Positions 1 through 51,157 of a stretch of DNA of 51,157 bases are shown here, piece after piece. Numbering within the stretch: position 1 is the first letter of the stretch; every line of letters begins with the position of its first letter. This stretch comes from a virus (taxonomy: Duplodnaviria > Heunggongvirae > Uroviricota > Caudoviricetes). The translations under genes were made by a program, and so were the position numbers. The notes beneath the pieces were generated by a model. That model was not told the origin of the DNA, ran no database searches, and saw nothing but the letters and a program-made list of their open reading frames with translations. The stretch lies in the IMG/VR virus record IMGVR_UViG_2925877141_000001; one strand, written 5' to 3'.

Positions 1-756
1 ATGCTTAAACAGCATTTAGAACCCATAGAAAAACGAGGTGTCCTTGAAACACTTCGCCGCATCATATCCCGCCTGAATGAAATTTTCCGCTATGCAGCAA
101 CAGAAGAACTCATAGAATTCAACCCGGCAGACAACCTGGGGCAACGGTTCAGCAAGCCAAAAAAACAGAATATGCCAGCATTACCCCCTTCCGAACTCCC
201 TCGCTTCTTGGTTGCTCTAAACAATGCTTCTATCCGTTTGGAAACAAGGCTACTGATTGAGTGGCAACTTCTCACATGGGTTCGCCCAGGTGAAGCTGTT
301 CGCACAAGATGGTCAGATATTGATATTGAAACTGGCATGTGGAACATCCCGGCGGAGTTTATGAAAATGAAGAAGCCTCACAAAGTTCCACTGAGCAAAG
401 AAGCTTTGCGAGTTTTGGATTTAATGAAAGTCATCAGCGGGCATAGAGAGTGGGTGTTCCCCAGTATCAAAGCTCCACTCAATCACATGCATGAACAAAC
501 AGCTAATGCGGCCATAATCCGTATGGGTTTCGGAGGTGAGCTTGTAGCTCACGGTATGCGATCCATTGCTAGAACGGCTGCTGAGGAGTCTGGCAAGTTT
601 AGGACTGATGTCTTAGAAGCCGCCCTTGCCCACTCGAAGAAAGATGAAATAATTGCAGCCTACAATCGTGCAGAGTATCTCACTGAACGGGTGGTTCTCA
701 TGCAATGGTGGAGTGACTATGTTTCGTCTCAAAAATGCAAAGTTATTGCCGCATAA
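1..756 (+). CDS. Tyrosine integrase (P4/CP4-57-like), C-terminal 251 aa; 5' end outside window
   Basis: ORF open from window edge to TAA at 754-756; translation has integrase catalytic-domain hallmarks (VRPGEAVRTRW, AHGMRSIARTAA, AAYNRAEYLTER). Confidence 0.8.
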   Translation: MLKQHLEPIEKRGVLETLRRIISRLNEIFRYAATEELIEFNPADNLGQRFSKPKKQNMPALPPSELPRFLVALNNASIRLETRLLIEWQLLTWVRPGEAVRTRWSDIDIETGMWNIPAEFMKMKKPHKVPLSKEALRVLDLMKVISGHREWVFPSIKAPLNHMHEQTANAAIIRMGFGGELVAHGMRSIARTAAEESGKFRTDVLEAALAHSKKDEIIAAYNRAEYLTERVVLMQWWSDYVSSQKCKVIAA

Positions 757-818
757 CTCTCCCATGATGGATTAACTATCTTGATTTAGTTAAAGAATTA
801 ATAATCACACCATTAACC

Positions 819-868
819 TATGTGGACTAAGCATAGCCATTTACAAATGGGGACATTGAGTCCACATA
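819..868. repeat. 10-bp perfect inverted repeat (tATGTGGACT ... AGTCCACATa) with 30-bp spacer upstream of serine-recombinase operon
   Basis: Arms at 819-828 and 859-868 read directly; sits in AT-rich leader 170 bp upstream of the 1039 start. Confidence 0.6.
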
Positions 869-1038
869 ACGAAAGCTGTCGGTCATATCAGCTAAATAAT
901 TCACATCTCTTCTCGATTATCATACACCTCGAAGATCTACCAAATTCGCTCTAATCAATGATAAAACAGTTGAATTCGGTTAAAATTTGATCAATTTTAT
1001 CCTCTACATTGTATTGAATCATCCATGAGGTTTCGTGC

Positions 1039-2595
1039 ATGGCTAGCGAAAATGACAAAAATCATAGAGTTAGGGTCGCGCAGTACTTGAGGATGTCTAC
1101 CGACCATCAGCAATATTCTTTACATAATCAGTCCGAATATATCAAAGATTATGCTGAAAAGAACAATATGGAAATCGCTTATACCTACGATGATGCAGGT
1201 AAGAGCGGAGTCAGTATCGTAGGCAGGCATTCTTTGCAGCAGTTACTTAGCGATGTAGAACAAAAGAAAATAGATATACAGGCTGTATTATTTTATGATG
1301 TGAGCCGTTTTGGTCGTTTTCAAAATAGTGATGAAGCGGCATATTATTCCTTTCTATTTGAGAGAAATGGTGTAGATCTTATATATTGTTCCGAACCTAT
1401 ACCCACTAAAGATTTCCCTTTAGAGTCCTCTGTTATACTGAATATAAAAAGATCTAGTGCTGCATATCACAGCAGGAATTTATCTGAAAAGGTATTTATA
1501 GGGCAAGTAAATTTAATAAAGCTTGGTTATCATCAAGGCGGTATGGCTGGTTATGGGCTGAGACGTCTTTTAGTAGACGAAAATGGCATAGCTAAAGAAA
1601 TATTGAGTTTCCGCAAAAGAAAGAGTATTCAAACAGATAGGGTAATATTAATTCCGGGACCAAAAAATGAAATAAAAATTGTAAATAGAATATATGATCT
1701 CTTTATAGATAATAACGTCCCAGAATTCATTATTGCTGAGAGATTAAATGAACAGAACATACCTGCAGAAAATGGAACATTATGGACTCGTGCAAAAATA
1801 CATCAAATTTTGACAAATGAAAAATATATTGGAAACAACATATATAACAAAACCTCATCTAAATTAAAAAGTAGGCTTGTAAAAAACCCCAAACATGAAT
1901 GGGTTAGATGTGACAAGGCATATAAACCTATTATTTCAAAGAAAAAATACAATAAAGCTCAAGAAATAATTCAGCTCCGATCCATTCATTTGACTAATGA
2001 AGATCTATTAGAAAAACTAAAACAAAAATTAGAATCTAATGGAAAACTATCAGGCTTTATCATTGATGAAGATGATACAGGCCCTTCATCTTCTGTTTAT
2101 AGAACCCGATTTGGTGGTCTTTTAAGAGCATATACTTTGATTGGTTATAAGCCAGAACATGATTACAGCTATCTCAAAATAAATGAAGCACTAAGATCAT
2201 TTCACTCAGAGATAATTGAGGATTTTAAGGGTGAAATTTTAAAAAGTAACTGTCATATAGACGAGTATAAATATGCCCCAATGCTTTACATCAATGATGA
2301 GTTTTTAATTTCCGTCCTTGTTACTAAATGCATACATATGAAATCAGGTAAACTTAGATGGAAAGTCCGGTTTGATAACTCACAGAAAGCAGACATAACA
2401 ATTGTTATACGAATGAATTCACAAAATATTTCACCTCTTGATTTTTATATCATACCAAAGATTGAAAACGAATATAATAAAATGTGCATGACGGAAACAA
2501 ACAACATTCGATTAGATCTCTATAGATTTGATAATCTTGATAAACTTCTACAAATTATTACTCGCATGAAAGTGAGGGAACTATATGCTGCCTGA
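1039..2595 (+). CDS. Large serine recombinase-like protein (resolvase catalytic domain + recombinase domain)
   Basis: N-terminal YLRMSTDHQ motif (serine recombinase nucleophile context) and a later recombinase-type segment (HQILTNEKYIGNNIYNK); no clear Cys-rich zinc ribbon; very AT-rich; GAGG upstream of ATG. Confidence 0.7.
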   Translation: MASENDKNHRVRVAQYLRMSTDHQQYSLHNQSEYIKDYAEKNNMEIAYTYDDAGKSGVSIVGRHSLQQLLSDVEQKKIDIQAVLFYDVSRFGRFQNSDEAAYYSFLFERNGVDLIYCSEPIPTKDFPLESSVILNIKRSSAAYHSRNLSEKVFIGQVNLIKLGYHQGGMAGYGLRRLLVDENGIAKEILSFRKRKSIQTDRVILIPGPKNEIKIVNRIYDLFIDNNVPEFIIAERLNEQNIPAENGTLWTRAKIHQILTNEKYIGNNIYNKTSSKLKSRLVKNPKHEWVRCDKAYKPIISKKKYNKAQEIIQLRSIHLTNEDLLEKLKQKLESNGKLSGFIIDEDDTGPSSSVYRTRFGGLLRAYTLIGYKPEHDYSYLKINEALRSFHSEIIEDFKGEILKSNCHIDEYKYAPMLYINDEFLISVLVTKCIHMKSGKLRWKVRFDNSQKADITIVIRMNSQNISPLDFYIIPKIENEYNKMCMTETNNIRLDLYRFDNLDKLLQIITRMKVRELYAA

Positions 2596-3481
2596 AAAAA
2601 ATGAATTCCCAATAATTCAAATTGAGATTGCAAAAATAAAATTTCTTAACCCACGAACAAGAAATAAGTTAGTGCATGAAGAAATAAAGGAAAGCATAAA
2701 AAAAAGAGGATTAAGCAAGCCTATAAGCGTAAGAGCTATTGATGAAGGCGATTTCAAATATGCTTTAATTTGTGGTCAAGGGAGAATAGAGGCTCTCGTT
2801 GCATTAGGTGAAACTATTATTCCAGCAATTATAAGAGATGTATCAGAAGAAGATGCTTACGTTATGAGTTTAGTTGAAAACATTGCAAGGAGAAGACCAC
2901 GTTCTAATGAGTTATTACAGGTGATTAAAGACATGAAAATCAGAGGACTTTCAGACTCCGAAATAAGTGAGATTACTGGATATTCATCGAACTGGGTGAG
3001 CAGTATTAATATGCTACTTGATAAGGGAGAGCATAAACTTCTCTCAGCAGTCGAACGGGGTAATTTGCCTCTGTATCTCGCAGTGCAATTTGCAAGATGT
3101 GAAACTGAGGAAGCACAAGATATTCTTACCGAAGCATATGATAAAAAATTAATAAAAAGTCGGGACATTATAAAGATAAAACACATTCTAAATCAAAGAA
3201 CAGTTGGGAATAAAGGTGCAAAAGCAGCCGGATTTTATTATCACAAACCATCAAAAAGGATGACTGCAGAGGAGTTGATTGAGCTTTATGAAAATAGTAT
3301 CGCTGAACATAAATCTGTTTATAACAACTCAAAATTCATAAAAACCAACCTACTAATAGTAAATGAGATTTTTAACATCATAATGATGAATAAAAGCTTT
3401 CAACATATACTTGAACAAGAGAATCTTTCAGAACTACCATCTCAGATATTAACCCCAGTAAACAAAGAGGTATTAAAATGA
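2585..3481 (+). CDS. ParB/Srx-fold N-terminal domain + HTH protein (ParB-like 1)
   Basis: Overlaps upstream gene by 11 bp; ParB-box-like GQGRIEAL motif followed by HTH-like segment (GLSDSEISEITGYSSNWVSSI). Confidence 0.6.
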   Translation: MLPEKNEFPIIQIEIAKIKFLNPRTRNKLVHEEIKESIKKRGLSKPISVRAIDEGDFKYALICGQGRIEALVALGETIIPAIIRDVSEEDAYVMSLVENIARRRPRSNELLQVIKDMKIRGLSDSEISEITGYSSNWVSSINMLLDKGEHKLLSAVERGNLPLYLAVQFARCETEEAQDILTEAYDKKLIKSRDIIKIKHILNQRTVGNKGAKAAGFYYHKPSKRMTAEELIELYENSIAEHKSVYNNSKFIKTNLLIVNEIFNIIMMNKSFQHILEQENLSELPSQILTPVNKEVLK

Positions 3482-4374
3482 TTCAGATACGTTTTGGCGA
3501 TAATTTTATTTACCTGGAAACTAATAAGTTAATTCCATCTAAGGAATTATTAGAAAACGTAAAGCGAAGCCATAAATATCATCAAATAGTTACCTCTATC
3601 GAAAGCTTAGGTATTATTGAACCAATAATAGTATTCTATGACAAAGATAAAGATGTCACTAAGATACTTGATGGCCATTTAAGGGTTGAGGCTTTAAAAG
3701 ACTTAGGTATAGAAAAAGCTCCATGTATACTTTCGAGCATAGATGATGCTTTCACTCCTAACAAACAAGTGAATCATATAAATGTAGTTGAAGAACATAG
3801 AATGATAATTAAGTCTCTGGCAAAAGTATCAATTGAAAAACTTAGTGCTGCTTTGGGCATATCTGTTGATGCCATAAAAGATAAAGCGAATGTGATGAAC
3901 GGCATAGATCCAAGTGTAATTGCGAAACTTTCTGATAAACCTATACCTAAGGCTACATTTGACATTTTGAGGAAAATGAAGCCAATTCGCCAAATTGAAG
4001 CAGTCGGTACAATGATTAATTTTGATAATTATAGTAAAAAATTTGCAATGAGCATCTTGGATGCAACACCGGCATCGATGATAGTAAATAAAGGGAAAAA
4101 CACTCCCTATAAAAAGGACATAAAAAAAACCATACTTCGTCTGGAACAAGAAATGGCAACAACTTCGGAAGAAACGAAAAAGCTTCAAACCGAGTATGGT
4201 TCAGATATGTTGAAATTCGTTATAATCCAGTCATATATTAATAAATTACTTGGCAATTCTAAAGTTCTTCATTGGTTCTTAGAAAACGAGGTTGATTATC
4301 TTAATGAGTTAAAAAGAATTTCTAGAATAAATTCTTTGGATGATAAGACTCTTACTGAAAACAGCAAGTCATAG
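3478..4374 (+). CDS. ParB/Srx-fold N-terminal domain + HTH protein (ParB-like 2, paralog)
   Basis: ATGA stop/start overlap with upstream gene; DGHLRVEALKDLG motif and HTH-like segment (SIEKLSAALGISVDAIK). Confidence 0.6.
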   Translation: MIQIRFGDNFIYLETNKLIPSKELLENVKRSHKYHQIVTSIESLGIIEPIIVFYDKDKDVTKILDGHLRVEALKDLGIEKAPCILSSIDDAFTPNKQVNHINVVEEHRMIIKSLAKVSIEKLSAALGISVDAIKDKANVMNGIDPSVIAKLSDKPIPKATFDILRKMKPIRQIEAVGTMINFDNYSKKFAMSILDATPASMIVNKGKNTPYKKDIKKTILRLEQEMATTSEETKKLQTEYGSDMLKFVIIQSYINKLLGNSKVLHWFLENEVDYLNELKRISRINSLDDKTLTENSKS

Positions 4375-4688
4375 TCATGTTTTATATAGCCTAAATAAAC
4401 CAAGAAGTATACTTACACAACGACCTTCACGCCGAAGAAGCTGTCAGATACGCCAGCAACCAAAGCATTACGTTTAAGTGTCAGTCATTGATACGAAGGG
4501 ATAACTGCGTATCAGCAGCCGGACATTGAGTCGAATAAAGGCTGGTAGAGAGGGACAGTTCTGTGTCACCGGGAGATTCGTCAGAAACATCAGCGGCAGA
4601 ACAGATGAACCAGCAATTGGTAGTGCACAGAAAACTCTCCAGTATTTAATTATTCAACTTAACACTAAAAAAAATCATGGATTTGCCC

Positions 4689-5528
4689 CTATATTTCCAG
4701 ACATCTGTTATCACTTAACCCATTACAAGCCCGCTGCCGCAGATATTCCCGTGGCGAGCGATAACCCAGCGCACTATGCGGATGCCATTCGTTATAATGC
4801 TCGAACGCCTCTGCAAGGTTCTTTGCTGCCGTTAACCCGTCTGGTTTGGGCATGATACTGATGTAGTCACGCTTTATCGTTTTCACGAAGCTCTCTGCTA
4901 TTCCGTTACTCTCCGGACTCCGCACCGCCGTGTTCTTCGGTTCAAGTCCCAACATCCGGGCGAACTGGCGTGTTTCATTAGCCCGGTAGCATGAACCATT
5001 ATCCGTCAGCCACTCCACTGGAGACGACGGAAGATCGTTGCCGAAGCGGCGTTCCACCGCTCCCAGCATGACGTCCTGTACTGTTTCACTGTTGAAGCCG
5101 CCGGTAGTGACCGCCCAGTGCAGTGCCTCACGATCACAGCAGTCCAGCGCGAACGTGACACGCAGTCTCTCTCCGTTATCACAGCAGAACTCGAACCCGT
5201 CAGAGCACCATCGCTGATTGCTTTCTTTCACGGCCACTCTGCCTGTATGTGCCCGTTTCGATGGCGGTACAGCAGGTTTTCGCTCAAGCAACAGCGCATT
5301 CTGGCGCATGATCCGGTAAACACGTTTGGCATTGATCGCAGGCATACCATCAAGTTCTGCCTGTCTGCGAAGCAGCGCCCATACCCGACGATAACCATAC
5401 GTGGGCAGCTCTCCGATAACATGGTGTATACGGAGAAGCACATCCGTATCATCAGTGTGACGACTGCGGCGGCCATCCATCCAGTCATCGGTTCGTCTGA
5501 GAATGACGTGCAACTGCGCACGCGACAC
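4689..5528 (-). CDS. insD: IS2 orfB (InsD) reading frame, N-terminus apparently disrupted
   Basis: Translation matches InsD from ...[15 protein letters not shown] to ...NRCLEI; canonical upstream start ([13 protein letters not shown]) is not in frame here. Confidence 0.7.
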
Positions 5529-5916
5529 CCGGAGACAACGGCTGACTAAGCTTACTCCCCATCCCGGGCAATAAGGGCGCGTGCGCTATCCACTTTTTTG
5601 CCCGTCCATATTCAACGGCTTCTTTGAGGAGTTCATTTTCCATCGTTTTCTTGCCGAGCAGGCGCTGGAGTTCTTTAATCTGCTTCATGGCGGCAGCAAG
5701 TTCAGAGGCAGGAACAACCTGTTCTCCGGCGGCGACAGCAGTAAGACTTCCTTCCTGGTATTGCTTACGCCAGAGAAATAACTGGCTGGCTGCTACACCA
5801 TGTTGCCGGGCAACGAGGGAGACCGTCATCCCCGGTTCAAAGCTCTGCTGAACAATTGCGATCTTTTCCTGTGTGGTACGCCGTCTGCGTTTCTCCGGCC
5901 CTAAGACATCAATCAT
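5485..5916 (-). CDS. insC: IS2 orfA (InsC), C-terminally extended relative to canonical 121 aa
   Basis: Starts [26 protein letters not shown]; ends ...[11 protein letters not shown]... instead of the remembered ...LLPGDGE stop, suggesting a 1-bp deletion in a G-run. Confidence 0.7.
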
Positions 5917-6007
5917 CTGTTCTCCAATGACTAGTCTAAAAACTAGTATTAAGACTATCACTTATTTAAGTGATATTGGTTGTCTGGAGATTCAGGGGGC
6001 CAGTCTA

Positions 6008-6161
6008 ACAGACTAGCAGTGCGTTCCCTGCCGATGATGTCCTGACCAGTTTTTTCAGTCCGGACCTCCTGCCACGATTTTACGTTGAAGTGGTAACCCT
6101 GAGCACGCAGTTCTTCAGTCAGGCGTGGTGCACCGTAACGCTGTTATTGCTGGGTAAGATC
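6008..6161 (-). mobile_element. IS3-family remnant (internal orfB fragment joined to a terminal inverted repeat), interrupted by IS2
   Basis: 6072-6150 is similar to IS3 interior 7426-7497; 6145-6161 ATTGCTGGGTAAGATCA equals the IS3 terminus seen at 8025-8041. Confidence 0.5.
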
Positions 6162-6412
6162 AAAAAACTTTCAGGCAGCTAAGGAAAGTTGAACCAGACA
6201 TTAGATGAAATATTTCAACCAATTACAGCACCAATTCAGTCACTGCCAGCCCACCAAATAAATCAAGGGGTTACATGAAAACGTAGCCCCTTTTTCTTTG
6301 GTAGTGACACTAAAATGGATGTAGTGTGAAGAATAATCCCGTTTACTCAATCAATAATACATATTGTTTCAATCTACGTTATTATCTCTTTGTAAAAATT
6401 GCCATTTATTAA

Positions 6413-6783
6413 TCATTGAAAACTGCTTTTAGAACTTGATACAACGGGACTAGTCACAACAGGACTATTCTCAACGGGATCATCCTCAGAGGAACTATCA
6501 TCAAAGTCATCATCCATAAATAAAATATCATCGAATGGTGCCACGCCCGTGATGAGTTTTATTTTATTATTACGATCAGTCAATACTCCACTTAAACCGT
6601 TTTCGCTCACAGGTTTTAATGATTTTTCATTACTCTTGTTGTAAGCAGGCGCATTAAAAATACACGGAGTATCAACATCAAACAATGACGTTCCCCAGTT
6701 CACATATTGAATATCATAGTTACTGAAGTTCTGTCCAGAAAAGAAGCACCCCTTAAAATCCAATCCACGTAAATTATATAAAC
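6413..6783 (-). pseudogene. 3' fragment of an unknown gene (pentapeptide-repeat-like N-terminal part, acidic Ser/Asp-rich tail), 5' end removed by IS3
   Basis: ORF runs without a start into the IS3 terminus at 6784; AT-rich. Confidence 0.4.
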
Positions 6784-6813
6784 TGATCCTACCCACGTAA
6801 TATGGACACAGGC

Positions 6814-7680
6814 CTAAGCGAGGTTCTTGTTTTCAAATTGTTCCGGACTGAGGCCGCCACACCAACTGTGCCGCCGCCACCGATTGTAATCACATTCGAT
6901 ATAATTAAACACCGTTGCCCGCATTATTTCCCGGCTGATAAAGTGTTCTCCATGGATACATTCCACTTTCAGCGAATGAAAGAAGCTTTCCACGCAGGCA
7001 TTATCGTAGCAGCAACCTTTTGCGCTCATACTTCCACGCAGATTATGCCGCTTCAGTTGCGCCTGATAATCTGCTGAACAGTACTGGCCTCCACGGTCCG
7101 TGTGAACGATAACGTTCCGGGGCCTCTTACGCCGCCACAGCGCCATCTGCAGGGCATCGCAGGCCAGTTGCGCCGTCATGCGTGGCGACATTGACCAGCC
7201 AATAACGGCACGTGACCACAGGTCAATGACCACTGCCAGATACAGCCAGCCTTCATCTGTACGTAAGTACGTGATGTCTCCTGCCCACTTCTGGTTCGGG
7301 CCACTGGCGTAAAAATCCTGCTCCAACAGATTTTCTGACACAGGCAGGCCGTGTGCGCGGTAGCTGACCGGGCTGAACTTCCGGGAGGCCTTTGCCCTCA
7401 GTCCCTGACGGCGCAGGCTTGCCGCCACGGTTTTTACGTTAAAGGGGTAACCCTGAGCACGCAGTTCATCCGTCAGGCGTGGGGCACCGTAACGCTGTTT
7501 TGACCGGGTAAAAGCCGCGAGGACAACGCTGTCGCAGTGTTGGCGGAACTGCTGACGCGTGCTTATCCTTGTCCGCCGCTGACACCACGTATACCAGCCG
7601 CTGCGGGCCACCCGGAGCACGCGGCACATTGCTTTGATGCTGAACTCAGCCTGATGTTTTTCAATAAAGACATACTTCAT
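6814..7680 (-). CDS. insF: IS3 transposase orfB (InsF)
   Basis: 288-aa translation [22 protein letters not shown]...EQFENKNLA recognised as IS3 InsF with DDE region. Confidence 0.85.
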
Positions 7681-7976
7681 TTCAGGCGCTTCGCGAAGTA
7701 TGTCGCGGCCTTTTGGAGGATAGCCAGCTCTTCATCCCGTTCTGCCAGCTGGCGTTTGAGACGTGCAATCTCGGTAGACATCTCCAGTTCACGTTCAGAA
7801 GACGTCTGCTGATTTTGCTGTTTACTGCGCCAGTTGTAGAGTTGTGATTCATACAGGCTGAGTTCACGGGCTGCGGCAGTAACACCGATGCGTTCAGCAA
7901 GCTTCAGGGCTTCACTGCGAAATTCAGGCGAATGCTGTTTACGGGGTTTTTTACTGGTTGATACTGTTTTTGTCAT
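7677..7976 (-). CDS. insE: IS3 transposase orfA (InsE)
   Basis: [31 protein letters not shown]... recognised as IS3 InsE; overlaps orfB in the usual frameshift arrangement. Confidence 0.8.
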
Positions 7977-8041
7977 GTGAGTCACCTCTGACTGAGAGTT
8001 TACTCACTTAGCCGCGTGTCCACTATTGCTGGGTAAGATCA

Positions 8042-8237
8042 AGGTTCCTAAGCTCACCTTAGTTCGCTTTTTGGTCACAGGCACTGCATATCTGAAATAC
8101 CAATTTTTCTTCCCTCCCTTCGCCAGGGGAGCGATTCGCAACAGCAAACCATCGCCGTCAAAAAGGTTAACCTCTTTTTCGGCAGGTTTGGTGCTTTTGA
8201 TTTCAGTGTCAGTGAGCTTCTTAGCGATTTTGGCCAT
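8042..8237 (-). pseudogene. P4/CP4-57-type integrase N-terminal fragment (~65 aa) truncated by IS3
   Basis: MAKIAKKLTDTEIKSTKPAEKEVNLFDGDGLLLRIAPLAKGGKKNWYFRYAVPVTKKRTK looks like an integrase arm-binding N-terminus; reading frame runs into the IS3 end at 8041; N-terminus lies ~170 bp from the att repeat. Confidence 0.65.
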
Positions 8238-8403
8238 GTTTGGGACCCTCGATTTTAGGACCCATCTTCGTGGGTCCCATTCAGGGTGCCATAACTCGTA
8301 GTTCTCAGCAATTCTCACTAGACTACAATAGACGTAAAAAAGCCCGCAGAGCTTGTGCTGTGCGGGCTTAGTAGACTTTACTGAACTTCAGTACATCAAT
8401 ATT

Positions 8404-8430
8404 TGGTGGAGCTGGCGGGAGTTGAACCCG
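8404..8430. repeat. 27-bp direct repeat of the ssrA 3' end (att core; prophage attL)
   Basis: TGGTGGAGCTGGCGGGAGTTGAACCCG is identical to 50756-50782 at the 3' end of ssrA. Confidence 0.85.
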
Positions 8431-8508
8431 AGTCCGTATTTTTATAATTAGCTGAAATAAAACGATTAATACTAACCATTTTATTCTGCGGATCTTTTGC
8501 GGCTCCTT

Positions 8509-9408
8509 TTATGTCTGGATGTGGTCGTCAACACATCCTCTTTTAAATACAGGCGCTTTTACCTTAGTTGGATCATCTGTTTTAAAGATTTTCAATCGTT
8601 CACTGAAGAACATTACCTCAGATCCTTTGTACCGATCTTGAGCACTGTAGTTTATTCCATATACTAATGAGGATGTCTTATACATAGCTTGGATCTCAGG
8701 AGTGTTATCGTAAGAAACAATCCAAGGCGTTTTAATATTATTCTGTACGACTTTTGCAACCCTAACATGATCATCATGATCATAATGGTTGATATATAAG
8801 CCTTTACCTTTTATGTAATAAGGTGGATCCAAATAGGTTAATGAGTTTTGTGGCAATTGAATAACTATTTTTTTTATGAAATCAATTGCATCCATGTTAT
8901 ATAAATCTATTCTGTGACGATTTTCTGATATTCTATGGATTCGAGAAATCAAATCACTCTTATTATAGCGAGCGTCAAGCTTCCATTTCCCTTCTTGATT
9001 TTTACCGCCAATTACACCACCTTTTAATATTCCAGAACGATTTGTTCTATTGAGAAAAAAGGTTGAGAAACCAATTGTTAAAAGATCATGGTCTTTAGGA
9101 TTATTAATTATATCTTTCTGCCTAAACCATTCATCCATTGTAACTTCTGTTCTTTCAACTAAAGAACATAATTGATCTGCATGATTTAATACACTGTGCC
9201 AAAAAGCATAAACAGAAATATTAATATCATTAAGGATGATTTTTTCAGCTGCATTTAGATGTAACAGTTTCAATGCTAAACCAGCACCCCCAGCATATGG
9301 TTCGGCATAATGTATAGGCGAAAGATTATTTTCTTCAATAATCCGAAGCATGAAATTTGCAAGCTTGCCTTTACCGCCAGGATAGCGAAGTGGGGTGTTA
9401 AAACGCAT
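8509..9408 (-). CDS. Dam-family (D12 class) N6-adenine DNA methyltransferase
   Basis: Motifs LRYPGGK, EPYAGGAG and DPPY in the translation; ATG at 9408; AT-rich. Confidence 0.8.
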   Translation of the reverse strand: MRFNTPLRYPGGKGKLANFMLRIIEENNLSPIHYAEPYAGGAGLALKLLHLNAAEKIILNDINISVYAFWHSVLNHADQLCSLVERTEVTMDEWFRQKDIINNPKDHDLLTIGFSTFFLNRTNRSGILKGGVIGGKNQEGKWKLDARYNKSDLISRIHRISENRHRIDLYNMDAIDFIKKIVIQLPQNSLTYLDPPYYIKGKGLYINHYDHDDHVRVAKVVQNNIKTPWIVSYDNTPEIQAMYKTSSLVYGINYSAQDRYKGSEVMFFSERLKIFKTDDPTKVKAPVFKRGCVDDHIQT

Positions 9409-9442
9409 ATGATACCTCTAAATGTCAGATCTAAAGTATATC

Positions 9443-9477
9443 AAAAAAAGGGCTTTATGGCCATCACATAAAACCCC
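9443..9477 (-). terminator. Possible intrinsic terminator between ATPase and methyltransferase genes
   Basis: Minus-strand hairpin GGGTTTTA...TAAAGCCC followed by a run of 7 T. Confidence 0.4.
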
Positions 9478-9487
9478 TTTTAATCAA

Positions 9488-11221
9488 TTAGTTATCTGAC
9501 AGATATGATGAGATGGTAGCAGAATCGACACCATGTCCACTTATCATAATAACTTTAAGACTCTTTATTAGTTCATTCTTGAAGCTATCCGATTGCACAG
9601 GATTTTTCTCGACCCAATATCGATATGGGTTATCTTTAACTCGTCCTTTGACTTGGTCCTGAAATTGAGTCGTATGTGCAAAATCTTTAAACAGTTTTCT
9701 CACTCTCCCGCCATGATTTTTGTTAACTTTTTTATAATTATCTATAAGGATTTTTAAATCAATCGGAGCGTTACCAATCTTTAGCGTTGTAATTATGTCT
9801 TTAGCTGTTTTCATAAAAACAGATTTTGTAAATTTATTTTTATTTTCCCAATATGCATCATCAGGTGGTAAATTATATAAAAACTCAAAAATCATTTGAT
9901 CTGGAGGTAAGGTGCTTGGAAGCAAACATAAGTTTTTTTCTTTTTTGGCTTTTTTTGCATTAGCACTGTTGTCGTGAACAACATCACCGTCTAAGACGAT
10001 CAAGCTTTTAGCTGTAAATTCTGGTATTTTTCTTGCCATTAAGTCAAGCATGGCAGAGCAGCTAATATTTATATTCCCTAATGGATTTAATATTTTATTT
10101 ATTTTTCGATCTGTTATCAATTGTTTGAAAAAGTCGAAACCTTCTTTGTCTTCAAAATATACATTTGCTTTTGGAAGACAAATGTCATCATTAATTTTTA
10201 CAGTTTCAACATGTAAATCAGCGTGGATATCTGTCCATGAAAGATTATTCTTTGTTTTAATATCTCCATATGTGTCTGTAAGATATATTGTTTTAAAGCT
10301 ATCACTATCTTGTTTTGAACGATTATAGATATCCTCTATTATTAATGGAGAGTGCGAGGTCATGATTATTTGCAGATCGTATTGTTTTGCTGCTTTAGTT
10401 AGAATATTAATTAACTCTAACTGTGCAGCAGGGAAAAGACCTGCATCGGCTTCATCAATTAACAATATTCCGCCATGATAATCAGAATAAGTTTCCTTCA
10501 ATCTTTTAAATGAAAAAATTGCTTGGATTAATTGTCCAACATTATCTTCACCAACAGATACTGATTGGTGATCATAATTGTCACCATGGACAACCATTGA
10601 ATCGATAATACCTTTTGTTGCTGTTACTGAGCTTCCATTGTTTTTTAGTAAGAGTTGGTTACTCATCATTCTGATTTCATCAGAATTTTCATTGATGTAC
10701 TGAACATCCCGTGTTGAGTAATTAGTCCTTAATGTAATAGGAAGAAGTCGTGCTAAGCTTAAAAAAATAACAGGATGAGTAACGTTTCTACTTTGGTTTT
10801 TTTCCGGTATTGAATCATTTCCCCTGACTACAGGCCTTGATTTATCTCTGTCACTGTAGCTGTATAAACCTAATGTTAGTTTTTCAAGATGTTTGTTCGA
10901 TGCACCATCATAGACACTAATTTTGACGTCCATTGAACCAGGAACATCAAATTGTTCTGAAAGCCTAAAATGTTCGCTGAAAGCTGACTTGAAGCTGCCA
11001 TTTGTTAATGTTTTATATTGTGTTAAATCAGTCTCAGGTTTTTTGGTAAAGTCCTTTGTAAAGCTAAATATTTGGGCGATAATGCCAAGAATTGTGGATT
11101 TAGATGTGCCATTTTTACCACAAATAACAGTTAGGCGAGAACCAAACTCGATGTTTATATTTTTCAGTCCGCGAAACTTCACAACATTTATATTTTTTAG
11201 TTTGGTAATTTGATTTGCCAT
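9488..11221 (-). CDS. ABC-type (AAA_15/OLD-like) ATPase with putative C-terminal Toprim-like nuclease region
   Basis: Walker A GKNGTSKST, Walker B LLIDEADAGLF, H-loop-like TSHSP; C-terminal FEDKEG and LIVLDGD segments resemble Toprim Glu and DxD motifs (unverified); alternative ATG at 11272. Confidence 0.65.
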   Translation of the reverse strand: MANQITKLKNINVVKFRGLKNINIEFGSRLTVICGKNGTSKSTILGIIAQIFSFTKDFTKKPETDLTQYKTLTNGSFKSAFSEHFRLSEQFDVPGSMDVKISVYDGASNKHLEKLTLGLYSYSDRDKSRPVVRGNDSIPEKNQSRNVTHPVIFLSLARLLPITLRTNYSTRDVQYINENSDEIRMMSNQLLLKNNGSSVTATKGIIDSMVVHGDNYDHQSVSVGEDNVGQLIQAIFSFKRLKETYSDYHGGILLIDEADAGLFPAAQLELINILTKAAKQYDLQIIMTSHSPLIIEDIYNRSKQDSDSFKTIYLTDTYGDIKTKNNLSWTDIHADLHVETVKINDDICLPKANVYFEDKEGFDFFKQLITDRKINKILNPLGNINISCSAMLDLMARKIPEFTAKSLIVLDGDVVHDNSANAKKAKKEKNLCLLPSTLPPDQMIFEFLYNLPPDDAYWENKNKFTKSVFMKTAKDIITTLKIGNAPIDLKILIDNYKKVNKNHGGRVRKLFKDFAHTTQFQDQVKGRVKDNPYRYWVEKNPVQSDSFKNELIKSLKVIMISGHGVDSATISSYLSDN

Positions 11222-11237
11222 GTTTGTATCTTGCTCC

Positions 11238-11262
11238 GTAAAATGGCCACAAATTGTGGCCA
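11238..11262 (-). terminator. Hairpin immediately downstream of int (tI/sib-like position)
   Basis: Palindrome TGGCCACA-AAT-TGTGGCCA at 11244-11262 followed on the minus strand by TTTT. Confidence 0.45.
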
Positions 11263-11279
11263 ATAGTTTCATGCTTGGA

Positions 11280-12446
11280 TTATATTGTTATCTTCTTCAA
11301 GCTTGTTTGTCCATCATATTCCTTCAGATATGAGCCATAGTGCCTGAAAAGCATCTCCGGTCCTTTATGCCCCATTTGAGCTGCAAGCCAAAACAGGTTT
11401 GCTCCCCGGCTGATATGGCGGGTGGCGAATGTATGCCTAGTTTGATATGGATTTCTGTAACGAATACCTGCTTTTCGCAATGTTGGCACCCATGCTTTTT
11501 TTCTGATTGCATCAGCACTTGCCCATGGCTTATTGGTCTTTGGATCTTCAAAGACAGTAGCATCCTTCATGAATGTAAATGGCTTCTGGTTTATCAACGC
11601 CAACATTGCTTCTTCAGTCAGTTCAACTTTACGGGTACCGGCTTTTGTCTTTGTTCCTTTGATAACTCCGACAACACTTGCGCTCTGAACATGGGCTGTT
11701 TTTCCAACAAAGTCGATATCATGCCATCGTAGGGCACATAATTCAGAACTACGCAGGCCTGTATGTATGGCGAACCGGAACAGATTTTCCCATTGTTTGT
11801 TTCCGGCTGCTGCTAGTAATGCATCAACTTCTGCTGGTGATAGCGGATCAACCACATAGCTGCTTTCTGCTTCTGACTTATCACTTTGGTAGCGCGAAGC
11901 TGTTACTAACGATACGGGGTTAATTTGAAATACCCCATCGGTCACGGCTTCATCAAGTGCTGACCGTAGGAAAGATAACTGGTTGCGAATGGTTTTTAAG
12001 GTTGTTTTCTGGCTTTGAATCCACGCTTTCAGGGTTGCTGGTGTTAATTCACTTGCAGGGCAAATGTGAAGTGAGGCTAACGCACTACGGCATTTTTTAT
12101 AGCCACCAATCGTAGAGGGTGAAAGTTTTCTTGTTTCGCAGATTTCAAGATATTCGTCCAGGTACATCTTTACCGTTTTGCCTGCAGCAGCATTACCAAA
12201 AATTTTCAAACGAGCAGAACGGGGAAAATATTCTGCATAAATGAATGTTCCCCTTTCGATCTTATTATGGATTTCGCCGAGTGTACGCTCGGCGTATTTA
12301 ATGTTCTTTGGTGTTACTTCCAGATTGGAAAGCGGCTCACGACATCTAACTCCTTTGTAGGTGAAAGTTATATTGATCGTTTCTCCCTGGCGGTGTTTCC
12401 TGATTGTTACGCCGCGCGGTAGTTTGAGCAGTTTTGTCTGGCCCAT
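11280..12446 (-). CDS. int: Phage tyrosine integrase
   Basis: 388-aa ORF with integrase C-terminal catalytic segments (HTGLRSSELCALRW, HTFATRHISRGANLFWLAAQMGH, RHYGSY); overlaps the upstream xis-like ORF. Confidence 0.85.
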   Translation of the reverse strand: MGQTKLLKLPRGVTIRKHRQGETINITFTYKGVRCREPLSNLEVTPKNIKYAERTLGEIHNKIERGTFIYAEYFPRSARLKIFGNAAAGKTVKMYLDEYLEICETRKLSPSTIGGYKKCRSALASLHICPASELTPATLKAWIQSQKTTLKTIRNQLSFLRSALDEAVTDGVFQINPVSLVTASRYQSDKSEAESSYVVDPLSPAEVDALLAAAGNKQWENLFRFAIHTGLRSSELCALRWHDIDFVGKTAHVQSASVVGVIKGTKTKAGTRKVELTEEAMLALINQKPFTFMKDATVFEDPKTNKPWASADAIRKKAWVPTLRKAGIRYRNPYQTRHTFATRHISRGANLFWLAAQMGHKGPEMLFRHYGSYLKEYDGQTSLKKITI

Positions 12447-12625
12447 TTTGCAACCTCACTAAGATCAATCCACCTCTCCTTAACGCCTTCAACCTTTAAA
12501 ACCTGAACACCTTCACGCCAAACACCGCGCTGTACACGTTTGTTTATTGCTTCAGGAGTTTCGCCAGTTTCTTTGCAATAAGTTGAGATAGGAACACAAT
12601 CGAGGTTCAGCATACGTTTCTCCAT
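12407..12625 (-). CDS. xis: Excisionase-like small DNA-binding protein
   Basis: Small ORF directly upstream of and overlapping int, as for lambda xis/int; start ambiguous (12625 or 12613). Confidence 0.5.
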   Translation of the reverse strand: MEKRMLNLDCVPISTYCKETGETPEAINKRVQRGVWREGVQVLKVEGVKERWIDLSEVAKWARQNCSNYRAA

Positions 12626-12654
12626 TATCCCGTCTGCACACGGGAGCAACATTA

Positions 12655-13521
12655 TTAACGAATAGTGTCGTTACTTTGAAGTACAGCAAATGCCATTAAT
12701 ACTTCTAAAGTATATCTTCTATAAAATTTAACAAAACCAACATAGAAAACATAGACGAAGAAAAAGCTAAGCATTATTGAAAGTAAACTATAAAGATAAT
12801 CACTATGAGTATATAATCGATAAATAAAGGTTGGAACTGATACCCAAAATGAAATTATAAAGATTAAACATATGTTTCTGCAAAAACCATATAATGCAAC
12901 ATAGTTTTGAATTTTTGTTTGATGTTGTTTTGAAAACTCATAAACATAATGATATGCCAATCTGAAGAGATCATCATCAAGTCCGTTTTTATCTTGTAAT
13001 AATTGGCGATTTGTTATGAACTTTTTCTCATAACCTTCTTTGATCATTAACCATGTTGTATTAGCTAAATGAAATGGTAGAGATTGAGAATAACATAATT
13101 TTTGTGTTATAAAATCCCATAGTATTATTGGGCATAATACGCATTTGATTATGCGATTCTTTATTTTTGTTTTTTTATCAGCGCTTCTCTCATCGCATGA
13201 TGGGCTACAAATGCTTTCTGAGGTATCTATCAATTTTTTAAATAGATATTTGGAAGGATATCCTAATTCTTTATTCATGTATTTTTCGATAAAAAATGCT
13301 GACGTGATAGAAATAAAATGTCCAGCTATATAAGATATAATAACTATTGAAGCGTAGTTCAAAATGCCAAAGATTTGACTTTGACCTCTGAGCAATTCAC
13401 TTAAGTCAATAACAATATCTAGATCGAATGTCAAACCACAGAAATACATTAATAGGATAAAAAAACCACCTGGTATTAAATATCCAAGAAAGTCATAGAA
13501 TGAGAATGGATTTTGATTCAT
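12655..13521 (-). CDS. Hypothetical multi-pass membrane protein (AT-rich accessory gene)
   Basis: ATG at 13521 with GGAG 7 nt upstream; several hydrophobic segments at both ends; not recognised as a lambda gene. Confidence 0.6.
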   Translation of the reverse strand: MNQNPFSFYDFLGYLIPGGFFILLMYFCGLTFDLDIVIDLSELLRGQSQIFGILNYASIVIISYIAGHFISITSAFFIEKYMNKELGYPSKYLFKKLIDTSESICSPSCDERSADKKTKIKNRIIKCVLCPIILWDFITQKLCYSQSLPFHLANTTWLMIKEGYEKKFITNRQLLQDKNGLDDDLFRLAYHYVYEFSKQHQTKIQNYVALYGFCRNICLIFIISFWVSVPTFIYRLYTHSDYLYSLLSIMLSFFFVYVFYVGFVKFYRRYTLEVLMAFAVLQSNDTIR

Positions 13522-13629
13522 TGTTGCTCTCCAATAATTTTTCAATTTGTAATATAACCTATATCTATATGTTAATAAATTACTTATATGTTCTTTTATG
13601 GCAGAGTTTGAATTCGTACGTGCTGATTT

Positions 13630-14154
13630 TTACGACTCAGTTAACTCTTTAAAGCGTTCCATAAACATCCCATAGGTATGGCCTGGCGACAGTGGAATAA
13701 CTTTGAACATCTCTGTTGCCGGGATACCTTCCAGTACAGGCCAGAAAGAGCCATCATCAAGCCCGAGATCGCGGCGTTCGGTTGCCAGCATGATGAGATC
13801 GGCATATTTCACGGGCGTACTCATAACCGGGGGTAACCCGTATTTCTCACGGATTACGGCGTCTATTTTTTCTTCCATCCGTTTATAGTCAGGAAGAAGG
13901 CGTTTCAGTGGAGCCGGGATGTCCTGGCAATACGCTTCTGTTGCATCATGCATTAACGCTTCAAAAGCAAATTCCTGCGGTACCAGCTGGCTGCAAAGCA
14001 CCGCATGTTGGGCGACGCTGTAGAAGTGTGAAAGATGGCCGGCAAAGCGACAGATATTTGAAAGGGAAACCGCGATATCGTTAATATCGATGTTGTCTTT
14101 ATTTATCCTGTCATAATAAAAATGTTTCCCGGAAAAAGTTTTAATAAATGACAT
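13630..14154 (-). CDS. HD-domain phosphohydrolase
   Basis: H...HD motif (LMHDATEAYCQD) in translation; ATG at 14154 with GGAG 6 nt upstream. Confidence 0.6.
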   Translation of the reverse strand: MSFIKTFSGKHFYYDRINKDNIDINDIAVSLSNICRFAGHLSHFYSVAQHAVLCSQLVPQEFAFEALMHDATEAYCQDIPAPLKRLLPDYKRMEEKIDAVIREKYGLPPVMSTPVKYADLIMLATERRDLGLDDGSFWPVLEGIPATEMFKVIPLSPGHTYGMFMERFKELTES

Positions 14155-14282
14155 TTTGTTCTCCACGTTATATGCGCTGCATCGCGCTGAATTTTGGTTA
14201 AAGAAAACCCTCGCCTTCAGGCGATTATTGAGTCAATTACGTTTCCATAAATGCCCCCGCAGGGGCATTTGCAGTAATGAAA

Positions 14283-15107
14283 TCAGGCGGTGAAAGTCCC
14301 AATAAAGGTTTCTACTTTGCTGTCCTTGAATTTCTCAACAAGCAGATCACGAAATTCGTTAGCCATATCTTCCTGCACCGCTTCCAGCTGAATAATGCGC
14401 AGAACCAGTACAGGACGATCGCCAGTGATAATGCTGAGGCGTAATTTAAACGGACGTTCTTTCAGACCTTCAAATGGAACGCATTTAAACTCAAATGCCA
14501 CTGGCATAATGTCTTTGGTCTTCGCTTCGACAGACTCCATCAGGGAGCGTTTGCCGCTGAAGTCATTATCTTCAAAATCAGCAGTCTGGTTTGCTTCAAT
14601 CGTGATTTTACGGACCGCCGCAGCCGCTTTTGTTGCCTGAATCGTGTCACCATTAGCATCAAAGCCCACAAGGTAGTCGGCCCAGTCTTCAATCCATTCT
14701 GCCAGTGACTTCTGGGAGTTACGCTCGCCGTTAACAGACAACAGAGCAGAGAACGGTGCTGTCTTTTTCAGTTTGAGTGTGGCGGTGTTATCTGCGTGAC
14801 CTGGTTCATCAATAGTACCCAGGTTAAGCACACTGACGGCTCGCATATTATCAGCATCGATAAAGCAGCGGGTGCCTTCATCTGCAAGATCTTTAGAATA
14901 ACGGGTAAAGTCATCGATGCTGGCAGTGGAAAGCGCACCACGGAAACGGAAGCGATTTAAATTAAATTTTTCCAGATCATGAATGCGGAAATTCTCAGGC
15001 AATGCCACAGCATCGGCACCAATCTTACTGATAATTTCATTAACACCCTGAGCAGAAATAAGGGCATGGATTTGATTAATTGCGGTTGCGTCTAAGTTCT
15101 GAGACAT
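14283..15107 (-). CDS. Phage early-region protein, possibly YfdQ/DUF2303-like
   Basis: 274-aa ORF with GAGGA RBS; family assignment from memory only. Confidence 0.5.
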
Positions 15108-15172
15108 AATAAGTCCTCACTATATAAAGATATTCAGTGATGAGATAAATAATCAGTTAATTAAAAACGATA

Positions 15173-15535
15173 TTAACGACCTGCTGCGCGGAGTTTTCCG
15201 TCAGGTTCACCGGCAAGAGTCAGTAACTGTCCCTGGTCTTCCTGCAGAATAGTCAGGCGACCACCGCGATTGACATACATCGGCGTTTCGGTGGTGTCTT
15301 CTTCGGAAATTTTCCCGCGGTTAGTCGGGCGAACATATGAGAGTTTGTGTTTGATTTTCACTCGGTTCTCATCAAACGGTTCGATTTCCAGGTTGAGCGA
15401 GACCTTACCTTTGGTTTTCGTGTTCATCACACCGGAAGCGACTTCACTGAGAACTGCGCCGATTTTGGTTTCAAATACGCCGCCGTCCAGCTCCCCGATA
15501 AATGCCTGCACATCAGTACTGCGTTCGCTAGCCAT
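15173..15535 (-). CDS. Small phage early-region protein
   Basis: ATG at 15535 (MASERSTDVQAFIGELDGG...) with GAGGAG upstream; the longer ORF-track N-terminus is judged non-coding. Confidence 0.5.
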   Translation of the reverse strand: MASERSTDVQAFIGELDGGVFETKIGAVLSEVASGVMNTKTKGKVSLNLEIEPFDENRVKIKHKLSYVRPTNRGKISEEDTTETPMYVNRGGRLTILQEDQGQLLTLAGEPDGKLRAAGR

Positions 15536-15583
15536 TTTGCTGCTCCTCATCATATCGACCCTGCAAGGTCGGTTAGTTTCTCC

Positions 15584-15672
15584 ACAAAACAGAGAAGAAC
15601 ACCTGCGGTGACTGCCGCCCGGATGGATTGGGTTATGAGCCCGTCGTCCGGTGATGCTCTTCTCTGTTTTGT
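15584..15672. repeat. Long inverted repeat (16-17 bp arms, ~55-nt spacer); start of a cluster of hairpins in a non-coding stretch
   Basis: ACAAAACAGAGAAGAAC (15584-15600) pairs with GCTCTTCTCTGTTTTGT (15656-15672); further hairpin GGTACCAGC...GCTGGTACC at 15682-15716. Confidence 0.5.
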
Positions 15673-16003
15673 AAAAAGGACGGTACCAGCCGGAAGCAAG
15701 GGTACAAGCTGGTACCGCCAAGACTACACACAGCATAAAGTTGTGGTGCCGGGTGCCTCCCGGTGCCTGGCGAAGGTTGCACACCAGGCGGGTGGGTATC
15801 CACAGAAGGTCGACTGTCAGCCTCAACCTTAACCCGCGTGCGCTGAGCCGCATTCACCACAACGCTAAGGATTCTCTCTGGTTGAAAATACTTAGCTGTT
15901 ATGTGCCTGCTTTTAGCCACATCAGGCGAGGTGGACCTAGTTATTCCCCAACAACAAGGATTCGGTTAATCTGGTTATCCCCAACAACGCAAAAGGAAAA
16001 GAA

Positions 16004-16438
16004 ATGTCCGGTAATATCTATACGCTGTACAAATCCCACTGTGAAAATGTTGGAAAGTATCGGGGCATTGAAATCAGTGGGGTAGTGTCATCAGTCGAAA
16101 TAAGCAAAGTTGAATCAAGGGCAACATTACTTACTCTTTTGGACCTTGTCTTACATGAGCACCGGAAGAAATTCGGCACTCCCTATAATCAGTTGAATGG
16201 GAAAAAGGCTCTGGTTCACCTTATTCTGATGAAGCATCACTGGATGCCAAAACAGATTAATGAGATGAAATTTGATGAACTTCTTCTTTCAATTCAGGAT
16301 GAACTCACACTTGATAAAATAAGCGTAACCGCCCAGAAATTTTTAGATTATCGAGACTGGAGATCACAAATTCATCACTTTGATGATTTTGACGAAAATG
16401 AATGGGATCCTAATTTGTCTGCACAATATCTAAAGTAA
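16004..16438 (+). CDS. Hypothetical protein in immunity-proximal region
   Basis: 144-aa ORF on the strand opposite the early-left genes; no recognisable domain. Confidence 0.45.
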   Translation: MSGNIYTLYKSHCENVGKYRGIEISGVVSSVEISKVESRATLLTLLDLVLHEHRKKFGTPYNQLNGKKALVHLILMKHHWMPKQINEMKFDELLLSIQDELTLDKISVTAQKFLDYRDWRSQIHHFDDFDENEWDPNLSAQYLK

Positions 16439-16616
16439 CATCCTGTGATAAAACCGTGATTTCCTGATCCAGTTTTTTTAAGGAGTCTATTGTTTCCTGT
16501 CGATAAGACAGCACTTCACGAAGCTGGTTTATAGCTGCCAGCTTCTTTGTCATCCACTCATAAATTTCCTCATCTGTGTAGCCAGGCGCGACGATTTTGG
16601 GTTCTGTTTTGTGCAT
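16410..16616 (-). CDS. Hypothetical small acidic protein downstream of cI
   Basis: ORF MHKTEPKIVAPGYTDEEIYEW...; 3' end overlaps the convergent 16004-16438 gene. Confidence 0.4.
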   Translation of the reverse strand: MHKTEPKIVAPGYTDEEIYEWMTKKLAAINQLREVLSYRQETIDSLKKLDQEITVLSQDVTLDIVQTN

Positions 16617-16863
16617 TTCACATCTCCTCAAGTTATCAGTTACTTGTTGATGGGGACCAGATTCTTAAAGAGCTAAGCGTCCTGTAGGGCGCTTTTTTGT
16701 TGCTAACGAATCATCCTGGACTTCATATGCCCCAGGCGGCTACTTCGTGGGCGTCCTGCCTGTTCGTTATCTTTGATATAAAATCTAACTTAACTTAGTT
16801 ATTATGGCAAGAGAAAACACCAAACTTTTCTTAGTTCGGTGCCTTAGTTAGAGAAGAGAGGTC

Positions 16864-17490
16864 TTAGAGTTCGTATTGAACTCCTTTGACTACACCAATG
16901 ATAAGGCAATTACCATTGATAGGGATGTTGGGATACCGAGGATTTAATGGCACTAAAAACTTTTGAGGGCCATCGATGACTAATTTTTTTACTGTAGCTT
17001 CGTTTGTTCCATCAAGTCGAGCGATGACTATTTTTCCATGACGAGGTTCTGCATCTGGATCTACAATCACTGTTGCGCCTTCTGGTATTGTTGGGAGGCC
17101 ATTAGGGTTAGTCATGGAGTCACCTTTAACCTCTAATGCAAATGAGTTATCACCAATCTTTAATGATGTATCTACCCACTTGTCCACTTCACTAAACACT
17201 TCTGCTGCCCTGCACTCAGTAAACTGCCCAGCCTGAACCCACGATATTACAGGAACTCTGCGCATGTTTGTGACGAGTTTGCCTTCAAACTCAGCACCAT
17301 AAAGAATGTAATCTATTGATGTATTGAAGAACTTCGCTAATTTCGAAAGTGCCTCCCCACCAGGGGTATTGATGTCTTTCTCCCAGTACCCCACAGCAAC
17401 GTCGCTTACTCCACAAAATTTACCCAATTCTTTCTGGGACGTTCCGGTAACTCTTCTCAGAGCTTTTATACGCTGACCAACCGTTTCCAT
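16864..17490 (-). CDS. cI: CI-type prophage repressor (HTH + LexA/S24 peptidase-like domain)
   Basis: N-terminal HTH (GTSQKELGKFCGVSDVAVGYWE) and C-terminal S24-like segment (LEVKGDSMTNPNG...GKIVIARLDG); divergent from a cro-like gene. Confidence 0.85.
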   Translation of the reverse strand: METVGQRIKALRRVTGTSQKELGKFCGVSDVAVGYWEKDINTPGGEALSKLAKFFNTSIDYILYGAEFEGKLVTNMRRVPVISWVQAGQFTECRAAEVFSEVDKWVDTSLKIGDNSFALEVKGDSMTNPNGLPTIPEGATVIVDPDAEPRHGKIVIARLDGTNEATVKKLVIDGPQKFLVPLNPRYPNIPINGNCLIIGVVKGVQYEL

Positions 17491-17587
17491 AGGAGCACCA
17501 TTTCTTGAATTGCTAAGTAATCTTAGTTTTTATTGACCAAAGATAGATTTGTAATTAGCATCTAATAAAACTTAGTTTGGAGGGCGT
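17491..17587. promoter_or_regulatory. Immunity operator/promoter region (oR-like) between cI and cro
   Basis: Palindromes CTAAG-N4-CTTAG, ATTAG-N3-CTAAT and AAACT-T-AGTTT within a 97-bp divergent intergenic region. Confidence 0.6.
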
Positions 17588-17788
17588 ATGACAACTGACG
17601 ATATCGAAAGCTACTTCGGCAGTATTGAGAAAGTTGCTGCTTTTTTCGGCATAACAACTGAAGCCGTTTATCAGTGGCGAAACCGTCCGGGCCAGTTAAT
17701 TCCAAAAGGACGTGCAGCAGAAGCTGCATATAGAACTTGCGGACGGTTGCCATTTAAACCTGAGCTTTATGAAAAATCTAATGGATAA
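17588..17788 (+). CDS. cro: Cro-like small HTH regulator
   Basis: 66-aa ORF divergent from cI with GGAG RBS; HTH-like segment (IEKVAAFFGITTEAVYQWRNR). Confidence 0.7.
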   Translation: MTTDDIESYFGSIEKVAAFFGITTEAVYQWRNRPGQLIPKGRAAEAAYRTCGRLPFKPELYEKSNG

Positions 17789-18377
17789 ATCGATTAACAG
17801 AAACCACAGAACGATGAGGCTAACCGTGGGTAAGCATCACTGGAAAGTAGAAAAACAGCCTGAGTGGTACGTGAAAGCTGTCAGAAAAACTATCGCAGCG
17901 TTGCCGGGTGGTTACGCTGAAGCAGCTGACTGGCTGGATGTAACAGAAAACGCATTATTTAACCGCCTTCGTGCCGATGGCGATCAGATTTTCCCGCTGG
18001 GATGGGCAATGATTTTGCAACGTGCTGGTGGAACTCACTTCATTGCTGACGCTGTGGCGCAGTCTGCAAATGGCGTCTTTGTGTCTCTTCCTGACGTCGA
18101 GGATGTGGACAACGCCGATATTAACCAGCGCCTGCTGGAAGTCATTGAACAGATTGGCAGTTATTCCAGACAGATTCGTTCGGCAATCGAAGACGGTGTG
18201 GTGGAACCGCATGAGAAGACAGCAATTAACGACGAGCTGTATCTCTCAATTTCGAAGCTGCAGGAGCATGCAGCACTGGTCTACAAAATCTTTTGCATTT
18301 CAGAAAGTAATGACGCCCGCGAGTGTGCAGCTCCGGGCGCCGTGGCGTGTCGTGACTGTGGAGAAACTAACGCATGA
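17781..18377 (+). CDS. Hypothetical early regulatory protein (cII position)
   Basis: ATG overlaps the cro stop; no family confidently recognised. Confidence 0.45.
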
Positions 18378-18729
18378 ACAGTTTAACAACACACTACCGT
18401 CGCTCGCAACTGATTGCGCTTCCTGTACCGGGTGGAAAAGCGAAGGTGGAGTATTGCTATGCAGTTAATGTACCAGGTGACAGGGAAATTGTAACCCACA
18501 GCTTTGCTGAGTGGGCTGTGGGTGATTTCAACCGGCAGAAGGAGACAGTCCTTTGCGACAAGTTAACCGCTGGTTCAAAGATCACTACGGAGTGCCCGTC
18601 AGAGTCATTCGTTGGGAGCCGGAAACACAACGAGTTATCTACCTCCGCGAAGGCTATGAGCATGAGTGCTTCAGCCCGCTCGAACAGTTTCGTCGTAAAT
18701 TCAGGGAAATAGAGGTCGGTCATGAGCAC
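18374..18729 (+). other. Possibly frameshifted gene upstream of O
   Basis: Protein-like N-terminal half in the 18374 frame; protein-like C-terminal half ([56 protein letters not shown]) in another frame ending at 18729, overlapping the O start. Confidence 0.35.
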
Positions 18730-32838: not shown

Positions 32839-33171
32839 ATGACGAGCAAAGAAACCTTTACCCATTACCAGCCGCTGGGCAACAGTGACCCGGCACATAC
32901 GGCAACCGCGCCCGGCGGATTGAGTGCGAAAGCGCCTGCAATGACCCCGCTGATGCTGGACACCTCCACCCGTAAGCTGGTTGCGTGGGATGGCACCACC
33001 GACGGTACTGCCGTTGGCATTCTGGCGGTTGATGCTGACCAGACCAGCACCACGCTGACGTTCTACAAGTCCGGCACGTTCCGTTATGAGGATGTGCTCT
33101 GGCCGGAGGCTGCCAGCGACGAGACGAAAAAACGGACCGCGTTTGCCGGAACGGCAATCAGCATCGTTTAA
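32839..33171 (+). CDS. D: Head decoration protein D
   Basis: [41 protein letters not shown]... recognised as lambda D. Confidence 0.9.
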
Positions 33172-33226
33172 CCTTACCCTTCATCACTAAAGGCCGCCTG
33201 TGCGGCTTTTTTTACGGGATTTTTTT

Positions 33227-34252
33227 ATGTCGATGTACACAACCGCCCAGCTGCTGGCGGCAAATGAGAAGAAATTTAAGTTTGATCCGCTGTTTCTGCG
33301 TCTCTTTTTCCGTGAGAGCTATCCCTTCACCACGGAGAAAGTCTATCTCTCACAAATTCCGGGACTGGTAAACATGGCGCTGTACGTTTCGCCGATTGTT
33401 TCCGGTGAGGTTATCCGCTCCCGTGGCGGCTCCACCTCTGAATTTACACCGGGATATGTCAAGCCGAAGCATGAGGTGAATCCGCAGATGACCCTGCGTC
33501 GCCTGCCGGATGAAGATCCGCAGAATCTGGCGGACCCGGCTTACCGCCGCCGTCGCATCATCATGCAGAACATGCGAGACGAAGAGCTGGCCATTGCTCA
33601 GGTCGAAGAGATGCAGGCAGTTTCTGCTGTGCTTAAGGGCAAATACACCATGACCGGTGAAGCCTTCGATCCGGTTGAGGTGGATATGGGCCGCAGTGCG
33701 GCGAACAACATCACACAGTCCGGTGGTACGGAGTGGAGCAAGCGTGACAAGTCCACGTATGACCCGACCGACGATATCGAAGCCTATGCGCTGAACGCCA
33801 GCGGAGTGGTGAATATCATCGTGTTTGATCCGAAAGGCTGGGCGCTGTTCCGTTCCTTCAAAGCCGTCAAGGAGAAGCTGGATACCCGTCGCGGCTCTAA
33901 TTCCGAGCTGGAGACAGCGGTAAAAGACCTGGGCGAAGCGGTGTCCTATAAGGGGATGTATGGCGATACGGCGATCGTCGTGTATTCCGGACAGTACGTG
34001 GAAAACGACGTCAAAAAGAACTTCCTTCCGGACAACACGATGGTGCTGGGGAACACTCAGGCACGCGGTCTGCGCACCTATGGCTGCATTCAGGATGCGG
34101 ACGCACAGCGCGAAGGTATTAACGCCTCTGCTCGCTACCCGAAAAACTGGGTGACCACCGGCGATCCGGCGCGTGAGTTCACCATGATTCAGTCAGCACC
34201 GCTGATGCTGCTGGCTGACCCTGATGCGTTCGTGTCCGTACAACTGGCGTAA
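33227..34252 (+). CDS. E: Major capsid protein E
   Basis: MSMYTTAQLLAANEKKFKFDPLFLRLFFRESYPF... recognised as lambda E. Confidence 0.95.
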   Translation: MSMYTTAQLLAANEKKFKFDPLFLRLFFRESYPFTTEKVYLSQIPGLVNMALYVSPIVSGEVIRSRGGSTSEFTPGYVKPKHEVNPQMTLRRLPDEDPQNLADPAYRRRRIIMQNMRDEELAIAQVEEMQAVSAVLKGKYTMTGEAFDPVEVDMGRSAANNITQSGGTEWSKRDKSTYDPTDDIEAYALNASGVVNIIVFDPKGWALFRSFKAVKEKLDTRRGSNSELETAVKDLGEAVSYKGMYGDTAIVVYSGQYVENDVKKNFLPDNTMVLGNTQARGLRTYGCIQDADAQREGINASARYPKNWVTTGDPAREFTMIQSAPLMLLADPDAFVSVQLA

Positions 34253-34293
34253 TCATGGCCCTTCGGGGCCATTTTCTCTCTGTGGAGGAGTCT

Positions 34294-34689
34294 ATGACGA
34301 AAGATGAACTGATTGCCCGTCTTCAGGTGCTGGGTGAGCAACTGAACCGTGATGTCAGCCTGACGGGGACGAAAGAAGAACTGGTGCTCCGTGTGGCAGA
34401 GCTGGAAGAGGAGCTTGATGACACGGATGACGCTGCCGGTCAGGACACATCTGTCAGCCCGGAAAATGCGCTGACCGGACATGAAAATGAGGTTGTATCA
34501 GCGCAGCCGGATACCGTGACTGATACGGCTGATCTGGTCACGGTTGTGGCACTGGTGACGCTGCATACTGATGCACTTCACGCCACGCGGGATGAGGCTG
34601 TGGCATTTGTGCTGCCGGGAACGGCGTTTCGTGTCTCTGCCGGTGTGGCAGCTGAAATGACAGAGCGCGGCCTGGCCAGAATGCAATAA
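34294..34689 (+). CDS. FI: DNA packaging protein FI
   Basis: MTKDELIARLQVLGEQLNRDVSLTGTKEEL... recognised as lambda FI. Confidence 0.85.
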   Translation: MTKDELIARLQVLGEQLNRDVSLTGTKEELVLRVAELEEELDDTDDAAGQDTSVSPENALTGHENEVVSAQPDTVTDTADLVTVVALVTLHTDALHATRDEAVAFVLPGTAFRVSAGVAAEMTERGLARMQ

Positions 34690-34700
34690 CGGGAGGCGCT

Positions 34701-35054
34701 GTGGCTGATTTCGATAACCTGTTCGATGCTGCCATTGCCTGCGCCGATGAAACGATACGCGGGTACATGGGAACGTCAGCCACCATGACATCCGGTGAGC
34801 AGTCCGGTGCTGTGATACGTGGTGTTTTTGATGACCCTGAAAATATCAGCTATGCCGGACAGGGCGTGCGCGTTGAAGGCTCCAGCCCGTCCCTGTTTGT
34901 CCGGACTGATGATGTGCGGCAGCTGCGGCGCGGCGACACGCTGACCATCGGTGAGGAAAACTTCTGGATAGACCGGATTTCGCCGGATGATGGCGGAAGC
35001 TGTCATCTCTGGCTTGGGCGGGGCGTACCGCCTGCCGTTAACCGTCGCCGCTGA
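34701..35054 (+). CDS. FII: Head completion protein FII
   Basis: MADFDNLFDAAIACADETIRGYMGTSATMTSGEQSG... recognised as lambda FII. Confidence 0.9.
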   Translation: MADFDNLFDAAIACADETIRGYMGTSATMTSGEQSGAVIRGVFDDPENISYAGQGVRVEGSSPSLFVRTDDVRQLRRGDTLTIGEENFWIDRISPDDGGSCHLWLGRGVPPAVNRRR

Positions 35055-35065
35055 AAGGGGGATGA

Positions 35066-35644
35066 ATGGCCATAAAAGGTCTTGAGCAGGCCGTTGAAAA
35101 CCTCAGCCGTATCAGCAGAACGGCGGTGCCCGGTGCCGCCGCAATGGCCATTAACCGCGTTGCGTCATCCGCGATATCGCAGTCGGCGTCACAGGTTGCC
35201 CGTGAGACAAAGGTACGCCGGAAACTGGTAAAGGAAAGGGCCAGGCTGAAAAGGGCCACGGTCAAAAATCCGCAGGCCAGAATCAAAGTTAACCGGGGGG
35301 ATTTGCCCGTAATCAAGCTGGGTAATGCGCGGGTTGTCCTTTCGCGCCGCAGGCGTCATAAAAAGGGGCAGCGTTCATCCCTGAAAGGTGGCGGCAGCGT
35401 GCTTGTGGTGGGTAACCGTCGTATTCCCGGCGCGTTTATTCAGCAACTGAAAAATGGCCGGTGGCATGTCATGCAGCGTGTGGCCGGGAAAAACCGTTAC
35501 CCCATTGATGTGGTGAAAATCCCGATGGCGGTGCCGCTGACCACGGCGTTTAAACAAAATATTGAGCGGATACGGCGTGAACGTCTTCCGAAAGAGCTGG
35601 GCTATGCGCTGCAGCATCAACTGAGGATGGTAATAAAGCGATGA
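35066..35644 (+). CDS. Z: Tail completion protein Z
   Basis: MAIKGLEQAVENLSRISRTAVPGAAAMAINRVASS... recognised as lambda Z. Confidence 0.9.
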   Translation: MAIKGLEQAVENLSRISRTAVPGAAAMAINRVASSAISQSASQVARETKVRRKLVKERARLKRATVKNPQARIKVNRGDLPVIKLGNARVVLSRRRRHKKGQRSSLKGGGSVLVVGNRRIPGAFIQQLKNGRWHVMQRVAGKNRYPIDVVKIPMAVPLTTAFKQNIERIRRERLPKELGYALQHQLRMVIKR

Positions 35645-36036
35645 AACATACTGAACTCCGTGCAGCCGTACTGGATGCACTGGAGAAGCATGACACCGGG
35701 GCGACGCTTTTTGATGGTCGCCCCGCTGTTTTTGATGAGGAAGATTTTCCGGCAATTGCCGTTTATCTCACCGGCGCTGAATACACGGGCGAAGAGCTGG
35801 ACAGCGATACCTGGCAGGCGGAGCTGCATATTGAAGTTTTCCTGCCTGCTCAGGTGCCGGATTCAGAGCTGGATTCGTGGATGGAGTCCCGGATTTATCC
35901 GGTGATGAGCGATATCCCGGCGCTGTCAGATTTGATCACCAGTATGGTGGCCAGTGGCTATAACTACCGGCGCGACGATGATGCGGGCCTGTGGAGTTCA
36001 GCCGATCTGACGTATGTCATTACCTATGAAATGTGA
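35641..36036 (+). CDS. U: Tail terminator protein U
   Basis: [45 protein letters not shown]... recognised as lambda U. Confidence 0.9.
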
Positions 36037-36043
36037 GGACGCT

Positions 36044-37075
36044 ATGCCTGTACCAAATCCTACAATGCCGGTGAAAGGTGCCGGGACCACCCTGTTGGTT
36101 TATAAGGGGAGCGGTGACCCTTATGCGAATCCGCTTTCAGACGTTGACTGGTCGCGTCTGGCAAAAGTTAAAGACCTGACGCCCGGCGAACTGACCGCTG
36201 AGTCCTATGACGACAGCTATCTCGATGATGAAAATGCGGACTGGACTGCGACCGGGCAGGGGCAGAAATCTGCCGGAGATACCAGCTTCACGCTGGCGTG
36301 GATGCCCGGAGAGCAGGGGCAGCAGGCGCTGCTGGCGTGGTTTAATAAAGGGGATACCCGTGCCTATAAAATCCGCTTCCCGAACGGCACGGTCGATGTG
36401 TTCCGCGGCTGGGTCAGCAGTATCGGTAAGGCGGTGACGGCGAAGGAAGTGATCACCCGCACGGTGAAAGTCACCAACGTGGGACGTCCGTCGATGGCAG
36501 AAGATCGCAGCACGGTAACAGCGGCAACCGGCATGACCGTGACGCCTGCCAGCACTTCGGTGGTGAAAGGGCGGAGCATCACGCTGACCGTGGCATTCCA
36601 GCCGGAAGGCGCAACCGACAAGAGCTTCCGTGCGGTGTCTGCGGATAAAACAAAAGCCACCGTGTCGGTCAGTGGTATGACCATCACCGTGAAAGGTGTT
36701 GCTGCAGGCAAGGTCAACATTCCGGTTGTATCCGGTAATGGTGAACTTGCTGTGGTTGCAGGAATCACCGTCAGCCGCTGGCGCATTGAGCAGTGCAGCG
36801 AACTGAGCGCGGTGAGTGCCTCCTTTGTACTGTCCACGCCGACGGAAACGGATGGCGCTGTTTTTCCGGGACGTATCATGCTGGCCAACACCTGCACCTG
36901 GACCTATCGCGGTGACGAGTGCGGTTATAGCGGTCCGGCTGTCGCGGATGAATATGACCAGCCAACGTCCGATATCACGAAGGATAAATGCAGCAAATGC
37001 CTGAGCGGTTGTAAGTTCCGCAATAACGTCGGCAACTTTGGCGGCTTCCTTTCCATTAACAAACTTTCGCAGTAA
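36044..37075 (+). pseudogene. In-frame fusion of major tail protein V (N-terminal ~240 aa) to the C-terminal ~100 aa of tail-tip protein L
   Basis: [16 protein letters not shown]...VVAGITV (V-like) continues directly into [54 protein letters not shown]...FLSINKLSQ (L C-terminus); no G, T, H or M between U and K. Confidence 0.8.
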
Positions 37076-37080
37076 ATCCC

Positions 37081-37824
37081 ATGACACAGACAGAATCAGC
37101 GATTCTGGCGCACGCCCGGCGATGTGCGCCAGCGGAGTCGTGCGGCTTCGTGGTAAGCACGCCGGAGGGGGAAAGATATTTTCCCTGCGTGAATATTTCC
37201 GGTGAGCCGGAGGCGTATTTCCGTATGTCGCCGGAAGACTGGCTGCAGGCAGAAATGCAGGGTGAGATTGTGGCGCTGGTCCACAGCCACCCCGGTGGTC
37301 TGCCCTGGCTGAGTGAGGCCGACCGGCGGCTGCAGGTGCAGAGTGATTTGCCGTGGTGGCTGGTCTGCCGGGGAGTGATTCATAAGTTCCGCTGTGTGCC
37401 GCATCTCACCGGGCGGCGTTTTGAGCACGGGGTGACAGACTGTTATACGCTGTTCCGCGATGCCTATCATCTTGCAGGTATCGATTTGCCGGATTTTTAC
37501 CGACATGATGACTGGTGGAAATCAGGTCAGAATCTCTATCTGGATAATCTGGAGGCCACAGGGCTGTATCAGGTGCCGTTGTCATCAGCACAACCGGGCG
37601 ATGTGCTGCTGTGCTGTTTTGGTTCATCAGTGCCGAATCACGCCGCAATTTACTGCGGCGACGGCGAGCTGCTGCACCATATTCCTGAACAACTGAGCAA
37701 ACGAGAGAGGTACACCGACAAATGGCAGCGACGCACACACTCCCTCTGGCGTCACCAGGCATGGCACGCATCTGCCTTTACGGGGATTTACAACGATTTG
37801 TCCGCCGCATCGATCTGCGTGTGA
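37081..37824 (+). CDS. K: Tail-tip assembly protein K
   Basis: MTQTESAILAHARRCAPAESCGFVVSTPEGERYFPCVNISGEPEAY... recognised as lambda K; 3' end overlaps I in another frame. Confidence 0.85.
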   Translation: MTQTESAILAHARRCAPAESCGFVVSTPEGERYFPCVNISGEPEAYFRMSPEDWLQAEMQGEIVALVHSHPGGLPWLSEADRRLQVQSDLPWWLVCRGVIHKFRCVPHLTGRRFEHGVTDCYTLFRDAYHLAGIDLPDFYRHDDWWKSGQNLYLDNLEATGLYQVPLSSAQPGDVLLCCFGSSVPNHAAIYCGDGELLHHIPEQLSKRERYTDKWQRRTHSLWRHQAWHASAFTGIYNDLSAASICV

Positions 37825-38363
37825 AAACGGGGGCCGAAGCCATCCGGGCGCTGGCCATGCAGATCCCGGCGTTTCGTCAGAAGCTGAGCGACGGCTGGTA
37901 TCAGGTACGCATTGCCGGGCGTGATACAGGTGAAACGGAATTATCAGCCCGTCTTAATGAACCGCTGGCAAATGGTGCTGTGATCCATATCGTGCCGCGT
38001 CTGGCAGGAGCCAAAAGTGGCGGTGTGTTTCAGGCTGTGCTGGGGGCGGCTGTTATGGCGGTTGCTATATGGATGCCGGGGGTAGGAATTATGGCGAGTA
38101 ATCTGCTGTTTTCTCTCGGTGCCAGTATGACGCTTGGCGGTGTTGCACAGATGCTGGCCCCTAAACCCAAAACCCCCCGCACACAGACAACGGATAACGG
38201 CAAACAGAACACCTATTTTTCTTCACTGGATAATATGGTTGCCCAGGGCAATGTTCTGCCCGTTCTGTACGGTGAAATGCGCGTGGGATCACGTGTGGTA
38301 TCTCAGGAGATCAGCACAGCAGATGAAGGTGACGGTGGTCAGGTTGTGGTGATTGGTCGCTGA
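37722..38363 (+). CDS. I: Tail-tip assembly protein I
   Basis: MAATHTLPLASPGMARICLYGDLQRF... recognised as lambda I. Confidence 0.85.
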   Translation: MAATHTLPLASPGMARICLYGDLQRFVRRIDLRVKTGAEAIRALAMQIPAFRQKLSDGWYQVRIAGRDTGETELSARLNEPLANGAVIHIVPRLAGAKSGGVFQAVLGAAVMAVAIWMPGVGIMASNLLFSLGASMTLGGVAQMLAPKPKTPRTQTTDNGKQNTYFSSLDNMVAQGNVLPVLYGEMRVGSRVVSQEISTADEGDGGQVVVIGR

Positions 38364-38423
38364 TGCAAAACGTTTTATGTGAAACCGCCTCCGGGCGGTT
38401 TTATCGTTTATGGAGCATGACGA

Positions 38424-41400
38424 ATGGGTAAAGGCAGCAGTAAGGGGCATACCCCGCGCGAAGCGAAGGACAACCTGAAGTCCACGCAGCTGCTGAGTGT
38501 GATCGATGCTATCAGCGAAGGGCCGGTTGAAGGTCCGGTGGATGGATTAAAAAGCGTGCTGCTGAACAGTACGCCGGTGCTGGACAGTGAGGGGAATACC
38601 AATATATCCGGCGTCACGGTGGTGTTCCGGGCCGGTGAGCAGGAGCAGACACCGCCGGAGGGATTTGAATCCTCCGGCTCCGAGACGGTGCTGGGTACGG
38701 AAGTGAAATACGACACGCCGATCACCCGCACCATTACGTCGGCAAACATTGACCGTCTGCGCTTTACCTTCGGTGTGCAGGCACTGGTGGAAACCACCTC
38801 AAAGGGGGACAGGAATCCGTCGGAAGTTCGCCTGCTGGTTCAGATACAACGTAACGGTGGCTGGGTGACGGAAAAAGACATCACCATTAAGGGCAAAACC
38901 ACCTCGCAGTATCTGGCCTCGGTAGTGGTGGATAACCTGCCGCCGCGCCCGTTTAATATCCGGATGCGCAGGATGACGCCGGACAGCACCACAGACCAGC
39001 TGCAGAACAAAACGCTCTGGTCGTCATACACCGAAATCATCGATGTGAAACAGTGCTACCCGAACACGGCACTGGTCGGCGTGCAGGTGGATTCGGAGCA
39101 GTTCGGCAGCCAGCAGGTGAGCCGTAATTATCATCTTCGCGGGCGCATTCTGCAGGTGCCGTCGAACTATAACCCGCAGACGCGGCAATACAGCGGTATC
39201 TGGGACGGAACGTTTAAACCGGCATACAGCAACAACATGGCCTGGTGTCTGTGGGATATGCTGACCCATCCGCGCTACGGCATGGGGAAACGTCTTGGTG
39301 CGGCGGATGTGGATAAATGGGCGCTGTATGTCATCGGCCAGTACTGCGACCAGTCGGTGCCGGACGGCTTTGGCGGCACGGAGCCGCGCATCACCTGTAA
39401 TGCGTACCTGACCACACAGCGCAAGGCGTGGGATGTGCTCAGTGATTTCTGCTCGGCGATGCGCTGTATGCCGGTATGGAACGGGCAGACGCTGACGTTC
39501 GTGCAGGACCGACCATCAGATAAGGTGTGGACCTATAACCGCAGTAATGTGGTGATGCCGGATGATGGCGCGCCGTTCCGCTACAGCTTCAGCGCCCTGA
39601 AAGACCGCCATAATGCCGTTGAGGTGAACTGGATTGACCCGAACAACGGCTGGGAGACGGCGACAGAGCTTGTGGAGGATACGCAGGCCATTGCCCGTTA
39701 CGGTCGTAACGTCACGAAGATGGATGCCTTTGGCTGTACCAGCCGGGGGCAGGCACACCGCGCCGGGCTGTGGCTGATTAAAACGGAGCTGCTGGAAACG
39801 CAGACCGTGGATTTCAGCGTGGGTGCCGAAGGGCTTCGCCATGTGCCGGGTGATGTTATTGAAATCTGCGATGATGACTATGCGGGGATCAGCACCGGCG
39901 GGCGCGTGCTGGCGGTGAACAGCCAGACCCGGACGCTGACGCTCGACCGTGAAATCACGCTGCCATCCTCCGGTACCACGCTGATAAGCCTGGTTGACGG
40001 AAGTGGCAATCCGGTCAGCGTGGAGGTCCAGTCCATCACCGACGGCGTGAAGGTAAAAGTGAGCCGTGTTCCTGACGGCGTTGCCGGATACAGCGTATGG
40101 GGGCTGAAGCTGCCGACGCTGCGCCAGCGCCTGTTCCGCTGCGTGAGTATCCGTGAGAACGATGACGGCACGTATACCATCACCGCCGTGCAGCATGTAC
40201 CGGAAAAAGAGGCCATCGTGGATAACGGGGCGCACTTTGACGGCGACCAGAGCGGCACGGTGAATGGTGTCACGCCGCCAGCAGTGCAGCATCTGACCGC
40301 AGAAGTCACCGCAGACAGCGGGGAATACCAGGTGCTGGCCCGCTGGGACACGCCGAAGGTGGTGAAGGGCGTGAGCTTCCTGCTTCGCCTGACCGTGGCA
40401 GCGGATGACGGCAGTGAGCGGCTGGTCAGCACAGCCAGGACGACGGAAACCACATACCGCTTCACGCAACTGGCGCTGGGGAATTACAGGCTGACAGTCC
40501 GGGCGGTAAATGCGTGGGGACAGCAGGGCGATCCGGCATCGGTATCGTTCCGGATTGCCGCACCGGCAGCGCCGTCTCGGATTGAGCTGACGCCGGGCTA
40601 TTTTCAGATAACCGCCACGCCGCATCTTGCGGTTTATGATCCGACGGTACAGTTTGAGTTCTGGTTCTCGGAAAAGCGGATTGCGGATATCAGGCAGGTT
40701 GAAACCACAGCACGCTATCTTGGTACGGCGTTGTACTGGATAGCCGCCAGTATCAATATCAAACCGGGCCATAATTATTATTTTTACGTTCGCAGTGTGA
40801 ACACCGTTGGCAAATCGGCATTCGTGGAGGCTGTTGGTCAGCCGAGTGATGATGCATCCGGCTATCTGGATTTTTTCAAAGGCGAGATAGGGAAAACCCA
40901 TCTGGCTCAGGAGCTGTGGACGCAGATTGATAACGGTCAGCTTGCGCCTGACCTGGCTGAAATCAGGACATCCATTACGGATGTCAGCAATGAAATCACA
41001 CAGACCGTCAATAAGAAACTGGAAGACCAGAGTGCAGCGATCCAGCAGATACAGAAGGTTCAGGTTGATACAAATAATAACCTGAACAGCATGTGGGCTG
41101 TGAAGCTGCAGCAGATGCAGGACGGACGCCTTTATATTGCGGGTATCGGTGCCGGTATTGAGAATACGCCAGCAGGAATGCAGAGTCAGGTGCTGCTGGC
41201 GGCAGACAGGATTGCGATGATTAATCCTGCGAATGGCAACACAAAGCCGATGTTTGTTGGTCAGGGTGATCAGATATTCATGAACGACGTGTTCCTGAAA
41301 TATCTGACGGCTCCCACCATTACCAGCGGCGGTAATCCTCCTGCATTTTCCCTGACACCGGACGGGCGACTGACGGCGAAAAATGCGGATATCAGTGGCA

Positions 41401-41903
41401 GTGTGAATGCGAACGCCGGGACGCTCAACAATGTCACGATAAATGAAAACTGTCGGGTTCTGGGAAAACTGTCTGCGAACCAGATTGAAGGCGATCTCGT
41501 TAAAACAGTGGGCAAAGCTTTCCCCCGGGACTCCCGTGCACCGGAGCGGTGGCCATCAGGGACCATTACCGTCAGGGTTTATGACGATCAGCCGTTTGAC
41601 CGGCAGATTGTTATTCCCGCGGTGGCGTTTCGTGGCGCTAAACATGAGCGGGAGAATAACGATATTTATTCGTCATGCCGCCTGATAGTGAAGAAAAACG
41701 GTGCTGAAATTTATAACCGTACCGCGCTGGATAATACGCTGGTTTATACAGGTGTTATTGATATGCCTGCTGGTCGCGGTCACATGACGCTGGAGTTTTC
41801 GGTATCAGCGTGGCTGGTAAATGACTGGTATCCCACAGCCAGTATCAGTGATTTGCTGGTTGTGGTGATGAAGAAATCCACAGCAGGTATCACGATTAGC
41901 TGA
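38424..41903 (+). CDS. J: Tail tip / host-specificity protein J
   Basis: 1159-aa ORF starting [37 protein letters not shown]..., recognised as lambda J. Confidence 0.95.
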
Positions 41904-41971
41904 ATTTTCATAACCCATATGCGGGCGCCATTTCTGGCGCCTTTTTTATTGCAGAAAAGCGAGAGGTAATT

Positions 41972-42571
41972 ATGCGTAAAGTTTGTGCAGCCATTTTGTC
42001 CGCAGCCATCTGTCTGGCCGTATCCGGTGCGCCTGCATGGGCGTCTGAGCAGCAGGCCACACTGAGCGCAGGGTATCTTCATGCCCGTACGAACGCTCCC
42101 GGCAGCGATAATCTGAACGGGATTAACGTGAAATACCGTTATGAGTTTACGGACACGCTGGGGCTGATTACGTCATTCAGTTATGCCAACGCTGAAGATG
42201 AGCAAAAAACGCATTACAGCGATACCCGCTGGCATGAGGATTCCGTGCGTAACCGCTGGTTCAGCGTGATGGTGGGGCCGTCTGTGCGCGTGAATGAATG
42301 GTTCAGCGCGTATGCGATGGCGGGTGTGGCTTACAGCCGTGTGTCGACTTTCTCCGGGGATTATCTCCGCGTAACTGACAACAAGGGGAAAACGCACGAT
42401 GTGCTGACCGGAAGTGATGACGGTCGCCACAGCAACATGTCTCTGGCGTGGGGGGCTGGCGTGCAGTTTAACCCGACCGAATCCGTGGCCATTGATGTCG
42501 CTTATGAAGGCTCCGGCAGTGGCGACTGGCGCACTGACGGTTTCATCGTGGGTGTCGGTTATAAGTTCTGA
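41972..42571 (+). CDS. lom: Outer-membrane protein Lom
   Basis: MRKVCAAILSAAICLAVSGAPAWASE... with signal peptide and C-terminal ...GFIVGVGYKF, recognised as lambda Lom. Confidence 0.9.
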   Translation: MRKVCAAILSAAICLAVSGAPAWASEQQATLSAGYLHARTNAPGSDNLNGINVKYRYEFTDTLGLITSFSYANAEDEQKTHYSDTRWHEDSVRNRWFSVMVGPSVRVNEWFSAYAMAGVAYSRVSTFSGDYLRVTDNKGKTHDVLTGSDDGRHSNMSLAWGAGVQFNPTESVAIDVAYEGSGSGDWRTDGFIVGVGYKF

Positions 42572-42635
42572 TTAGCCAGGTAACACAGTGTTATGACAGC
42601 CCGCCGGTTCAGGCGGGCTTTTTTGTGGGGTGAAT

Positions 42636-45600
42636 ATGGCAGTAAAGATTTCAGGTGTACTGAAAGACGGCGCAGGTAAACCGGTACAGAACTGCACAAT
42701 CCAGCTGAAAGCAAAACGTAACAGCACCACGGTGGTGGCGAACACGGTGGCCTCAGAAAATCCGGATGAAGCCGGGCGTTACAGCATGGACGTTGAGTAC
42801 GGTCAGTACAGCGTTATTCTGTTGGTGGAAGGCTTCCCGCCATCGCATGCCGGGACCATCACCGTGTATGAAGACTCACAACCGGGTACGCTGAATGATT
42901 TTCTCGGTGCCATGACGGAGGATGATGTCCGTCCGGAGGCACTGCGCCGCTTTGAACTGATGGTGGAAGAGGTGGCGCGTAACGCGTCCGCAGTGGCGCA
43001 GAACACAGCAGCCGCGAAGAAGTCAGCCAGCGATGCCAGCACATCAGCCCGTGAGGCGGCAACCCATGCGACTGATGCTGCAGGCTCAGCACGTGCAGCC
43101 AGCACGTCAGCCGGACAGGCCGCGTCGTCGGCTCAGTCAGCGTCTTCCAGCGCAGGAACGGCATCAACAAAGGCCACTGAAGCATCAAAAAGTGCTGCCG
43201 CCGCAGAGTCTTCAAAAAGCGCGGCAGCCACCAGTGCCGGTGCAGCGAAAACGTCGGAAATGAATGCCGCAGCATCACAAAAATCTGCGGCCACATCTGC
43301 ATCCACCGCGACCACGAAAGCGTCAGAAGCTGCCACCTCAGCCCGGGATGCGTCGGCTTCAAAAGTGGCGGCAAAATCATCAGAAACGAGCGCTGCCTCG
43401 AGCGCCGGCAGTGCAGCTTCCTCGGCAACGGCAGCAGGAAATTCCGCGAAGGCCGCAAAAACGTCTGAGACGAATGCGGATAACAGCGCACAGGCGGCAG
43501 CAGACTCACAAACTGCATCGGCAAACTCCGCGACAGCAGCCAAAAAATCAGAAACCAACGCGAAAAATAGTGAGGCAGCAGCAAAGGTCAGCGAAACCAA
43601 CGCTAAAGCGTCAGAGAACAAGGCGAAAGAATATCTCGACAAGGTCGGGGGACTCGTCAGCCCGATGACGCAATACGATTGGCCCGTTGTTACTGGTAGT
43701 GAGCCTTTTTACATAAAGATCGCGAAACTTTCCGATCCCGGAAGCAAAGATTGCCATGTAACGCTAATGGTTACTAATGCCGGTAACTACGGCTCCCCTT
43801 ACGGAAACATTGACTTTATCGAGATCTCGGCGCGCGGTCTGCCTTCTTCGCTTACTGCGGATAATGTTTCTCGTCATCTGAGTATACGCCGCTTAGGGTC
43901 AACCGGGCTGACCGATAACAACCAGATGCGTTACGGCCTGGTTAAAGGTGACGGCTTTATTGAGGTTTGGGCATTCCAGGGTGCGTTTATTAACGACGCA
44001 AAGGTTGCGGTGCTGGCGCAGACAACACTAAACACAGAATTATACATTCCAGACGGATTTGTTAAGCAAACCGCCGCGCCTTCTGGATATATTGAAGGCA
44101 ACGTTGTAAGGATTTACGACCAGGTAAACAAGCCGACTAAAGCAGATTTGGGTCTTTCTAATGCTATGCTTACAGGCGCTTTCGGTCTTGGCGGTAGCGG
44201 GATATCAACAAACGGCAAGATGAGCGATGTAGAGATCTTAAAAGCTCTGCGTGACAAAGGTGGTCATTTCTGGCGCGGTGATAAGCCGACCGGAAGCACG
44301 GCGACCATTTATAGCCACGGTTCTGGTATATTCTCGCGGTGCGGCGATACGTGGTCAGCGATCAATATCGACTACTCAACCGCGAAGATTAAGATCTATG
44401 CCGGCAACGATGCCCGGCTTAACAACGGGACTTTTAGCGTCAATGAGCTATACGGCTCGGCAAACAAGCCGTCGAAATCGGATGTTGGACTTGGCAACGT
44501 AACGAACGATGCGCAGGTAAAAAAAACCGGCGATACAATGACCGGTGACTTGACAATCAAAAAAGGTACACCGTCAGTCTTCCTGCGGGCAGACAGTGGA
44601 GTCACCGCTTTGCGGTTTTATACTGGCGATAACACAGAGCGCGGCATAATCTATGCTGGTCCTAACACTGATTCGCTTGGCGAAGTTCGCATCAGGGCAA
44701 AGACAGCAGGGGGGACATCAGGAGGGGATCTTGTTGTTCGTCACGACGGGAGGGTTGAAGTCCGTGATCTCACAGTAGCGTATAAAATTAAAAGCAGAAC
44801 GATTGAGATTGCAAATACCGACACTGACTCATCGGCAACTACGCTAAGCATCTATGGAGTACAGCACACGCCGTTGGTTTTAACGCGTTCTGGTTCTTCT
44901 GAAAATGTGTCCATTGGGTTTAAGTTAGACAACATGAACCCAAAGTATCTTGGAATTGATACTAATGGGGATCTGGCTTTTGGTGAGAGTCCTGATCAGA
45001 AACAAAACAGCAAATTGATCACGCAAGCGAAACTCGACAAGGGATTAACGATTGGTGGTCAACTGGCTTTCAAAGGTACGACAGCGTTTTCAGCCGCTGC
45101 TACGTTCAGTGCCGGGATAGCAGGAGCCATCGAGCCTGAAAACATTGGCGACCAGAAGGTTGATCTTAACAACCTGACCATCAGGTCAGATGCCGGGGCG
45201 GTTAAATACTATAGTTGTCCATCCTCTGGAGGTGGTGCAAATATCACCAACAAGCCTGACGGTGTAACCGGTAACTTTTTGCTCCGTGTAGAGTCGACTC
45301 GCAAAGTTTCTGCTTCGGATTATGCGAACATGCAAACGCTGATCAGCAACGACACAAAACGTATATACGTTCGCTTTGTTGTTAATGGAAACTGGACAGC
45401 GTGGAGTCAGGTTGTTGTTTCCGGATGGAATCAGGATGTAACCGTCAGGTCGTTAACCTCGACGACTCCATCAAAATTAGGTGGCGGGCGGATTGATGTG
45501 CTTGGAAGTACGTCAGATTATGGCAGCATGAATTGTACCGTTCGTGGTGTTGATAGCACTGGAACCAATTCGGCGTGGTCGGTAGGCACATCAGAAAGCA

Positions 45601-51157: not shown

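Follow-up and report, generated by a model that had tools for sequence, protein, structure and literature searches.

Large serine recombinases, among them SPbeta SprA, Bxb1, phiC31, TnpX and CcrB, share a catalytic domain with a Ser nucleophile and Arg/Asp residues, a long alpha-E helix and a "recombinase" domain, and in the serine integrases a zinc-ribbon domain with an embedded coiled-coil reads the att sites and controls directionality. The ParB, Spo0J and RepB proteins of ParABS and repABC systems, like Noc, KorB and VirB, have an HTH/RepB DNA-binding region behind a ParB/Srx N-domain. Relatives of both groups are encoded side by side in the window (the whole 51,157-nt stretch of DNA that we analyzed), where three genes lie behind a truncated integrase in the following arrangement.

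1..756, + strand: P4-type tyrosine integrase, 3' part only, 251 codons (Pfam Phage_integrase and Phage_int_M)
757..1038, + strand: non-coding leader, presumed promoter region (stop codons in all six frames)
1039..2595, + strand: serine recombinase with a nuclease-like domain, 518 aa (Pfam, predicted fold)
2585..3481, + strand: ParB-1, ParB/Srx N-domain and HTH/RepB domain, 298 aa (Pfam, TIGR00180)
3478..4374, + strand: ParB-2, diverged ParB N-domain and RepB domain, 298 aa (Pfam)
4375..4424, + strand: short 3' tail, right end of the conserved enterobacterial cassette (homology limit)
4425..4680, + strand: non-coding DNA specific to the ssrA island, up to an IS2 insertion

The initial annotation had read this locus as an overlapping three-gene operon of AT-rich, foreign composition, and both points stand: adjacent genes overlap by 11 nt and 4 nt, and the GC content of the trio (0.29-0.36) is below that of the integrase (0.45-0.47) and of the downstream IS elements (0.48-0.58). 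The integrase itself is split in the window, with an IS3 element separating its 3' part from the N-terminal part in this strain. Unlike that of distant relatives, the leader contains no small open reading frame, and it shows neither enrichment of promoter-like matches nor an RNA folding signal (z -0.56). It does hold an imperfect dyad at 819-868 (24-nt arms around a 2-nt center), which differs at ~9-10 of 50 positions from the 94%-identical argW variant and is less conserved than the remaining leader. At the other end, homology with copies at 86-95% identity stops between 4349 and 4424. The segment beyond is common only to ssrA-type copies (at least 97.8% identical), has no folding signal (z -0.49) and gives no significant match to the RNA model R1 (best 4.7 bits, E 1.5); it probably lies outside the module. 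A 12-nt repeat at 851 and 4521 is within chance expectation, which we estimate at ~0.5 such pairs in 4.2 kb.

The first protein had been called a serine recombinase without a zinc ribbon, and the domain searches agree. Pfam Resolvase covers residues 14-152 (E 8e-22), the catalytic domain, in which the YLRMSTDHQ motif is present, and Pfam Recombinase covers residues 210-312 (E 6e-22), behind a long alpha-E helix; no Zn_ribbon_recom match was obtained in Pfam, and the sequence contains no Cys cluster. Residues Y16, R18, S20, Q24, D87, R90 and R93 are invariant among 52 family members, the recombinase-domain profile matches residues 189-300 of SprA, and the protein matches phrog_95 ("integrase") and superposes on solved integrases over ~330 residues (Foldseek E 2e-16). 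In place of the zinc ribbon and coiled-coil of the large serine recombinases, it has a helical region (~320-402) and a predicted PD-(D/E)xK-fold domain (~405-500). It differs from them further in that its gene is always cotranscribed with two ParB-like genes, and that no att sites or flanking element are identifiable here.

This PD-(D/E)xK nuclease-like C-terminus, as predicted from the modeled fold, is an addition to the initial annotation. The model contains the alpha-beta-beta-beta-alpha-beta core of the PD-(D/E)xK superfamily and places (P)D452 at the start of one strand and D468 on the next, both invariant in a 26-sequence alignment. The candidate site departs from those of the I-Ssp6803I homing endonuclease, the Hjc/RecU junction resolvases and type II restriction enzymes in that the canonical Lys is replaced by Tyr (PD...D-x-Y); an invariant R458 is nearby, and the role of the lysine may be taken by an invariant Arg on the preceding strand. 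Because that lysine is missing, the domain may instead serve only in DNA binding or oligomerization. We found no description of a PD-(D/E)xK domain fused to a serine recombinase in the literature searched.

The two small proteins, proposed earlier to be a paralogous ParB/HTH pair, each match ParB_N and RepB, and their mutual identity is 24%. ParB-1 matches Pfam ParB_N (1.5e-13) and RepB (8e-08) and scores above the cut-off of TIGR00180, with Spo0J (1vz0) as its best solved relative. Its motifs LNPR, GQGRxEA and ENIARR are at least 95% conserved in 70 orthologues, and it keeps motifs at the positions of boxes II and III of the ParB family. ParB-2 matches Pfam RepB (3e-24) and falls just under the cut-off for ParB_N (1.1e-05); Noc (7ol9) is its only solved relative, and it has the conserved motifs LDGHxR, AFTxNK and QEH and no ENLQR box. 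The CTP-binding arginine patch of ParB proteins, GERRxRA, appears in reduced form, as GQGRxEA in ParB-1 and DGHLR in ParB-2, and the two proteins correspond to phrog_3951 and phrog_31451, both annotated as of unknown function. The reported absence of ParA extends beyond the immediate locus, with none annotated within 20 kb in an identical E. coli record and none among the top neighbor families of 69 loci. In contrast to ParABS and repABC systems, the module lacks a ParA/RepA partner as well as any nearby replication gene, carries two tandem paralogues, and is found in chromosomal islands and cargo slots. Candidate parS-like sites are tandem 15-bp palindromes at the divergent promoter in alphaproteobacterial loci and one poorly conserved dyad in the E. 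coli cassette.

The co-occurrence of the three genes goes far beyond chance. With its order and gene overlaps kept, the trio is found in at least 590 species, on ~100 plasmids and on 176 viral contigs; the linkage spans Alpha-, Beta- and Gammaproteobacteria and a few other phyla and persists at ~45% recombinase identity and 33-37% identity for ParB-2. The full trio was present in the same order at 69 of the 80 species-representative loci, at 47 of the 50 distant loci from viral contigs and on 28 of the 30 contigs from metagenomes. Among complete E. coli genomes it occurs in 661 of 5,426 (~12%), always on the chromosome, and copies at 96% identity or more are found across six enterobacterial genera. 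Pairwise homology between loci delimits the module from ~325-475 bp upstream of the recombinase to ~100-225 bp past ParB-2, beyond which the flanks are unrelated. The trio is a discrete, conserved, horizontally spread gene module. Neither a restriction of the trio to this locus nor a constant association with ParA or conjugation genes, both raised in the initial annotation, was found: it co-occurs across phyla, and neither type of gene travels with it. Other lineages have extra parts that add to the earlier reading, namely a small gene upstream of the trio in non-enterobacterial lineages and a structured 3' element described below.

A further addition is that the enterobacterial unit is really integrase plus trio. 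Throughout the Enterobacteriaceae the trio is joined to one P4-type integrase allele, which in BL21/C41 and E24377A is intact and lies directly after ssrA, ahead of the trio. All of the ~630 E. coli genomes with this allele (at least 95% identity) continue into the trio, ssrA integrases at ~78% identity are without it, and copies at 86-95% identity are collinear starting inside the integrase. Only two contexts occur across the 661 E. coli genomes. An insertion into an integrase gene, suspected at argW, has no counterpart at ssrA.

The defense hotspots in which the initial annotation had suggested looking do harbor the unit. In Enterobacteriaceae, integrase and trio lie inside defense islands (type I R-M with Kiwa; RloB/AAA): E. 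coli E24377A has ssrA, integrase and trio followed by type I R-M and then Kiwa, and in the argW island the trio is placed between RloB/AAA_15 and DUF6119/Hxs. Elsewhere it directly follows TniQ in a Tn7-like element, sits between DUF6088/AbiEii and Fic in pAt, adjoins Abi and HigA/RelE on a Paraburkholderia plasmid, and on viral contigs stands at prophage ends beside tail-fiber genes. The two nearest neighbors at 69 loci include ParB-methylase (four times), AbiEii, Fic, SNF2/PLDc, DUF499 and TniQ (three times each), UvrD+AAA_21 and WYL, with no recurring ParA, replication or conjugation gene; some neighbors are plain housekeeping genes. With multi-gene anti-phage systems such as Kiwa, Gabija, PD-Lambda-5 and AbiE the module shares a compact, overlapping, AT-rich operon that is patchily distributed and horizontally transferred, as well as its slots near defense genes (integrase-proximal, Tn7-cargo and prophage-end).

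That the combination has no name, as had been supposed, holds across the resources searched. PADLOC-DB v2.0 has no model matched by any component from any lineage, with nothing for the recombinase, the pAt and alphaproteobacterial orthologues or the accessory proteins, and sole weak matches of the ParB N-domain to ParB-methylase models; NCBIfam and Pfam return generic domain matches only, and the searched literature contains no description, so that the module is so far undescribed. We know of no defense system that pairs a serine recombinase with ParB-like partners.

Our preferred reading, to which we assign a probability of roughly 40%, is that the trio forms a DNA-targeting module of conflict, self-contained and horizontally transferred, which acts in defense or exclusion. 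We favor it because of the strict linkage of the trio, its discrete limits, the defense context and the nuclease fold with invariant acidic residues, together with the patchy distribution, the near-identical copies in six genera and the AT-rich composition. The trio would be cargo of islands, plasmids, transposons and prophages and would act in conflicts between a host or resident elements and incoming DNA. We infer a partnership in which ParB-1, with its nucleotide-pocket-like motifs, and the degenerate, possibly regulatory or adaptor-like ParB-2 would form a hetero-oligomeric DNA-binding or clamping unit. This unit would recognize a DNA site or DNA state and recruit or license the recombinase, which appears to have exchanged its zinc-ribbon/coiled-coil DNA-recognition module for the PD-(D/E)xK-fold domain and could then break or rearrange the bound DNA through the serine active site, the nuclease-like site or both.

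Several observations weigh against a defense role. The classical role of large serine recombinases is that of integrases or transposases in mobile elements and not of defense effectors. No component matches a PADLOC-DB v2.0 model, and the nuclease-like domain with its replaced lysine may be confined to DNA binding or oligomerization. Guilt by association is weak here, since some neighbors are housekeeping genes and mobility genes are also enriched in defense islands, and the codivergence of the trio with one integrase allele equally fits an island-backbone role. The initial annotation had offered a DNA-targeting system and a mobility or maintenance module as alternatives, and both remain viable. 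The defense reading also leaves unexplained the extreme conservation and solo copies of a structured element found in other lineages.

This element, ~109 nt long and supported by covariation, occurs in Alphaproteobacteria and starts 2-74 nt after the ParB-2 stop codon, a spacing seen for 55 of 57 copies in fetched loci and on 68 of 73 metagenome contigs. Pairing over its 26 base pairs reaches 98% and drops to 26-43% if the partners are slid, and 51 double-change cells compare with 12.6 +/- 2.7 in shuffles (none of 500 shuffles reaches 51). The G-U pairs hold only for the operon strand, and nucleotide identity is ~85% where the ParB proteins are ~48% identical. At seven loci there was no Rfam match at the gathering threshold, and permissive settings returned only nhaA-II (E 3.3). 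The element is absent from the E. coli, pAt and betaproteobacterial versions and missing in over half of the sampled modules. Nearly all loci have a single copy; at one (L020), a second copy 5 kb downstream in direct orientation brackets a helicase and PIN pair, and complete solo copies stand among housekeeping genes on 5 of 73 contigs. With the IS110 bridge RNA and the omega RNA of IS200/IS605-IS607 it has only the layout in common, a structured element directly 3' of the last gene at the module boundary: the proteins here are unrelated (serine recombinase and ParB-like, not DEDD recombinase or TnpB), variable guide-like loops are missing, the E. coli form has no such element and the transcript is putative. 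In another clade we observed a second, unrelated conserved 3' element of ~230 nt, with a predicted structure and weak covariation support.

It is possible, although we regard it as doubtful, that the module serves as a mobile element's recombination machinery, with a recombinase that integrates, excises or transposes the module, sometimes together with adjacent cargo. The ParB-like proteins would then be site-selection, synapsis or directionality factors replacing the zinc ribbon and coiled-coil, and the 3' element an end or attachment site formed by DNA or single-stranded DNA. Over its first 330 residues the recombinase is a genuine large-serine-integrase core whose catalytic residues are intact, module boundaries are sharp and reproducible in unrelated contexts, including between housekeeping genes, and the 3' element lies exactly at the right boundary, with the L020 and solo copies at most suggestive of mobility. 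On ~30 of 50 distant viral contigs the recombinase is also found 50-3,400 bp away from the contig end, in the inward orientation of a prophage integrase, but this position is possibly an artifact of provirus callers such as geNomad, which presumably extend boundaries to the nearest recombinase gene. Mobility is harder to reconcile with a restriction to two E. coli contexts that are always tied to a tyrosine integrase already providing integration, with the lack of terminal direct or inverted repeats beyond chance at 31 loci, with an E. coli dyad that is not conserved and a 12-nt repeat at chance level, and with the missing ssrA counterpart of the suspected argW insertion. Moreover, where two flanking 3' elements would be looked for, nearly all loci have one, and the enterobacterial, pAt and betaproteobacterial versions have none.

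It seems unlikely to us that the module is a cassette for the maintenance or housekeeping of integrative islands and plasmids. In such a cassette the recombinase would resolve multimers or tandem arrays, and the ParB-like pair, comparable to KorB, VirB or Noc, would serve in partition without ParA, in anchoring or in silencing of transcription. Both small proteins match RepB/ParB partition families, full-length ParB-2 relatives occur in 103 plasmid records (69 of them conjugative plasmids), integrase plus trio is the only constant island backbone in Enterobacteriaceae while the downstream cargo varies, and resolution and partition genes are often adjacent on plasmids, as in the RK2 par region. 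Against this, there is no ParA, no replication or conjugation gene recurs beside the module, and no E. coli plasmid in PLSDB carries the trio. Nor is there a need for multimer resolution or partition at prophage ends, in Tn7 cargo or between chromosomal housekeeping genes, all places in which the module also occurs. The resolvases of res systems are small (~200 aa) and have a C-terminal HTH, unlike this 518-aa protein with its recombinase domain and nuclease fold, and the E. coli cassette contains neither res-like repeats nor a repeated parS-like array.

We consider similarly improbable a composite scheme in which a serine recombinase-PD-(D/E)xK nuclease would be directed by a ParB-like clamp/adaptor pair, with a dedicated 3' structured RNA in the ancestral or alphaproteobacterial form, for defense or programmable insertion, the E. 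coli/BL21 version being an RNA-less minimal form. Least probable is an RNA-associated recombinase system with a 3' transcript as guide, scaffold or activator for the ParB-like proteins and the recombinase-nuclease, and a reduced, RNA-less enterobacterial form: the pairing and covariation of the 109-nt element, its strand-specific G-U pairs, constant position, high identity and lack of an Rfam family, and the second element of the other clade, are consistent with it, but transcription and protein binding are putative, covariation cannot separate RNA from structured single-stranded DNA, the element could be a 3'-UTR stabilizer, terminator complex or regulatory small RNA, over half of the sampled modules (including that of E. 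coli) are without it, and no loop is obviously hypervariable and guide-like.

If the trio does act in defense or exclusion, it would represent a class without mechanistic precedent, in which ParB-fold sensors accompany a serine recombinase-nuclease effector. Should it prove to be a mobility module, its recombinase would have swapped a DNA-recognition domain for partner proteins, and possibly a structured nucleic acid, and would be of direct interest for genome-engineering recombinases. Either way, two large families of hypothetical proteins, "ParB/RepB-like" and "recombinase family," gain a defined genetic context, and a new, very strongly conserved structured element without an Rfam family is revealed. 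The E. coli version is experimentally tractable, with three genes, a native host and no essential neighbors. Laboratory strains of the BL21 group, including BL21(DE3), C41 and Rosetta2, carry the trio, which, under the defense or exclusion reading, could affect phage or plasmid work in these hosts.

The three-gene observation of the initial annotation is confirmed. Open reading frames lie exactly where it had placed them, all on the plus strand, with overlaps of 11 nt and 4 nt:

1039-2595, plus strand, serine recombinase (protein 1, 518 aa)
2585-3481, plus strand, ParB-1 (protein 2, 298 aa)
3478-4374, plus strand, ParB-2 (protein 3, 298 aa)

The trio is AT-rich relative to its flanks, as had been noted, with a GC content of 0.29-0.36 compared to 0.45-0.47 in the upstream integrase fragment and 0.48-0.58 in the downstream IS2/IS3 DNA. 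Protein 1 is of the expected serine recombinase type, with Pfam Resolvase (residues 14-152) and Recombinase (210-312) domains and no Pfam match to a zinc ribbon, and proteins 2 and 3 are indeed ParB-type paralogs that each carry ParB_N and RepB and share 24% identity. In NCBIfam, protein 1 gave only generic CcrB/CcrC/IS607-like matches far under the cut-off, and proteins 2 and 3 matched only the generic parB_part domain; a PADLOC v2 search of the trio proteins recognized no system.

The objection that the three genes might not co-occur outside this locus does not hold. With a cut-off of E≤1e-30, an exhaustive HMMER search returned 1,348 relatives of the recombinase; most of the 150 best ones are full length, the unusual C terminus included. 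Scanning one genome per species gave at least 594 relatives, and in 69 of the 80 species loci fetched all three genes are present, keep their order, and abut or overlap, the remainder being contig ends or pseudogenes. The module also occurs on 176 IMG/VR contigs, with the full trio in 47 of the 50 distant ones, and full-length ParB-2 relatives (33-37% identity) occur in 103 plasmid records, mostly in Sinorhizobium, Agrobacterium, Sphingobium, and Paraburkholderia. All three plasmid records inspected encode an operon of overlapping genes for a recombinase (∼520 aa) and two RepB-like proteins (∼298 aa each), which directly follows Tn7-like TniB/TniQ in Piscinibacter, is flanked by DUF6088/AbiEii and Fic on plasmid pAt of A. 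fabrum C58, and adjoins Abi and HigA/RelE on a 30-kb Paraburkholderia plasmid.

On either side of the trio in these 69 loci, the two closest genes of substantial size were extremely heterogeneous, and included AbiEii (three cases), Fic (three), ParB_N-methylase fusions (four), DUF499 (three), TniQ (three), SNF2/ResIII/PLDc_2, UvrD with AAA_21, WYL, transposases, and genes of ordinary metabolism. Families of ParA, replication, or conjugation proteins did not recur among them. In pairwise comparisons of the loci, nucleotide homology extends from ∼325-475 bp ahead of the recombinase gene to ∼100-225 bp past ParB-2; from these limits, the module is a discrete and transferable unit.

In the best-supported reading, to which we assign a probability of roughly 0.4, the trio serves in genetic conflicts as a self-contained DNA-targeting module that travels as cargo. 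This reading draws on a strictly linked operon with discrete boundaries, on a distribution that is patchy and shaped by horizontal spread, on repeated siting in defense islands and cargo slots, and on the partnership of a recombinase-nuclease fusion with two DNA-binding ParB-fold proteins. We hypothesize that the ParB pair would recognize or clamp DNA and recruit or license the recombinase-nuclease, which could then break or rearrange that DNA. Neither a ParA nor a parS array, which define ParABS-type partition systems, was found with the trio, nor does it have the small resolvase, res site, and plasmid location that define resolution cassettes. Protein 1 lacks the zinc-ribbon/coiled-coil of serine integrases, and no att sites could be assigned to it. 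We found no described system of this composition in the searchable literature, in Rfam, in PADLOC v2, or under Pfam/NCBIfam names, and a 2025 survey of ParB-fold proteins does not mention a recombinase linkage. Although each part falls in a known superfamily, we found no counterpart for a serine recombinase in which a PD-(D/E)xK domain replaces the zinc ribbon, for obligate twin ParB-like partners, or for a clade-specific, ultra-conserved structured element, and we class the trio as a new kind of system on this architecture and context rather than on demonstrated activity.

The most unexpected finding of the analysis was the structured element of ∼109 nt that starts 2-74 nt past the ParB-2 stop codon in Alphaproteobacteria. 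In another clade, an unrelated conserved noncoding element of ∼230 nt follows ParB-2, with extensive predicted structure (66 pairs) and weak covariation support, from five sequences only:

L037:4730-4838, plus strand, example of the ∼109-nt element, three hairpins (found among loci L017-L096 and L130-L179)
L144:6040-6300, L146:4903-5163, L148:8537-8797, L149:4411-4671, and L151:4039-4299, ∼230-nt element

RNAalifold predicted 26 pairs in the ∼109-nt element, 10 of them with compensatory changes. After trimming, 98.0% of the alignment cells are paired, versus 26-43% when partners are slid, and double-change cells number 51 versus 12.6 ± 2.7 in shuffles (0/500); the G-U pairs, for example ten at one position, are valid on the operon strand only. 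The element is ∼85% identical at the nucleotide level, compared to ∼48% identity for the ParB proteins, and no Rfam family matches it. Of the copies located by a covariance model, 39 are in species loci and 18 in viral ones; they lie just past ParB-2 except for an IS-displaced copy in L086 and a second copy in L020. The latter (L020:17374-17482, part of a ∼200-bp duplication) is found 5 kb further downstream and has the orientation of the first, so that the two bracket a ResIII-helicase and PIN_12 pair. A reverse search from the sequence signature of the element recovered at least 120 metagenome contigs; ParB-2 ends 4-72 nt upstream of it in 68 of the 73 that were evaluable, and the whole trio is present in 28 of the 30 with enough sequence. 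Five contigs (L187, L201, L230, L233, and L241) carry complete solo copies scoring 98-120 bits, surrounded by housekeeping genes (AcrB, LysR, molybdopterin oxidoreductase, and histidine kinase).

These solo and duplicated copies, together with the sharp module boundaries and the edge position in proviruses, are what the main rival explanation can draw on. There the recombinase would mobilize the module or its cargo, the ParB proteins would assist as accessory factors, and the 3' element would serve as an end or att site. We consider this less likely. Arguments against it are that only two contexts occur in 661 E. coli genomes with a tyrosine integrase always present, that the 3' element is single-copy, and that terminal repeats are lacking: at the module boundaries of 31 alphaproteobacterial loci, neither direct nor inverted repeats rose above shuffled controls. 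In viral contigs the trio is often found at an edge, with its genes reading inward, beside tail or tail-fiber genes, methylases, and primases, a position that corresponds to either a prophage accessory ("moron") slot or an integrase slot. Since this position may reflect in part the extension of boundaries by provirus callers, the prophage-integrase reading of the IMG/VR edge positions counts as weak evidence.

A role in island or plasmid maintenance appears improbable, as the Tn7-cargo, prophage-end, and housekeeping contexts do not fit it, despite the RepB/ParB homology and the integrase-plus-trio backbone of Enterobacteriaceae. In that family one specific integrase allele (≥95% identity, ∼630 genomes) has the trio behind it in every case, so that E. 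coli offers no empty site for comparison, and ssrA integrases at ∼78% identity (∼560 genomes) are without it. Copies at 86-95% identity are collinear already from inside the integrase, and their homology stops between 25 bp before and 50 bp after the ParB-2 stop codon. From this linkage and collinearity, the inherited enterobacterial unit is integrase plus trio with almost no 3' tail. Proteins at least 96% identical in Klebsiella, Enterobacter, Salmonella, Citrobacter, and Cronobacter indicate recent horizontal spread among enterobacteria. An RNA-partnered system, a reading that overlaps with the others, is the least probable and would be the most novel. The RNA model of the ∼109-nt element (R1) and nhmmer profiles had no significant match in the window, pAt, or most betaproteobacterial loci, where the ∼230-nt element was not detected either, and folding z-scores of the E. 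coli trio flanks gave no signal.

Other lineages add genes to the module, and the E. coli trio of the window is a minimal form, without the small upstream gene or the 3' element:

L017:8488-8907 and L015:4083-4490, minus strand, examples of a divergent gene for a ∼130-aa protein
L085:8333-8788 and L038:8304-8783, plus strand, examples of a co-directional gene for a ∼150-aa Cys-rich basic protein
L034:9323-10726, L157:4289-5638, L163:3356-4726, and six more loci, ∼450-aa gene

The divergent gene lies 100-200 bp upstream of the recombinase in 27 loci (plus 5 probable antisense artifacts), and its product follows the pattern MFPKKGKxFP...WTGASERTAKNW...RHSDEV, in which the WTGASERTAKNW motif is HTH-like. 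Tandem 15-bp palindromes (GGGCACAnnTGTGCC, 22-bp spacing) overlap its 5' end and look like a candidate operator. The co-directional gene is the upstream alternative in 12 betaproteobacterial loci, and the 282-bp E. coli leader contains no ORF. A fourth gene common to all lineages was considered and rejected, as E. coli lacks the small upstream gene and its two forms elsewhere are unrelated. In nine loci of a betaproteobacterial subclade the ∼450-aa gene is coupled to ParB-2, its start codon overlapping or abutting the ParB-2 stop codon, and its product is a possible fourth subunit. Neither small upstream protein nor the ∼450-aa protein matched Pfam, NCBIfam, or PADLOC.

Within E. coli, 661 of 5,426 complete genomes (12%) carry the trio, chromosomally in every case; they include BL21-derived C41(DE3) and Rosetta2, and the segment is 100% identical in chromosomes such as those of strains 2 HS-C and E24377A. 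DNA-level searches of plasmid and phage collections never found it. Two candidate sites in the window were rejected. The 12-nt exact direct repeat GGACATTGAGTC that flanks the trio (851/4521), considered as att sites, is within chance for 4.2 kb and its downstream copy falls outside the cassette in diverged copies. The dyad at 819-868 was a candidate for binding by the recombinase or a ParB protein, but no part of the leader is less conserved in a 94%-identical variant, and the idea is unsupported. This variant occupies a tRNA-Arg (argW) island with RloB/AAA_15 on one side, DUF6119/HxsABCD on the other, and flanking integrase fragments. In two argW loci (L003 and L004) a second integrase 3' end, 82% identical (equivalent to 514-757 of the window), lies ∼47 bp past the trio. 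It prompted the idea of an insertion targeted to integrase genes that brings a surrogate 3' end, but ssrA islands have no such fragment after the trio. Two integrase-bearing islets that accreted in tandem, with a later deletion, are the most likely origin and the better fit.

The undisturbed island order is ssrA, integrase, and trio (BL21/C41, E24377A, and TW10598), followed downstream in E24377A by a type I R-M system and then Kiwa. The window departs from this order:

1-756, plus strand, C-terminal part of a P4-type integrase, cut off by IS3
4689-5916, frameshifted IS2
6413-6781, one of two YpjCB fragments
6814-7976, IS3 copy, with another IS3 immediately upstream of position 1
∼8043-8237, minus strand, N-terminal arm-binding fragment of the integrase

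The split integrase parts, two IS3 copies, two YpjCB fragments, and frameshifted IS2 show that the segment bearing the trio was inverted via IS3 in this strain. Separately, a prophage-end slot at 8509-12446 (minus strand) holds a known defense system in AT-rich DNA (GC 0.29-0.36):

8509-9408, minus strand, DNA adenine methylase (strong match to PADLOC PD-Lambda-5_B, E = 2.5e-123)
9488-11221, minus strand, ABC-type AAA ATPase with PtuA/GajA/AriA-like matches
11280-12446, minus strand, site-specific integrase at the lambdoid prophage edge

Follow-up and report, generated by a model that had tools for sequence, protein, structure and literature searches.

An IS2 copy with one G missing from the orfA/orfB overlap in a degraded ssrA-linked island

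The IS2 element and its surroundings

The window (the whole 51,157-nucleotide stretch of DNA analysed here) contains a degraded ssrA-linked island, with a split integrase, a recombinase, two ParB-like genes, an IS2 copy, a ypjCB fragment and an IS3 copy, in tandem with a lambdoid prophage of about 42 kb (~8437-50754) that lies at ssrA. The C-terminal piece of the island integrase is found at 1-756 on the plus strand, and the IS3 copy (6784-8041) separates the ypjCB fragment from the N-terminal piece (8042-8436, minus strand). EcPNK006, a relative discussed below, has another IS3, in inverted orientation, immediately upstream of where the window begins. An arrangement of integrase pieces and IS3 such as this would be left by an IS3-mediated inversion, and in another relative, 11A20CPO008, the order is uninverted. 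At 8404-8436 there is a partial copy of the ssrA 3' end, and the tmRNA gene ssrA itself lies at 50756-51118.

The closest relative of the prophage is that of E. coli MY1-8, at 99.4-99.7% identity. At ~36771-36778 the window lacks 4,152 bp of the MY1-8 prophage (40380-44531 of the MY1-8 comparison sequence), which hold the tail assembly chaperones G/T, the tape measure gene, the next tail gene and part of gene L; the remnant is a fused 353-aa ORF (36014-37075), and a tail-assembly defect of the prophage is probable. Its cargo, with gene names taken from the MY1-8 annotation, comprises a DNA cytosine methyltransferase (47803-49278), a type II restriction endonuclease (49313-50527) and a GIY-YIG protein (46665-47438) near ssrA, and a DNA adenine methylase (8509-9408) and an AAA ATPase (9488-11272) at the other end.

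The IS2 copy, which is the subject of this analysis, reads on the minus strand from TAGACTGGCCCCCTGAATCTCCAGACAACC to GGGGCAAATCCA and is an ordinary IS2 of the IS3 family, IS2 subgroup (Table 1). Megablast places IS2 in 4,901 of 5,426 E. coli complete genomes, and the top matches cover the whole query, at 1331 bp for the record as compared with 1330 for the window, with an identity of 99.9% that amounts to one gap. We aligned the copy three-way with IS2A of K-12 (NC_000913 381260-382590, annotated insC1/insD1) and with a copy in NZ_CP025860, a top match that represents the commonest variant and is annotated as [quoted passage not shown] (WP_088895425.1). The window element is identical to the commonest IS2 at 1330 of 1331 positions, the sole difference being one missing G, and to IS2A at 1329 of 1331, where a substitution at IS2 606 is added to the missing G. 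The two ends form the imperfect repeats characteristic of IS2: aligned with each other, they show a one-base offset in a C-run, which is an extra G/C pair in the left repeat, and the left repeat of IS2 has been described as carrying one extra G/C pair and ending in TA-3' (PMC3219604). The slippery heptamer of IS2 is present as well, as are the N-terminal helix-turn-helix and DDE (rve) domains, with PF01527 in OrfA and the catalytic domain in the orfB body. Thus, in its two inverted repeats, its A6G heptamer and the domain content of OrfA and OrfB, the copy is like IS2A of K-12 MG1655. Unlike IS2A, it lacks one G at IS2 443-446 and has no 5-bp target duplication; its orfB is out of the -1 phase, its OrfA is longer and its frameshift product is shortened.

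Table 1. Features of the IS2 copy, in window coordinates
Feature	Position	Strand	Basis
IS2 element (IS3 family), 1330 bp	4678..6007	-	99.9% identity, one gap, against thousands of 1331-bp IS2 copies
Left inverted repeat (IRL), starts TAGACTGGCCCCC, same as reference	5966..6007	-	Alignment
Right inverted repeat (IRR), ends GGGGCAAATCCA-3', same as reference	4678..4718	-	Alignment
Flank on the IRR side, AATCA	4673..4677	.	Flank comparison; flank on the IRL side is ACAGA at 6008-6012
orfA (insC) frame, 143 aa instead of 121, HTH_Tnp_1 intact	5485..5916	-	Translation; Pfam PF01527, E = 3e-19
A6G (AAAAAAG) programmed -1 frameshift heptamer, intact	5593..5599 (IS2 409-415)	-	Sequence and coordinates; phase as in reference
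G-run, GGG where canonical IS2 has GGGG (IS2 443-446)	5563..5565	-	Single gap placed here in alignments to five comparison sequences
-1 frame stub after the slip, 13 codons then TAA	5552..5593	-	Simulated -1 fusion
Stranded orfB (insD) body, +1 phase relative to orfA	4689..5585	-	ORF listing, Pfam, frame translation

The element is not bounded by a 5-bp target-site duplication, the two flanks being AATCA and ACAGA. In relatives without IS2 (NT1F34, red-fox isolate) the site is uninterrupted, with AAAATCA running directly into CATATTT. On the IRL side (6008-6783), the window abuts a recombinase/ypjCB fragment that elsewhere is not adjacent to the ParB-side flank. IS2 here marks an old deletion or rearrangement junction, common to the five relatives described next and unrelated to the loss of the G.

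Two of these relatives, EcPNK006 and M23917, match the first 8,436 bases of the window with two mismatches and one gap, the missing G; for three others, 11A20CPO008, 04A19CPO007 and Ec-U7, the match extends over 1-6783, and its only gap is again this G. The IS2 junctions are the same in all five genomes, the run is GGGG, and the element is annotated as intact with a programmed frameshift. The G loss is private to the window sequence. Because the relatives share the junctions, the rearrangement predates the G loss, and because they share the insertion with GGGG, the insertion is old and the loss either recent or artefactual. The window's own arrangement was not found in any RefSeq complete E. 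coli genome, where the best match covers 70% of the first 12 kb.

The missing base and the reading frames

Canonical IS2 reads CCCGGGGATGGGG where the window reads CCCGGGATGGGG. The missing base is in the orfA/orfB overlap, 28 nt downstream from the A6G heptamer. GGGG at IS2 443-446 is the consensus of more than 6,500 records, and the gap is a single deterministic difference from it, so that chance is not at issue. The initial annotation had proposed a one-base loss in this run, CCCGGG(G)ATGGGG, and alignment to reference IS2 finds that change and nothing else; across the junction the copy is not identical to functional IS2.

Two other ways of reading the difference were considered. The first, that the initial annotation had the canonical sequence wrong, is ruled out by the GGGG of the consensus. 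The second, that another change inside the element compensates for the first, is ruled out because nothing else differs from the commonest IS2.

Ribosomes that slip at A6G give IS2 its functional OrfAB, at low frequency (PMC3219604). The canonical orfA starts at IS2 92 and ends in LLPGDGE; the initial annotation had read the window's frame as running 22 codons beyond this stop, which is exact. Simulation of the -1 slip at A6G yields a 121-aa product in the window as compared with the 409-aa OrfAB of canonical IS2, and the -1 frame reads DGE just before its stop. The orfB body does not lie in the -1 phase from which slippage gives OrfAB. Translation likewise bears out the earlier remark that the InsD frame lacks its canonical N terminus, which is split between the -1 and +1 frames. 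The +1 frame is closed by a TAG right after A6G, and its earliest start codon is a GTG at 5528. The domains of the orfB body, HTH_21 (PF13276), rve (PF00665) and rve_3 (PF13683), are intact by Pfam. Since all domains are intact, only the linkage of the two halves is broken, and the wrong phase of orfB marks a defective member, not a different family. The view that the transposase fusion is disabled thus agrees with the simulated stub, as well as with the label "frameshifted" that PGAP gives to the same variant elsewhere. Whether the gap is a deletion or an error, the element as written encodes a broken transposase gene.

Distribution of the variant and the question of assembly error

Frameshifted IS copies are routine, and the GGG variant itself is already known, being flagged as a pseudogene in public annotation. 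It is rare. Matches to a 71-base query with the junction at its centre fell at 18,459 places in 6,539 E. coli records; the GGG form was exact over its full length in 11 of the 6,539 records, with 12 in the ≥99% band, and among 3,378 plasmid records it was exact in 8, with 10 in the ≥99% band. A control query, in which a G was deleted from the adjacent GGGG run, gave one full-length exact record and three in the ≥99% band. An exact-pattern scan for the 47-mer spanning the GGG junction, covering one genome per species, found none. The exact 143-aa OrfA product occurs in about 32 blocks of public assemblies, and among the ten places listed for it none is at the window's locus.

The copies with GGG are scattered. 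Three related strains that were assembled separately, MCJCHV-1, DS566-1 and DS566-2, carry it at one common locus; strains 201609, YZ3-11 and others have single copies. One assembly each of DH5alpha (CP045741) and JM109 (CP117962) has GGG in the same IS2 copy, which sits between an integrase and a phosphoethanolamine-transferase pseudogene; MG1655 is not among the exact GGG matches, and either common descent or a repeated error could account for the agreement of the two laboratory strains. PGAP calls the five GGG copies that we examined (MCJCHV-1, DH5alpha CP045741, 201609, JM109 CP117962 and YZ3-11) "frameshifted" ("IS3-like element IS2 family transposase"). These are full-length and have the same GGG in the same G-run as the window copy. 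Unlike it, they lie at other loci, several on other IS2 backgrounds and most with intact 5-bp duplications, whereas at the window's ssrA-island locus every other sequenced copy is intact.

In four Shigella GenBank assemblies (CP026810, CP026824, CP026866 and CP026873), several IS2 copies per assembly have GGG. In seven of nine such copies the element has lost further single G/C bases as well (9C, 604C, 629G, 945G, 1259G). Many of the neighbouring genes are split. This pattern suggests systematic homopolymer under-calling in those assemblies, as error-prone long-read assemblies give.

The missing G could, then, be of either origin. The possibility that it is an artefact is a substantial one, although we hold it to be less probable than a real mutation: the true element would have GGGG and be a functional IS2, and a homopolymer under-call would have escaped polishing because the reads are ambiguous among IS2 copies. 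The base indeed belongs to a G/C homopolymer, the repeat around it is multi-copy and hard to polish, and all five orthologous copies have GGGG. Further, the same deletion is found at unrelated loci and in no fewer than three sequence backgrounds of IS2. It is also frequent in the Shigella assemblies, in the company of other single-base G/C-run deletions in IS2 and fragmented neighbouring genes, and is present in single assemblies of DH5alpha and JM109. Finally, it outnumbers the deletion in the neighbouring GGGG run by a factor of about 4-10 (11-12 records as compared with 1-3, of 6,539), which fits a context-specific bias. The 443-446 site is thus modestly over-represented, on small numbers, by mutational or sequencing bias.

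Nevertheless, several observations speak against an under-call. The window was compared with near relatives over about 51 kb (8.4 kb against EcPNK006 and 28.4 plus 14.4 kb against MY1-8, the latter with 163 substitutions), and no further internal indel was found. By this measure the assembly is not prone to indels, a mild argument for a real mutation. Moreover, at least one lineage carries GGG consistently, in three assemblies; the single locus shared by MCJCHV-1 and the DS566 strains shows this deletion to be heritable. Real decay of IS transposase genes also commonly takes the form of one-base losses. On this evidence we lean toward a real deletion, with modest confidence.

Consequences for the transposase and predicted behaviour of the copy

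Taken as a whole, the account that we prefer, and consider somewhat probable, is that of an ordinary IS2 with a real, strain-specific one-base deletion. The GGGG of an IS2 in the degraded ssrA-linked island would have become GGG in this strain, most simply by replication slippage. Synthesis of OrfAB by IS2 requires a -1 slip at A6G followed by translation into orfB. With the G missing, the -1 frame runs into a TAA after 13 codons, and the DDE frame is left in +1 phase, behind a TAG and with no start codon of its own. Only two short products would then be expected from the copy, the 143-aa OrfA variant and the 121-aa frameshift stub. Both keep the N-terminal helix-turn-helix and the coiled-coil region. 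In IS2, DNA binding by the helix-turn-helix has been assigned to the first 60 residues and a coiled-coil oligomerisation motif to residues 73-100 (PMC3219604), and OrfA deletion work cited in the same paper maps dimerisation to residues 58-105. All of these residues are upstream of the lesion.

It is conceivable that the GGG form is functional after all, either through another recoding event (a +1 or a net -2 shift between IS2 423 and 453) or through orfB made from the GTG at 5528 and acting with OrfA. The orfB body and both ends are intact, and several GGG copies elsewhere stand at different loci within perfect 5-bp target duplications, as if they could have moved after the change. But a mutation or error that arose after insertion, or mobilisation in trans, would account for those duplications just as well. 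Moreover, direct reading of the 30-nt interval reveals no recognisable +1 or second -1 slippery signal, and PGAP treats GGG copies as pseudogenes. An IS3-family transposase also requires its DDE domain to be fused to the DNA-binding region of OrfA (PMC3219604). We regard a functional GGG form as so improbable that it can nearly be neglected.

If, as we prefer, the copy is a defective IS2, it would be unable to make its own transposase and would be non-autonomous. Mobilisation by the OrfAB of another IS2 in the same cell could still occur in trans, since both ends are the same as those of the reference. Action in trans is supported by the background transposition of an orfAB-null construct, which was ascribed to chromosomal IS2 copies (PMC3219604). 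The copy may also still supply an OrfA-like regulator.

The closest experimental parallel is the engineered A7G form of IS2 studied by Lewis and co-workers, in which the two frames are fused (PMC3219604). As in that element, a one-base change in the orfA/orfB overlap shifts the ratio of OrfA to OrfAB. The direction is opposite: A7G makes OrfAB the main product, whereas the deletion in the window unlinks the frames and abolishes OrfAB.

A further reading concerns GGG copies in general. The recurrence of GGG on several backgrounds, together with its excess over the adjacent-run deletion, raises the idea of the GGGG run at IS2 443-446 as a favoured and perhaps reversible site of slippage, at which individual copies might switch from being autonomous to being OrfA-only and back, so that the G loss would be a recurrent natural self-limitation of IS2 and not random decay. 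We consider this very unlikely. Were it true, the OrfA-only copies would be producers of regulator that can be mobilised only in trans.

For annotation, the IS2 copy is best recorded as a frameshifted pseudogene, unable to move alone, unless the base is an error. GGGG to GGG at IS2 443-446 recurs in public assemblies, error-prone ones included, and a lone frameshift there warrants caution. In terms of genome dynamics, recombination can still use the copy as a patch of homology; the copy may also be mobilised in trans and provide OrfA-like protein.

Follow-up and report, generated by a model that had tools for sequence, protein, structure and literature searches.

A lambda-like prophage probably inserted between ssrA and a resident P4-type island, with a displaced 27-bp att core between the two elements

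The tmRNA gene ssrA lies near one end of the 51,157-nucleotide stretch of viral DNA analyzed here (IMG/VR virus record IMGVR_UViG_2925877141_000001; hereafter, the window), and a copy of its 3′ end lies at the other side of a lambda-like prophage, next to a broken P4-type integrase gene. This arrangement raises the question of which element the displaced copy belongs to, and of whether the prophage or the island was there first. An earlier note on this DNA had proposed that the copy is an attachment repeat, and that the prophage had inserted into the ssrA-proximal att of a pre-existing island. Searching the window for the 27-mer TGGTGGAGCTGGCGGGAGTTGAACCCG returned exact copies at 8404-8430 and 50756-50782, both on the plus strand and hence in direct repeat; with up to three mismatches allowed, the copies are still two only, while 0.00 are expected from 100 dinucleotide-preserving shuffles. 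The repeat claimed in the earlier note is thus exact, unique in the window and above chance, and a search of the window for extra att copies, with ≤3 mismatches or ≤5 edits, gave only the two cores and short matches at chance level. Past the 27 bp, similarity extends on the left by ATT and on the right through GTCCG after a single mismatch (A at 8431 versus C at 50783).

The proximal copy is the end of a full-length ssrA (Rfam RF00023, 295.8 bits, model positions 1-374 of 374), in agreement with ARAGORN, which predicts the tag peptide ANDENYALAA. Read in the RNA sense, the repeat is CGGG-TTCAACT-CCCGC-CAGCTCC-ACCA, of which CGGG-TTCAACT-CCCG forms a perfect dyad with a 7-nt spacer. Based on textbook tmRNA structure and the sequence, we take it to comprise four of the five bases of one T-stem strand, the T-loop, the other T-stem strand, the 3′ acceptor strand and the terminal ACCA. 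The island integrase, whose N terminus had been placed ~170 bp from the distal copy, indeed has its start codon at 8237 on the minus strand, 166 bp away (Table 1).

Table 1. Coordinates of the features in the window and the basis on which each was assigned.
Feature	Position	Strand	Basis
Island P4-type integrase, C-terminal part (aa 159-409), displaced and inverted	1-756	+	Pfam Phage_int_M + Phage_integrase
Large serine recombinase (island cargo)	1039-2595	+	Pfam Resolvase + Recombinase
ParB/RepB-like gene (island cargo)	2585-3481	+	Pfam ParB_N + RepB
ParB/RepB-like gene (island cargo)	3478-4374	+	Pfam ParB_N + RepB
IS2 copy (boundaries approximate)	4677-6007	-	Pfam HTH_Tnp_1, rve ORFs; IS2 transposase annotated at EcPNK006 equivalent
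Relic att tattTGGTGG-GCTGGCa, P4-type attR-like, 1-nt deletion	6244-6260	-	Adjoins ypjC fragment; match 16/17 nt
ypjC C-terminal fragment (DUF5508, positions 141-263 of 263)	6413-6796	-	Pfam
IS3 (1,258 bp) inside island integrase	6784-8041	-	Pfam HTH_Tnp_1, rve ORFs; EcPNK006 annotation
Island P4-type integrase, N-terminal 196 nt (65 codons)	8042-8237	-	Arm-DNA-bind_3
Terminator-like hairpin, island flank	8340-8369	-	Terminator scan; directly downstream of ssrA in EcPNK006
Distal att core, displaced ssrA 3′ end; island flank / core / P′ arm junction	8404-8430	+	Repeat search
Phage P′ arm of attP	8431-8508		Diverges from ssrA from position 28; partly conserved in LLS
D12-class N6-adenine methyltransferase	8509-9408	-	Pfam MethyltransfD12; PADLOC PD-Lambda-5_B E=1e-123
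ABC/OLD-like ATPase	9488-11272	-	Pfam AAA_15/AAA_21; PADLOC best: PtuA/GajA/AriA/ATPase-Toprim models
Tyrosine integrase	11280-12446	-	Pfam Arm-DNA-bind_2 + Phage_integrase; PHROG integrase
Excisionase	ORF 12407-12652	-	PHROG excisionase
Lambda-like prophage body	12653-46412		PHROG
PD-T4-3-like GIY-YIG protein	46665-47438	-	PADLOC PD-T4-3 E=8e-140; Pfam LEM-3_GIY-YIG
EcoRII-type C5 methylase	47803-49278	+	PADLOC MTase_II; Pfam DNA_methylase
EcoRII-type endonuclease	49313-50527	-	PADLOC REase_II; Pfam EcoRII-N, EcoRII-C
Phage P arm of attP (~155 bp)	50600-50755		~89% identical to LLS attP arm; homologous in PhiNP
Proximal att core = last 27 bp of ssrA	50756-50782	in - strand ssrA	Repeat search
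Intact ssrA (tmRNA gene)	50756-51118	-	ARAGORN; Rfam RF00023

We compared the window with EcPNK006, a prophage-free E. coli in which the same island, both IS elements included, lies directly against ssrA. The EcPNK006 locus corresponds to the left flank of the window (2000/2000), one core and the ssrA side of the window (375/375), while the wrong, phage-side arm combinations are 30-35% identical to it, which is background. When one repeat copy and the intervening sequence (42,352 bp) are removed from the window, the ssrA/island junction of EcPNK006 is recreated base for base; comparison with prophage-free strains was one of the checks that the earlier note had proposed. Moreover, the ssrA gene of the window is identical to that of EcPNK006, showing that the target gene was regenerated intact. 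The repeat is also kept in related prophage-bearing genomes, as 042, MY1-8 and Res13 all carry the distal copy, which in the window doubles as the ssrA-proximal att of the island. These results support the identification of 8404-8430 as the att duplication of the prophage, separating it from the disabled P4-type island integrase. We put at about 90% the probability that the window is a tandem array of ssrA, a complete-looking 42.35-kb lambda-like prophage, a displaced 27-bp copy and an older P4-type island. For annotation, the value of the comparison is that the exact prophage boundaries are fixed (8404/8431 to 50755/50782, 42,352 bp), that ssrA is shown to be intact, and that the “orphan” integrase fragment turns out to be half of an IS3-split, inverted gene.

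Joining the right end of the prophage, the core and the left end yields an attP that is collinear with the attP of the free phage LLS and with the att region of Citrobacter phage PhiNP; at the matching position, the depositors of the LLS record annotated a “tmRNA pseudogene” and attP. The conserved block takes in the core together with ~150 bp of P arm and ~45 bp of P′ arm, with cargo on either side that differs between phages, and the P′ arm of the window (8431-8508) is identical in 042 and MY1-8. The prophage integrase carries the N-terminal Arm-DNA-bind_2 domain (DUF3596) and a tyrosine-recombinase catalytic domain (Pfam), and shares 92.8% amino acid identity over 388 aa with the Int of PhiNP, 87% with a Klebsiella phage Int and 86% with LLS Int. 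Read by eye from the alignment to the Tn916 Int structure 6en0, the catalytic motifs (R, K, H/Y-x-x-R, H, Y) fall in TGLRSSE, YQTRHT, MGH and RHYG, all of which are also found in LLS Int. Judging from its sequence, in which the catalytic residues are present, the prophage appears to carry an ssrA-targeting tyrosine integrase of the PhiNP/LLS type. Taken together, the empty site in EcPNK006, the attP collinear with LLS and PhiNP and the PhiNP-like Int support the insertion of the prophage at the ssrA-proximal att of the island.

The PhiNP-type integrase/att pair is already characterised experimentally. The att site of PhiNP, TGGTGGAGCTGGCGGGAGTTGAACC, was mapped to the ssrA 3′ end in several K-12 lysogens with the use of random-primed PCR and Sanger sequencing (Magaziner et al. 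2019, PMC6456863), and it equals the first 25 bp of the 27-bp repeat. PhiNP has also been shown to excise precisely and circularise, and to form K-12 lysogens at ssrA (Petty et al. 2011, PMC3072379). Given that K-12 has the P4-type island CP4-57 directly behind ssrA (PMC10107115), the PhiNP lysogens of K-12 are experimental versions of the same tandem array. PhiNP resembles the window prophage in its att core, its P-arm homology and the order xis-int-ATPase-methyltransferase-att, but it has been described as a myovirus and has another virion module, whereas the window holds a lambda-type siphovirus genome; in addition, its identity with ssrA ends at 25 bp, compared with 27 in the window, and its P-arm terminator differs. 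LLS, a free temperate Escherichia phage (PQ299149), shares the order attP-cargo-int-xis and an attP collinear with the joined ends of the window, the ~150-bp P arm and the core included. It differs in having a single 272-aa gene, with no function assigned, between att and int, and in its right-end cargo; its identity with ssrA runs for 29 bp and then continues with mismatches.

We propose that the phage entered between ssrA and the resident island when its Int recombined attP with the ssrA 3′ end. In doing so, it would supply an identical new ssrA 3′ end together with a new terminator, which would explain why ssrA stays intact, while the original 3′ end would be shifted 42 kb away, still attached to the island. 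The crossover would take place within the 25-27 bp common to attP and attB; its likely position, the T-loop, and the arm-type sites are deduced from the sequence and from the usual behaviour of tyrosine recombinases. In a terminator scan, a hairpin in the P arm (50605-50628, minus strand) is found to follow ssrA now, and the hairpin of the island flank (8340-8369) would terminate ssrA in the prophage-free configuration.

The phage and the island each bring a terminator of their own to ssrA. Between the P-arm hairpin and its chromosomal counterpart, a pair in the stem has changed in a compensatory way (GCCCGC/GCGGGC versus GCCCAC/GTGGGC). Each attP arm contains one copy of an 11-nt direct repeat, GCGGCTCCTTT (8499-8509 and 50645-50655), and the P′ arm of PhiNP has a similar motif. 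As an arm-type Int site, it is a weak candidate and did not convince us; it overlaps terminator-like sequence and is the sole 11-nt repeat found.

The island integrase had been described in the earlier note as truncated. It is P4-type and disabled, as claimed, but not merely truncated: it is split by IS3, and codons 159-409 lie at 1-756 on the plus strand, so that the window starts inside the C-terminal part. Over 251 aa, this part matches the intact 409-aa integrase of E. coli 042 at 100% identity, and the N-terminal part (8042-8237, minus strand) is identical to it at 65/65 aa and collinear with the intact gene for exactly 196 nt. Arm-DNA-bind_3, Phage_int_M and Phage_integrase domains are all recognized on the intact 042 orthologue, and in EcPNK006 the gene adjoins ssrA. 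Both halves have the 3-bp CCT target duplication, and each borders a different end of IS3. A second gene, ypjC, was likewise cut by IS3: in EcPNK006 (L007 16129-19429), a second, inverted IS3 is adjoined by the distal integrase part, and the N-terminal part of ypjC also adjoins the second IS3. The recombinase and ParB genes (1039-4374) lie inside the inverted segment, while in 042 they have the opposite orientation, directly behind the intact integrase. A likely history is that one IS3 entered int after nt 196 and another entered ypjC, and that recombination between the two inverted the segment between them. The island is immobile, its integrase being cut by IS3 and the distal part flipped. 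The terminal sequence starting near 6007 is presumably the IS2 terminus. The IS3-split integrase together with the prophage junction, exactly as in the window, was absent from the complete-genome collection, where the best matches cover 82% of the query.

CP4-57 of K-12 is comparable in that its P4-type integrase lies immediately downstream of ssrA and is transcribed in the same direction. The island of the window differs in its cargo, a serine recombinase and two ParB-like genes, and in the disruption of its integrase by IS3 and the inversion; a switch of the CP4-57 type, in which excision is coupled to ssrA mutation, is therefore not expected. The position relative to the phage differs as well, the island being distal to the phage in the window whereas CP4-57 in K-12 is proximal to a phage-type relic.

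Within the inverted segment, beside the ypjC fragment, we found the relic att of Table 1, which resembles CP4-57 attR with its adjoining interior sequence, as well as the published form CGCCAGC-CCACCA (PMC10107115, Table 1); its 1-nt deletion is typical of P4-type attR sites. It is now inverted, and would have been in direct orientation with ssrA before the IS3 inversion. In K-12, attR reads TGGTGG-GCTGGCGG, followed by island DNA. The relic and its flanks are identical in K-12 MG1655, and the match alone is statistically non-significant; considered as a further att copy, 6244-6260 is kept as a relic only, given that K-12 shares the site and its flanks. An island-free ypjC-ssrA junction occurs in none of the 5,426 complete genomes. 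P4-type islands would duplicate only about the last 14 nt of ssrA, so the far end of the island should lack the T-arm part of the phage core, and the phage would therefore enter only at the true ssrA end. The locus shows, in a clean natural case, how the stacking order at the tmRNA hotspot is set by nested att cores.

Several lines of evidence point to the island as the older resident. The junction between island integrase and ssrA is found in 964 of 5,426 complete genomes, BL21(DE3) included, and the junction of island integrase, att and methyltransferase in 20, while 411 genomes have the phage int gene and 84 the entire att-to-xis module. What adjoins this prophage att end varies between strains: the intact 409-aa island integrase in 042, a different island integrase in MY1-8, and ypjA, with no island, in Res13. 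In addition, the window and EcPNK006, which is free of the prophage, have an identical IS3/IS2 rearrangement of the island. That the island pre-existed, as the earlier note held, is carried by this population and parsimony evidence, the map being the same under either order. Prophage-free relatives could in principle result from precise excision instead of never having had the prophage.

Under the reverse order, in which the lambda-like prophage came first and the P4-type island later entered the displaced distal ssrA 3′-end copy, that copy would have offered a suitable target, as it contains the whole ~14-nt P4-type core GCCAGCTCCACCA; besides the identical final map, the elements of K-12 are layered the other way round, CP4-57 lying between ssrA and a P-arm relic of phage type, and both orders thus occur in nature. 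We nonetheless regard this order as very unlikely at the present locus: the window and EcPNK006 share the same IS3 insertion and inversion, with 2000/2000 identity in the flank, genomes with the island/ssrA junction outnumber those with the island/prophage junction about 50-fold (964 versus 20), and the same prophage end stands beside several unrelated neighbours. Less probable still is an import of the whole locus, prophage and flanks together, through transduction or conjugation followed by homologous recombination, the donor being a strain in which the tandem array was already present. Over the att-to-xis segment, the window is 100% identical to MY1-8, whose neighbouring island differs, and the ssrA region is a known hotspot for recombination and mobile elements (PMC3603311), both of which would fit an import; yet the flanks match those of the prophage-free relative up to the 27-bp core, as site-specific insertion predicts, so the breakpoints would have to fall exactly at the core, and even then the array would originally have been made by integrase-mediated insertion. 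That 8404-8430 is only the island's own att, P4-type islands carrying an ssrA 3′-end copy beside their integrase, or else a chance match or assembly artefact with the prophage boundaries elsewhere, can practically be dismissed, since in the prophage-free strain the “copy” is the ssrA end itself, the sequence right of 8430 is a phage P′ arm common to 042, MY1-8, LLS and PhiNP, and zero chance matches are expected.

Read as an island first and a prophage second, the window is an ordinary instance of tandem integration at ssrA, which is already known. The Islander database lists 125 tandem arrays, with the tmRNA gene as the most enriched target (PMC4383910), and the tmRNA site of E. coli is a hotspot for many prophage types and other mobile elements (PMC3603311). 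Islander tandem arrays are built like the window, with elements in series downstream of one tDNA and separated by 3′ fragments in direct orientation. As Islander defines such arrays, every member must have an integrase and a tDNA fragment of its own; the prophage has both, while the integrase of the island is split and its fragment is a relic at best. Current understanding is left unchanged by the locus, as tandem ssrA arrays and the PhiNP-type integrase/att pair have both been described.

A separate question concerns the origin of the P arm. Between the phage P arm (50600-50755) and the ypjA-ssrA spacer found in island-free E. coli, identity is ~93-97% (loci compared: window 50600-50755; L004 3850-4000; L009 ~330-480; L012 4996-5155). 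This spacer of ~155 bp, which includes the ssrA terminator, directly abuts ssrA in 2,568/5,426 complete genomes, and in K-12 the same sequence lies between ypjA and the attR of CP4-57. Scanning Enterobacterales for the P-arm motif gave 19 loci, of which at least 11, in other species, directly follow ssrA, and phage tail-fibre or invertase genes are recognisable near only three. Either the ypjA-ssrA spacer is a fossil left by an ssrA phage of the PhiNP/LLS type, whose right arm (P arm) it would represent, or the phage captured the host flank. We entertain the former tentatively, at somewhat below even odds; it is partly supported by the conservation of the P arm in PhiNP. The “attP-like” junction of Res13 and the K-12 P-arm relic point to an earlier prophage as a hypothesis only, not as proof, as the same sequence is the common spacer of the 2,568 genomes. 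If the spacer were a fossil arm, what passes for the “native” 3′ flank and terminator of ssrA in the species would be leftover phage cargo, and so, probably, would the autotransporter ypjA/EhaD and the relic of the pinH invertase; practically all E. coli ssrA genes would be occupied sites, on which two integrase families would have stacked alternately on nested cores (~14 nt in the P4 type and 25-27 nt in the phage type).

The prophage integrase lies 2,849 bp from att, with exactly two ORFs in between (8509-9408 and 9488-11272), in line with the ~2.8 kb and two cargo genes noted earlier. PhiNP has the same methyltransferase and ATPase module in the same place, with 86% amino acid identity for the ATPase and a methyltransferase ORF that is unannotated in its record (L010 6538-7419). 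Given that PhiNP is a functional phage with the same layout, the 2.85-kb gap between int and att is a working layout rather than decay. The PD-lambda-5 defence system, reportedly described by Vassallo and colleagues in 2022, is said to consist of components A and B. The methyltransferase matches the PD-Lambda-5_B model (Table 1), and PD-Lambda-5_A was not among the best 25 PADLOC hits of the ATPase. The pair (8509-11272) may represent a variant compact restriction or abortive-infection module. Between att and int, the window, 042, MY1-8 and PhiNP carry the methyltransferase and ATPase, LLS and Res13 one 272-aa gene, and PMV-1 three genes, one with a STAS-like domain (loci compared: L003 5212-6027; L004 4045-4863; L005 4102-5972; window 8509-11272). 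From these gene contents, the slot behaves like a cargo hotspot.

PHROG families in the prophage body include a CI-like repressor and proteins of replication, lysis, terminase, portal, major head, major tail, J and the side tail fibre. The late region, from terminase through the tail genes, with the H tape-measure listed among them, is ~97% identical in nucleotides to lambda and to induced ECOR phages. With lambda-type late genes and a CI-type repressor, the prophage is lambda-like (a lambdoid siphovirus). The right-end cargo (46665-50527) follows the side tail fibre and abuts ssrA, and its EcoRII-type pair is complete. Both prophage ends thus bear restriction or defence cargo, the methyltransferase and ATPase at one end and the PD-T4-3-like protein and EcoRII-type system at the other. 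A 417-aa ORF (23604-24857, plus strand) matches only phrog_6841, a family of unknown function. The genome is mosaic, with an int/xis/att module (11280-12652) common to PhiNP and late genes (27803-46412) ~97% identical to lambda.

Follow-up and report, generated by a model that had tools for sequence, protein, structure and literature searches.

A D12-class DNA methyltransferase gene and a gene for an ABC-ATPase-Toprim protein form a conserved operon, and in an E. coli prophage this two-gene cassette is located just inside one end. The sequence comparisons presented here suggest that the cassette is most likely a variant of PD-lambda-5 with a swapped nuclease partner, and we predict that it is a defense system. 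The window that we analyzed is the whole 51,157-nt stretch of DNA in record IMGVR_UViG_2925877141_000001. The two genes correspond to minus-strand ORFs at 8509..9408 (299 aa) and 9488..11272 (594 aa), which is where the initial annotation had placed them. The features of the locus are listed below.

8404..8430, no strand assigned: prophage att repeat, a copy of the ssrA 3' end; the second copy (50756-50782) is inside the tmRNA gene
8509..9408, minus strand: D12-class (alpha-type) DNA methyltransferase of 299 aa, PD-Lambda-5_B family (PF02086; PADLOC PD-Lambda-5_B), presumed self-marking component
9441..9481, minus strand: intergenic hairpin and T7 run, terminator-like, overlapping the promoter-like sequence TGGCCA-17-TATACT at 9463-9435
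9488..11221, minus strand: ABC-ATPase-Toprim (OLD-like) protein of 577 aa, presumably the effector, an ATP-regulated nuclease; initiation at the alternative ATG further upstream (11272) would yield 594 aa
11245..11261, minus strand: weak hairpin GGCCACA/TGTGGCC (7 bp) plus TTTT, located between int and the likely ATPase start
11280..12446, minus strand: lambda-type tyrosine integrase, prophage context outside the cassette (Pfam Arm-DNA-bind_2, 1.4e-23; Phage_integrase, 1.2e-16)

The att repeat was an exact 27-bp match between positions 8404-8430 and 50756-50782 (0 expected by chance), the tmRNA gene (ssrA) was located at 50756-51118 on the minus strand, and 37 nt at the att site were identical to those of ssrA-integrating phages. 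The positions of the repeat and int indicated that the gene pair was the first cargo inside the prophage end. The GC content of the cassette was 33.1%, compared to 44.1% for int and 50.9% for the remaining prophage. Thus, the original description of an AT-rich gene pair between the att repeat and int was confirmed in both composition and coordinates.

Hairpins followed by T-runs had been described between the two genes and just past int, and it had been suggested that the genes might be separately transcribed. A simple terminator scan reported neither hairpin, and direct folding indicated that the intergenic one was strong and the post-int one was weak. Specifically, the intergenic hairpin (9445-9481, followed by the T7 run) had a folding energy of -25.6 kcal/mol and a z-score of -4.15, and none of 200 shuffled sequences folded as well. 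The post-int hairpin was present, but it folded no better than shuffled sequences (z = -1.3) and fell within the 5' sequence by which the 594-aa ORF exceeds the 577-aa one. The promoter-like sequence between the genes, which has an extended -10 element, could allow separate transcription of the methyltransferase gene in the E. coli copy. Separate transcription cannot be a general rule, because most homologous pairs have only 41 to 45 nt between the genes.

Linkage, mobility, and partners of the methyltransferase

We surveyed 80 loci anchored on the ATPase gene. Two of these ended at a contig edge right after the ATPase gene, leaving 78 informative loci, and the methyltransferase gene was present in all 78. 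It was typically 41 to 130 nt downstream of the ATPase gene (41 to 45 nt in most loci) and on the same strand, and the loci came from Proteobacteria, Bacteroidota, Mycobacterium, Listeria, and Acidobacteria. A lack of co-occurrence elsewhere had been set beforehand as the result that would refute a module; what was found was co-occurrence in every informative locus, across phyla. The divergence of the ATPase was correlated with that of the methyltransferase (r = 0.78, 112 loci). No third gene was conserved across the loci, and the methyltransferase and ATPase families were the only ones shared. The next most common gene cluster (24 loci) was an antisense shadow ORF within the ATPase gene, and the other clusters were lineage-specific neighbors.

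The pair was also found in phage phiNP, in a prophage of JJ1886 that occupies a different att site, in an e14-like prophage beside intE, in P4-like satellites, in a P2 hotspot, and in ICEs. Of 5,426 complete E. coli genomes, 84 (about 1.5%) carried the exact cassette; strain 042 and JJ1886, an ST131 strain, were among them. At a coverage of at least 80%, the methyltransferase was found in 84 complete E. coli genomes and the whole pair likewise in 84. Judging from the gene position in JJ1886, the methyltransferase probably corresponds to M.Eco1886ORF14565P in REBASE.

The initial annotation had called the smaller protein a Dam-like, D12-class adenine methyltransferase. The D12 class was supported by a match to Pfam MethyltransfD12 (PF02086; 4.1e-19, residues 9-249, 69.8 bits against a cutoff of 22), and the SAM-binding AGGAG motif at residue 39 and the DPPY motif at residue 194 were invariant in the family, the core of which was nearly invariant. 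"Dam-like" proved too specific, and identity with Dam (TIGR00571, GATC adenine) was rejected, as the NCBIfam dam model gave 55.2 bits against a cutoff of 114.85. None of the Dam, T4 Dam, and DpnM structures was matched at E ≤ 10. The only solved structure that was detectably related was M.CbeI of Caldicellulosiruptor bescii (PDB 7m6b), which aligned over the full length (E of 1e-16 with a single sequence and 1.6e-23 with a profile). M.CbeI, which methylates cytosine at N4 in a classical Type II system specific for GGCC, has the alpha-class motif order and the DPPY motif in common with the cassette enzyme; however, identity was low, and the target-recognition segment was NRTNRSGILKGGVIGGK in the cassette methyltransferase and NRITFSGTVDSGGY in M.CbeI. 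Since this nearest characterized relative makes N4-methylcytosine, the adenine part of the earlier assignment was not sustained, and the mark may be N4-methylcytosine rather than N6-methyladenine.

The best match of the methyltransferase to a defense protein family was more specific. The PADLOC model PD-Lambda-5_B (PDLC04018) was matched at 1.1e-123, with residues 1-282 covering positions 1-283 of the 291-position model, and the score of 410 bits was at least as high as those of the methyltransferases in genuine PD-lambda-5 loci (380 to 402 bits), to which the cassette enzyme was about 50% identical. The PADLOC MTase_II model PDLC03358 gave 358 bits. In the cassette, the methyltransferase was the only protein recognized by the PADLOC PD-lambda-5 models. 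PD-Lambda-5_A models were absent from the best 25 PADLOC matches of the ATPase protein, which were to PtuA, AriA, GajA, HEC-04, and similar proteins, and genuine PD-Lambda-5_A proteins scored 248 to 558 bits on their own models.

When 80 IMG/VR loci were anchored on the methyltransferase instead, the partner was an ABC-Toprim protein in 54, PD-Lambda-5_A in 22, and a split ParB-type protein in 2, and the remaining 2 were at a contig edge. No classical restriction endonuclease was a partner in any of these 80 loci. Because the methyltransferase was always beside an NTPase-nuclease, with no other nuclease, the NTPase-nuclease is the obvious restriction component. At least five partner switches between ParB/HEPN and ABC-Toprim proteins were observed on the methyltransferase tree, and methyltransferases with different partners were up to 63% identical. 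The earlier suggestion of a methylation-linked, restriction-like or abortive infection module, as opposed to a classical Type II pair, agreed well with a methyltransferase of the PD-lambda-5 family.

A divergent OLD-like Toprim domain in the partner protein

The second ATG (11221; MANQITKL..., with GGAG upstream) was used as the start by RefSeq and nearly all homologues, so the ATPase protein is most likely the 577-aa product of this ATG rather than the 594-aa product of the ATG at 11272. More than 1000 full-length homologues were found; members of the family in the 80 surveyed loci were 42 to 88% identical to the protein in the window, and the mean pairwise identity was about 52%. The protein could be divided into three regions.

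10277..11203, minus strand: ABC ATPase domain, residues ~7-315 (Pfam AAA_15, AAA_21, SMC_N), with Walker A G35-S42, Q50, signature-like S222-N227, Walker B D256-E257, and H290
9872..10180, minus strand: divergent Toprim core, residues ~348-450, with E357/D358, D411-x-D413, L434-P435, and P440-D441-Q442
9491..9871, minus strand: family-specific C-terminal helical region, residues 451-577, with W458, R508, F511-K512, and N531-P532 invariant in the alignment; all-helical in models

The AAA_15, AAA_21, and SMC_N matches were confined to residues ~24-315 of the 594-aa ORF, and the PDB sequence matches of this domain were to PtuA, Rad50, and OLD. In a 40-sequence family alignment, the Walker A motif GKNGTSKS, the signature-like motif SxGEDN, the Walker B motif LIDE, and His290 were invariant, as were the Toprim-type motifs N353-x-Y-x-E357-D358 and D411-x-D413.

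Profile searches had been proposed as a check on the annotation, and they bore it out for AAA_15/AAA_21 and MethyltransfD12 but not for the Toprim or DUF4435 models. Specifically, the C-terminus matched no Pfam family at E ≤ 10 and no Toprim model there; the C-terminal 248 aa had no meaningful match in Pfam, NCBIfam, or PDB, either as a single sequence or as a 20-sequence profile; and the DUF4435/AriB and PrrC models did not match the protein. DUF2813 matched at 0.031, below its cutoff, and OLD-like_TOPRIM_1 was matched by the C-terminus of 1 of 20 relatives (E of 0.32). Given that there was no direct profile match, the Toprim assignment could not be made from sequence without intermediate sequences.

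Such intermediates were retrieved with a C-terminal profile. They were proteins of about 500 aa that matched PADLOC HEC-04 and the retron model ATPase-Toprim_I-B; one 496-aa member matched HEC-04 over residues 3-410 and ATPase-Toprim_I-B over residues 3-483. When the C-terminal family was aligned by hhalign with these HEC-04-like and retron I-B-like proteins, the probability was 99.9 (E of 2e-37), the E and DxD motifs were aligned, and the helical tail was partly aligned to the HEC-04-like family. In addition, the ATPase-Toprim_I-B model aligned over residues 259-452 of the 594-aa ORF. Of 20 family members, 8 had a C-terminal domain that matched the HEC-04 model (at 8e-5 or better). For the protein in the window, the match to this model was weak (57 bits), and its best stretch was residues 25-70 (P-loop).

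Structure prediction gave similar results. In the predicted models (pLDDT 88-91), E357/D358 followed strand 352-356 and D411-x-D413 followed strand 407-410, and the top PDB folds for the full-length AF2 model (pLDDT 88.5) were TsOLD (6p74) and GajA, with about 600 to 690 aligned columns. Thus, the catalytic residues were on the expected strands, but a Foldseek search with the C-terminal domain alone was not significant (E of 0.63). Taken together, the fold and hhalign results supported an ABC ATPase with a divergent OLD-like Toprim C-terminus, and the earlier reading of the protein as an ABC ATPase with Toprim-like Glu and DxD motifs in an OLD layout was upheld. The helical tail possibly functions in binding nucleic acid or a partner.

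Predicted mode of action

We propose, with moderate confidence, that the pair functions as one mobile, methylation-linked anti-phage cassette, in which an OLD-like ABC-ATPase-Toprim protein replaces ParB/HEPN and self is distinguished from non-self in a restriction-like manner. The methyltransferase, possibly expressed from its own promoter in the E. coli copy, would mark its target sites throughout the lysogen's own DNA and that of its prophage. The ABC-ATPase-Toprim protein would engage nucleic acid via ATP binding or hydrolysis, and its putative metal site (Glu357/Asp411/Asp413) would cut unmarked DNA, such as incoming phage DNA. The cassette would therefore behave as a compact restriction-modification system with a noncanonical NTP-dependent nuclease, and it would move as a two-gene moron among prophage ends, P2/P4 hotspots, and ICEs. 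From these comparisons, we infer defense activity, methylation-based self/non-self discrimination, a DNA substrate, and any contact between the two proteins.

The strict linkage, the methyltransferase family, the partner exchange, the intact nuclease motifs, and a mobile-element context typical of defense cargo are consistent with the restriction-like reading. Other observations point away from it. The ATPase protein has no recognizable sequence-reading domain, and the ATPase family is unusually conserved for a restriction enzyme, with a nearly invariant methyltransferase core beside it. HEC-04 defends without a methyltransferase, and the nuclease relatives P2 Old and AriB are reported to be tRNA-cleaving enzymes that work through abortive infection. 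Plain restriction is perhaps not the whole story for PD-lambda-5 either, as it protects best against T-even phages, the DNA of which resists ordinary restriction-modification, and it was labeled "RM+Abi" by its discoverers (Vassallo et al. 2022).

It is possible, although we consider it rather unlikely, that the cassette is a guard-type abortive infection system like PrrC or PARIS. In that case, the ABC-ATPase-Toprim protein would be a latent toxin, kept inactive by the methyltransferase or by the methylation state of the cell; its targets may be tRNA, or nucleic acid of host and phage without discrimination, and the methyltransferase would serve as a sensor or antitoxin and not only as a self-marker. 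The trigger would be phage interference, for example, when the phage produces a SAM lyase, a methylase inhibitor, or a mimic of DNA like Ocr. The closest functional analogues of the nuclease are Abi effectors: P2 Old is reported to cleave tRNA in the anticodon arm, and the PARIS proteins AriA/AriB are reported to respond to Ocr with tRNA cleavage. PrrC is an ABC-ATPase-nuclease within a restriction-modification locus, HEC-04 is toxic on induction, the "RM+Abi" label and T-even preference of PD-lambda-5 fit, and both proteins are highly conserved, which is more in keeping with a guard that works by protein-protein contact than with DNA specificities that diversify. However, none of the surveyed loci contained a classical restriction enzyme, which leaves no "first line" to back up; the DUF4435/AriB and PrrC models had no match; and HEC-04 works without any methyltransferase.

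It is very improbable that the genes are two independent cargo genes traveling together, namely, an orphan phage methyltransferase (for protection from host restriction or for prophage regulation) and a stand-alone nuclease resembling Class 1 OLD or the HEC-04 exclusion proteins. Orphan D12 methyltransferases are common in temperate phages, HEC-04 and the Class 1 OLD proteins are single-gene systems, and the E. coli copy has a terminator-like hairpin and a promoter-like site between the genes. Nevertheless, the linkage in 78 of 78 loci across phyla, the short spacing, the correlated divergence, the equal genome counts for the methyltransferase and the pair, and the movement of the pair as a unit between unrelated mobile elements all argue against independence, as does the presence of an NTPase-nuclease partner beside every homologous methyltransferase with upstream sequence available. 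Least probable is an addiction module that stabilizes the prophage or ICE by post-segregational killing, with dilution of methylation after loss, killing of the segregant by the stable nuclease, and defense as a by-product: the genes are always on mobile elements (beside int/att or within ICE transfer regions), the architecture is restriction-modification-like, and in a naive host a methyltransferase of this family can be toxic or subject to restriction, but PD-lambda-5 gives strong, broad phage protection when cloned, HEC-04-like nucleases defend directly, and such a role is compatible with the restriction-like reading.

Returning to the restriction-like reading, we tentatively suggest that the cassette might be a new restriction-modification type with an OLD-like ABC-ATPase-Toprim restriction subunit. 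The PD-Lambda-5_B methyltransferase would be a shared specificity or self-marking hub for interchangeable NTP-dependent nucleases (ParB/HEPN or ABC-Toprim), as Mod is with Res in Type III systems, and the effector would be a fifth, methylase-linked OLD class. To our knowledge, no restriction endonuclease with the OLD-like ABC-ATPase-Toprim catalytic fold is known.

Should the predicted defense activity be real, PD-lambda-5 would belong to a larger family that spans phyla and combines one methyltransferase clade with exchangeable NTPase-nuclease effectors. OLD-type nucleases, the triggers and substrates of which are still debated, would gain a methylation-linked context, and the cassette would provide a genetically simple system for examining what prevents an ABC-Toprim nuclease from attacking self DNA. 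The methyltransferase may also create an unassigned methylome motif. Carriers of the cassette include pathogen lineages (E. coli 042 and ST131 JJ1886), related pairs are found in P2 hotspots, satellites, and ICEs, and such cassettes would influence the host range of therapeutic phages and how readily clinical strains can be transformed.

Comparison with known systems

In the literature that we covered, which did not include the ABC ATPase catalogue of Krishnan et al. 2020, where the dyad is possibly listed, we found no report of a methyltransferase and ABC-Toprim dyad. Several known systems could be set aside. The PtuA, AriA, GajA, NsnB, and MAD3 matches covered only the shared ABC core (the NCBIfam PtuA and MAD3 matches were far below the curated cutoffs), and membership in Septu, PARIS, Gabija, Menshen, or MADS was rejected; in the case of PARIS, the cassette was found to have neither AriA with a DUF4435-type AriB nor a fused AriAB. 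The cassette also differed from classical Type II restriction-modification, as its sole conserved partner was an ABC-Toprim protein and not a PD-(D/E)XK, HNH, GIY-YIG, or PLD endonuclease. Coupling of a methylation system to an NTPase-nuclease effector is an established concept, and PrrC-type loci resemble the cassette in that an ABC-ATPase-nuclease is genetically tied to a DNA methyltransferase. However, the cassette has no HsdR, HsdS, or Type I methylase, and its nuclease is a Toprim rather than the anticodon-nuclease domain of PrrC.

PD-lambda-5 (ECOR7 RCQ13837.1/RCQ13838.1) was validated by experiment as a broad phage defense system, and its cloning needed a host deleted for the mrr region (Vassallo et al. 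2022), which implies an active methyltransferase. PD-lambda-5 and the cassette have the PD-Lambda-5_B methyltransferase family, the two-gene organization, and prophage and P2-hotspot sites in common. The effector gene was upstream and on the same strand in IMG/VR PD-lambda-5-type loci and in the P2-hotspot locus L089, and the two genes were convergent in the PD-lambda-5 locus L088. The difference lies in the partner, which is the ParB/HEPN protein PD-Lambda-5_A in PD-lambda-5 and the ABC-ATPase-Toprim protein in the cassette.

The OLD family (Class 1, P2 Old and TsOLD; Class 2, GajA; Class 3, retron Eco8; Class 4, PARIS) has the same N-terminal ABC ATPase and C-terminal Toprim domain with a Glu and DxD metal site, and TsOLD and GajA were the best full-length matches of the predicted structure. 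The cassette protein differs in that it reached no Pfam or NCBIfam Toprim/OLD model, in having a family-specific helical tail after the Toprim core, and in an ATPase insert (residues ~98-155) that was predicted to be mostly beta and was not obviously the helical dimerization insert of TsOLD. The OLD classes are defined by gene context (a lone gene, a UvrD-like helicase as partner, a retron, or a split into AriA and AriB); no helicase or reverse transcriptase family was common to the cassette loci, and the conserved methyltransferase neighbor is a context absent from Classes 1-4.

HEC-04 (Payne et al. 2024) and IbfA of pUA1135 have the same ABC-ATPase-Toprim architecture, and the catalytic spacing is similar (E319/D375/D377 in HEC-04 versus E357/D411/D413 in the cassette protein). 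The Walker A and Toprim E/D/D residues of HEC-04 are needed for defense. HEC-04 and IbfA are single-gene systems with proteins of about 500 aa, whereas the cassette proteins are about 575 aa and have an extra helical tail and an obligate methyltransferase pairing. The cassette ATPase family is homologous to HEC-04 but distinct from it.

The two genes in an ssrA prophage

The window carried an exact 27-bp repeat whose two copies corresponded to the 3' end of the tmRNA gene ssrA, and the repeat pair therefore delimited an ssrA-integrated prophage with a length of about 42.3 kb. The methyltransferase gene and the ABC-ATPase gene were the first content inside the int-proximal prophage end, followed by int. 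The GC content was 33% in the block formed by these two genes, 44% in int and 51% in the remaining prophage. The features were as follows.

1039-4374, plus strand: large serine recombinase (518 aa) and two ParB_N/RepB-like proteins (298 aa each), 31-34% GC
6814-7985: complete IS3-family orfA/orfB pair, inside block 4689-8318
8404-8430 and 50756-50782: att repeat, 27 bp, exact, 3' end of ssrA
8509..9408, minus strand: methyltransferase ORF, 299 aa (ORF call)
9488..11272, minus strand: ATPase ORF, long form, 594 aa (ORF call)
11280..12446, minus strand: lambda-type integrase, int (Pfam)
12655-13545, minus strand: 296-aa ORF, multi-transmembrane-looking, about 30% GC, between xis-like and yfdR-like genes
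50756-51118, minus strand: tmRNA gene (ssrA)

Outside the att repeat lay an older island with a P4-type (intA-like) integrase interrupted by the IS3-family element, which left the N-terminal arm-binding part at 8004-8318; thus, the decayed ssrA island and the new prophage formed a tandem arrangement. The same integrase was uninterrupted in E. coli MY1-8. Additional putative minus-strand ORFs at 4689-5961 were grouped with the IS3-family block. The serine recombinase block, which was preceded by a tyrosine-integrase fragment at 1-756, looked like a separate small mobile element within the ssrA-linked island. On the other side of int, the 296-aa ORF matched no Pfam family and gave only weak PADLOC Csx27/tm_4 matches (3.8e-5). 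Its slot held other small ORFs in the JJ1886 relative of the prophage, so variable cargo (a moron) may be carried at this second position as well.

The ATPase start used in RefSeq and in nearly all homologues was the ATG at 11221, which is preceded by GGAG and yields a 577-aa protein. Both hairpins described in the initial annotation were present. The one past int (11245-11261) was weak (z = -1.3) and fell within the 5' extension of the 594-aa ORF. The intergenic hairpin (9445-9481), which is followed by a run of seven T residues, was strong (z = -4.15; 0 of 200 shuffles folded equally well) and was overlapped by a promoter-like TGGCCA-17-TATACT. In the E. coli copy, the terminator-like hairpin and the promoter-like site would uncouple expression of the methylase from that of the nuclease, an arrangement well suited to establishing the pair safely when it enters a new host. 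Separate transcription, as originally proposed, was thus plausible for this copy, but it was not general because the spacer was only 41-45 nt in most homologues.

Properties of the two proteins

Residues ~7-315 of the ATPase protein formed an ABC ATPase domain that matched AAA_15, AAA_21 and SMC_N in Pfam and PtuA, Rad50, OLD and AriA chains in the PDB. Walker A, a signature-like SxGEDN, Walker B and His290 were invariant in the family alignment. The remaining ~260 residues had no match in Pfam and PDB sequence searches. A Toprim-like C terminus with Glu and DxD motifs had been suggested for this part, and the alignment bore this out: N353-x-Y-x-E357-D358, D411-x-D413, L434-P435 and P440-D441-Q442 were all invariant. 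In the AlphaFold models (pLDDT: whole protein, 88.5; residues 330-577, 90.6), E357 directly followed beta strand 352-356, D411xD413 directly followed strand 407-410, and both strands belonged to a four-strand beta/alpha core. As modeled, this placement is the Toprim arrangement.

The best PDB matches of the full-length model were the OLD-family nucleases TsOLD (6p74, E 5e-12, 595 columns) and GajA. TsOLD also ranked first when the C-terminal domain was submitted to Foldseek alone, but that match was not significant. Further evidence came from profiles. The model of HEC-04, a single-gene ABC-ATPase-Toprim defense (Payne et al. 2024), was matched in PADLOC by the C termini of 8 of 20 family members. 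When a C-terminal profile was compared with 1.84 billion representative proteins, a second tier of ~500-aa proteins was reached via the Toprim core (E 1e-13 to 1e-22). All 35 proteins in a sample of this tier matched the HEC-04 and retron ATPase-Toprim_I-B models; in one 496-residue member, the matches covered residues 3-410 and 3-483, respectively. An hhalign comparison of the two families gave a probability of 99.9 (E 2e-37) and brought their E and DxD motifs into alignment. We conclude that the protein is a predicted, divergent OLD-like ABC-Toprim nuclease, the Toprim assignment resting on predicted structures and on transitive profile homology via intermediate sequences.

The second protein was a D12-class, alpha-type methyltransferase (Pfam 4.1e-19); its AGGAG motif lay at residue 39 and its DPPY motif at residue 194. 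The initial annotation had the class right, but the label "Dam-like" did not hold: the enzyme was rejected as a Dam orthologue because it scored 55 bits on the NCBIfam dam model against a cutoff of 114.85. Its top match in the defense-system library, over the full length, was PD-Lambda-5_B (1.1e-123), the methyltransferase of the two-gene phage defense system PD-lambda-5 (Vassallo et al. 2022). M.CbeI (7m6b) was the only related solved structure (E 1e-16 with the single sequence and 1.6e-23 with a profile), and no Dam-type structure was matched in the PDB search. M.CbeI was annotated as adenine specific, but experimentally it produces N4-methylcytosine at GGCC. Therefore, adenine is only a putative target base, and the label "DNA adenine methylase," assigned automatically throughout the PD-Lambda-5_B family, may be unproven or incorrect.

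Linkage, spread and partner exchange

More than 1,000 ATPase homologues were found, nearly all of ~575 aa. Taking one genome per species gave 80 loci, which spanned Gamma- and Betaproteobacteria, Bacteroidota, Mycobacterium, Listeria and Acidobacteria. A methylase homologue was present in 78 of these loci, and the other two reached a contig edge just past the ATPase gene; the two genes thus co-occur elsewhere. In most loci, the methylase gene lay 3' of the ATPase gene on the same strand after a gap of 41-130 nt. Clustering of flanking ORFs left the ATPase and the methylase as the only families common to the loci, and their divergences were correlated (r = 0.78, 112 loci). Subsets of the non-enterobacterial loci (L002-L081) also had a neighbor of ~570 aa (19 loci), ~944 aa (18 loci) or ~775 aa (11 loci), which could point to an island shared by these loci or to additional defense genes.

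The exact pair occurred in 84 of 5,426 complete E. coli genomes, among them those of 042 and of JJ1886 (ST131), and the methylase at ≥80% coverage was likewise found in 84. The pair was carried by unrelated mobile elements: by a JJ1886 prophage with a different att site, by an e14-like prophage (in the icd-intE interval), by P4-like satellites, by ICEs and by Citrobacter phage phiNP, where it sat at the genome end beside int. The deposited phiNP record annotates the ATPase only; the intact methylase gene (OR565852.1 43926-44792, 88.6% identity, tblastn) is unannotated.

Where E. coli genomes carried a more divergent methylase (L088-L090, about 50-64% identity to the window enzyme), this enzyme family adjoined differing partners. 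These methylases scored 361-404 bits on the PD-Lambda-5_B model, compared to 410 for the window enzyme. At L088 and L089, the latter in the P2 old/tin hotspot, the partners were true PD-Lambda-5_A (ParB/HEPN) proteins, with scores of 248-558 bits on the corresponding models. At L090 (1889-4449; E. coli E110019, P2 old/tin hotspot), the partner was a second type of ABC-Toprim ATPase (565 aa; 25% identity to the window protein, E 3e-24), and the gene order was reversed, with the methylase first. The HEC-04 model spanned the Toprim region of this ATPase, and the match was stronger than that of the window protein. The second-type ATPase in methylase-first order was also seen at loci L148-L158.

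Among 80 methylase-anchored IMG/VR loci, a survey biased to methylases near the query, the partner was ABC-Toprim in 54, PD-Lambda-5_A type in 22 and split ParB-type in two; two loci had a contig edge and no upstream sequence. No classical restriction enzyme adjoined the methylase in the surveyed methylase-anchored loci. On a methylase tree (a crude UPGMA on identities), partner type switched at least five times, and methylases with different partners shared up to 63% identity. Therefore, the methylase appeared to be a conserved hub and the NTPase-nuclease effectors interchangeable. In the split arrangement (L125 1781-4867 and L126), a ParB-like 372-aa protein and an unrelated 338-aa protein preceded the methylase, an arrangement that resembles PD-lambda-5 in a three-gene form.

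Mode of action and comparison with known systems

For a methylase and a nuclease that are obligately paired and accompanied by no other nuclease, restriction-like action is the most economical interpretation, and we give it about an even chance. The methylase would mark resident DNA, and the ATP-regulated Toprim nuclease would attack incoming DNA that lacks the mark. A functional selection in E. coli ECOR7 yielded PD-lambda-5 (described as "ParB/HEPN, methyltransferase"), which affected 9 of 10 phages tested and had to be cloned in a host that lacked the mrr region. HEC-04 has been validated as a defense that requires Walker A and E319/D375/D377.

Several observations argue against plain restriction. 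PD-lambda-5 acted most strongly on T-even phages and was termed RM+Abi; the characterized relatives P2 Old and AriB are tRNA-cleaving components of abortive-infection systems; HEC-04 defends without a methylase; and both proteins of the pair were unusually conserved for specificity-diversifying enzymes. Therefore, a guard-type (PrrC/PARIS-like) abortive infection, in which interference with the methylase or with methylation status would release the nuclease, is a serious rival to restriction-like action, possible but the less probable of the two. It is very improbable that the linked genes merely co-travel as independent cargo, and a pure addiction module is similarly improbable.

The pair is widespread, overlooked by current annotation and easily testable, and it brings no conceptual surprise. 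No named or experimental description of the dyad was found in the literature searched, which did not cover the Krishnan et al. 2020 catalogue. The pair shares its methylase with PD-lambda-5 but lacks the ParB/HEPN partner, the second defining feature of that system. Its ATPase resembles OLD nucleases in architecture and catalytic motifs, but none of the curated OLD or Toprim models was reached, and the gene context falls outside Classes 1-4. HEC-04 is homologous to the nuclease of the pair, yet distinct from it.

Follow-up and report, generated by a model that had tools for sequence, protein, structure and literature searches.

A divergent STnc100/PasD-type pseudoknot, a DicF-like terminator and a tRNA-like hairpin in the early-left region of a lambdoid prophage

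What occupies the approximately 470 bp (positions 15536–16003) that separate the early-left genes of this prophage from its immunity region, where no gene is evident? The window analyzed here is a 51,157-nucleotide stretch of viral DNA (Caudoviricetes; IMG/VR record IMGVR_UViG_2925877141_000001). An initial annotation had called the gap non-coding and rich in hairpins, and had proposed a put-like antitermination element, another structured regulatory RNA, a decayed gene or a small inverted-repeat element. The second proposal was borne out: the gap is non-coding and carries conserved RNA structures, and it is neither put-like nor a decayed gene. The feature is real and widespread, and is best filed as a divergent STnc100/PasD variant combined with a DicF-like terminator and a tRNA-like hairpin.

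Setting, structured strand and coding potential of the gap

The surroundings of the gap are as follows:

15173–15535, minus strand: yfdP, the left flank, with its ATG at 15535; first gene of the early-left series yfdP-yfdQ-yfdR
16004–16438, plus strand: ECs1072-family gene, the right flank
16410–16616, minus strand: open reading frame (ORF) of 68 aa to the right of the ECs1072-family gene
16675–16694, plus strand: terminator
16810–16782, minus strand: sigma-70-like promoter-like site TTGCCA-17-TAGATT, from a promoter scan, where pL is expected
16864–17490, minus strand: cI-like LexA-family repressor gene
17588–17788, plus strand: P22-Cro-like gene
50756–51118: tmRNA gene, the sole match in the window at Rfam gathering thresholds

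The name yfdP follows the annotation in identical RefSeq genomes. Given the flanking genes and the likely pL site at 16810–16782, we place the gap in the early transcription unit that runs leftward, with the likely pL ∼880 nt upstream of it. A consensus scan of 15100–16200 returned no sigma-70-like promoter on either strand, except for a weak minus-strand candidate at 16250–16223, and manual inspection of 15897–15945 found only poor promoter hexamers.

All structure of the gap belongs to the minus strand, i.e., to the direction of the early-left operon. Minus-strand RNA from 15536 to 15900 folds at −162.4 kcal/mol (z = −8.2, with none of 100 shuffles as stable) vs. z = −3.6 for the plus strand, and the G-U pairs of the conserved helices would turn into A-C mismatches if the plus strand were read. 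Folding and covariance searches together gave this stable minus-strand fold, a match to Rfam family RF02076 and covarying helices. As to the individual repeats described initially, the long inverted repeat (15584–15600 with 15656–15672) is present and grows to 25-nt arms (15584–15608 with 15648–15672) that are 84% complementary, and GC-rich palindromes do exist, e.g., CCGGG-AGGCA-CCCGG at 15749–15763 and GUUGUGGUG/CACCACAAC at 15855–15863 and 15740–15748. A hairpin credited with a 9-bp stem is real, but its stem is a perfect 10 bp (15681–15690 with 15708–15717), followed on the minus strand by UCCUUUUUAC. The motif described as tandem occurs in two copies, (G)TTAT(T)CCCCAACAAC at 15940–15955 and 15974–15988, but these lie 34 bp apart and not head-to-tail.

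The earlier statement that the gap holds no convincing ORF agrees with our searches: Pfam has no family for any gap ORF, and the single PHROG match is that of a 49-aa ORF lying over the long hairpin described below to phrog_33599, a group of unassigned function that looks to have been built from spurious calls. The statement that no N-like gene is present holds for the ORFs beside the likely pL, which are those that were checked; these, including the 68-aa ORF at 16410–16616, received no N-like or any functional assignment from Pfam or PHROG. Existing annotation does lend itself to the reading of the region as a decayed protein-coding gene, with a "frameshifted hypothetical protein" in RefSeq, a PGAP pseudogene at window positions ∼15550–15860, orf34/orf35 (SfIV_34, SfIV_35) at the corresponding place in phage SfIV, and the match to phrog_33599. 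We nevertheless regard that reading as highly improbable, given the empty Pfam result and the fact that insertions and deletions in the family do not come in multiples of three. The 49-aa frame lacks a start codon in 28 of 97 variants, its continuation after the loop differs among variants and a 1-nt insertion is tolerated; the STnc100-like domain ranges from 110 to 144 nt across the family, not in steps of three, while the RNA helices covary. A gene or pseudogene was thus rejected for want of a conserved reading frame, the lone PHROG match lying over a hairpin whose frame is not conserved.

A divergent member of the STnc100/PasD family

The sRNAs STnc100, PasD1-PasD2 and EcOnc27 (sRNA103) bind Hfq and are encoded by prophages of Salmonella and pathogenic E. 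coli. Northern blots have validated PasD, which depends on Hfq (PMC8550237), EcOnc27 binds Hfq (PMC12711010), PasD2 ranks first in abundance among CsrA-bound partners (bioRxiv 10.64898/2026.08.12.744399), and PasD and STnc100 have been handled as one family with 3′ terminators (bioRxiv 10.64898/2026.05.13.724894). The part of the gap that resembles them comprises these elements:

15864–15896, minus strand: P0 hairpin GCUAAGUAUUUUC...GAAUCCUUAGC, an inverted repeat present in the MFE fold, immediately 5′ of the STnc100-like domain
15740–15863, minus strand: STnc100/PasD-class pseudoknotted core of the "GCGGC" clade, ∼125 nt, recognized by its RF02076 match, covariation and pseudoknot
15863–15855 with 15748–15740, minus strand: helix P1
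15858–15852, minus strand: block GGUGAAU
15851–15836, minus strand: P2, a bulged hairpin
15830–15824 with 15779–15773, minus strand: pseudoknot, S1a (AAGGUUG) paired with CAACCUU in the loop of S2
15789–15782 with 15772–15765, minus strand: hairpin S2
15763–15749, minus strand: P5, CCGGGAGGCACCCGG

In a permissive scan, the STnc100 model RF02076 matched 15670–15893(−) over its full length with 43.4 bits (E = 1.3e-7). This falls below the gathering score of 47 bits, so that the domain is absent from the gathering-threshold scan of the window; the low score is also a point against an sRNA reading. Other GCGGC-clade copies behave likewise, with 35.1 bits for Salmonella ST64B and 34.1 bits for the Qin prophage of E. 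coli K-12, both below threshold, and no RF02076 match is listed for the copies in phage P1 and in four of our collected loci (L010, L018, L047, and L125). Canonical copies, in contrast, score 87–161 bits.

We collected family loci by scanning IMG/VR for the 3′ block CCGGGARGCACCCGGCACC, which recovered at least 120 stretches. At least 141 domain instances were found in 126 loci, and in 130 of the 141 listed the block GGUGAAU lies 75–111 nt upstream of the 3′ block. The window domain has both invariant blocks, GGUGAAU and CACCGGGAGGCACCCGGCACC, at family-typical spacing, with GGUGAAU at 15858–15852 and (C)ACCGGGARGCACCCGGCACC at 15764–15744 ∼95 nt apart. The invariant nucleotides of the domain are GGUGAAU and GGGAGGCA, and most of the 31 invariant columns in a MAFFT alignment of 46 sequences (A1) fall within the invariant blocks. 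RNAalifold applied to A1 recovers P1, the bulged hairpin P2, a 3-bp helix P3 and the invariant hairpin P5, and compensatory changes occur in eight pairs, with covariation in P1, P2, and P3. The window RNA forms P1, P2, S2 with the pseudoknot, and P5.

The pseudoknot is of the H type: the strand that follows P2/P3 is complementary to the loop of S2, the hairpin preceding P5. Because MAFFT misaligned the hairpin arms by two columns between clades, its columns were left out of the pseudoknot covariation counts and the pairing was examined without an alignment, S2 being defined by its own pairing alone. A pseudoknot helix of at least 6 bp was found in 35 of 42 representatives, with 35 different sequences, compared with 15% when loops were shuffled and 26% when loops were cross-paired to other sequences. 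These results show that the domain belongs to the STnc100/PasD family, in divergent form, and is a compact pseudoknot with invariant junction nucleotides. Across contexts, more than 30 unpaired or junction nucleotides are near-invariant, a pattern seen more typically in RNAs that bind a protein or ligand than in sRNA scaffolds.

With STnc100, PasD, and EcOnc27 the window RNA shares the blocks GGUGAAU...CACCGGGAGGCACCCGGCACC, the helices P1, P2, S2, and P5, a 3′ intrinsic terminator at a total length of ∼220 nt, and a position on the operon strand of a lambdoid prophage. Hfq-bound expression has been seen for PasD and EcOnc27, and by analogy may extend to the window RNA. Apart from its lower RF02076 score, the window domain differs from canonical STnc100 in P2, which is GCGGC/GC(A)CGC (GCGGC...GCACGC in the clade) instead of CCCCC/GG(A)GGG (CCCCC...GGAGGGG in canonical copies), and in the long hairpin that comes after it. 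The location differs as well, the window domain standing in the early-left operon before yfdP and canonical STnc100 between Q/stx and the lysis genes; more fully, canonical copies follow Q, tRNA genes or stx and precede holin or NanS-p genes.

Members of the GCGGC clade occur in ST64B, in phage P1 (tciA leader), in Qin (dicB leader) and in several viral contigs. The phage P1 copy stops 36 nt short of tciA, and the Qin copy (locus L235, 1947–2087) follows the DicF terminator and precedes dicB by 23 nt; neither copy has a terminator. P5 of the Qin domain is CCUGG/CCAGG, a compensated change, and ST64B has a different hairpin sequence, AAGAGUU...AACUCUU, at the P0 position. Among the matches listed, the genes downstream of domain copies mostly have lysis, division-inhibition or toxic functions, and some phages carry two to three copies in a row.

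Linker, terminator, long hairpin and flanking segments

Between the core and yfdP, and to the right of P0, the gap contains the following:

15720–15739, minus strand: single-stranded linker UUUAUGCUGUGUGUAGUCUU between core and terminator, unpaired in the MFE and centroid folds
15673–15719, minus strand: intrinsic terminator with stem GGCGGUACCAGC/GCUGGUACCGUCC (a perfect 10-bp inverted repeat) and U5
15584–15672, minus strand: long three-way-junction hairpin of 89 nt, from the inverted repeat that was the main repeat of the initial annotation
15643–15630, minus strand: inner-arm sequence CGGGCUCAUAACCC, 14 nt identical to the anticodon arm of metY initiator tRNA
15536–15583, minus strand: yfdP 5′ leader, from sequence and folds
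15573–15554, minus strand: small hairpin of the yfdP leader
15548–15543, minus strand: Shine-Dalgarno sequence GAGGAG
15897–16003, plus strand: upstream region of the ECs1072-family gene, ∼105 bp, with the two TTAT(T)CCCCAACAAC copies

The terminator hairpin (15719–15678, with U5 at 15677–15673) has a folding energy of −26.3 kcal/mol and a stem of 10–12 bp; it was missed by the automated terminator scan on account of its 17-nt loop. An RNA running from the P0 hairpin to the U-run would be ∼224 nt long. Among the 141 listed family copies, 89 have a terminator within 160 nt and ∼52 have none. ST64B combines an unrelated terminator stem with an identical CCUUUUUAC tail, and despite the different stem its linker is largely conserved (UUAUUGCUGUGUGAAGUCUUG); we infer that the linker is a candidate base-pairing (seed) region.

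The DicF model (RF00039) gave 19.4 bits (E = 0.37) at 15678–15732(−), short of its gathering score of 48, and the resemblance is limited to the 5′ arm of the terminator, UUGGCGGUAxCAG, which is nearly identical in DicF, whereas the 5′ targeting sequence of DicF is not conserved in the window. Duplex energies of the window RNA with the translation start region of ftsZ were no better than those of shuffles, and authentic DicF was likewise not significant by this measure. The likeness extends to the dicBF operon of Qin, in which an sRNA-type element also stands between the immunity region and the early-left genes and a GCGGC-clade pseudoknot domain lies within the corresponding operon. The order differs: DicF, domain, dicB in Qin vs. 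domain, DicF-like terminator, hairpin, yfdP in the window. DicF itself is made from the dicBp transcript by RNase III/E and termination, without an internal promoter (bioRxiv 10.1101/2023.04.14.536235).

The long hairpin has a closing stem of ∼20 bp, an inner arm CCGGA...UCCGG and a small, variable second arm. Alignment A3 (16 sequences) had 94.5% of its cells paired, compared with 38–55% with slid partners, and both-sided changes in eight pairs, with a covariation score matched by no shuffle; its frequent U-G pairs fit the minus strand only. A motif scan returned at least 119 instances in viral contigs. Among those listed, a T run (≥4) abuts the 5′ side of the hairpin in 76 of 119, only 37 of 119 have an STnc100-type domain upstream, and 126 of 140 cores and 82 of 119 hairpins occur alone. 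Hairpin and core are adjacent in this lineage and in phage P1, where, as in some contigs, the hairpin lies directly 5′ of the STnc100-type domain. By BLAST, the terminator, hairpin and start of yfdP (15400–15721) form a mosaic unit that also occurs in mEp460, cdtI and Stx2 phages, in which the STnc100-like part is missing. The small inverted-repeat element of the initial annotation is therefore a loose fit only, apt insofar as terminator and long hairpin constitute a mosaic module whose copies may have or lack the STnc100-like part. The hairpin is previously uncatalogued: the Rfam scan of the window has no family for it.

RNase III processing hairpins occur in phage early transcripts, e.g., the lambda N leader, lambda sib and T7 R1.1. 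The window hairpin resembles these in its ∼25-bp near-perfect stem and, like those in early polycistronic leaders, stands just upstream of a coding region; it differs at its top, where a tRNA-like loop sits on a conserved three-way junction, features that RNase III does not require. The inner arm carries GACGGGCUCAUAACCCAAUCC, 14 nt of which are identical to the metY anticodon arm, and with the metY anticodon stem-loop it has in common the 14 nt of CGGGCUCAUAACCC, three G-C pairs and the loop CUCAUAA. In relatives the loop varies slightly (CUCAUUA, or a GGG/UCC stem), and unlike an initiator tRNA the hairpin has no acceptor, D or T arms. Could it then have decayed from a phage tRNA gene, or stem from a mobile inverted-repeat element of tRNA origin, and persist only as a terminator-like hairpin whose loop has no specific role? 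The 14-nt identity would fit this origin, as would the Klebsiella phages in which the hairpin directly follows tRNA-Asn and tRNA-Arg downstream of Q, and the mosaic distribution described above. We consider it unlikely, as loop and inner-arm nucleotides are nearly invariant while closing stem and second arm change with compensation, and the hairpin is always on the transcribed strand. In addition, the Rfam tRNA model (RF00005) had no match at E ≤ 10 on 15560–15700, ARAGORN called no tRNA at the hairpin and only the tmRNA in the window, and neither terminal repeats nor target duplications were seen.

Two segments border these modules. The yfdP leader includes GGAGAA, which is complementary to the U-run of the terminator. 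On the other side, ∼40 nt (15897–15935) travel with the RNA module when the neighboring gene differs, the CCCCAACAAC repeats recur beside different plus-strand genes in other loci, and 15896–15960 has matches ahead of other accessory genes, such as the sieB gene of a Hafnia phage.

Possible roles in early transcription

By analogy with the relatives, the most likely reading is an Hfq/CsrA-type sRNA together with a processing and termination barrier in the pL leader. That the gap would serve, in full, as the structured non-coding leader of the leftward early operon, giving rise to a terminated or processed sRNA and placing such a barrier before yfdP, we hold with moderate confidence. After loss of the cI-like repressor (16864–17490), a transcript from pL (∼16782–16810) would pass through the 68-aa gene and run antisense to the ECs1072-family gene before entering the leader. 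The RNA is probably fed from pL, because no promoter of its own was detected and ST64B has a terminator-like hairpin just upstream of the domain. Stopping at 15673–15677 would release an RNA of ∼220 nt, which might be held by Hfq and/or CsrA, as are PasD and EcOnc27, and act in trans through the linker. Read-through would enter the long hairpin, whose ∼25-bp stem could plausibly be cut by RNase III and form a second barrier, and which may set the 5′ end and level of the yfdP-yfdQ-yfdR message. The parallel would be Qin dicBF, where cutting and termination release an sRNA from the early-left transcript and expression of the toxic gene downstream depends on read-through. We infer the 5′ end of the window RNA, its binding by Hfq and CsrA, its cleavage by RNase III and its trans targets from these analogs. 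A role in RNase III processing leaves the conserved tRNA-like loop of the hairpin unexplained.

The main rival takes the pseudoknotted domain for a cis regulator: by binding a protein, a ligand or the ribosome, the leader would gate a harmful gene downstream of it (in this prophage the yfdP operon, elsewhere dicB, tciA and holins), and the short RNAs of the relatives would be by-products. The domain itself may act in cis, because the phage P1 and Qin copies have no terminator and lie so close to the start codons of tciA (36 nt) and dicB (23 nt). The listed copies without a terminator within 160 nt, the tandem copies in some phages, the junction nucleotides that are invariant where helices are free to vary, and the mostly lysis, division-inhibition or toxic genes downstream all fit such a regulator. 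Against it, canonical members build up as separate RNA species that are bound by Hfq and CsrA and have many partners, no alternative pairing of the domain with the terminator or the Shine-Dalgarno sequence was found in the window, and no ligand or binding protein is known, and on this evidence we judge the cis reading possible and rather less than probable. A bolder version, to which we give only a slim chance, would make the pseudoknot a new class of sensor/effector RNA (acting on a ligand, protein, polymerase or ribosome) before lethal genes, the long hairpin a functional initiator-tRNA mimic, and the leader at 16701–16771 described below a third element of an all-RNA early control. If it were true, lambdoid and P1-like phages would place a sensor/effector pseudoknot before dicB, tciA, holins and the yfdP operon, the hairpin could, for instance, decoy an enzyme that recognizes tRNA-fMet or mark the RNA for processing by it, and early transcription in N-less lambdoid phages would be under all-RNA control.

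The put-like reading proposed initially, in which RNA polymerase, bound by the nascent fold, would read through the terminators in a prophage without N, is very unlikely. The put RNA of phage HK022 suppresses downstream terminators in cis via the zinc-binding domain of the RNA polymerase beta′ subunit. It consists of two stems in ∼70 nt, with putL at the start of the pL transcript and putR ∼270 nt after pR (PMC9378689); from sequence and the numbering in that source we located putL at ∼6240–6320 (minus) and putR at ∼7455–7520 of HK022 (locus L006). Like put, the window element is a structured RNA in a lambdoid early operon, upstream of terminators (here two strong hairpins directly following in a long operon) with no N-like protein recognized near the likely pL, and its relatives include members of late as well as early operons that depend on antitermination. 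Comparison with putL and putR by blastn-short and by nhmmer with a putL+putR profile, however, gave only chance matches in the window. The five-helix pseudoknot differs from the two stems of put in fold and size, it lies ∼880 nt from the likely promoter and not proximal to it, and its relatives stop at the very next terminator to yield sRNAs.

A conserved leader is moreover better placed for such a role:

16701–16771, minus strand: pL leader RNA of ∼70 nt, outside the gap, directly after the likely pL

Behind at least 10 unrelated promoter/operator sequences the same ∼70 nt recur, and the short spacing is constant. In alignment A2 the leader is 97.5% paired, with four pairs changed on both sides and a score reached by none of 500 shuffles, and no Rfam family matches it. 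Its position is that of putL, and it has CGAAC(A)GGC and GGAUGA in common with put at similar spacing. Homology to put was rejected: a covariance model of the leader built from 28 variants missed putL and putR, its best hit (E = 0.49) lying elsewhere. As judged from sequence, the leader may be a better candidate than the gap for an RNA acting in cis on antitermination or early transcription.

For the locus itself, a literature search on expression (ST64B/SL1344 sRNAs, early antitermination in SfIV/SfV, mEp phages) found nothing specific, and the region has either been left without annotation or been assigned spurious or "frameshifted" proteins. The present analysis extends the STnc100/PasD family by a clade that lies below the Rfam threshold and includes the leader copy of dicB, the cell-division inhibitor of E. 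coli K-12, and identifies a conserved pseudoknot with invariant junctions as the family core. The tRNA-like hairpin and the pL leader are two further conserved motifs without an Rfam family. Together these RNAs are candidates for the control of early-left transcription, and for the silence of toxic early genes, in N-less lambdoid phages. At a coverage of at least 80%, the 700 bp around the gap are present in ∼895 of 5,426 complete E. coli genomes; the serotype-converting Shigella phages SfIV and SfV carry them as well, and Salmonella ST64B has a diverged version.

Copies of the pseudoknot domain in other leaders and a possible ST64B-type RNA

The hairpin and pseudoknot domain that lie ahead of yfdP in the window recur, together or in part, in the leaders of other genes, and some phages carry a further, possibly structured segment or several copies of the canonical STnc100 RNA:

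L004 (phage P1) 1405-1570: tRNA-like hairpin variant plus pseudoknot domain, ban operon, upstream of tciA
L235 (E. coli K-12 MG1655, Qin prophage) 1947-2087: STnc100-type pseudoknot domain between dicF and dicB, in the dicB 5' leader
L005 (Salmonella phage ST64B) about 2940-3070, minus strand: further GC-rich segment of ~130 nt, also in L128, L133, L211, and L223
L016, L025, L012, L074, and other viral contigs: multiple copies of canonical STnc100, spaced about 255, 490, and 670 nt apart

In phage P1 the hairpin variant, ACGGGUUCAUAUCCCAAUC, is followed directly by the pseudoknot domain, and tciA lies 36 nt past the end of the domain with no intervening terminator. Relative to the window, the P1 closing helix carries a compensated change (U-A to C-G). 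The Qin domain, which scored 34.1 bits and belongs to the GCGGC clade like the window copy, is enclosed by an extension of P1 (the helix) of ~15 bp; dicB starts 23 nt past its end, and the domain is without annotation in the L235 record. In ST64B-type phages the GC-rich segment comes after the pL leader and before the STnc100-like domain. It shows long-range complementarity (CUUCGGGAGGGG ... CCCCGCCCGAAG), is followed by a terminator-like hairpin, and may be another structured RNA. Among the matches listed, canonical STnc100 occurred in some phages as two to three same-strand copies within about 1 kb, often with tRNA gene arrays directly upstream.

A conserved RNA at the start of the likely pL transcript

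Another conserved RNA was found upstream of the region under study, right where the likely leftward early transcript begins:

Window 16782-16810, minus strand: promoter-like site (likely pL)
Window 16701-16771, minus strand: conserved leader RNA of ~70 nt

In other phages, the same element is found behind at least 10 unrelated types of promoter/operator. Both the closing stem of the element (AACGAA/UUCGUU with AGCGAA/UUCGCU) and its hairpin (CCUGG/CCAGG, CCGGU/ACCGG, and CCCGA/UCGGG) covary. The leader RNA matched no Rfam family and had no detectable homology to HK022 put; we consider it a candidate cis element for antitermination of the early transcript in these N-less phages.

Public annotation, the plus-strand gene, and the right end

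Window 15550-15860 (homologous record L001, 2651-2961): "frameshifted hypothetical protein" of PGAP
Window 15940-15955 and 15974-15988, plus strand: repeat TTAT(T)CCCCAACAAC, present twice at a distance of 34 bp, just upstream of the ECs1072-family gene
Window 16675-16694, plus strand: strong terminator about 240 nt after the ECs1072-family gene, inside the pL leader region
Window 50756-51118, minus strand: complete tmRNA (ssrA) gene, tag ANDENYALAA, near the right end

Public annotation (including SfIV orf34/orf35) also places an N-terminally extended YfdP and an antisense ORF (SfIV) here, and the PHROG family phrog_33599 covers these structured RNAs as well. All of these appear to be ORFs called in error where the conserved sequence is non-coding. 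The TTAT(T)CCCCAACAAC repeats recur in other prophages upstream of different accessory genes, and may therefore be a regulatory site that these insertions have in common. The ECs1072-family gene (plus strand) converges with a 68-aa ORF (minus strand), the two overlapping by 29 nt at 16410-16438. The complete tmRNA gene is consistent with integration of the prophage next to ssrA.

Follow-up and report, generated by a model that had tools for sequence, protein, structure and literature searches.

An in-frame V::L' fusion gene and a tail-gene deletion in a lambda-like prophage at ssrA

The window (the whole stretch of DNA analysed, 51,157 nucleotides) contains a lambda-like prophage in which the gene for the major tail protein V runs in frame into the C-terminal part of the gene for L, and the tail genes that separate the two in lambda are missing. 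The best explanation, and in our view a highly probable one, is a recent single deletion in the ssrA-integrated prophage, which would leave it with no tails of its own.

The prophage lies between two direct repeats (28 bp exact, 34 bp with 1 mismatch) and is 42.4 kb long now, compared with about 46.5 kb before the deletion. Its limits are defined by the following features.

8403..8436: left att repeat, a copy of the ssrA 3' end; left prophage limit
50755..50788: right att repeat, overlapping the ssrA 3' end; right prophage limit
50756-51118, minus strand: tmRNA (ssrA)

The integrase gene (11283-12446) is located at the end distant from ssrA, with two cargo genes between it and the left repeat. 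Together with the xis-like gene, the integrase and the att direct repeats identify the prophage as an integrated element.

The V::L' fusion gene and its domains

The fusion consists of a nearly complete V and less than half of L.

36044..37075, plus strand: V::L' fusion ORF, 343 aa plus stop; V residues 1-243, then L residues 133-232
36044..36772, plus strand: V-derived part; tube domain and Ig-like Big_2 domain complete, lacking only the last 3 V codons
36773..37075, plus strand: L-derived part; end of the HDI beta-sandwich and the whole Fe-S binding domain

The start of lambda V corresponds to 36044; an ATG upstream, at 36014, lengthens the ORF mechanically. Fusion residues 1-243 are identical to residues 1-243 of lambda V at 233 of 243 positions (V has 246 residues), and fusion residues 244-343 are identical to lambda L residues 133-232 at all 100 positions. 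Pfam assigns Phage_TTP_12 (PF16461) to residues 19-152, Big_2 to residues 161-237 and Phage_tail_L (PF05100) to residues 242-341. The PF16461 match spans profile positions 2-135 of 135 and the Big_2 match positions 2-75 of 79, and Pfam and PDB agree that the full N-terminal tube domain and the C-terminal Ig-like domain of V are both present. The Phage_tail_L match spans only profile positions 103-206 of 206. In the PDB, lambda V chain 6p3e matches fusion residues 1-244, and lambda L chain 8iyk_L matches the second part via chain residues 116-232.

The L-derived part can be read against the structure of gpL, which has an N-terminal HDI beta-sandwich (residues 1-166) and an Fe-S domain (residues 154-232) with Cys173, Cys182, Cys205 and Cys212 (PMC10721106). 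The HDI beta-sandwich makes the last tail ring together with gpJ (PMC10721106). The breakpoint, at L residue 133, is inside the HDI beta-sandwich; thus, the cut does not fall at a domain boundary, and the Fe-S domain survives. Specifically, the four cluster cysteines are all kept, as Cys284, Cys293, Cys316 and Cys323 of the fusion. With L residues 1-132 missing, the fusion does not have the pairing of N-terminal HDI beta-sandwich and C-terminal Fe-S domain that makes up L.

Translation, alignment, Pfam and PDB confirm the original prediction of an in-frame V-to-L fusion. The switch is not in the middle of V, as had been stated, but three residues from its end, and the share of L that is present is 43% (100 of 232 aa) rather than the C-terminal third.

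The deletion junction and its distribution

Alignment with lambda, suggested along with the original prediction, located the junction and its microhomology.

36771..36773, plus strand: deletion junction with the 3-bp microhomology TCA; lambda 9682-9684 and 13823-13825; MY1-8 sister prophage (locus L002) 39701-39703 and 43860-43862

Window 27106-36778 is collinear with lambda 13-9688 (blastn against NC_001416, 97.9% identity), and window 36771-40920 with lambda 13823-18002 (92.9% identity). The collinearity is interrupted at this one point only. The V side of the junction ends with ...ATCACCGTCA and the L side goes on with GCCGCTGGCGC, while the parental V sequence is ...ACCGTCACCG(A/C)CAGTTAA and the parental L sequence is ...GAGGTGATCAGCCGCTGG. 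Compared with lambda, 4141 bp are missing (9685-13825, with an ambiguity of 3 bp in either direction); compared with the MY1-8 sister prophage, 4159 bp are missing. An 8-bp overlap at the junction reported by BLAST was rejected, as it is made up of TCA and a gapped CCGC, with an exact share of only 3 bp.

A deletion by short-homology illegitimate recombination is plausible rather than demonstrated, because a microhomology of at least 3 bp is expected in about 5% of random junctions, which makes 3 bp weak evidence. Both deletion lengths are 1 modulo 3, which places L in the frame of V. The open frame needs no special explanation, because it has a chance of 1 in 3 and because an independent V-L deletion elsewhere is out of frame. 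A scan for promoters and terminators around the junction gave nothing above shuffled expectation for signals made by the junction itself. Three SNPs just upstream of the junction, relative to MY1-8, were considered as traces of error-prone repair or decay. This reading was rejected because V with identical 3' SNPs and its own stop codon exists intact (strain 300081, protein P0004).

The exact chimera protein is present in four NCBI E. coli records (HAG7861191.1, HAG7898607.1, HAG7946425.1 and NBY81424.1) and on eight contigs, the longest of 4.54 Mb. NCBI labels it 'phage minor tail protein L', which is misleading as a public label for a V::L' deletion product. An independently assembled contig from SRR8610343 is 100% identical to window 27299-40917 (13.6 kb), junction included, and a Logan lookup found the junction contig in four samples. 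Carriers of the junction came to light only via exact-protein look-ups. None of 5,426 complete E. coli genomes has the exact junction, nor does it occur in GTDB species representatives, IMG/VR, JGI metagenomes, INPHARED phages or PLSDB plasmids. The tail region as such is matched in 4445 of the 5,426 complete genomes, at a median of 4 places each. Because the junction is absent from all genome, phage, plasmid and metagenome collections searched, the V::L' allele is rare. The isolates that carry it may be one clone and hence give no proof of long-term persistence.

The absence from these collections is also what would be expected if the V-to-L join were false, an artefact of assembly or sequencing, as the original prediction had itself allowed. 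We consider this extremely unlikely. The same protein recurs in the four NCBI records and on the eight contigs, the Logan lookup gives the contig in four samples, and the separately assembled contig crosses the junction without a mismatch. In addition, an overlap of 3 bp is all that the two sides have in common, and a k-mer or overlap assembler would not misjoin them on so little.

The chimera could in principle be under selection, either because it poisons related tails as a dominant-negative tube subunit or because it makes a tube that displays the Fe-S domain, to name two examples. The frame is open through both parts, the promoter and ribosome-binding context of V are unchanged, the V part is nearly full length and the L part has all four cluster cysteines. 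Moreover, V in lambda display vectors tolerates C-terminal additions. We nevertheless hold a selected function to be very improbable. An open frame has an a priori chance of 1 in 3, and the comparable V-L deletion elsewhere is out of frame. The L fragment starts within the beta-sandwich domain, and a search of the chimera against PADLOC gave no match. The allele is limited to a few near-identical isolates, so that selection has had no time to show. Under the preferred explanation, a recent deletion that kept the frame by chance, we infer that the chimera is non-functional.

Genes lost, genes kept and the predicted consequence

Gene content was compared by tblastn of 47 proteins of the MY1-8 sister prophage against the window. 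G, T, H and M from this intact prophage have no match anywhere in the window. MY1-8 V aligns over residues 1-244, with the true match ending at 243, and L aligns C-terminally only. The deletion has removed the last three V codons, the whole of G, T, H (the tape measure) and M, and L up to codon 132 (its 5' 57%). The other proteins compared (43 of 43) are full-length and stop-free in the window, with 99-100% amino-acid identity. They include the integrase, an xis-like gene product, a LexA-family repressor, Cro, the replication proteins, Q, holin, endolysin and Rz, which are 99.6-100% identical to those of the sister prophage. Also intact are Nu1, A, W, B, C, D, E, FI, FII, Z, U, K, I, J and Lom. 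The gene blocks to the left and right of the fusion are as follows.

27283..36036, plus strand: packaging, head and proximal tail genes Nu1, A, W, B, C/Nu3, D, E, FI, FII, Z and U, intact
37081..41903, plus strand: distal tail genes K, I and J, intact

The lambda-type late operon order Nu1-A-W-B-C-D-E-FI-FII-Z-U-V-...-K-I-J is present (93-98% blastn identity, ORFs and tblastn). Collinearity and tblastn support the claim of a single internal deletion of G, T, H, M and 5' L that made the in-frame fusion, and lambda collinearity, tblastn and Pfam support the claim of intact head genes and intact K, I and J. The original prediction found no tape measure, G, T or M between U and K, and named a tape-measure gene elsewhere as a finding that would overturn it; by tblastn none of them is present in the whole window. 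The set of tail-assembly genes (G/GT, H, M and full-length L) is therefore incomplete, and the prophage has lost essential morphogenetic genes in comparison with an intact relative, which is one of the marks of a defective prophage.

An open reading frame is the one observation that would fit a history with no deletion, in which V::L' belongs to the native tail layout of another phage type that works without a separate tape measure. This reading can be taken as refuted. The 99.6%-identical sister has the full V-G-T-H-M-L set at exactly that place, the V allele is known intact with its own stop, and of the L profile no more than the C-terminal half is matched here.

The lambda cosN 12-mer was sought in the window and not found. 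A cosN variant at 27094-27105, GGGCGGAAGGCG, takes the place of the lambda sequence GGGCGGCGACCT, and the flanking cos sequences are conserved. The variant is common to the MY1-8 and E400634 prophages; because the intact sister prophage shares it, it is not a defect.

Downstream of J, the side tail fibre is encoded by a 1260-aa ORF (window 42630-46412, plus strand) with a C-terminal Peptidase_S74 intramolecular chaperone domain. Its MY1-8 counterpart is described as 'broken' in RefSeq, yet the DNA aligns gap-free. Only the 3' end of a lambda-type tfa is left after the side tail fibre gene (window 46450-46571), pointing to an exchange of the fibre module some time ago.

The proposed course of events is as follows. 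A lambda-like prophage of ~46.5 kb at the ssrA 3' end would have undergone one illegitimate deletion of ~4.16 kb while chromosome-resident. The deletion would be of the short-homology type and probably RecA-independent. One breakpoint is three codons short of the V stop and the other at L codon 133, and TCA is all that they share. Lost with the deleted segment are the tail chaperones G and GT, the tape measure H, the distal tail protein M and L's N-terminal hub domain. The late operon now encodes the V(1-243)::L(133-232) chimera, its frame kept by chance, followed by intact K, I and J.

In lambda, J is the starting point of tail assembly, and I, L and K are added to it. The initiator is then completed by H, with the chaperones G and GT, and by M. 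V polymerises on the completed initiator, and H, G/GT, M and L are all required. In the structure of the lambda tail, gpM forms the distal ring and gpL the hub, and the structural roles of gpH and gpJ are also shown (PMC10721106). A prophage that lacks H, G/GT and M and has only part of L would form no tail initiator; V could not polymerise into a tail, and no infectious virions would be made unaided. By analogy with lambda genetics, the prophage is probably unable to make its own tails because H, G/GT, M and the L hub domain are gone.

The original prediction called the prophage both unable to make tails and cryptic. The first part stands by inference from the lambda pathway. The second part does not follow, because the excision, regulation, replication, lysis, cos and head genes are intact. 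In the strict sense, a cryptic prophage has lost excision, replication, lysis or regulation, and the genes for each of these functions are full-length here. To judge from its gene content, a recently disabled and possibly still inducible defective prophage is more likely than an inert remnant. The prophage may still be inducible, package DNA, lyse the cell and release filled heads. The sequence comparison indicates that the deletion is evolutionarily very recent, with no sign of later decay, because the rest of the prophage is 99-100% identical to its sister and the parental-type V allele is intact elsewhere.

The same gene content raises the question of whether the prophage, although defective in cis, is still mobile. 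It would be induced, excise, replicate, fill heads and lyse the cell, and helper prophages would either supply tails or restore G-T-H-M-L by recombination. Both att repeats, int, xis, the repressor, replication genes, Q, lysis genes, cos, terminase, head genes, FII, Z and U are intact, and tail modules of the lambda type are frequent in E. coli (matches at a median of 4 places in each genome). Lambda heads and tails are built separately and join spontaneously. In O157, defective prophages are released as particles and rescued by inter-prophage recombination (PMC2669165). A tape-measure gene of another prophage in the host might also act in trans. A helper tail, however, must fit the FII/U interface of the prophage. 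Rescue of this kind is rather unlikely, and it would modify the main explanation rather than replace it. In a more elaborate form, the prophage would be a tail parasite that, once induced, packs its own DNA with its defence cargo and uses helper tails, with an abundantly expressed V::L' co-assembling into these tails or interfering with them; we rate this as quite improbable.

Whichever way its DNA may travel, the prophage that has suffered the deletion carries intact defence cargo, as judged from Pfam and PADLOC and in line with the claim that the cargo genes remain.

8512-9408, minus strand: D12-class adenine methyltransferase; full-length match to PADLOC PD-Lambda-5_B, E 1e-123
9491-11221, minus strand: 577-aa AAA_15/AAA_21 ATPase; best PADLOC matches are PtuA, AriA and GajA-type ATPases
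23637-24854, plus strand: 406-aa nSTAND1/AAA_22 ATPase, between the Q antiterminator and holin; weak match to PADLOC PDC-S59, E 2e-7
46668-47438, minus strand: GIY-YIG protein; match to PD-T4-3, a defence system of one gene, E 8e-140
47803-49275, plus strand: Dcm-type cytosine methyltransferase
49316-50527, minus strand: EcoRII-type restriction endonuclease

The D12 methyltransferase and the AAA ATPase, which lie between the left att repeat and int, are probably a two-gene defence system. The interval from Q to holin is the classic moron position. The region from the tail-fibre genes to the right att repeat carries the PD-T4-3-like, Dcm-type and EcoRII-type genes.

To the left of the prophage, window 1-8400 contains debris of other elements.

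1-753: truncated tyrosine integrase
1039-2592: serine recombinase
2585-4371: two ParB/RepB-like genes
4692-5528 and 6817-7985: IS3-family transposase genes

Comparison with known systems

The late operon of lambda (NC_001416), Z-U-V-G-T-H-M-L-K-I-J, matches the prophage in gene order and sequence. DNA identity is 97.9% from Nu1 to V and 92.9% from L' to J, and the L fragment is 100% identical as protein. The prophage lacks lambda 9685-13825, a segment with the stop region of V, the genes G, T, H and M, and codons 1-132 of L. Other than that, it differs from lambda in the early region, the integrase, the attachment site (ssrA), cosN and the side tail fibre.

The closest relative is the sister prophage of E. 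coli MY1-8 (NZ_CP122517.1, 1139-1186 kb), which has the same ssrA site and the same gene content from att to att. Left of the junction the two are 99.6% identical over 28.4 kb, and right of it they are 99.2% identical over 6 kb. In the MY1-8 prophage the 4159 bp are still in place, with G, T, H and M present and both V and L complete. Between MY1-8 and the window, V differs at 11 residues, a mosaic patch. The differences between the prophages cluster in four patches, at 28000-29000 (A), 31000-32000 (B/C), 36000-36778 (V) and 40000-41000 (J), and the remaining ~20 kb on the left have 8 mismatches in total. Such clustering is as expected for patchy recombination, or mosaicism, among lambdoid prophages. 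Just outside the left att repeat, MY1-8 has an extra 3.9 kb (a hypothetical gene and an integrase) compared with the window.

The same block has been lost independently in other E. coli. In E400634, E600003 and E500002, the deletion, from lambda 9438 to 13499, is out of frame; in the E400634-type prophage, the head genes from A (1269) to Z (8063) are lost too (locus L006, 3001-5000). In E. coli H3 (locus L007, 4382-5322), an independent loss runs from lambda 9952 (G) to 13427 (start of L). In both the E400634-type and the H3 deletion, the right breakpoint is in L or at its start. Because these deletions are independent, loss of the tape-measure block is a recurrent and unremarkable route of decay.

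Deletion of the tail block is thus a known phenomenon, and the prophage described here is a new instance of a defective lambdoid prophage. For the scoring of prophage completeness and inducibility in this lineage, it should be counted as tail-defective, not inert. Classical K-12 cryptic prophages have most of their genome gone. The prophage here shows one lesion in an otherwise pristine sequence, which places it right at the beginning of the path of decay; it offers a clean, datable example of the first step, in an element with several defence systems. Deletions of this kind are well documented in defective lambdoid prophages (PMC2669165). The Sp prophages of O157 Sakai (PMC2669165) and the cryptic prophages of K-12 are likewise inactivated by internal morphogenetic deletions while keeping cargo and some phage functions.
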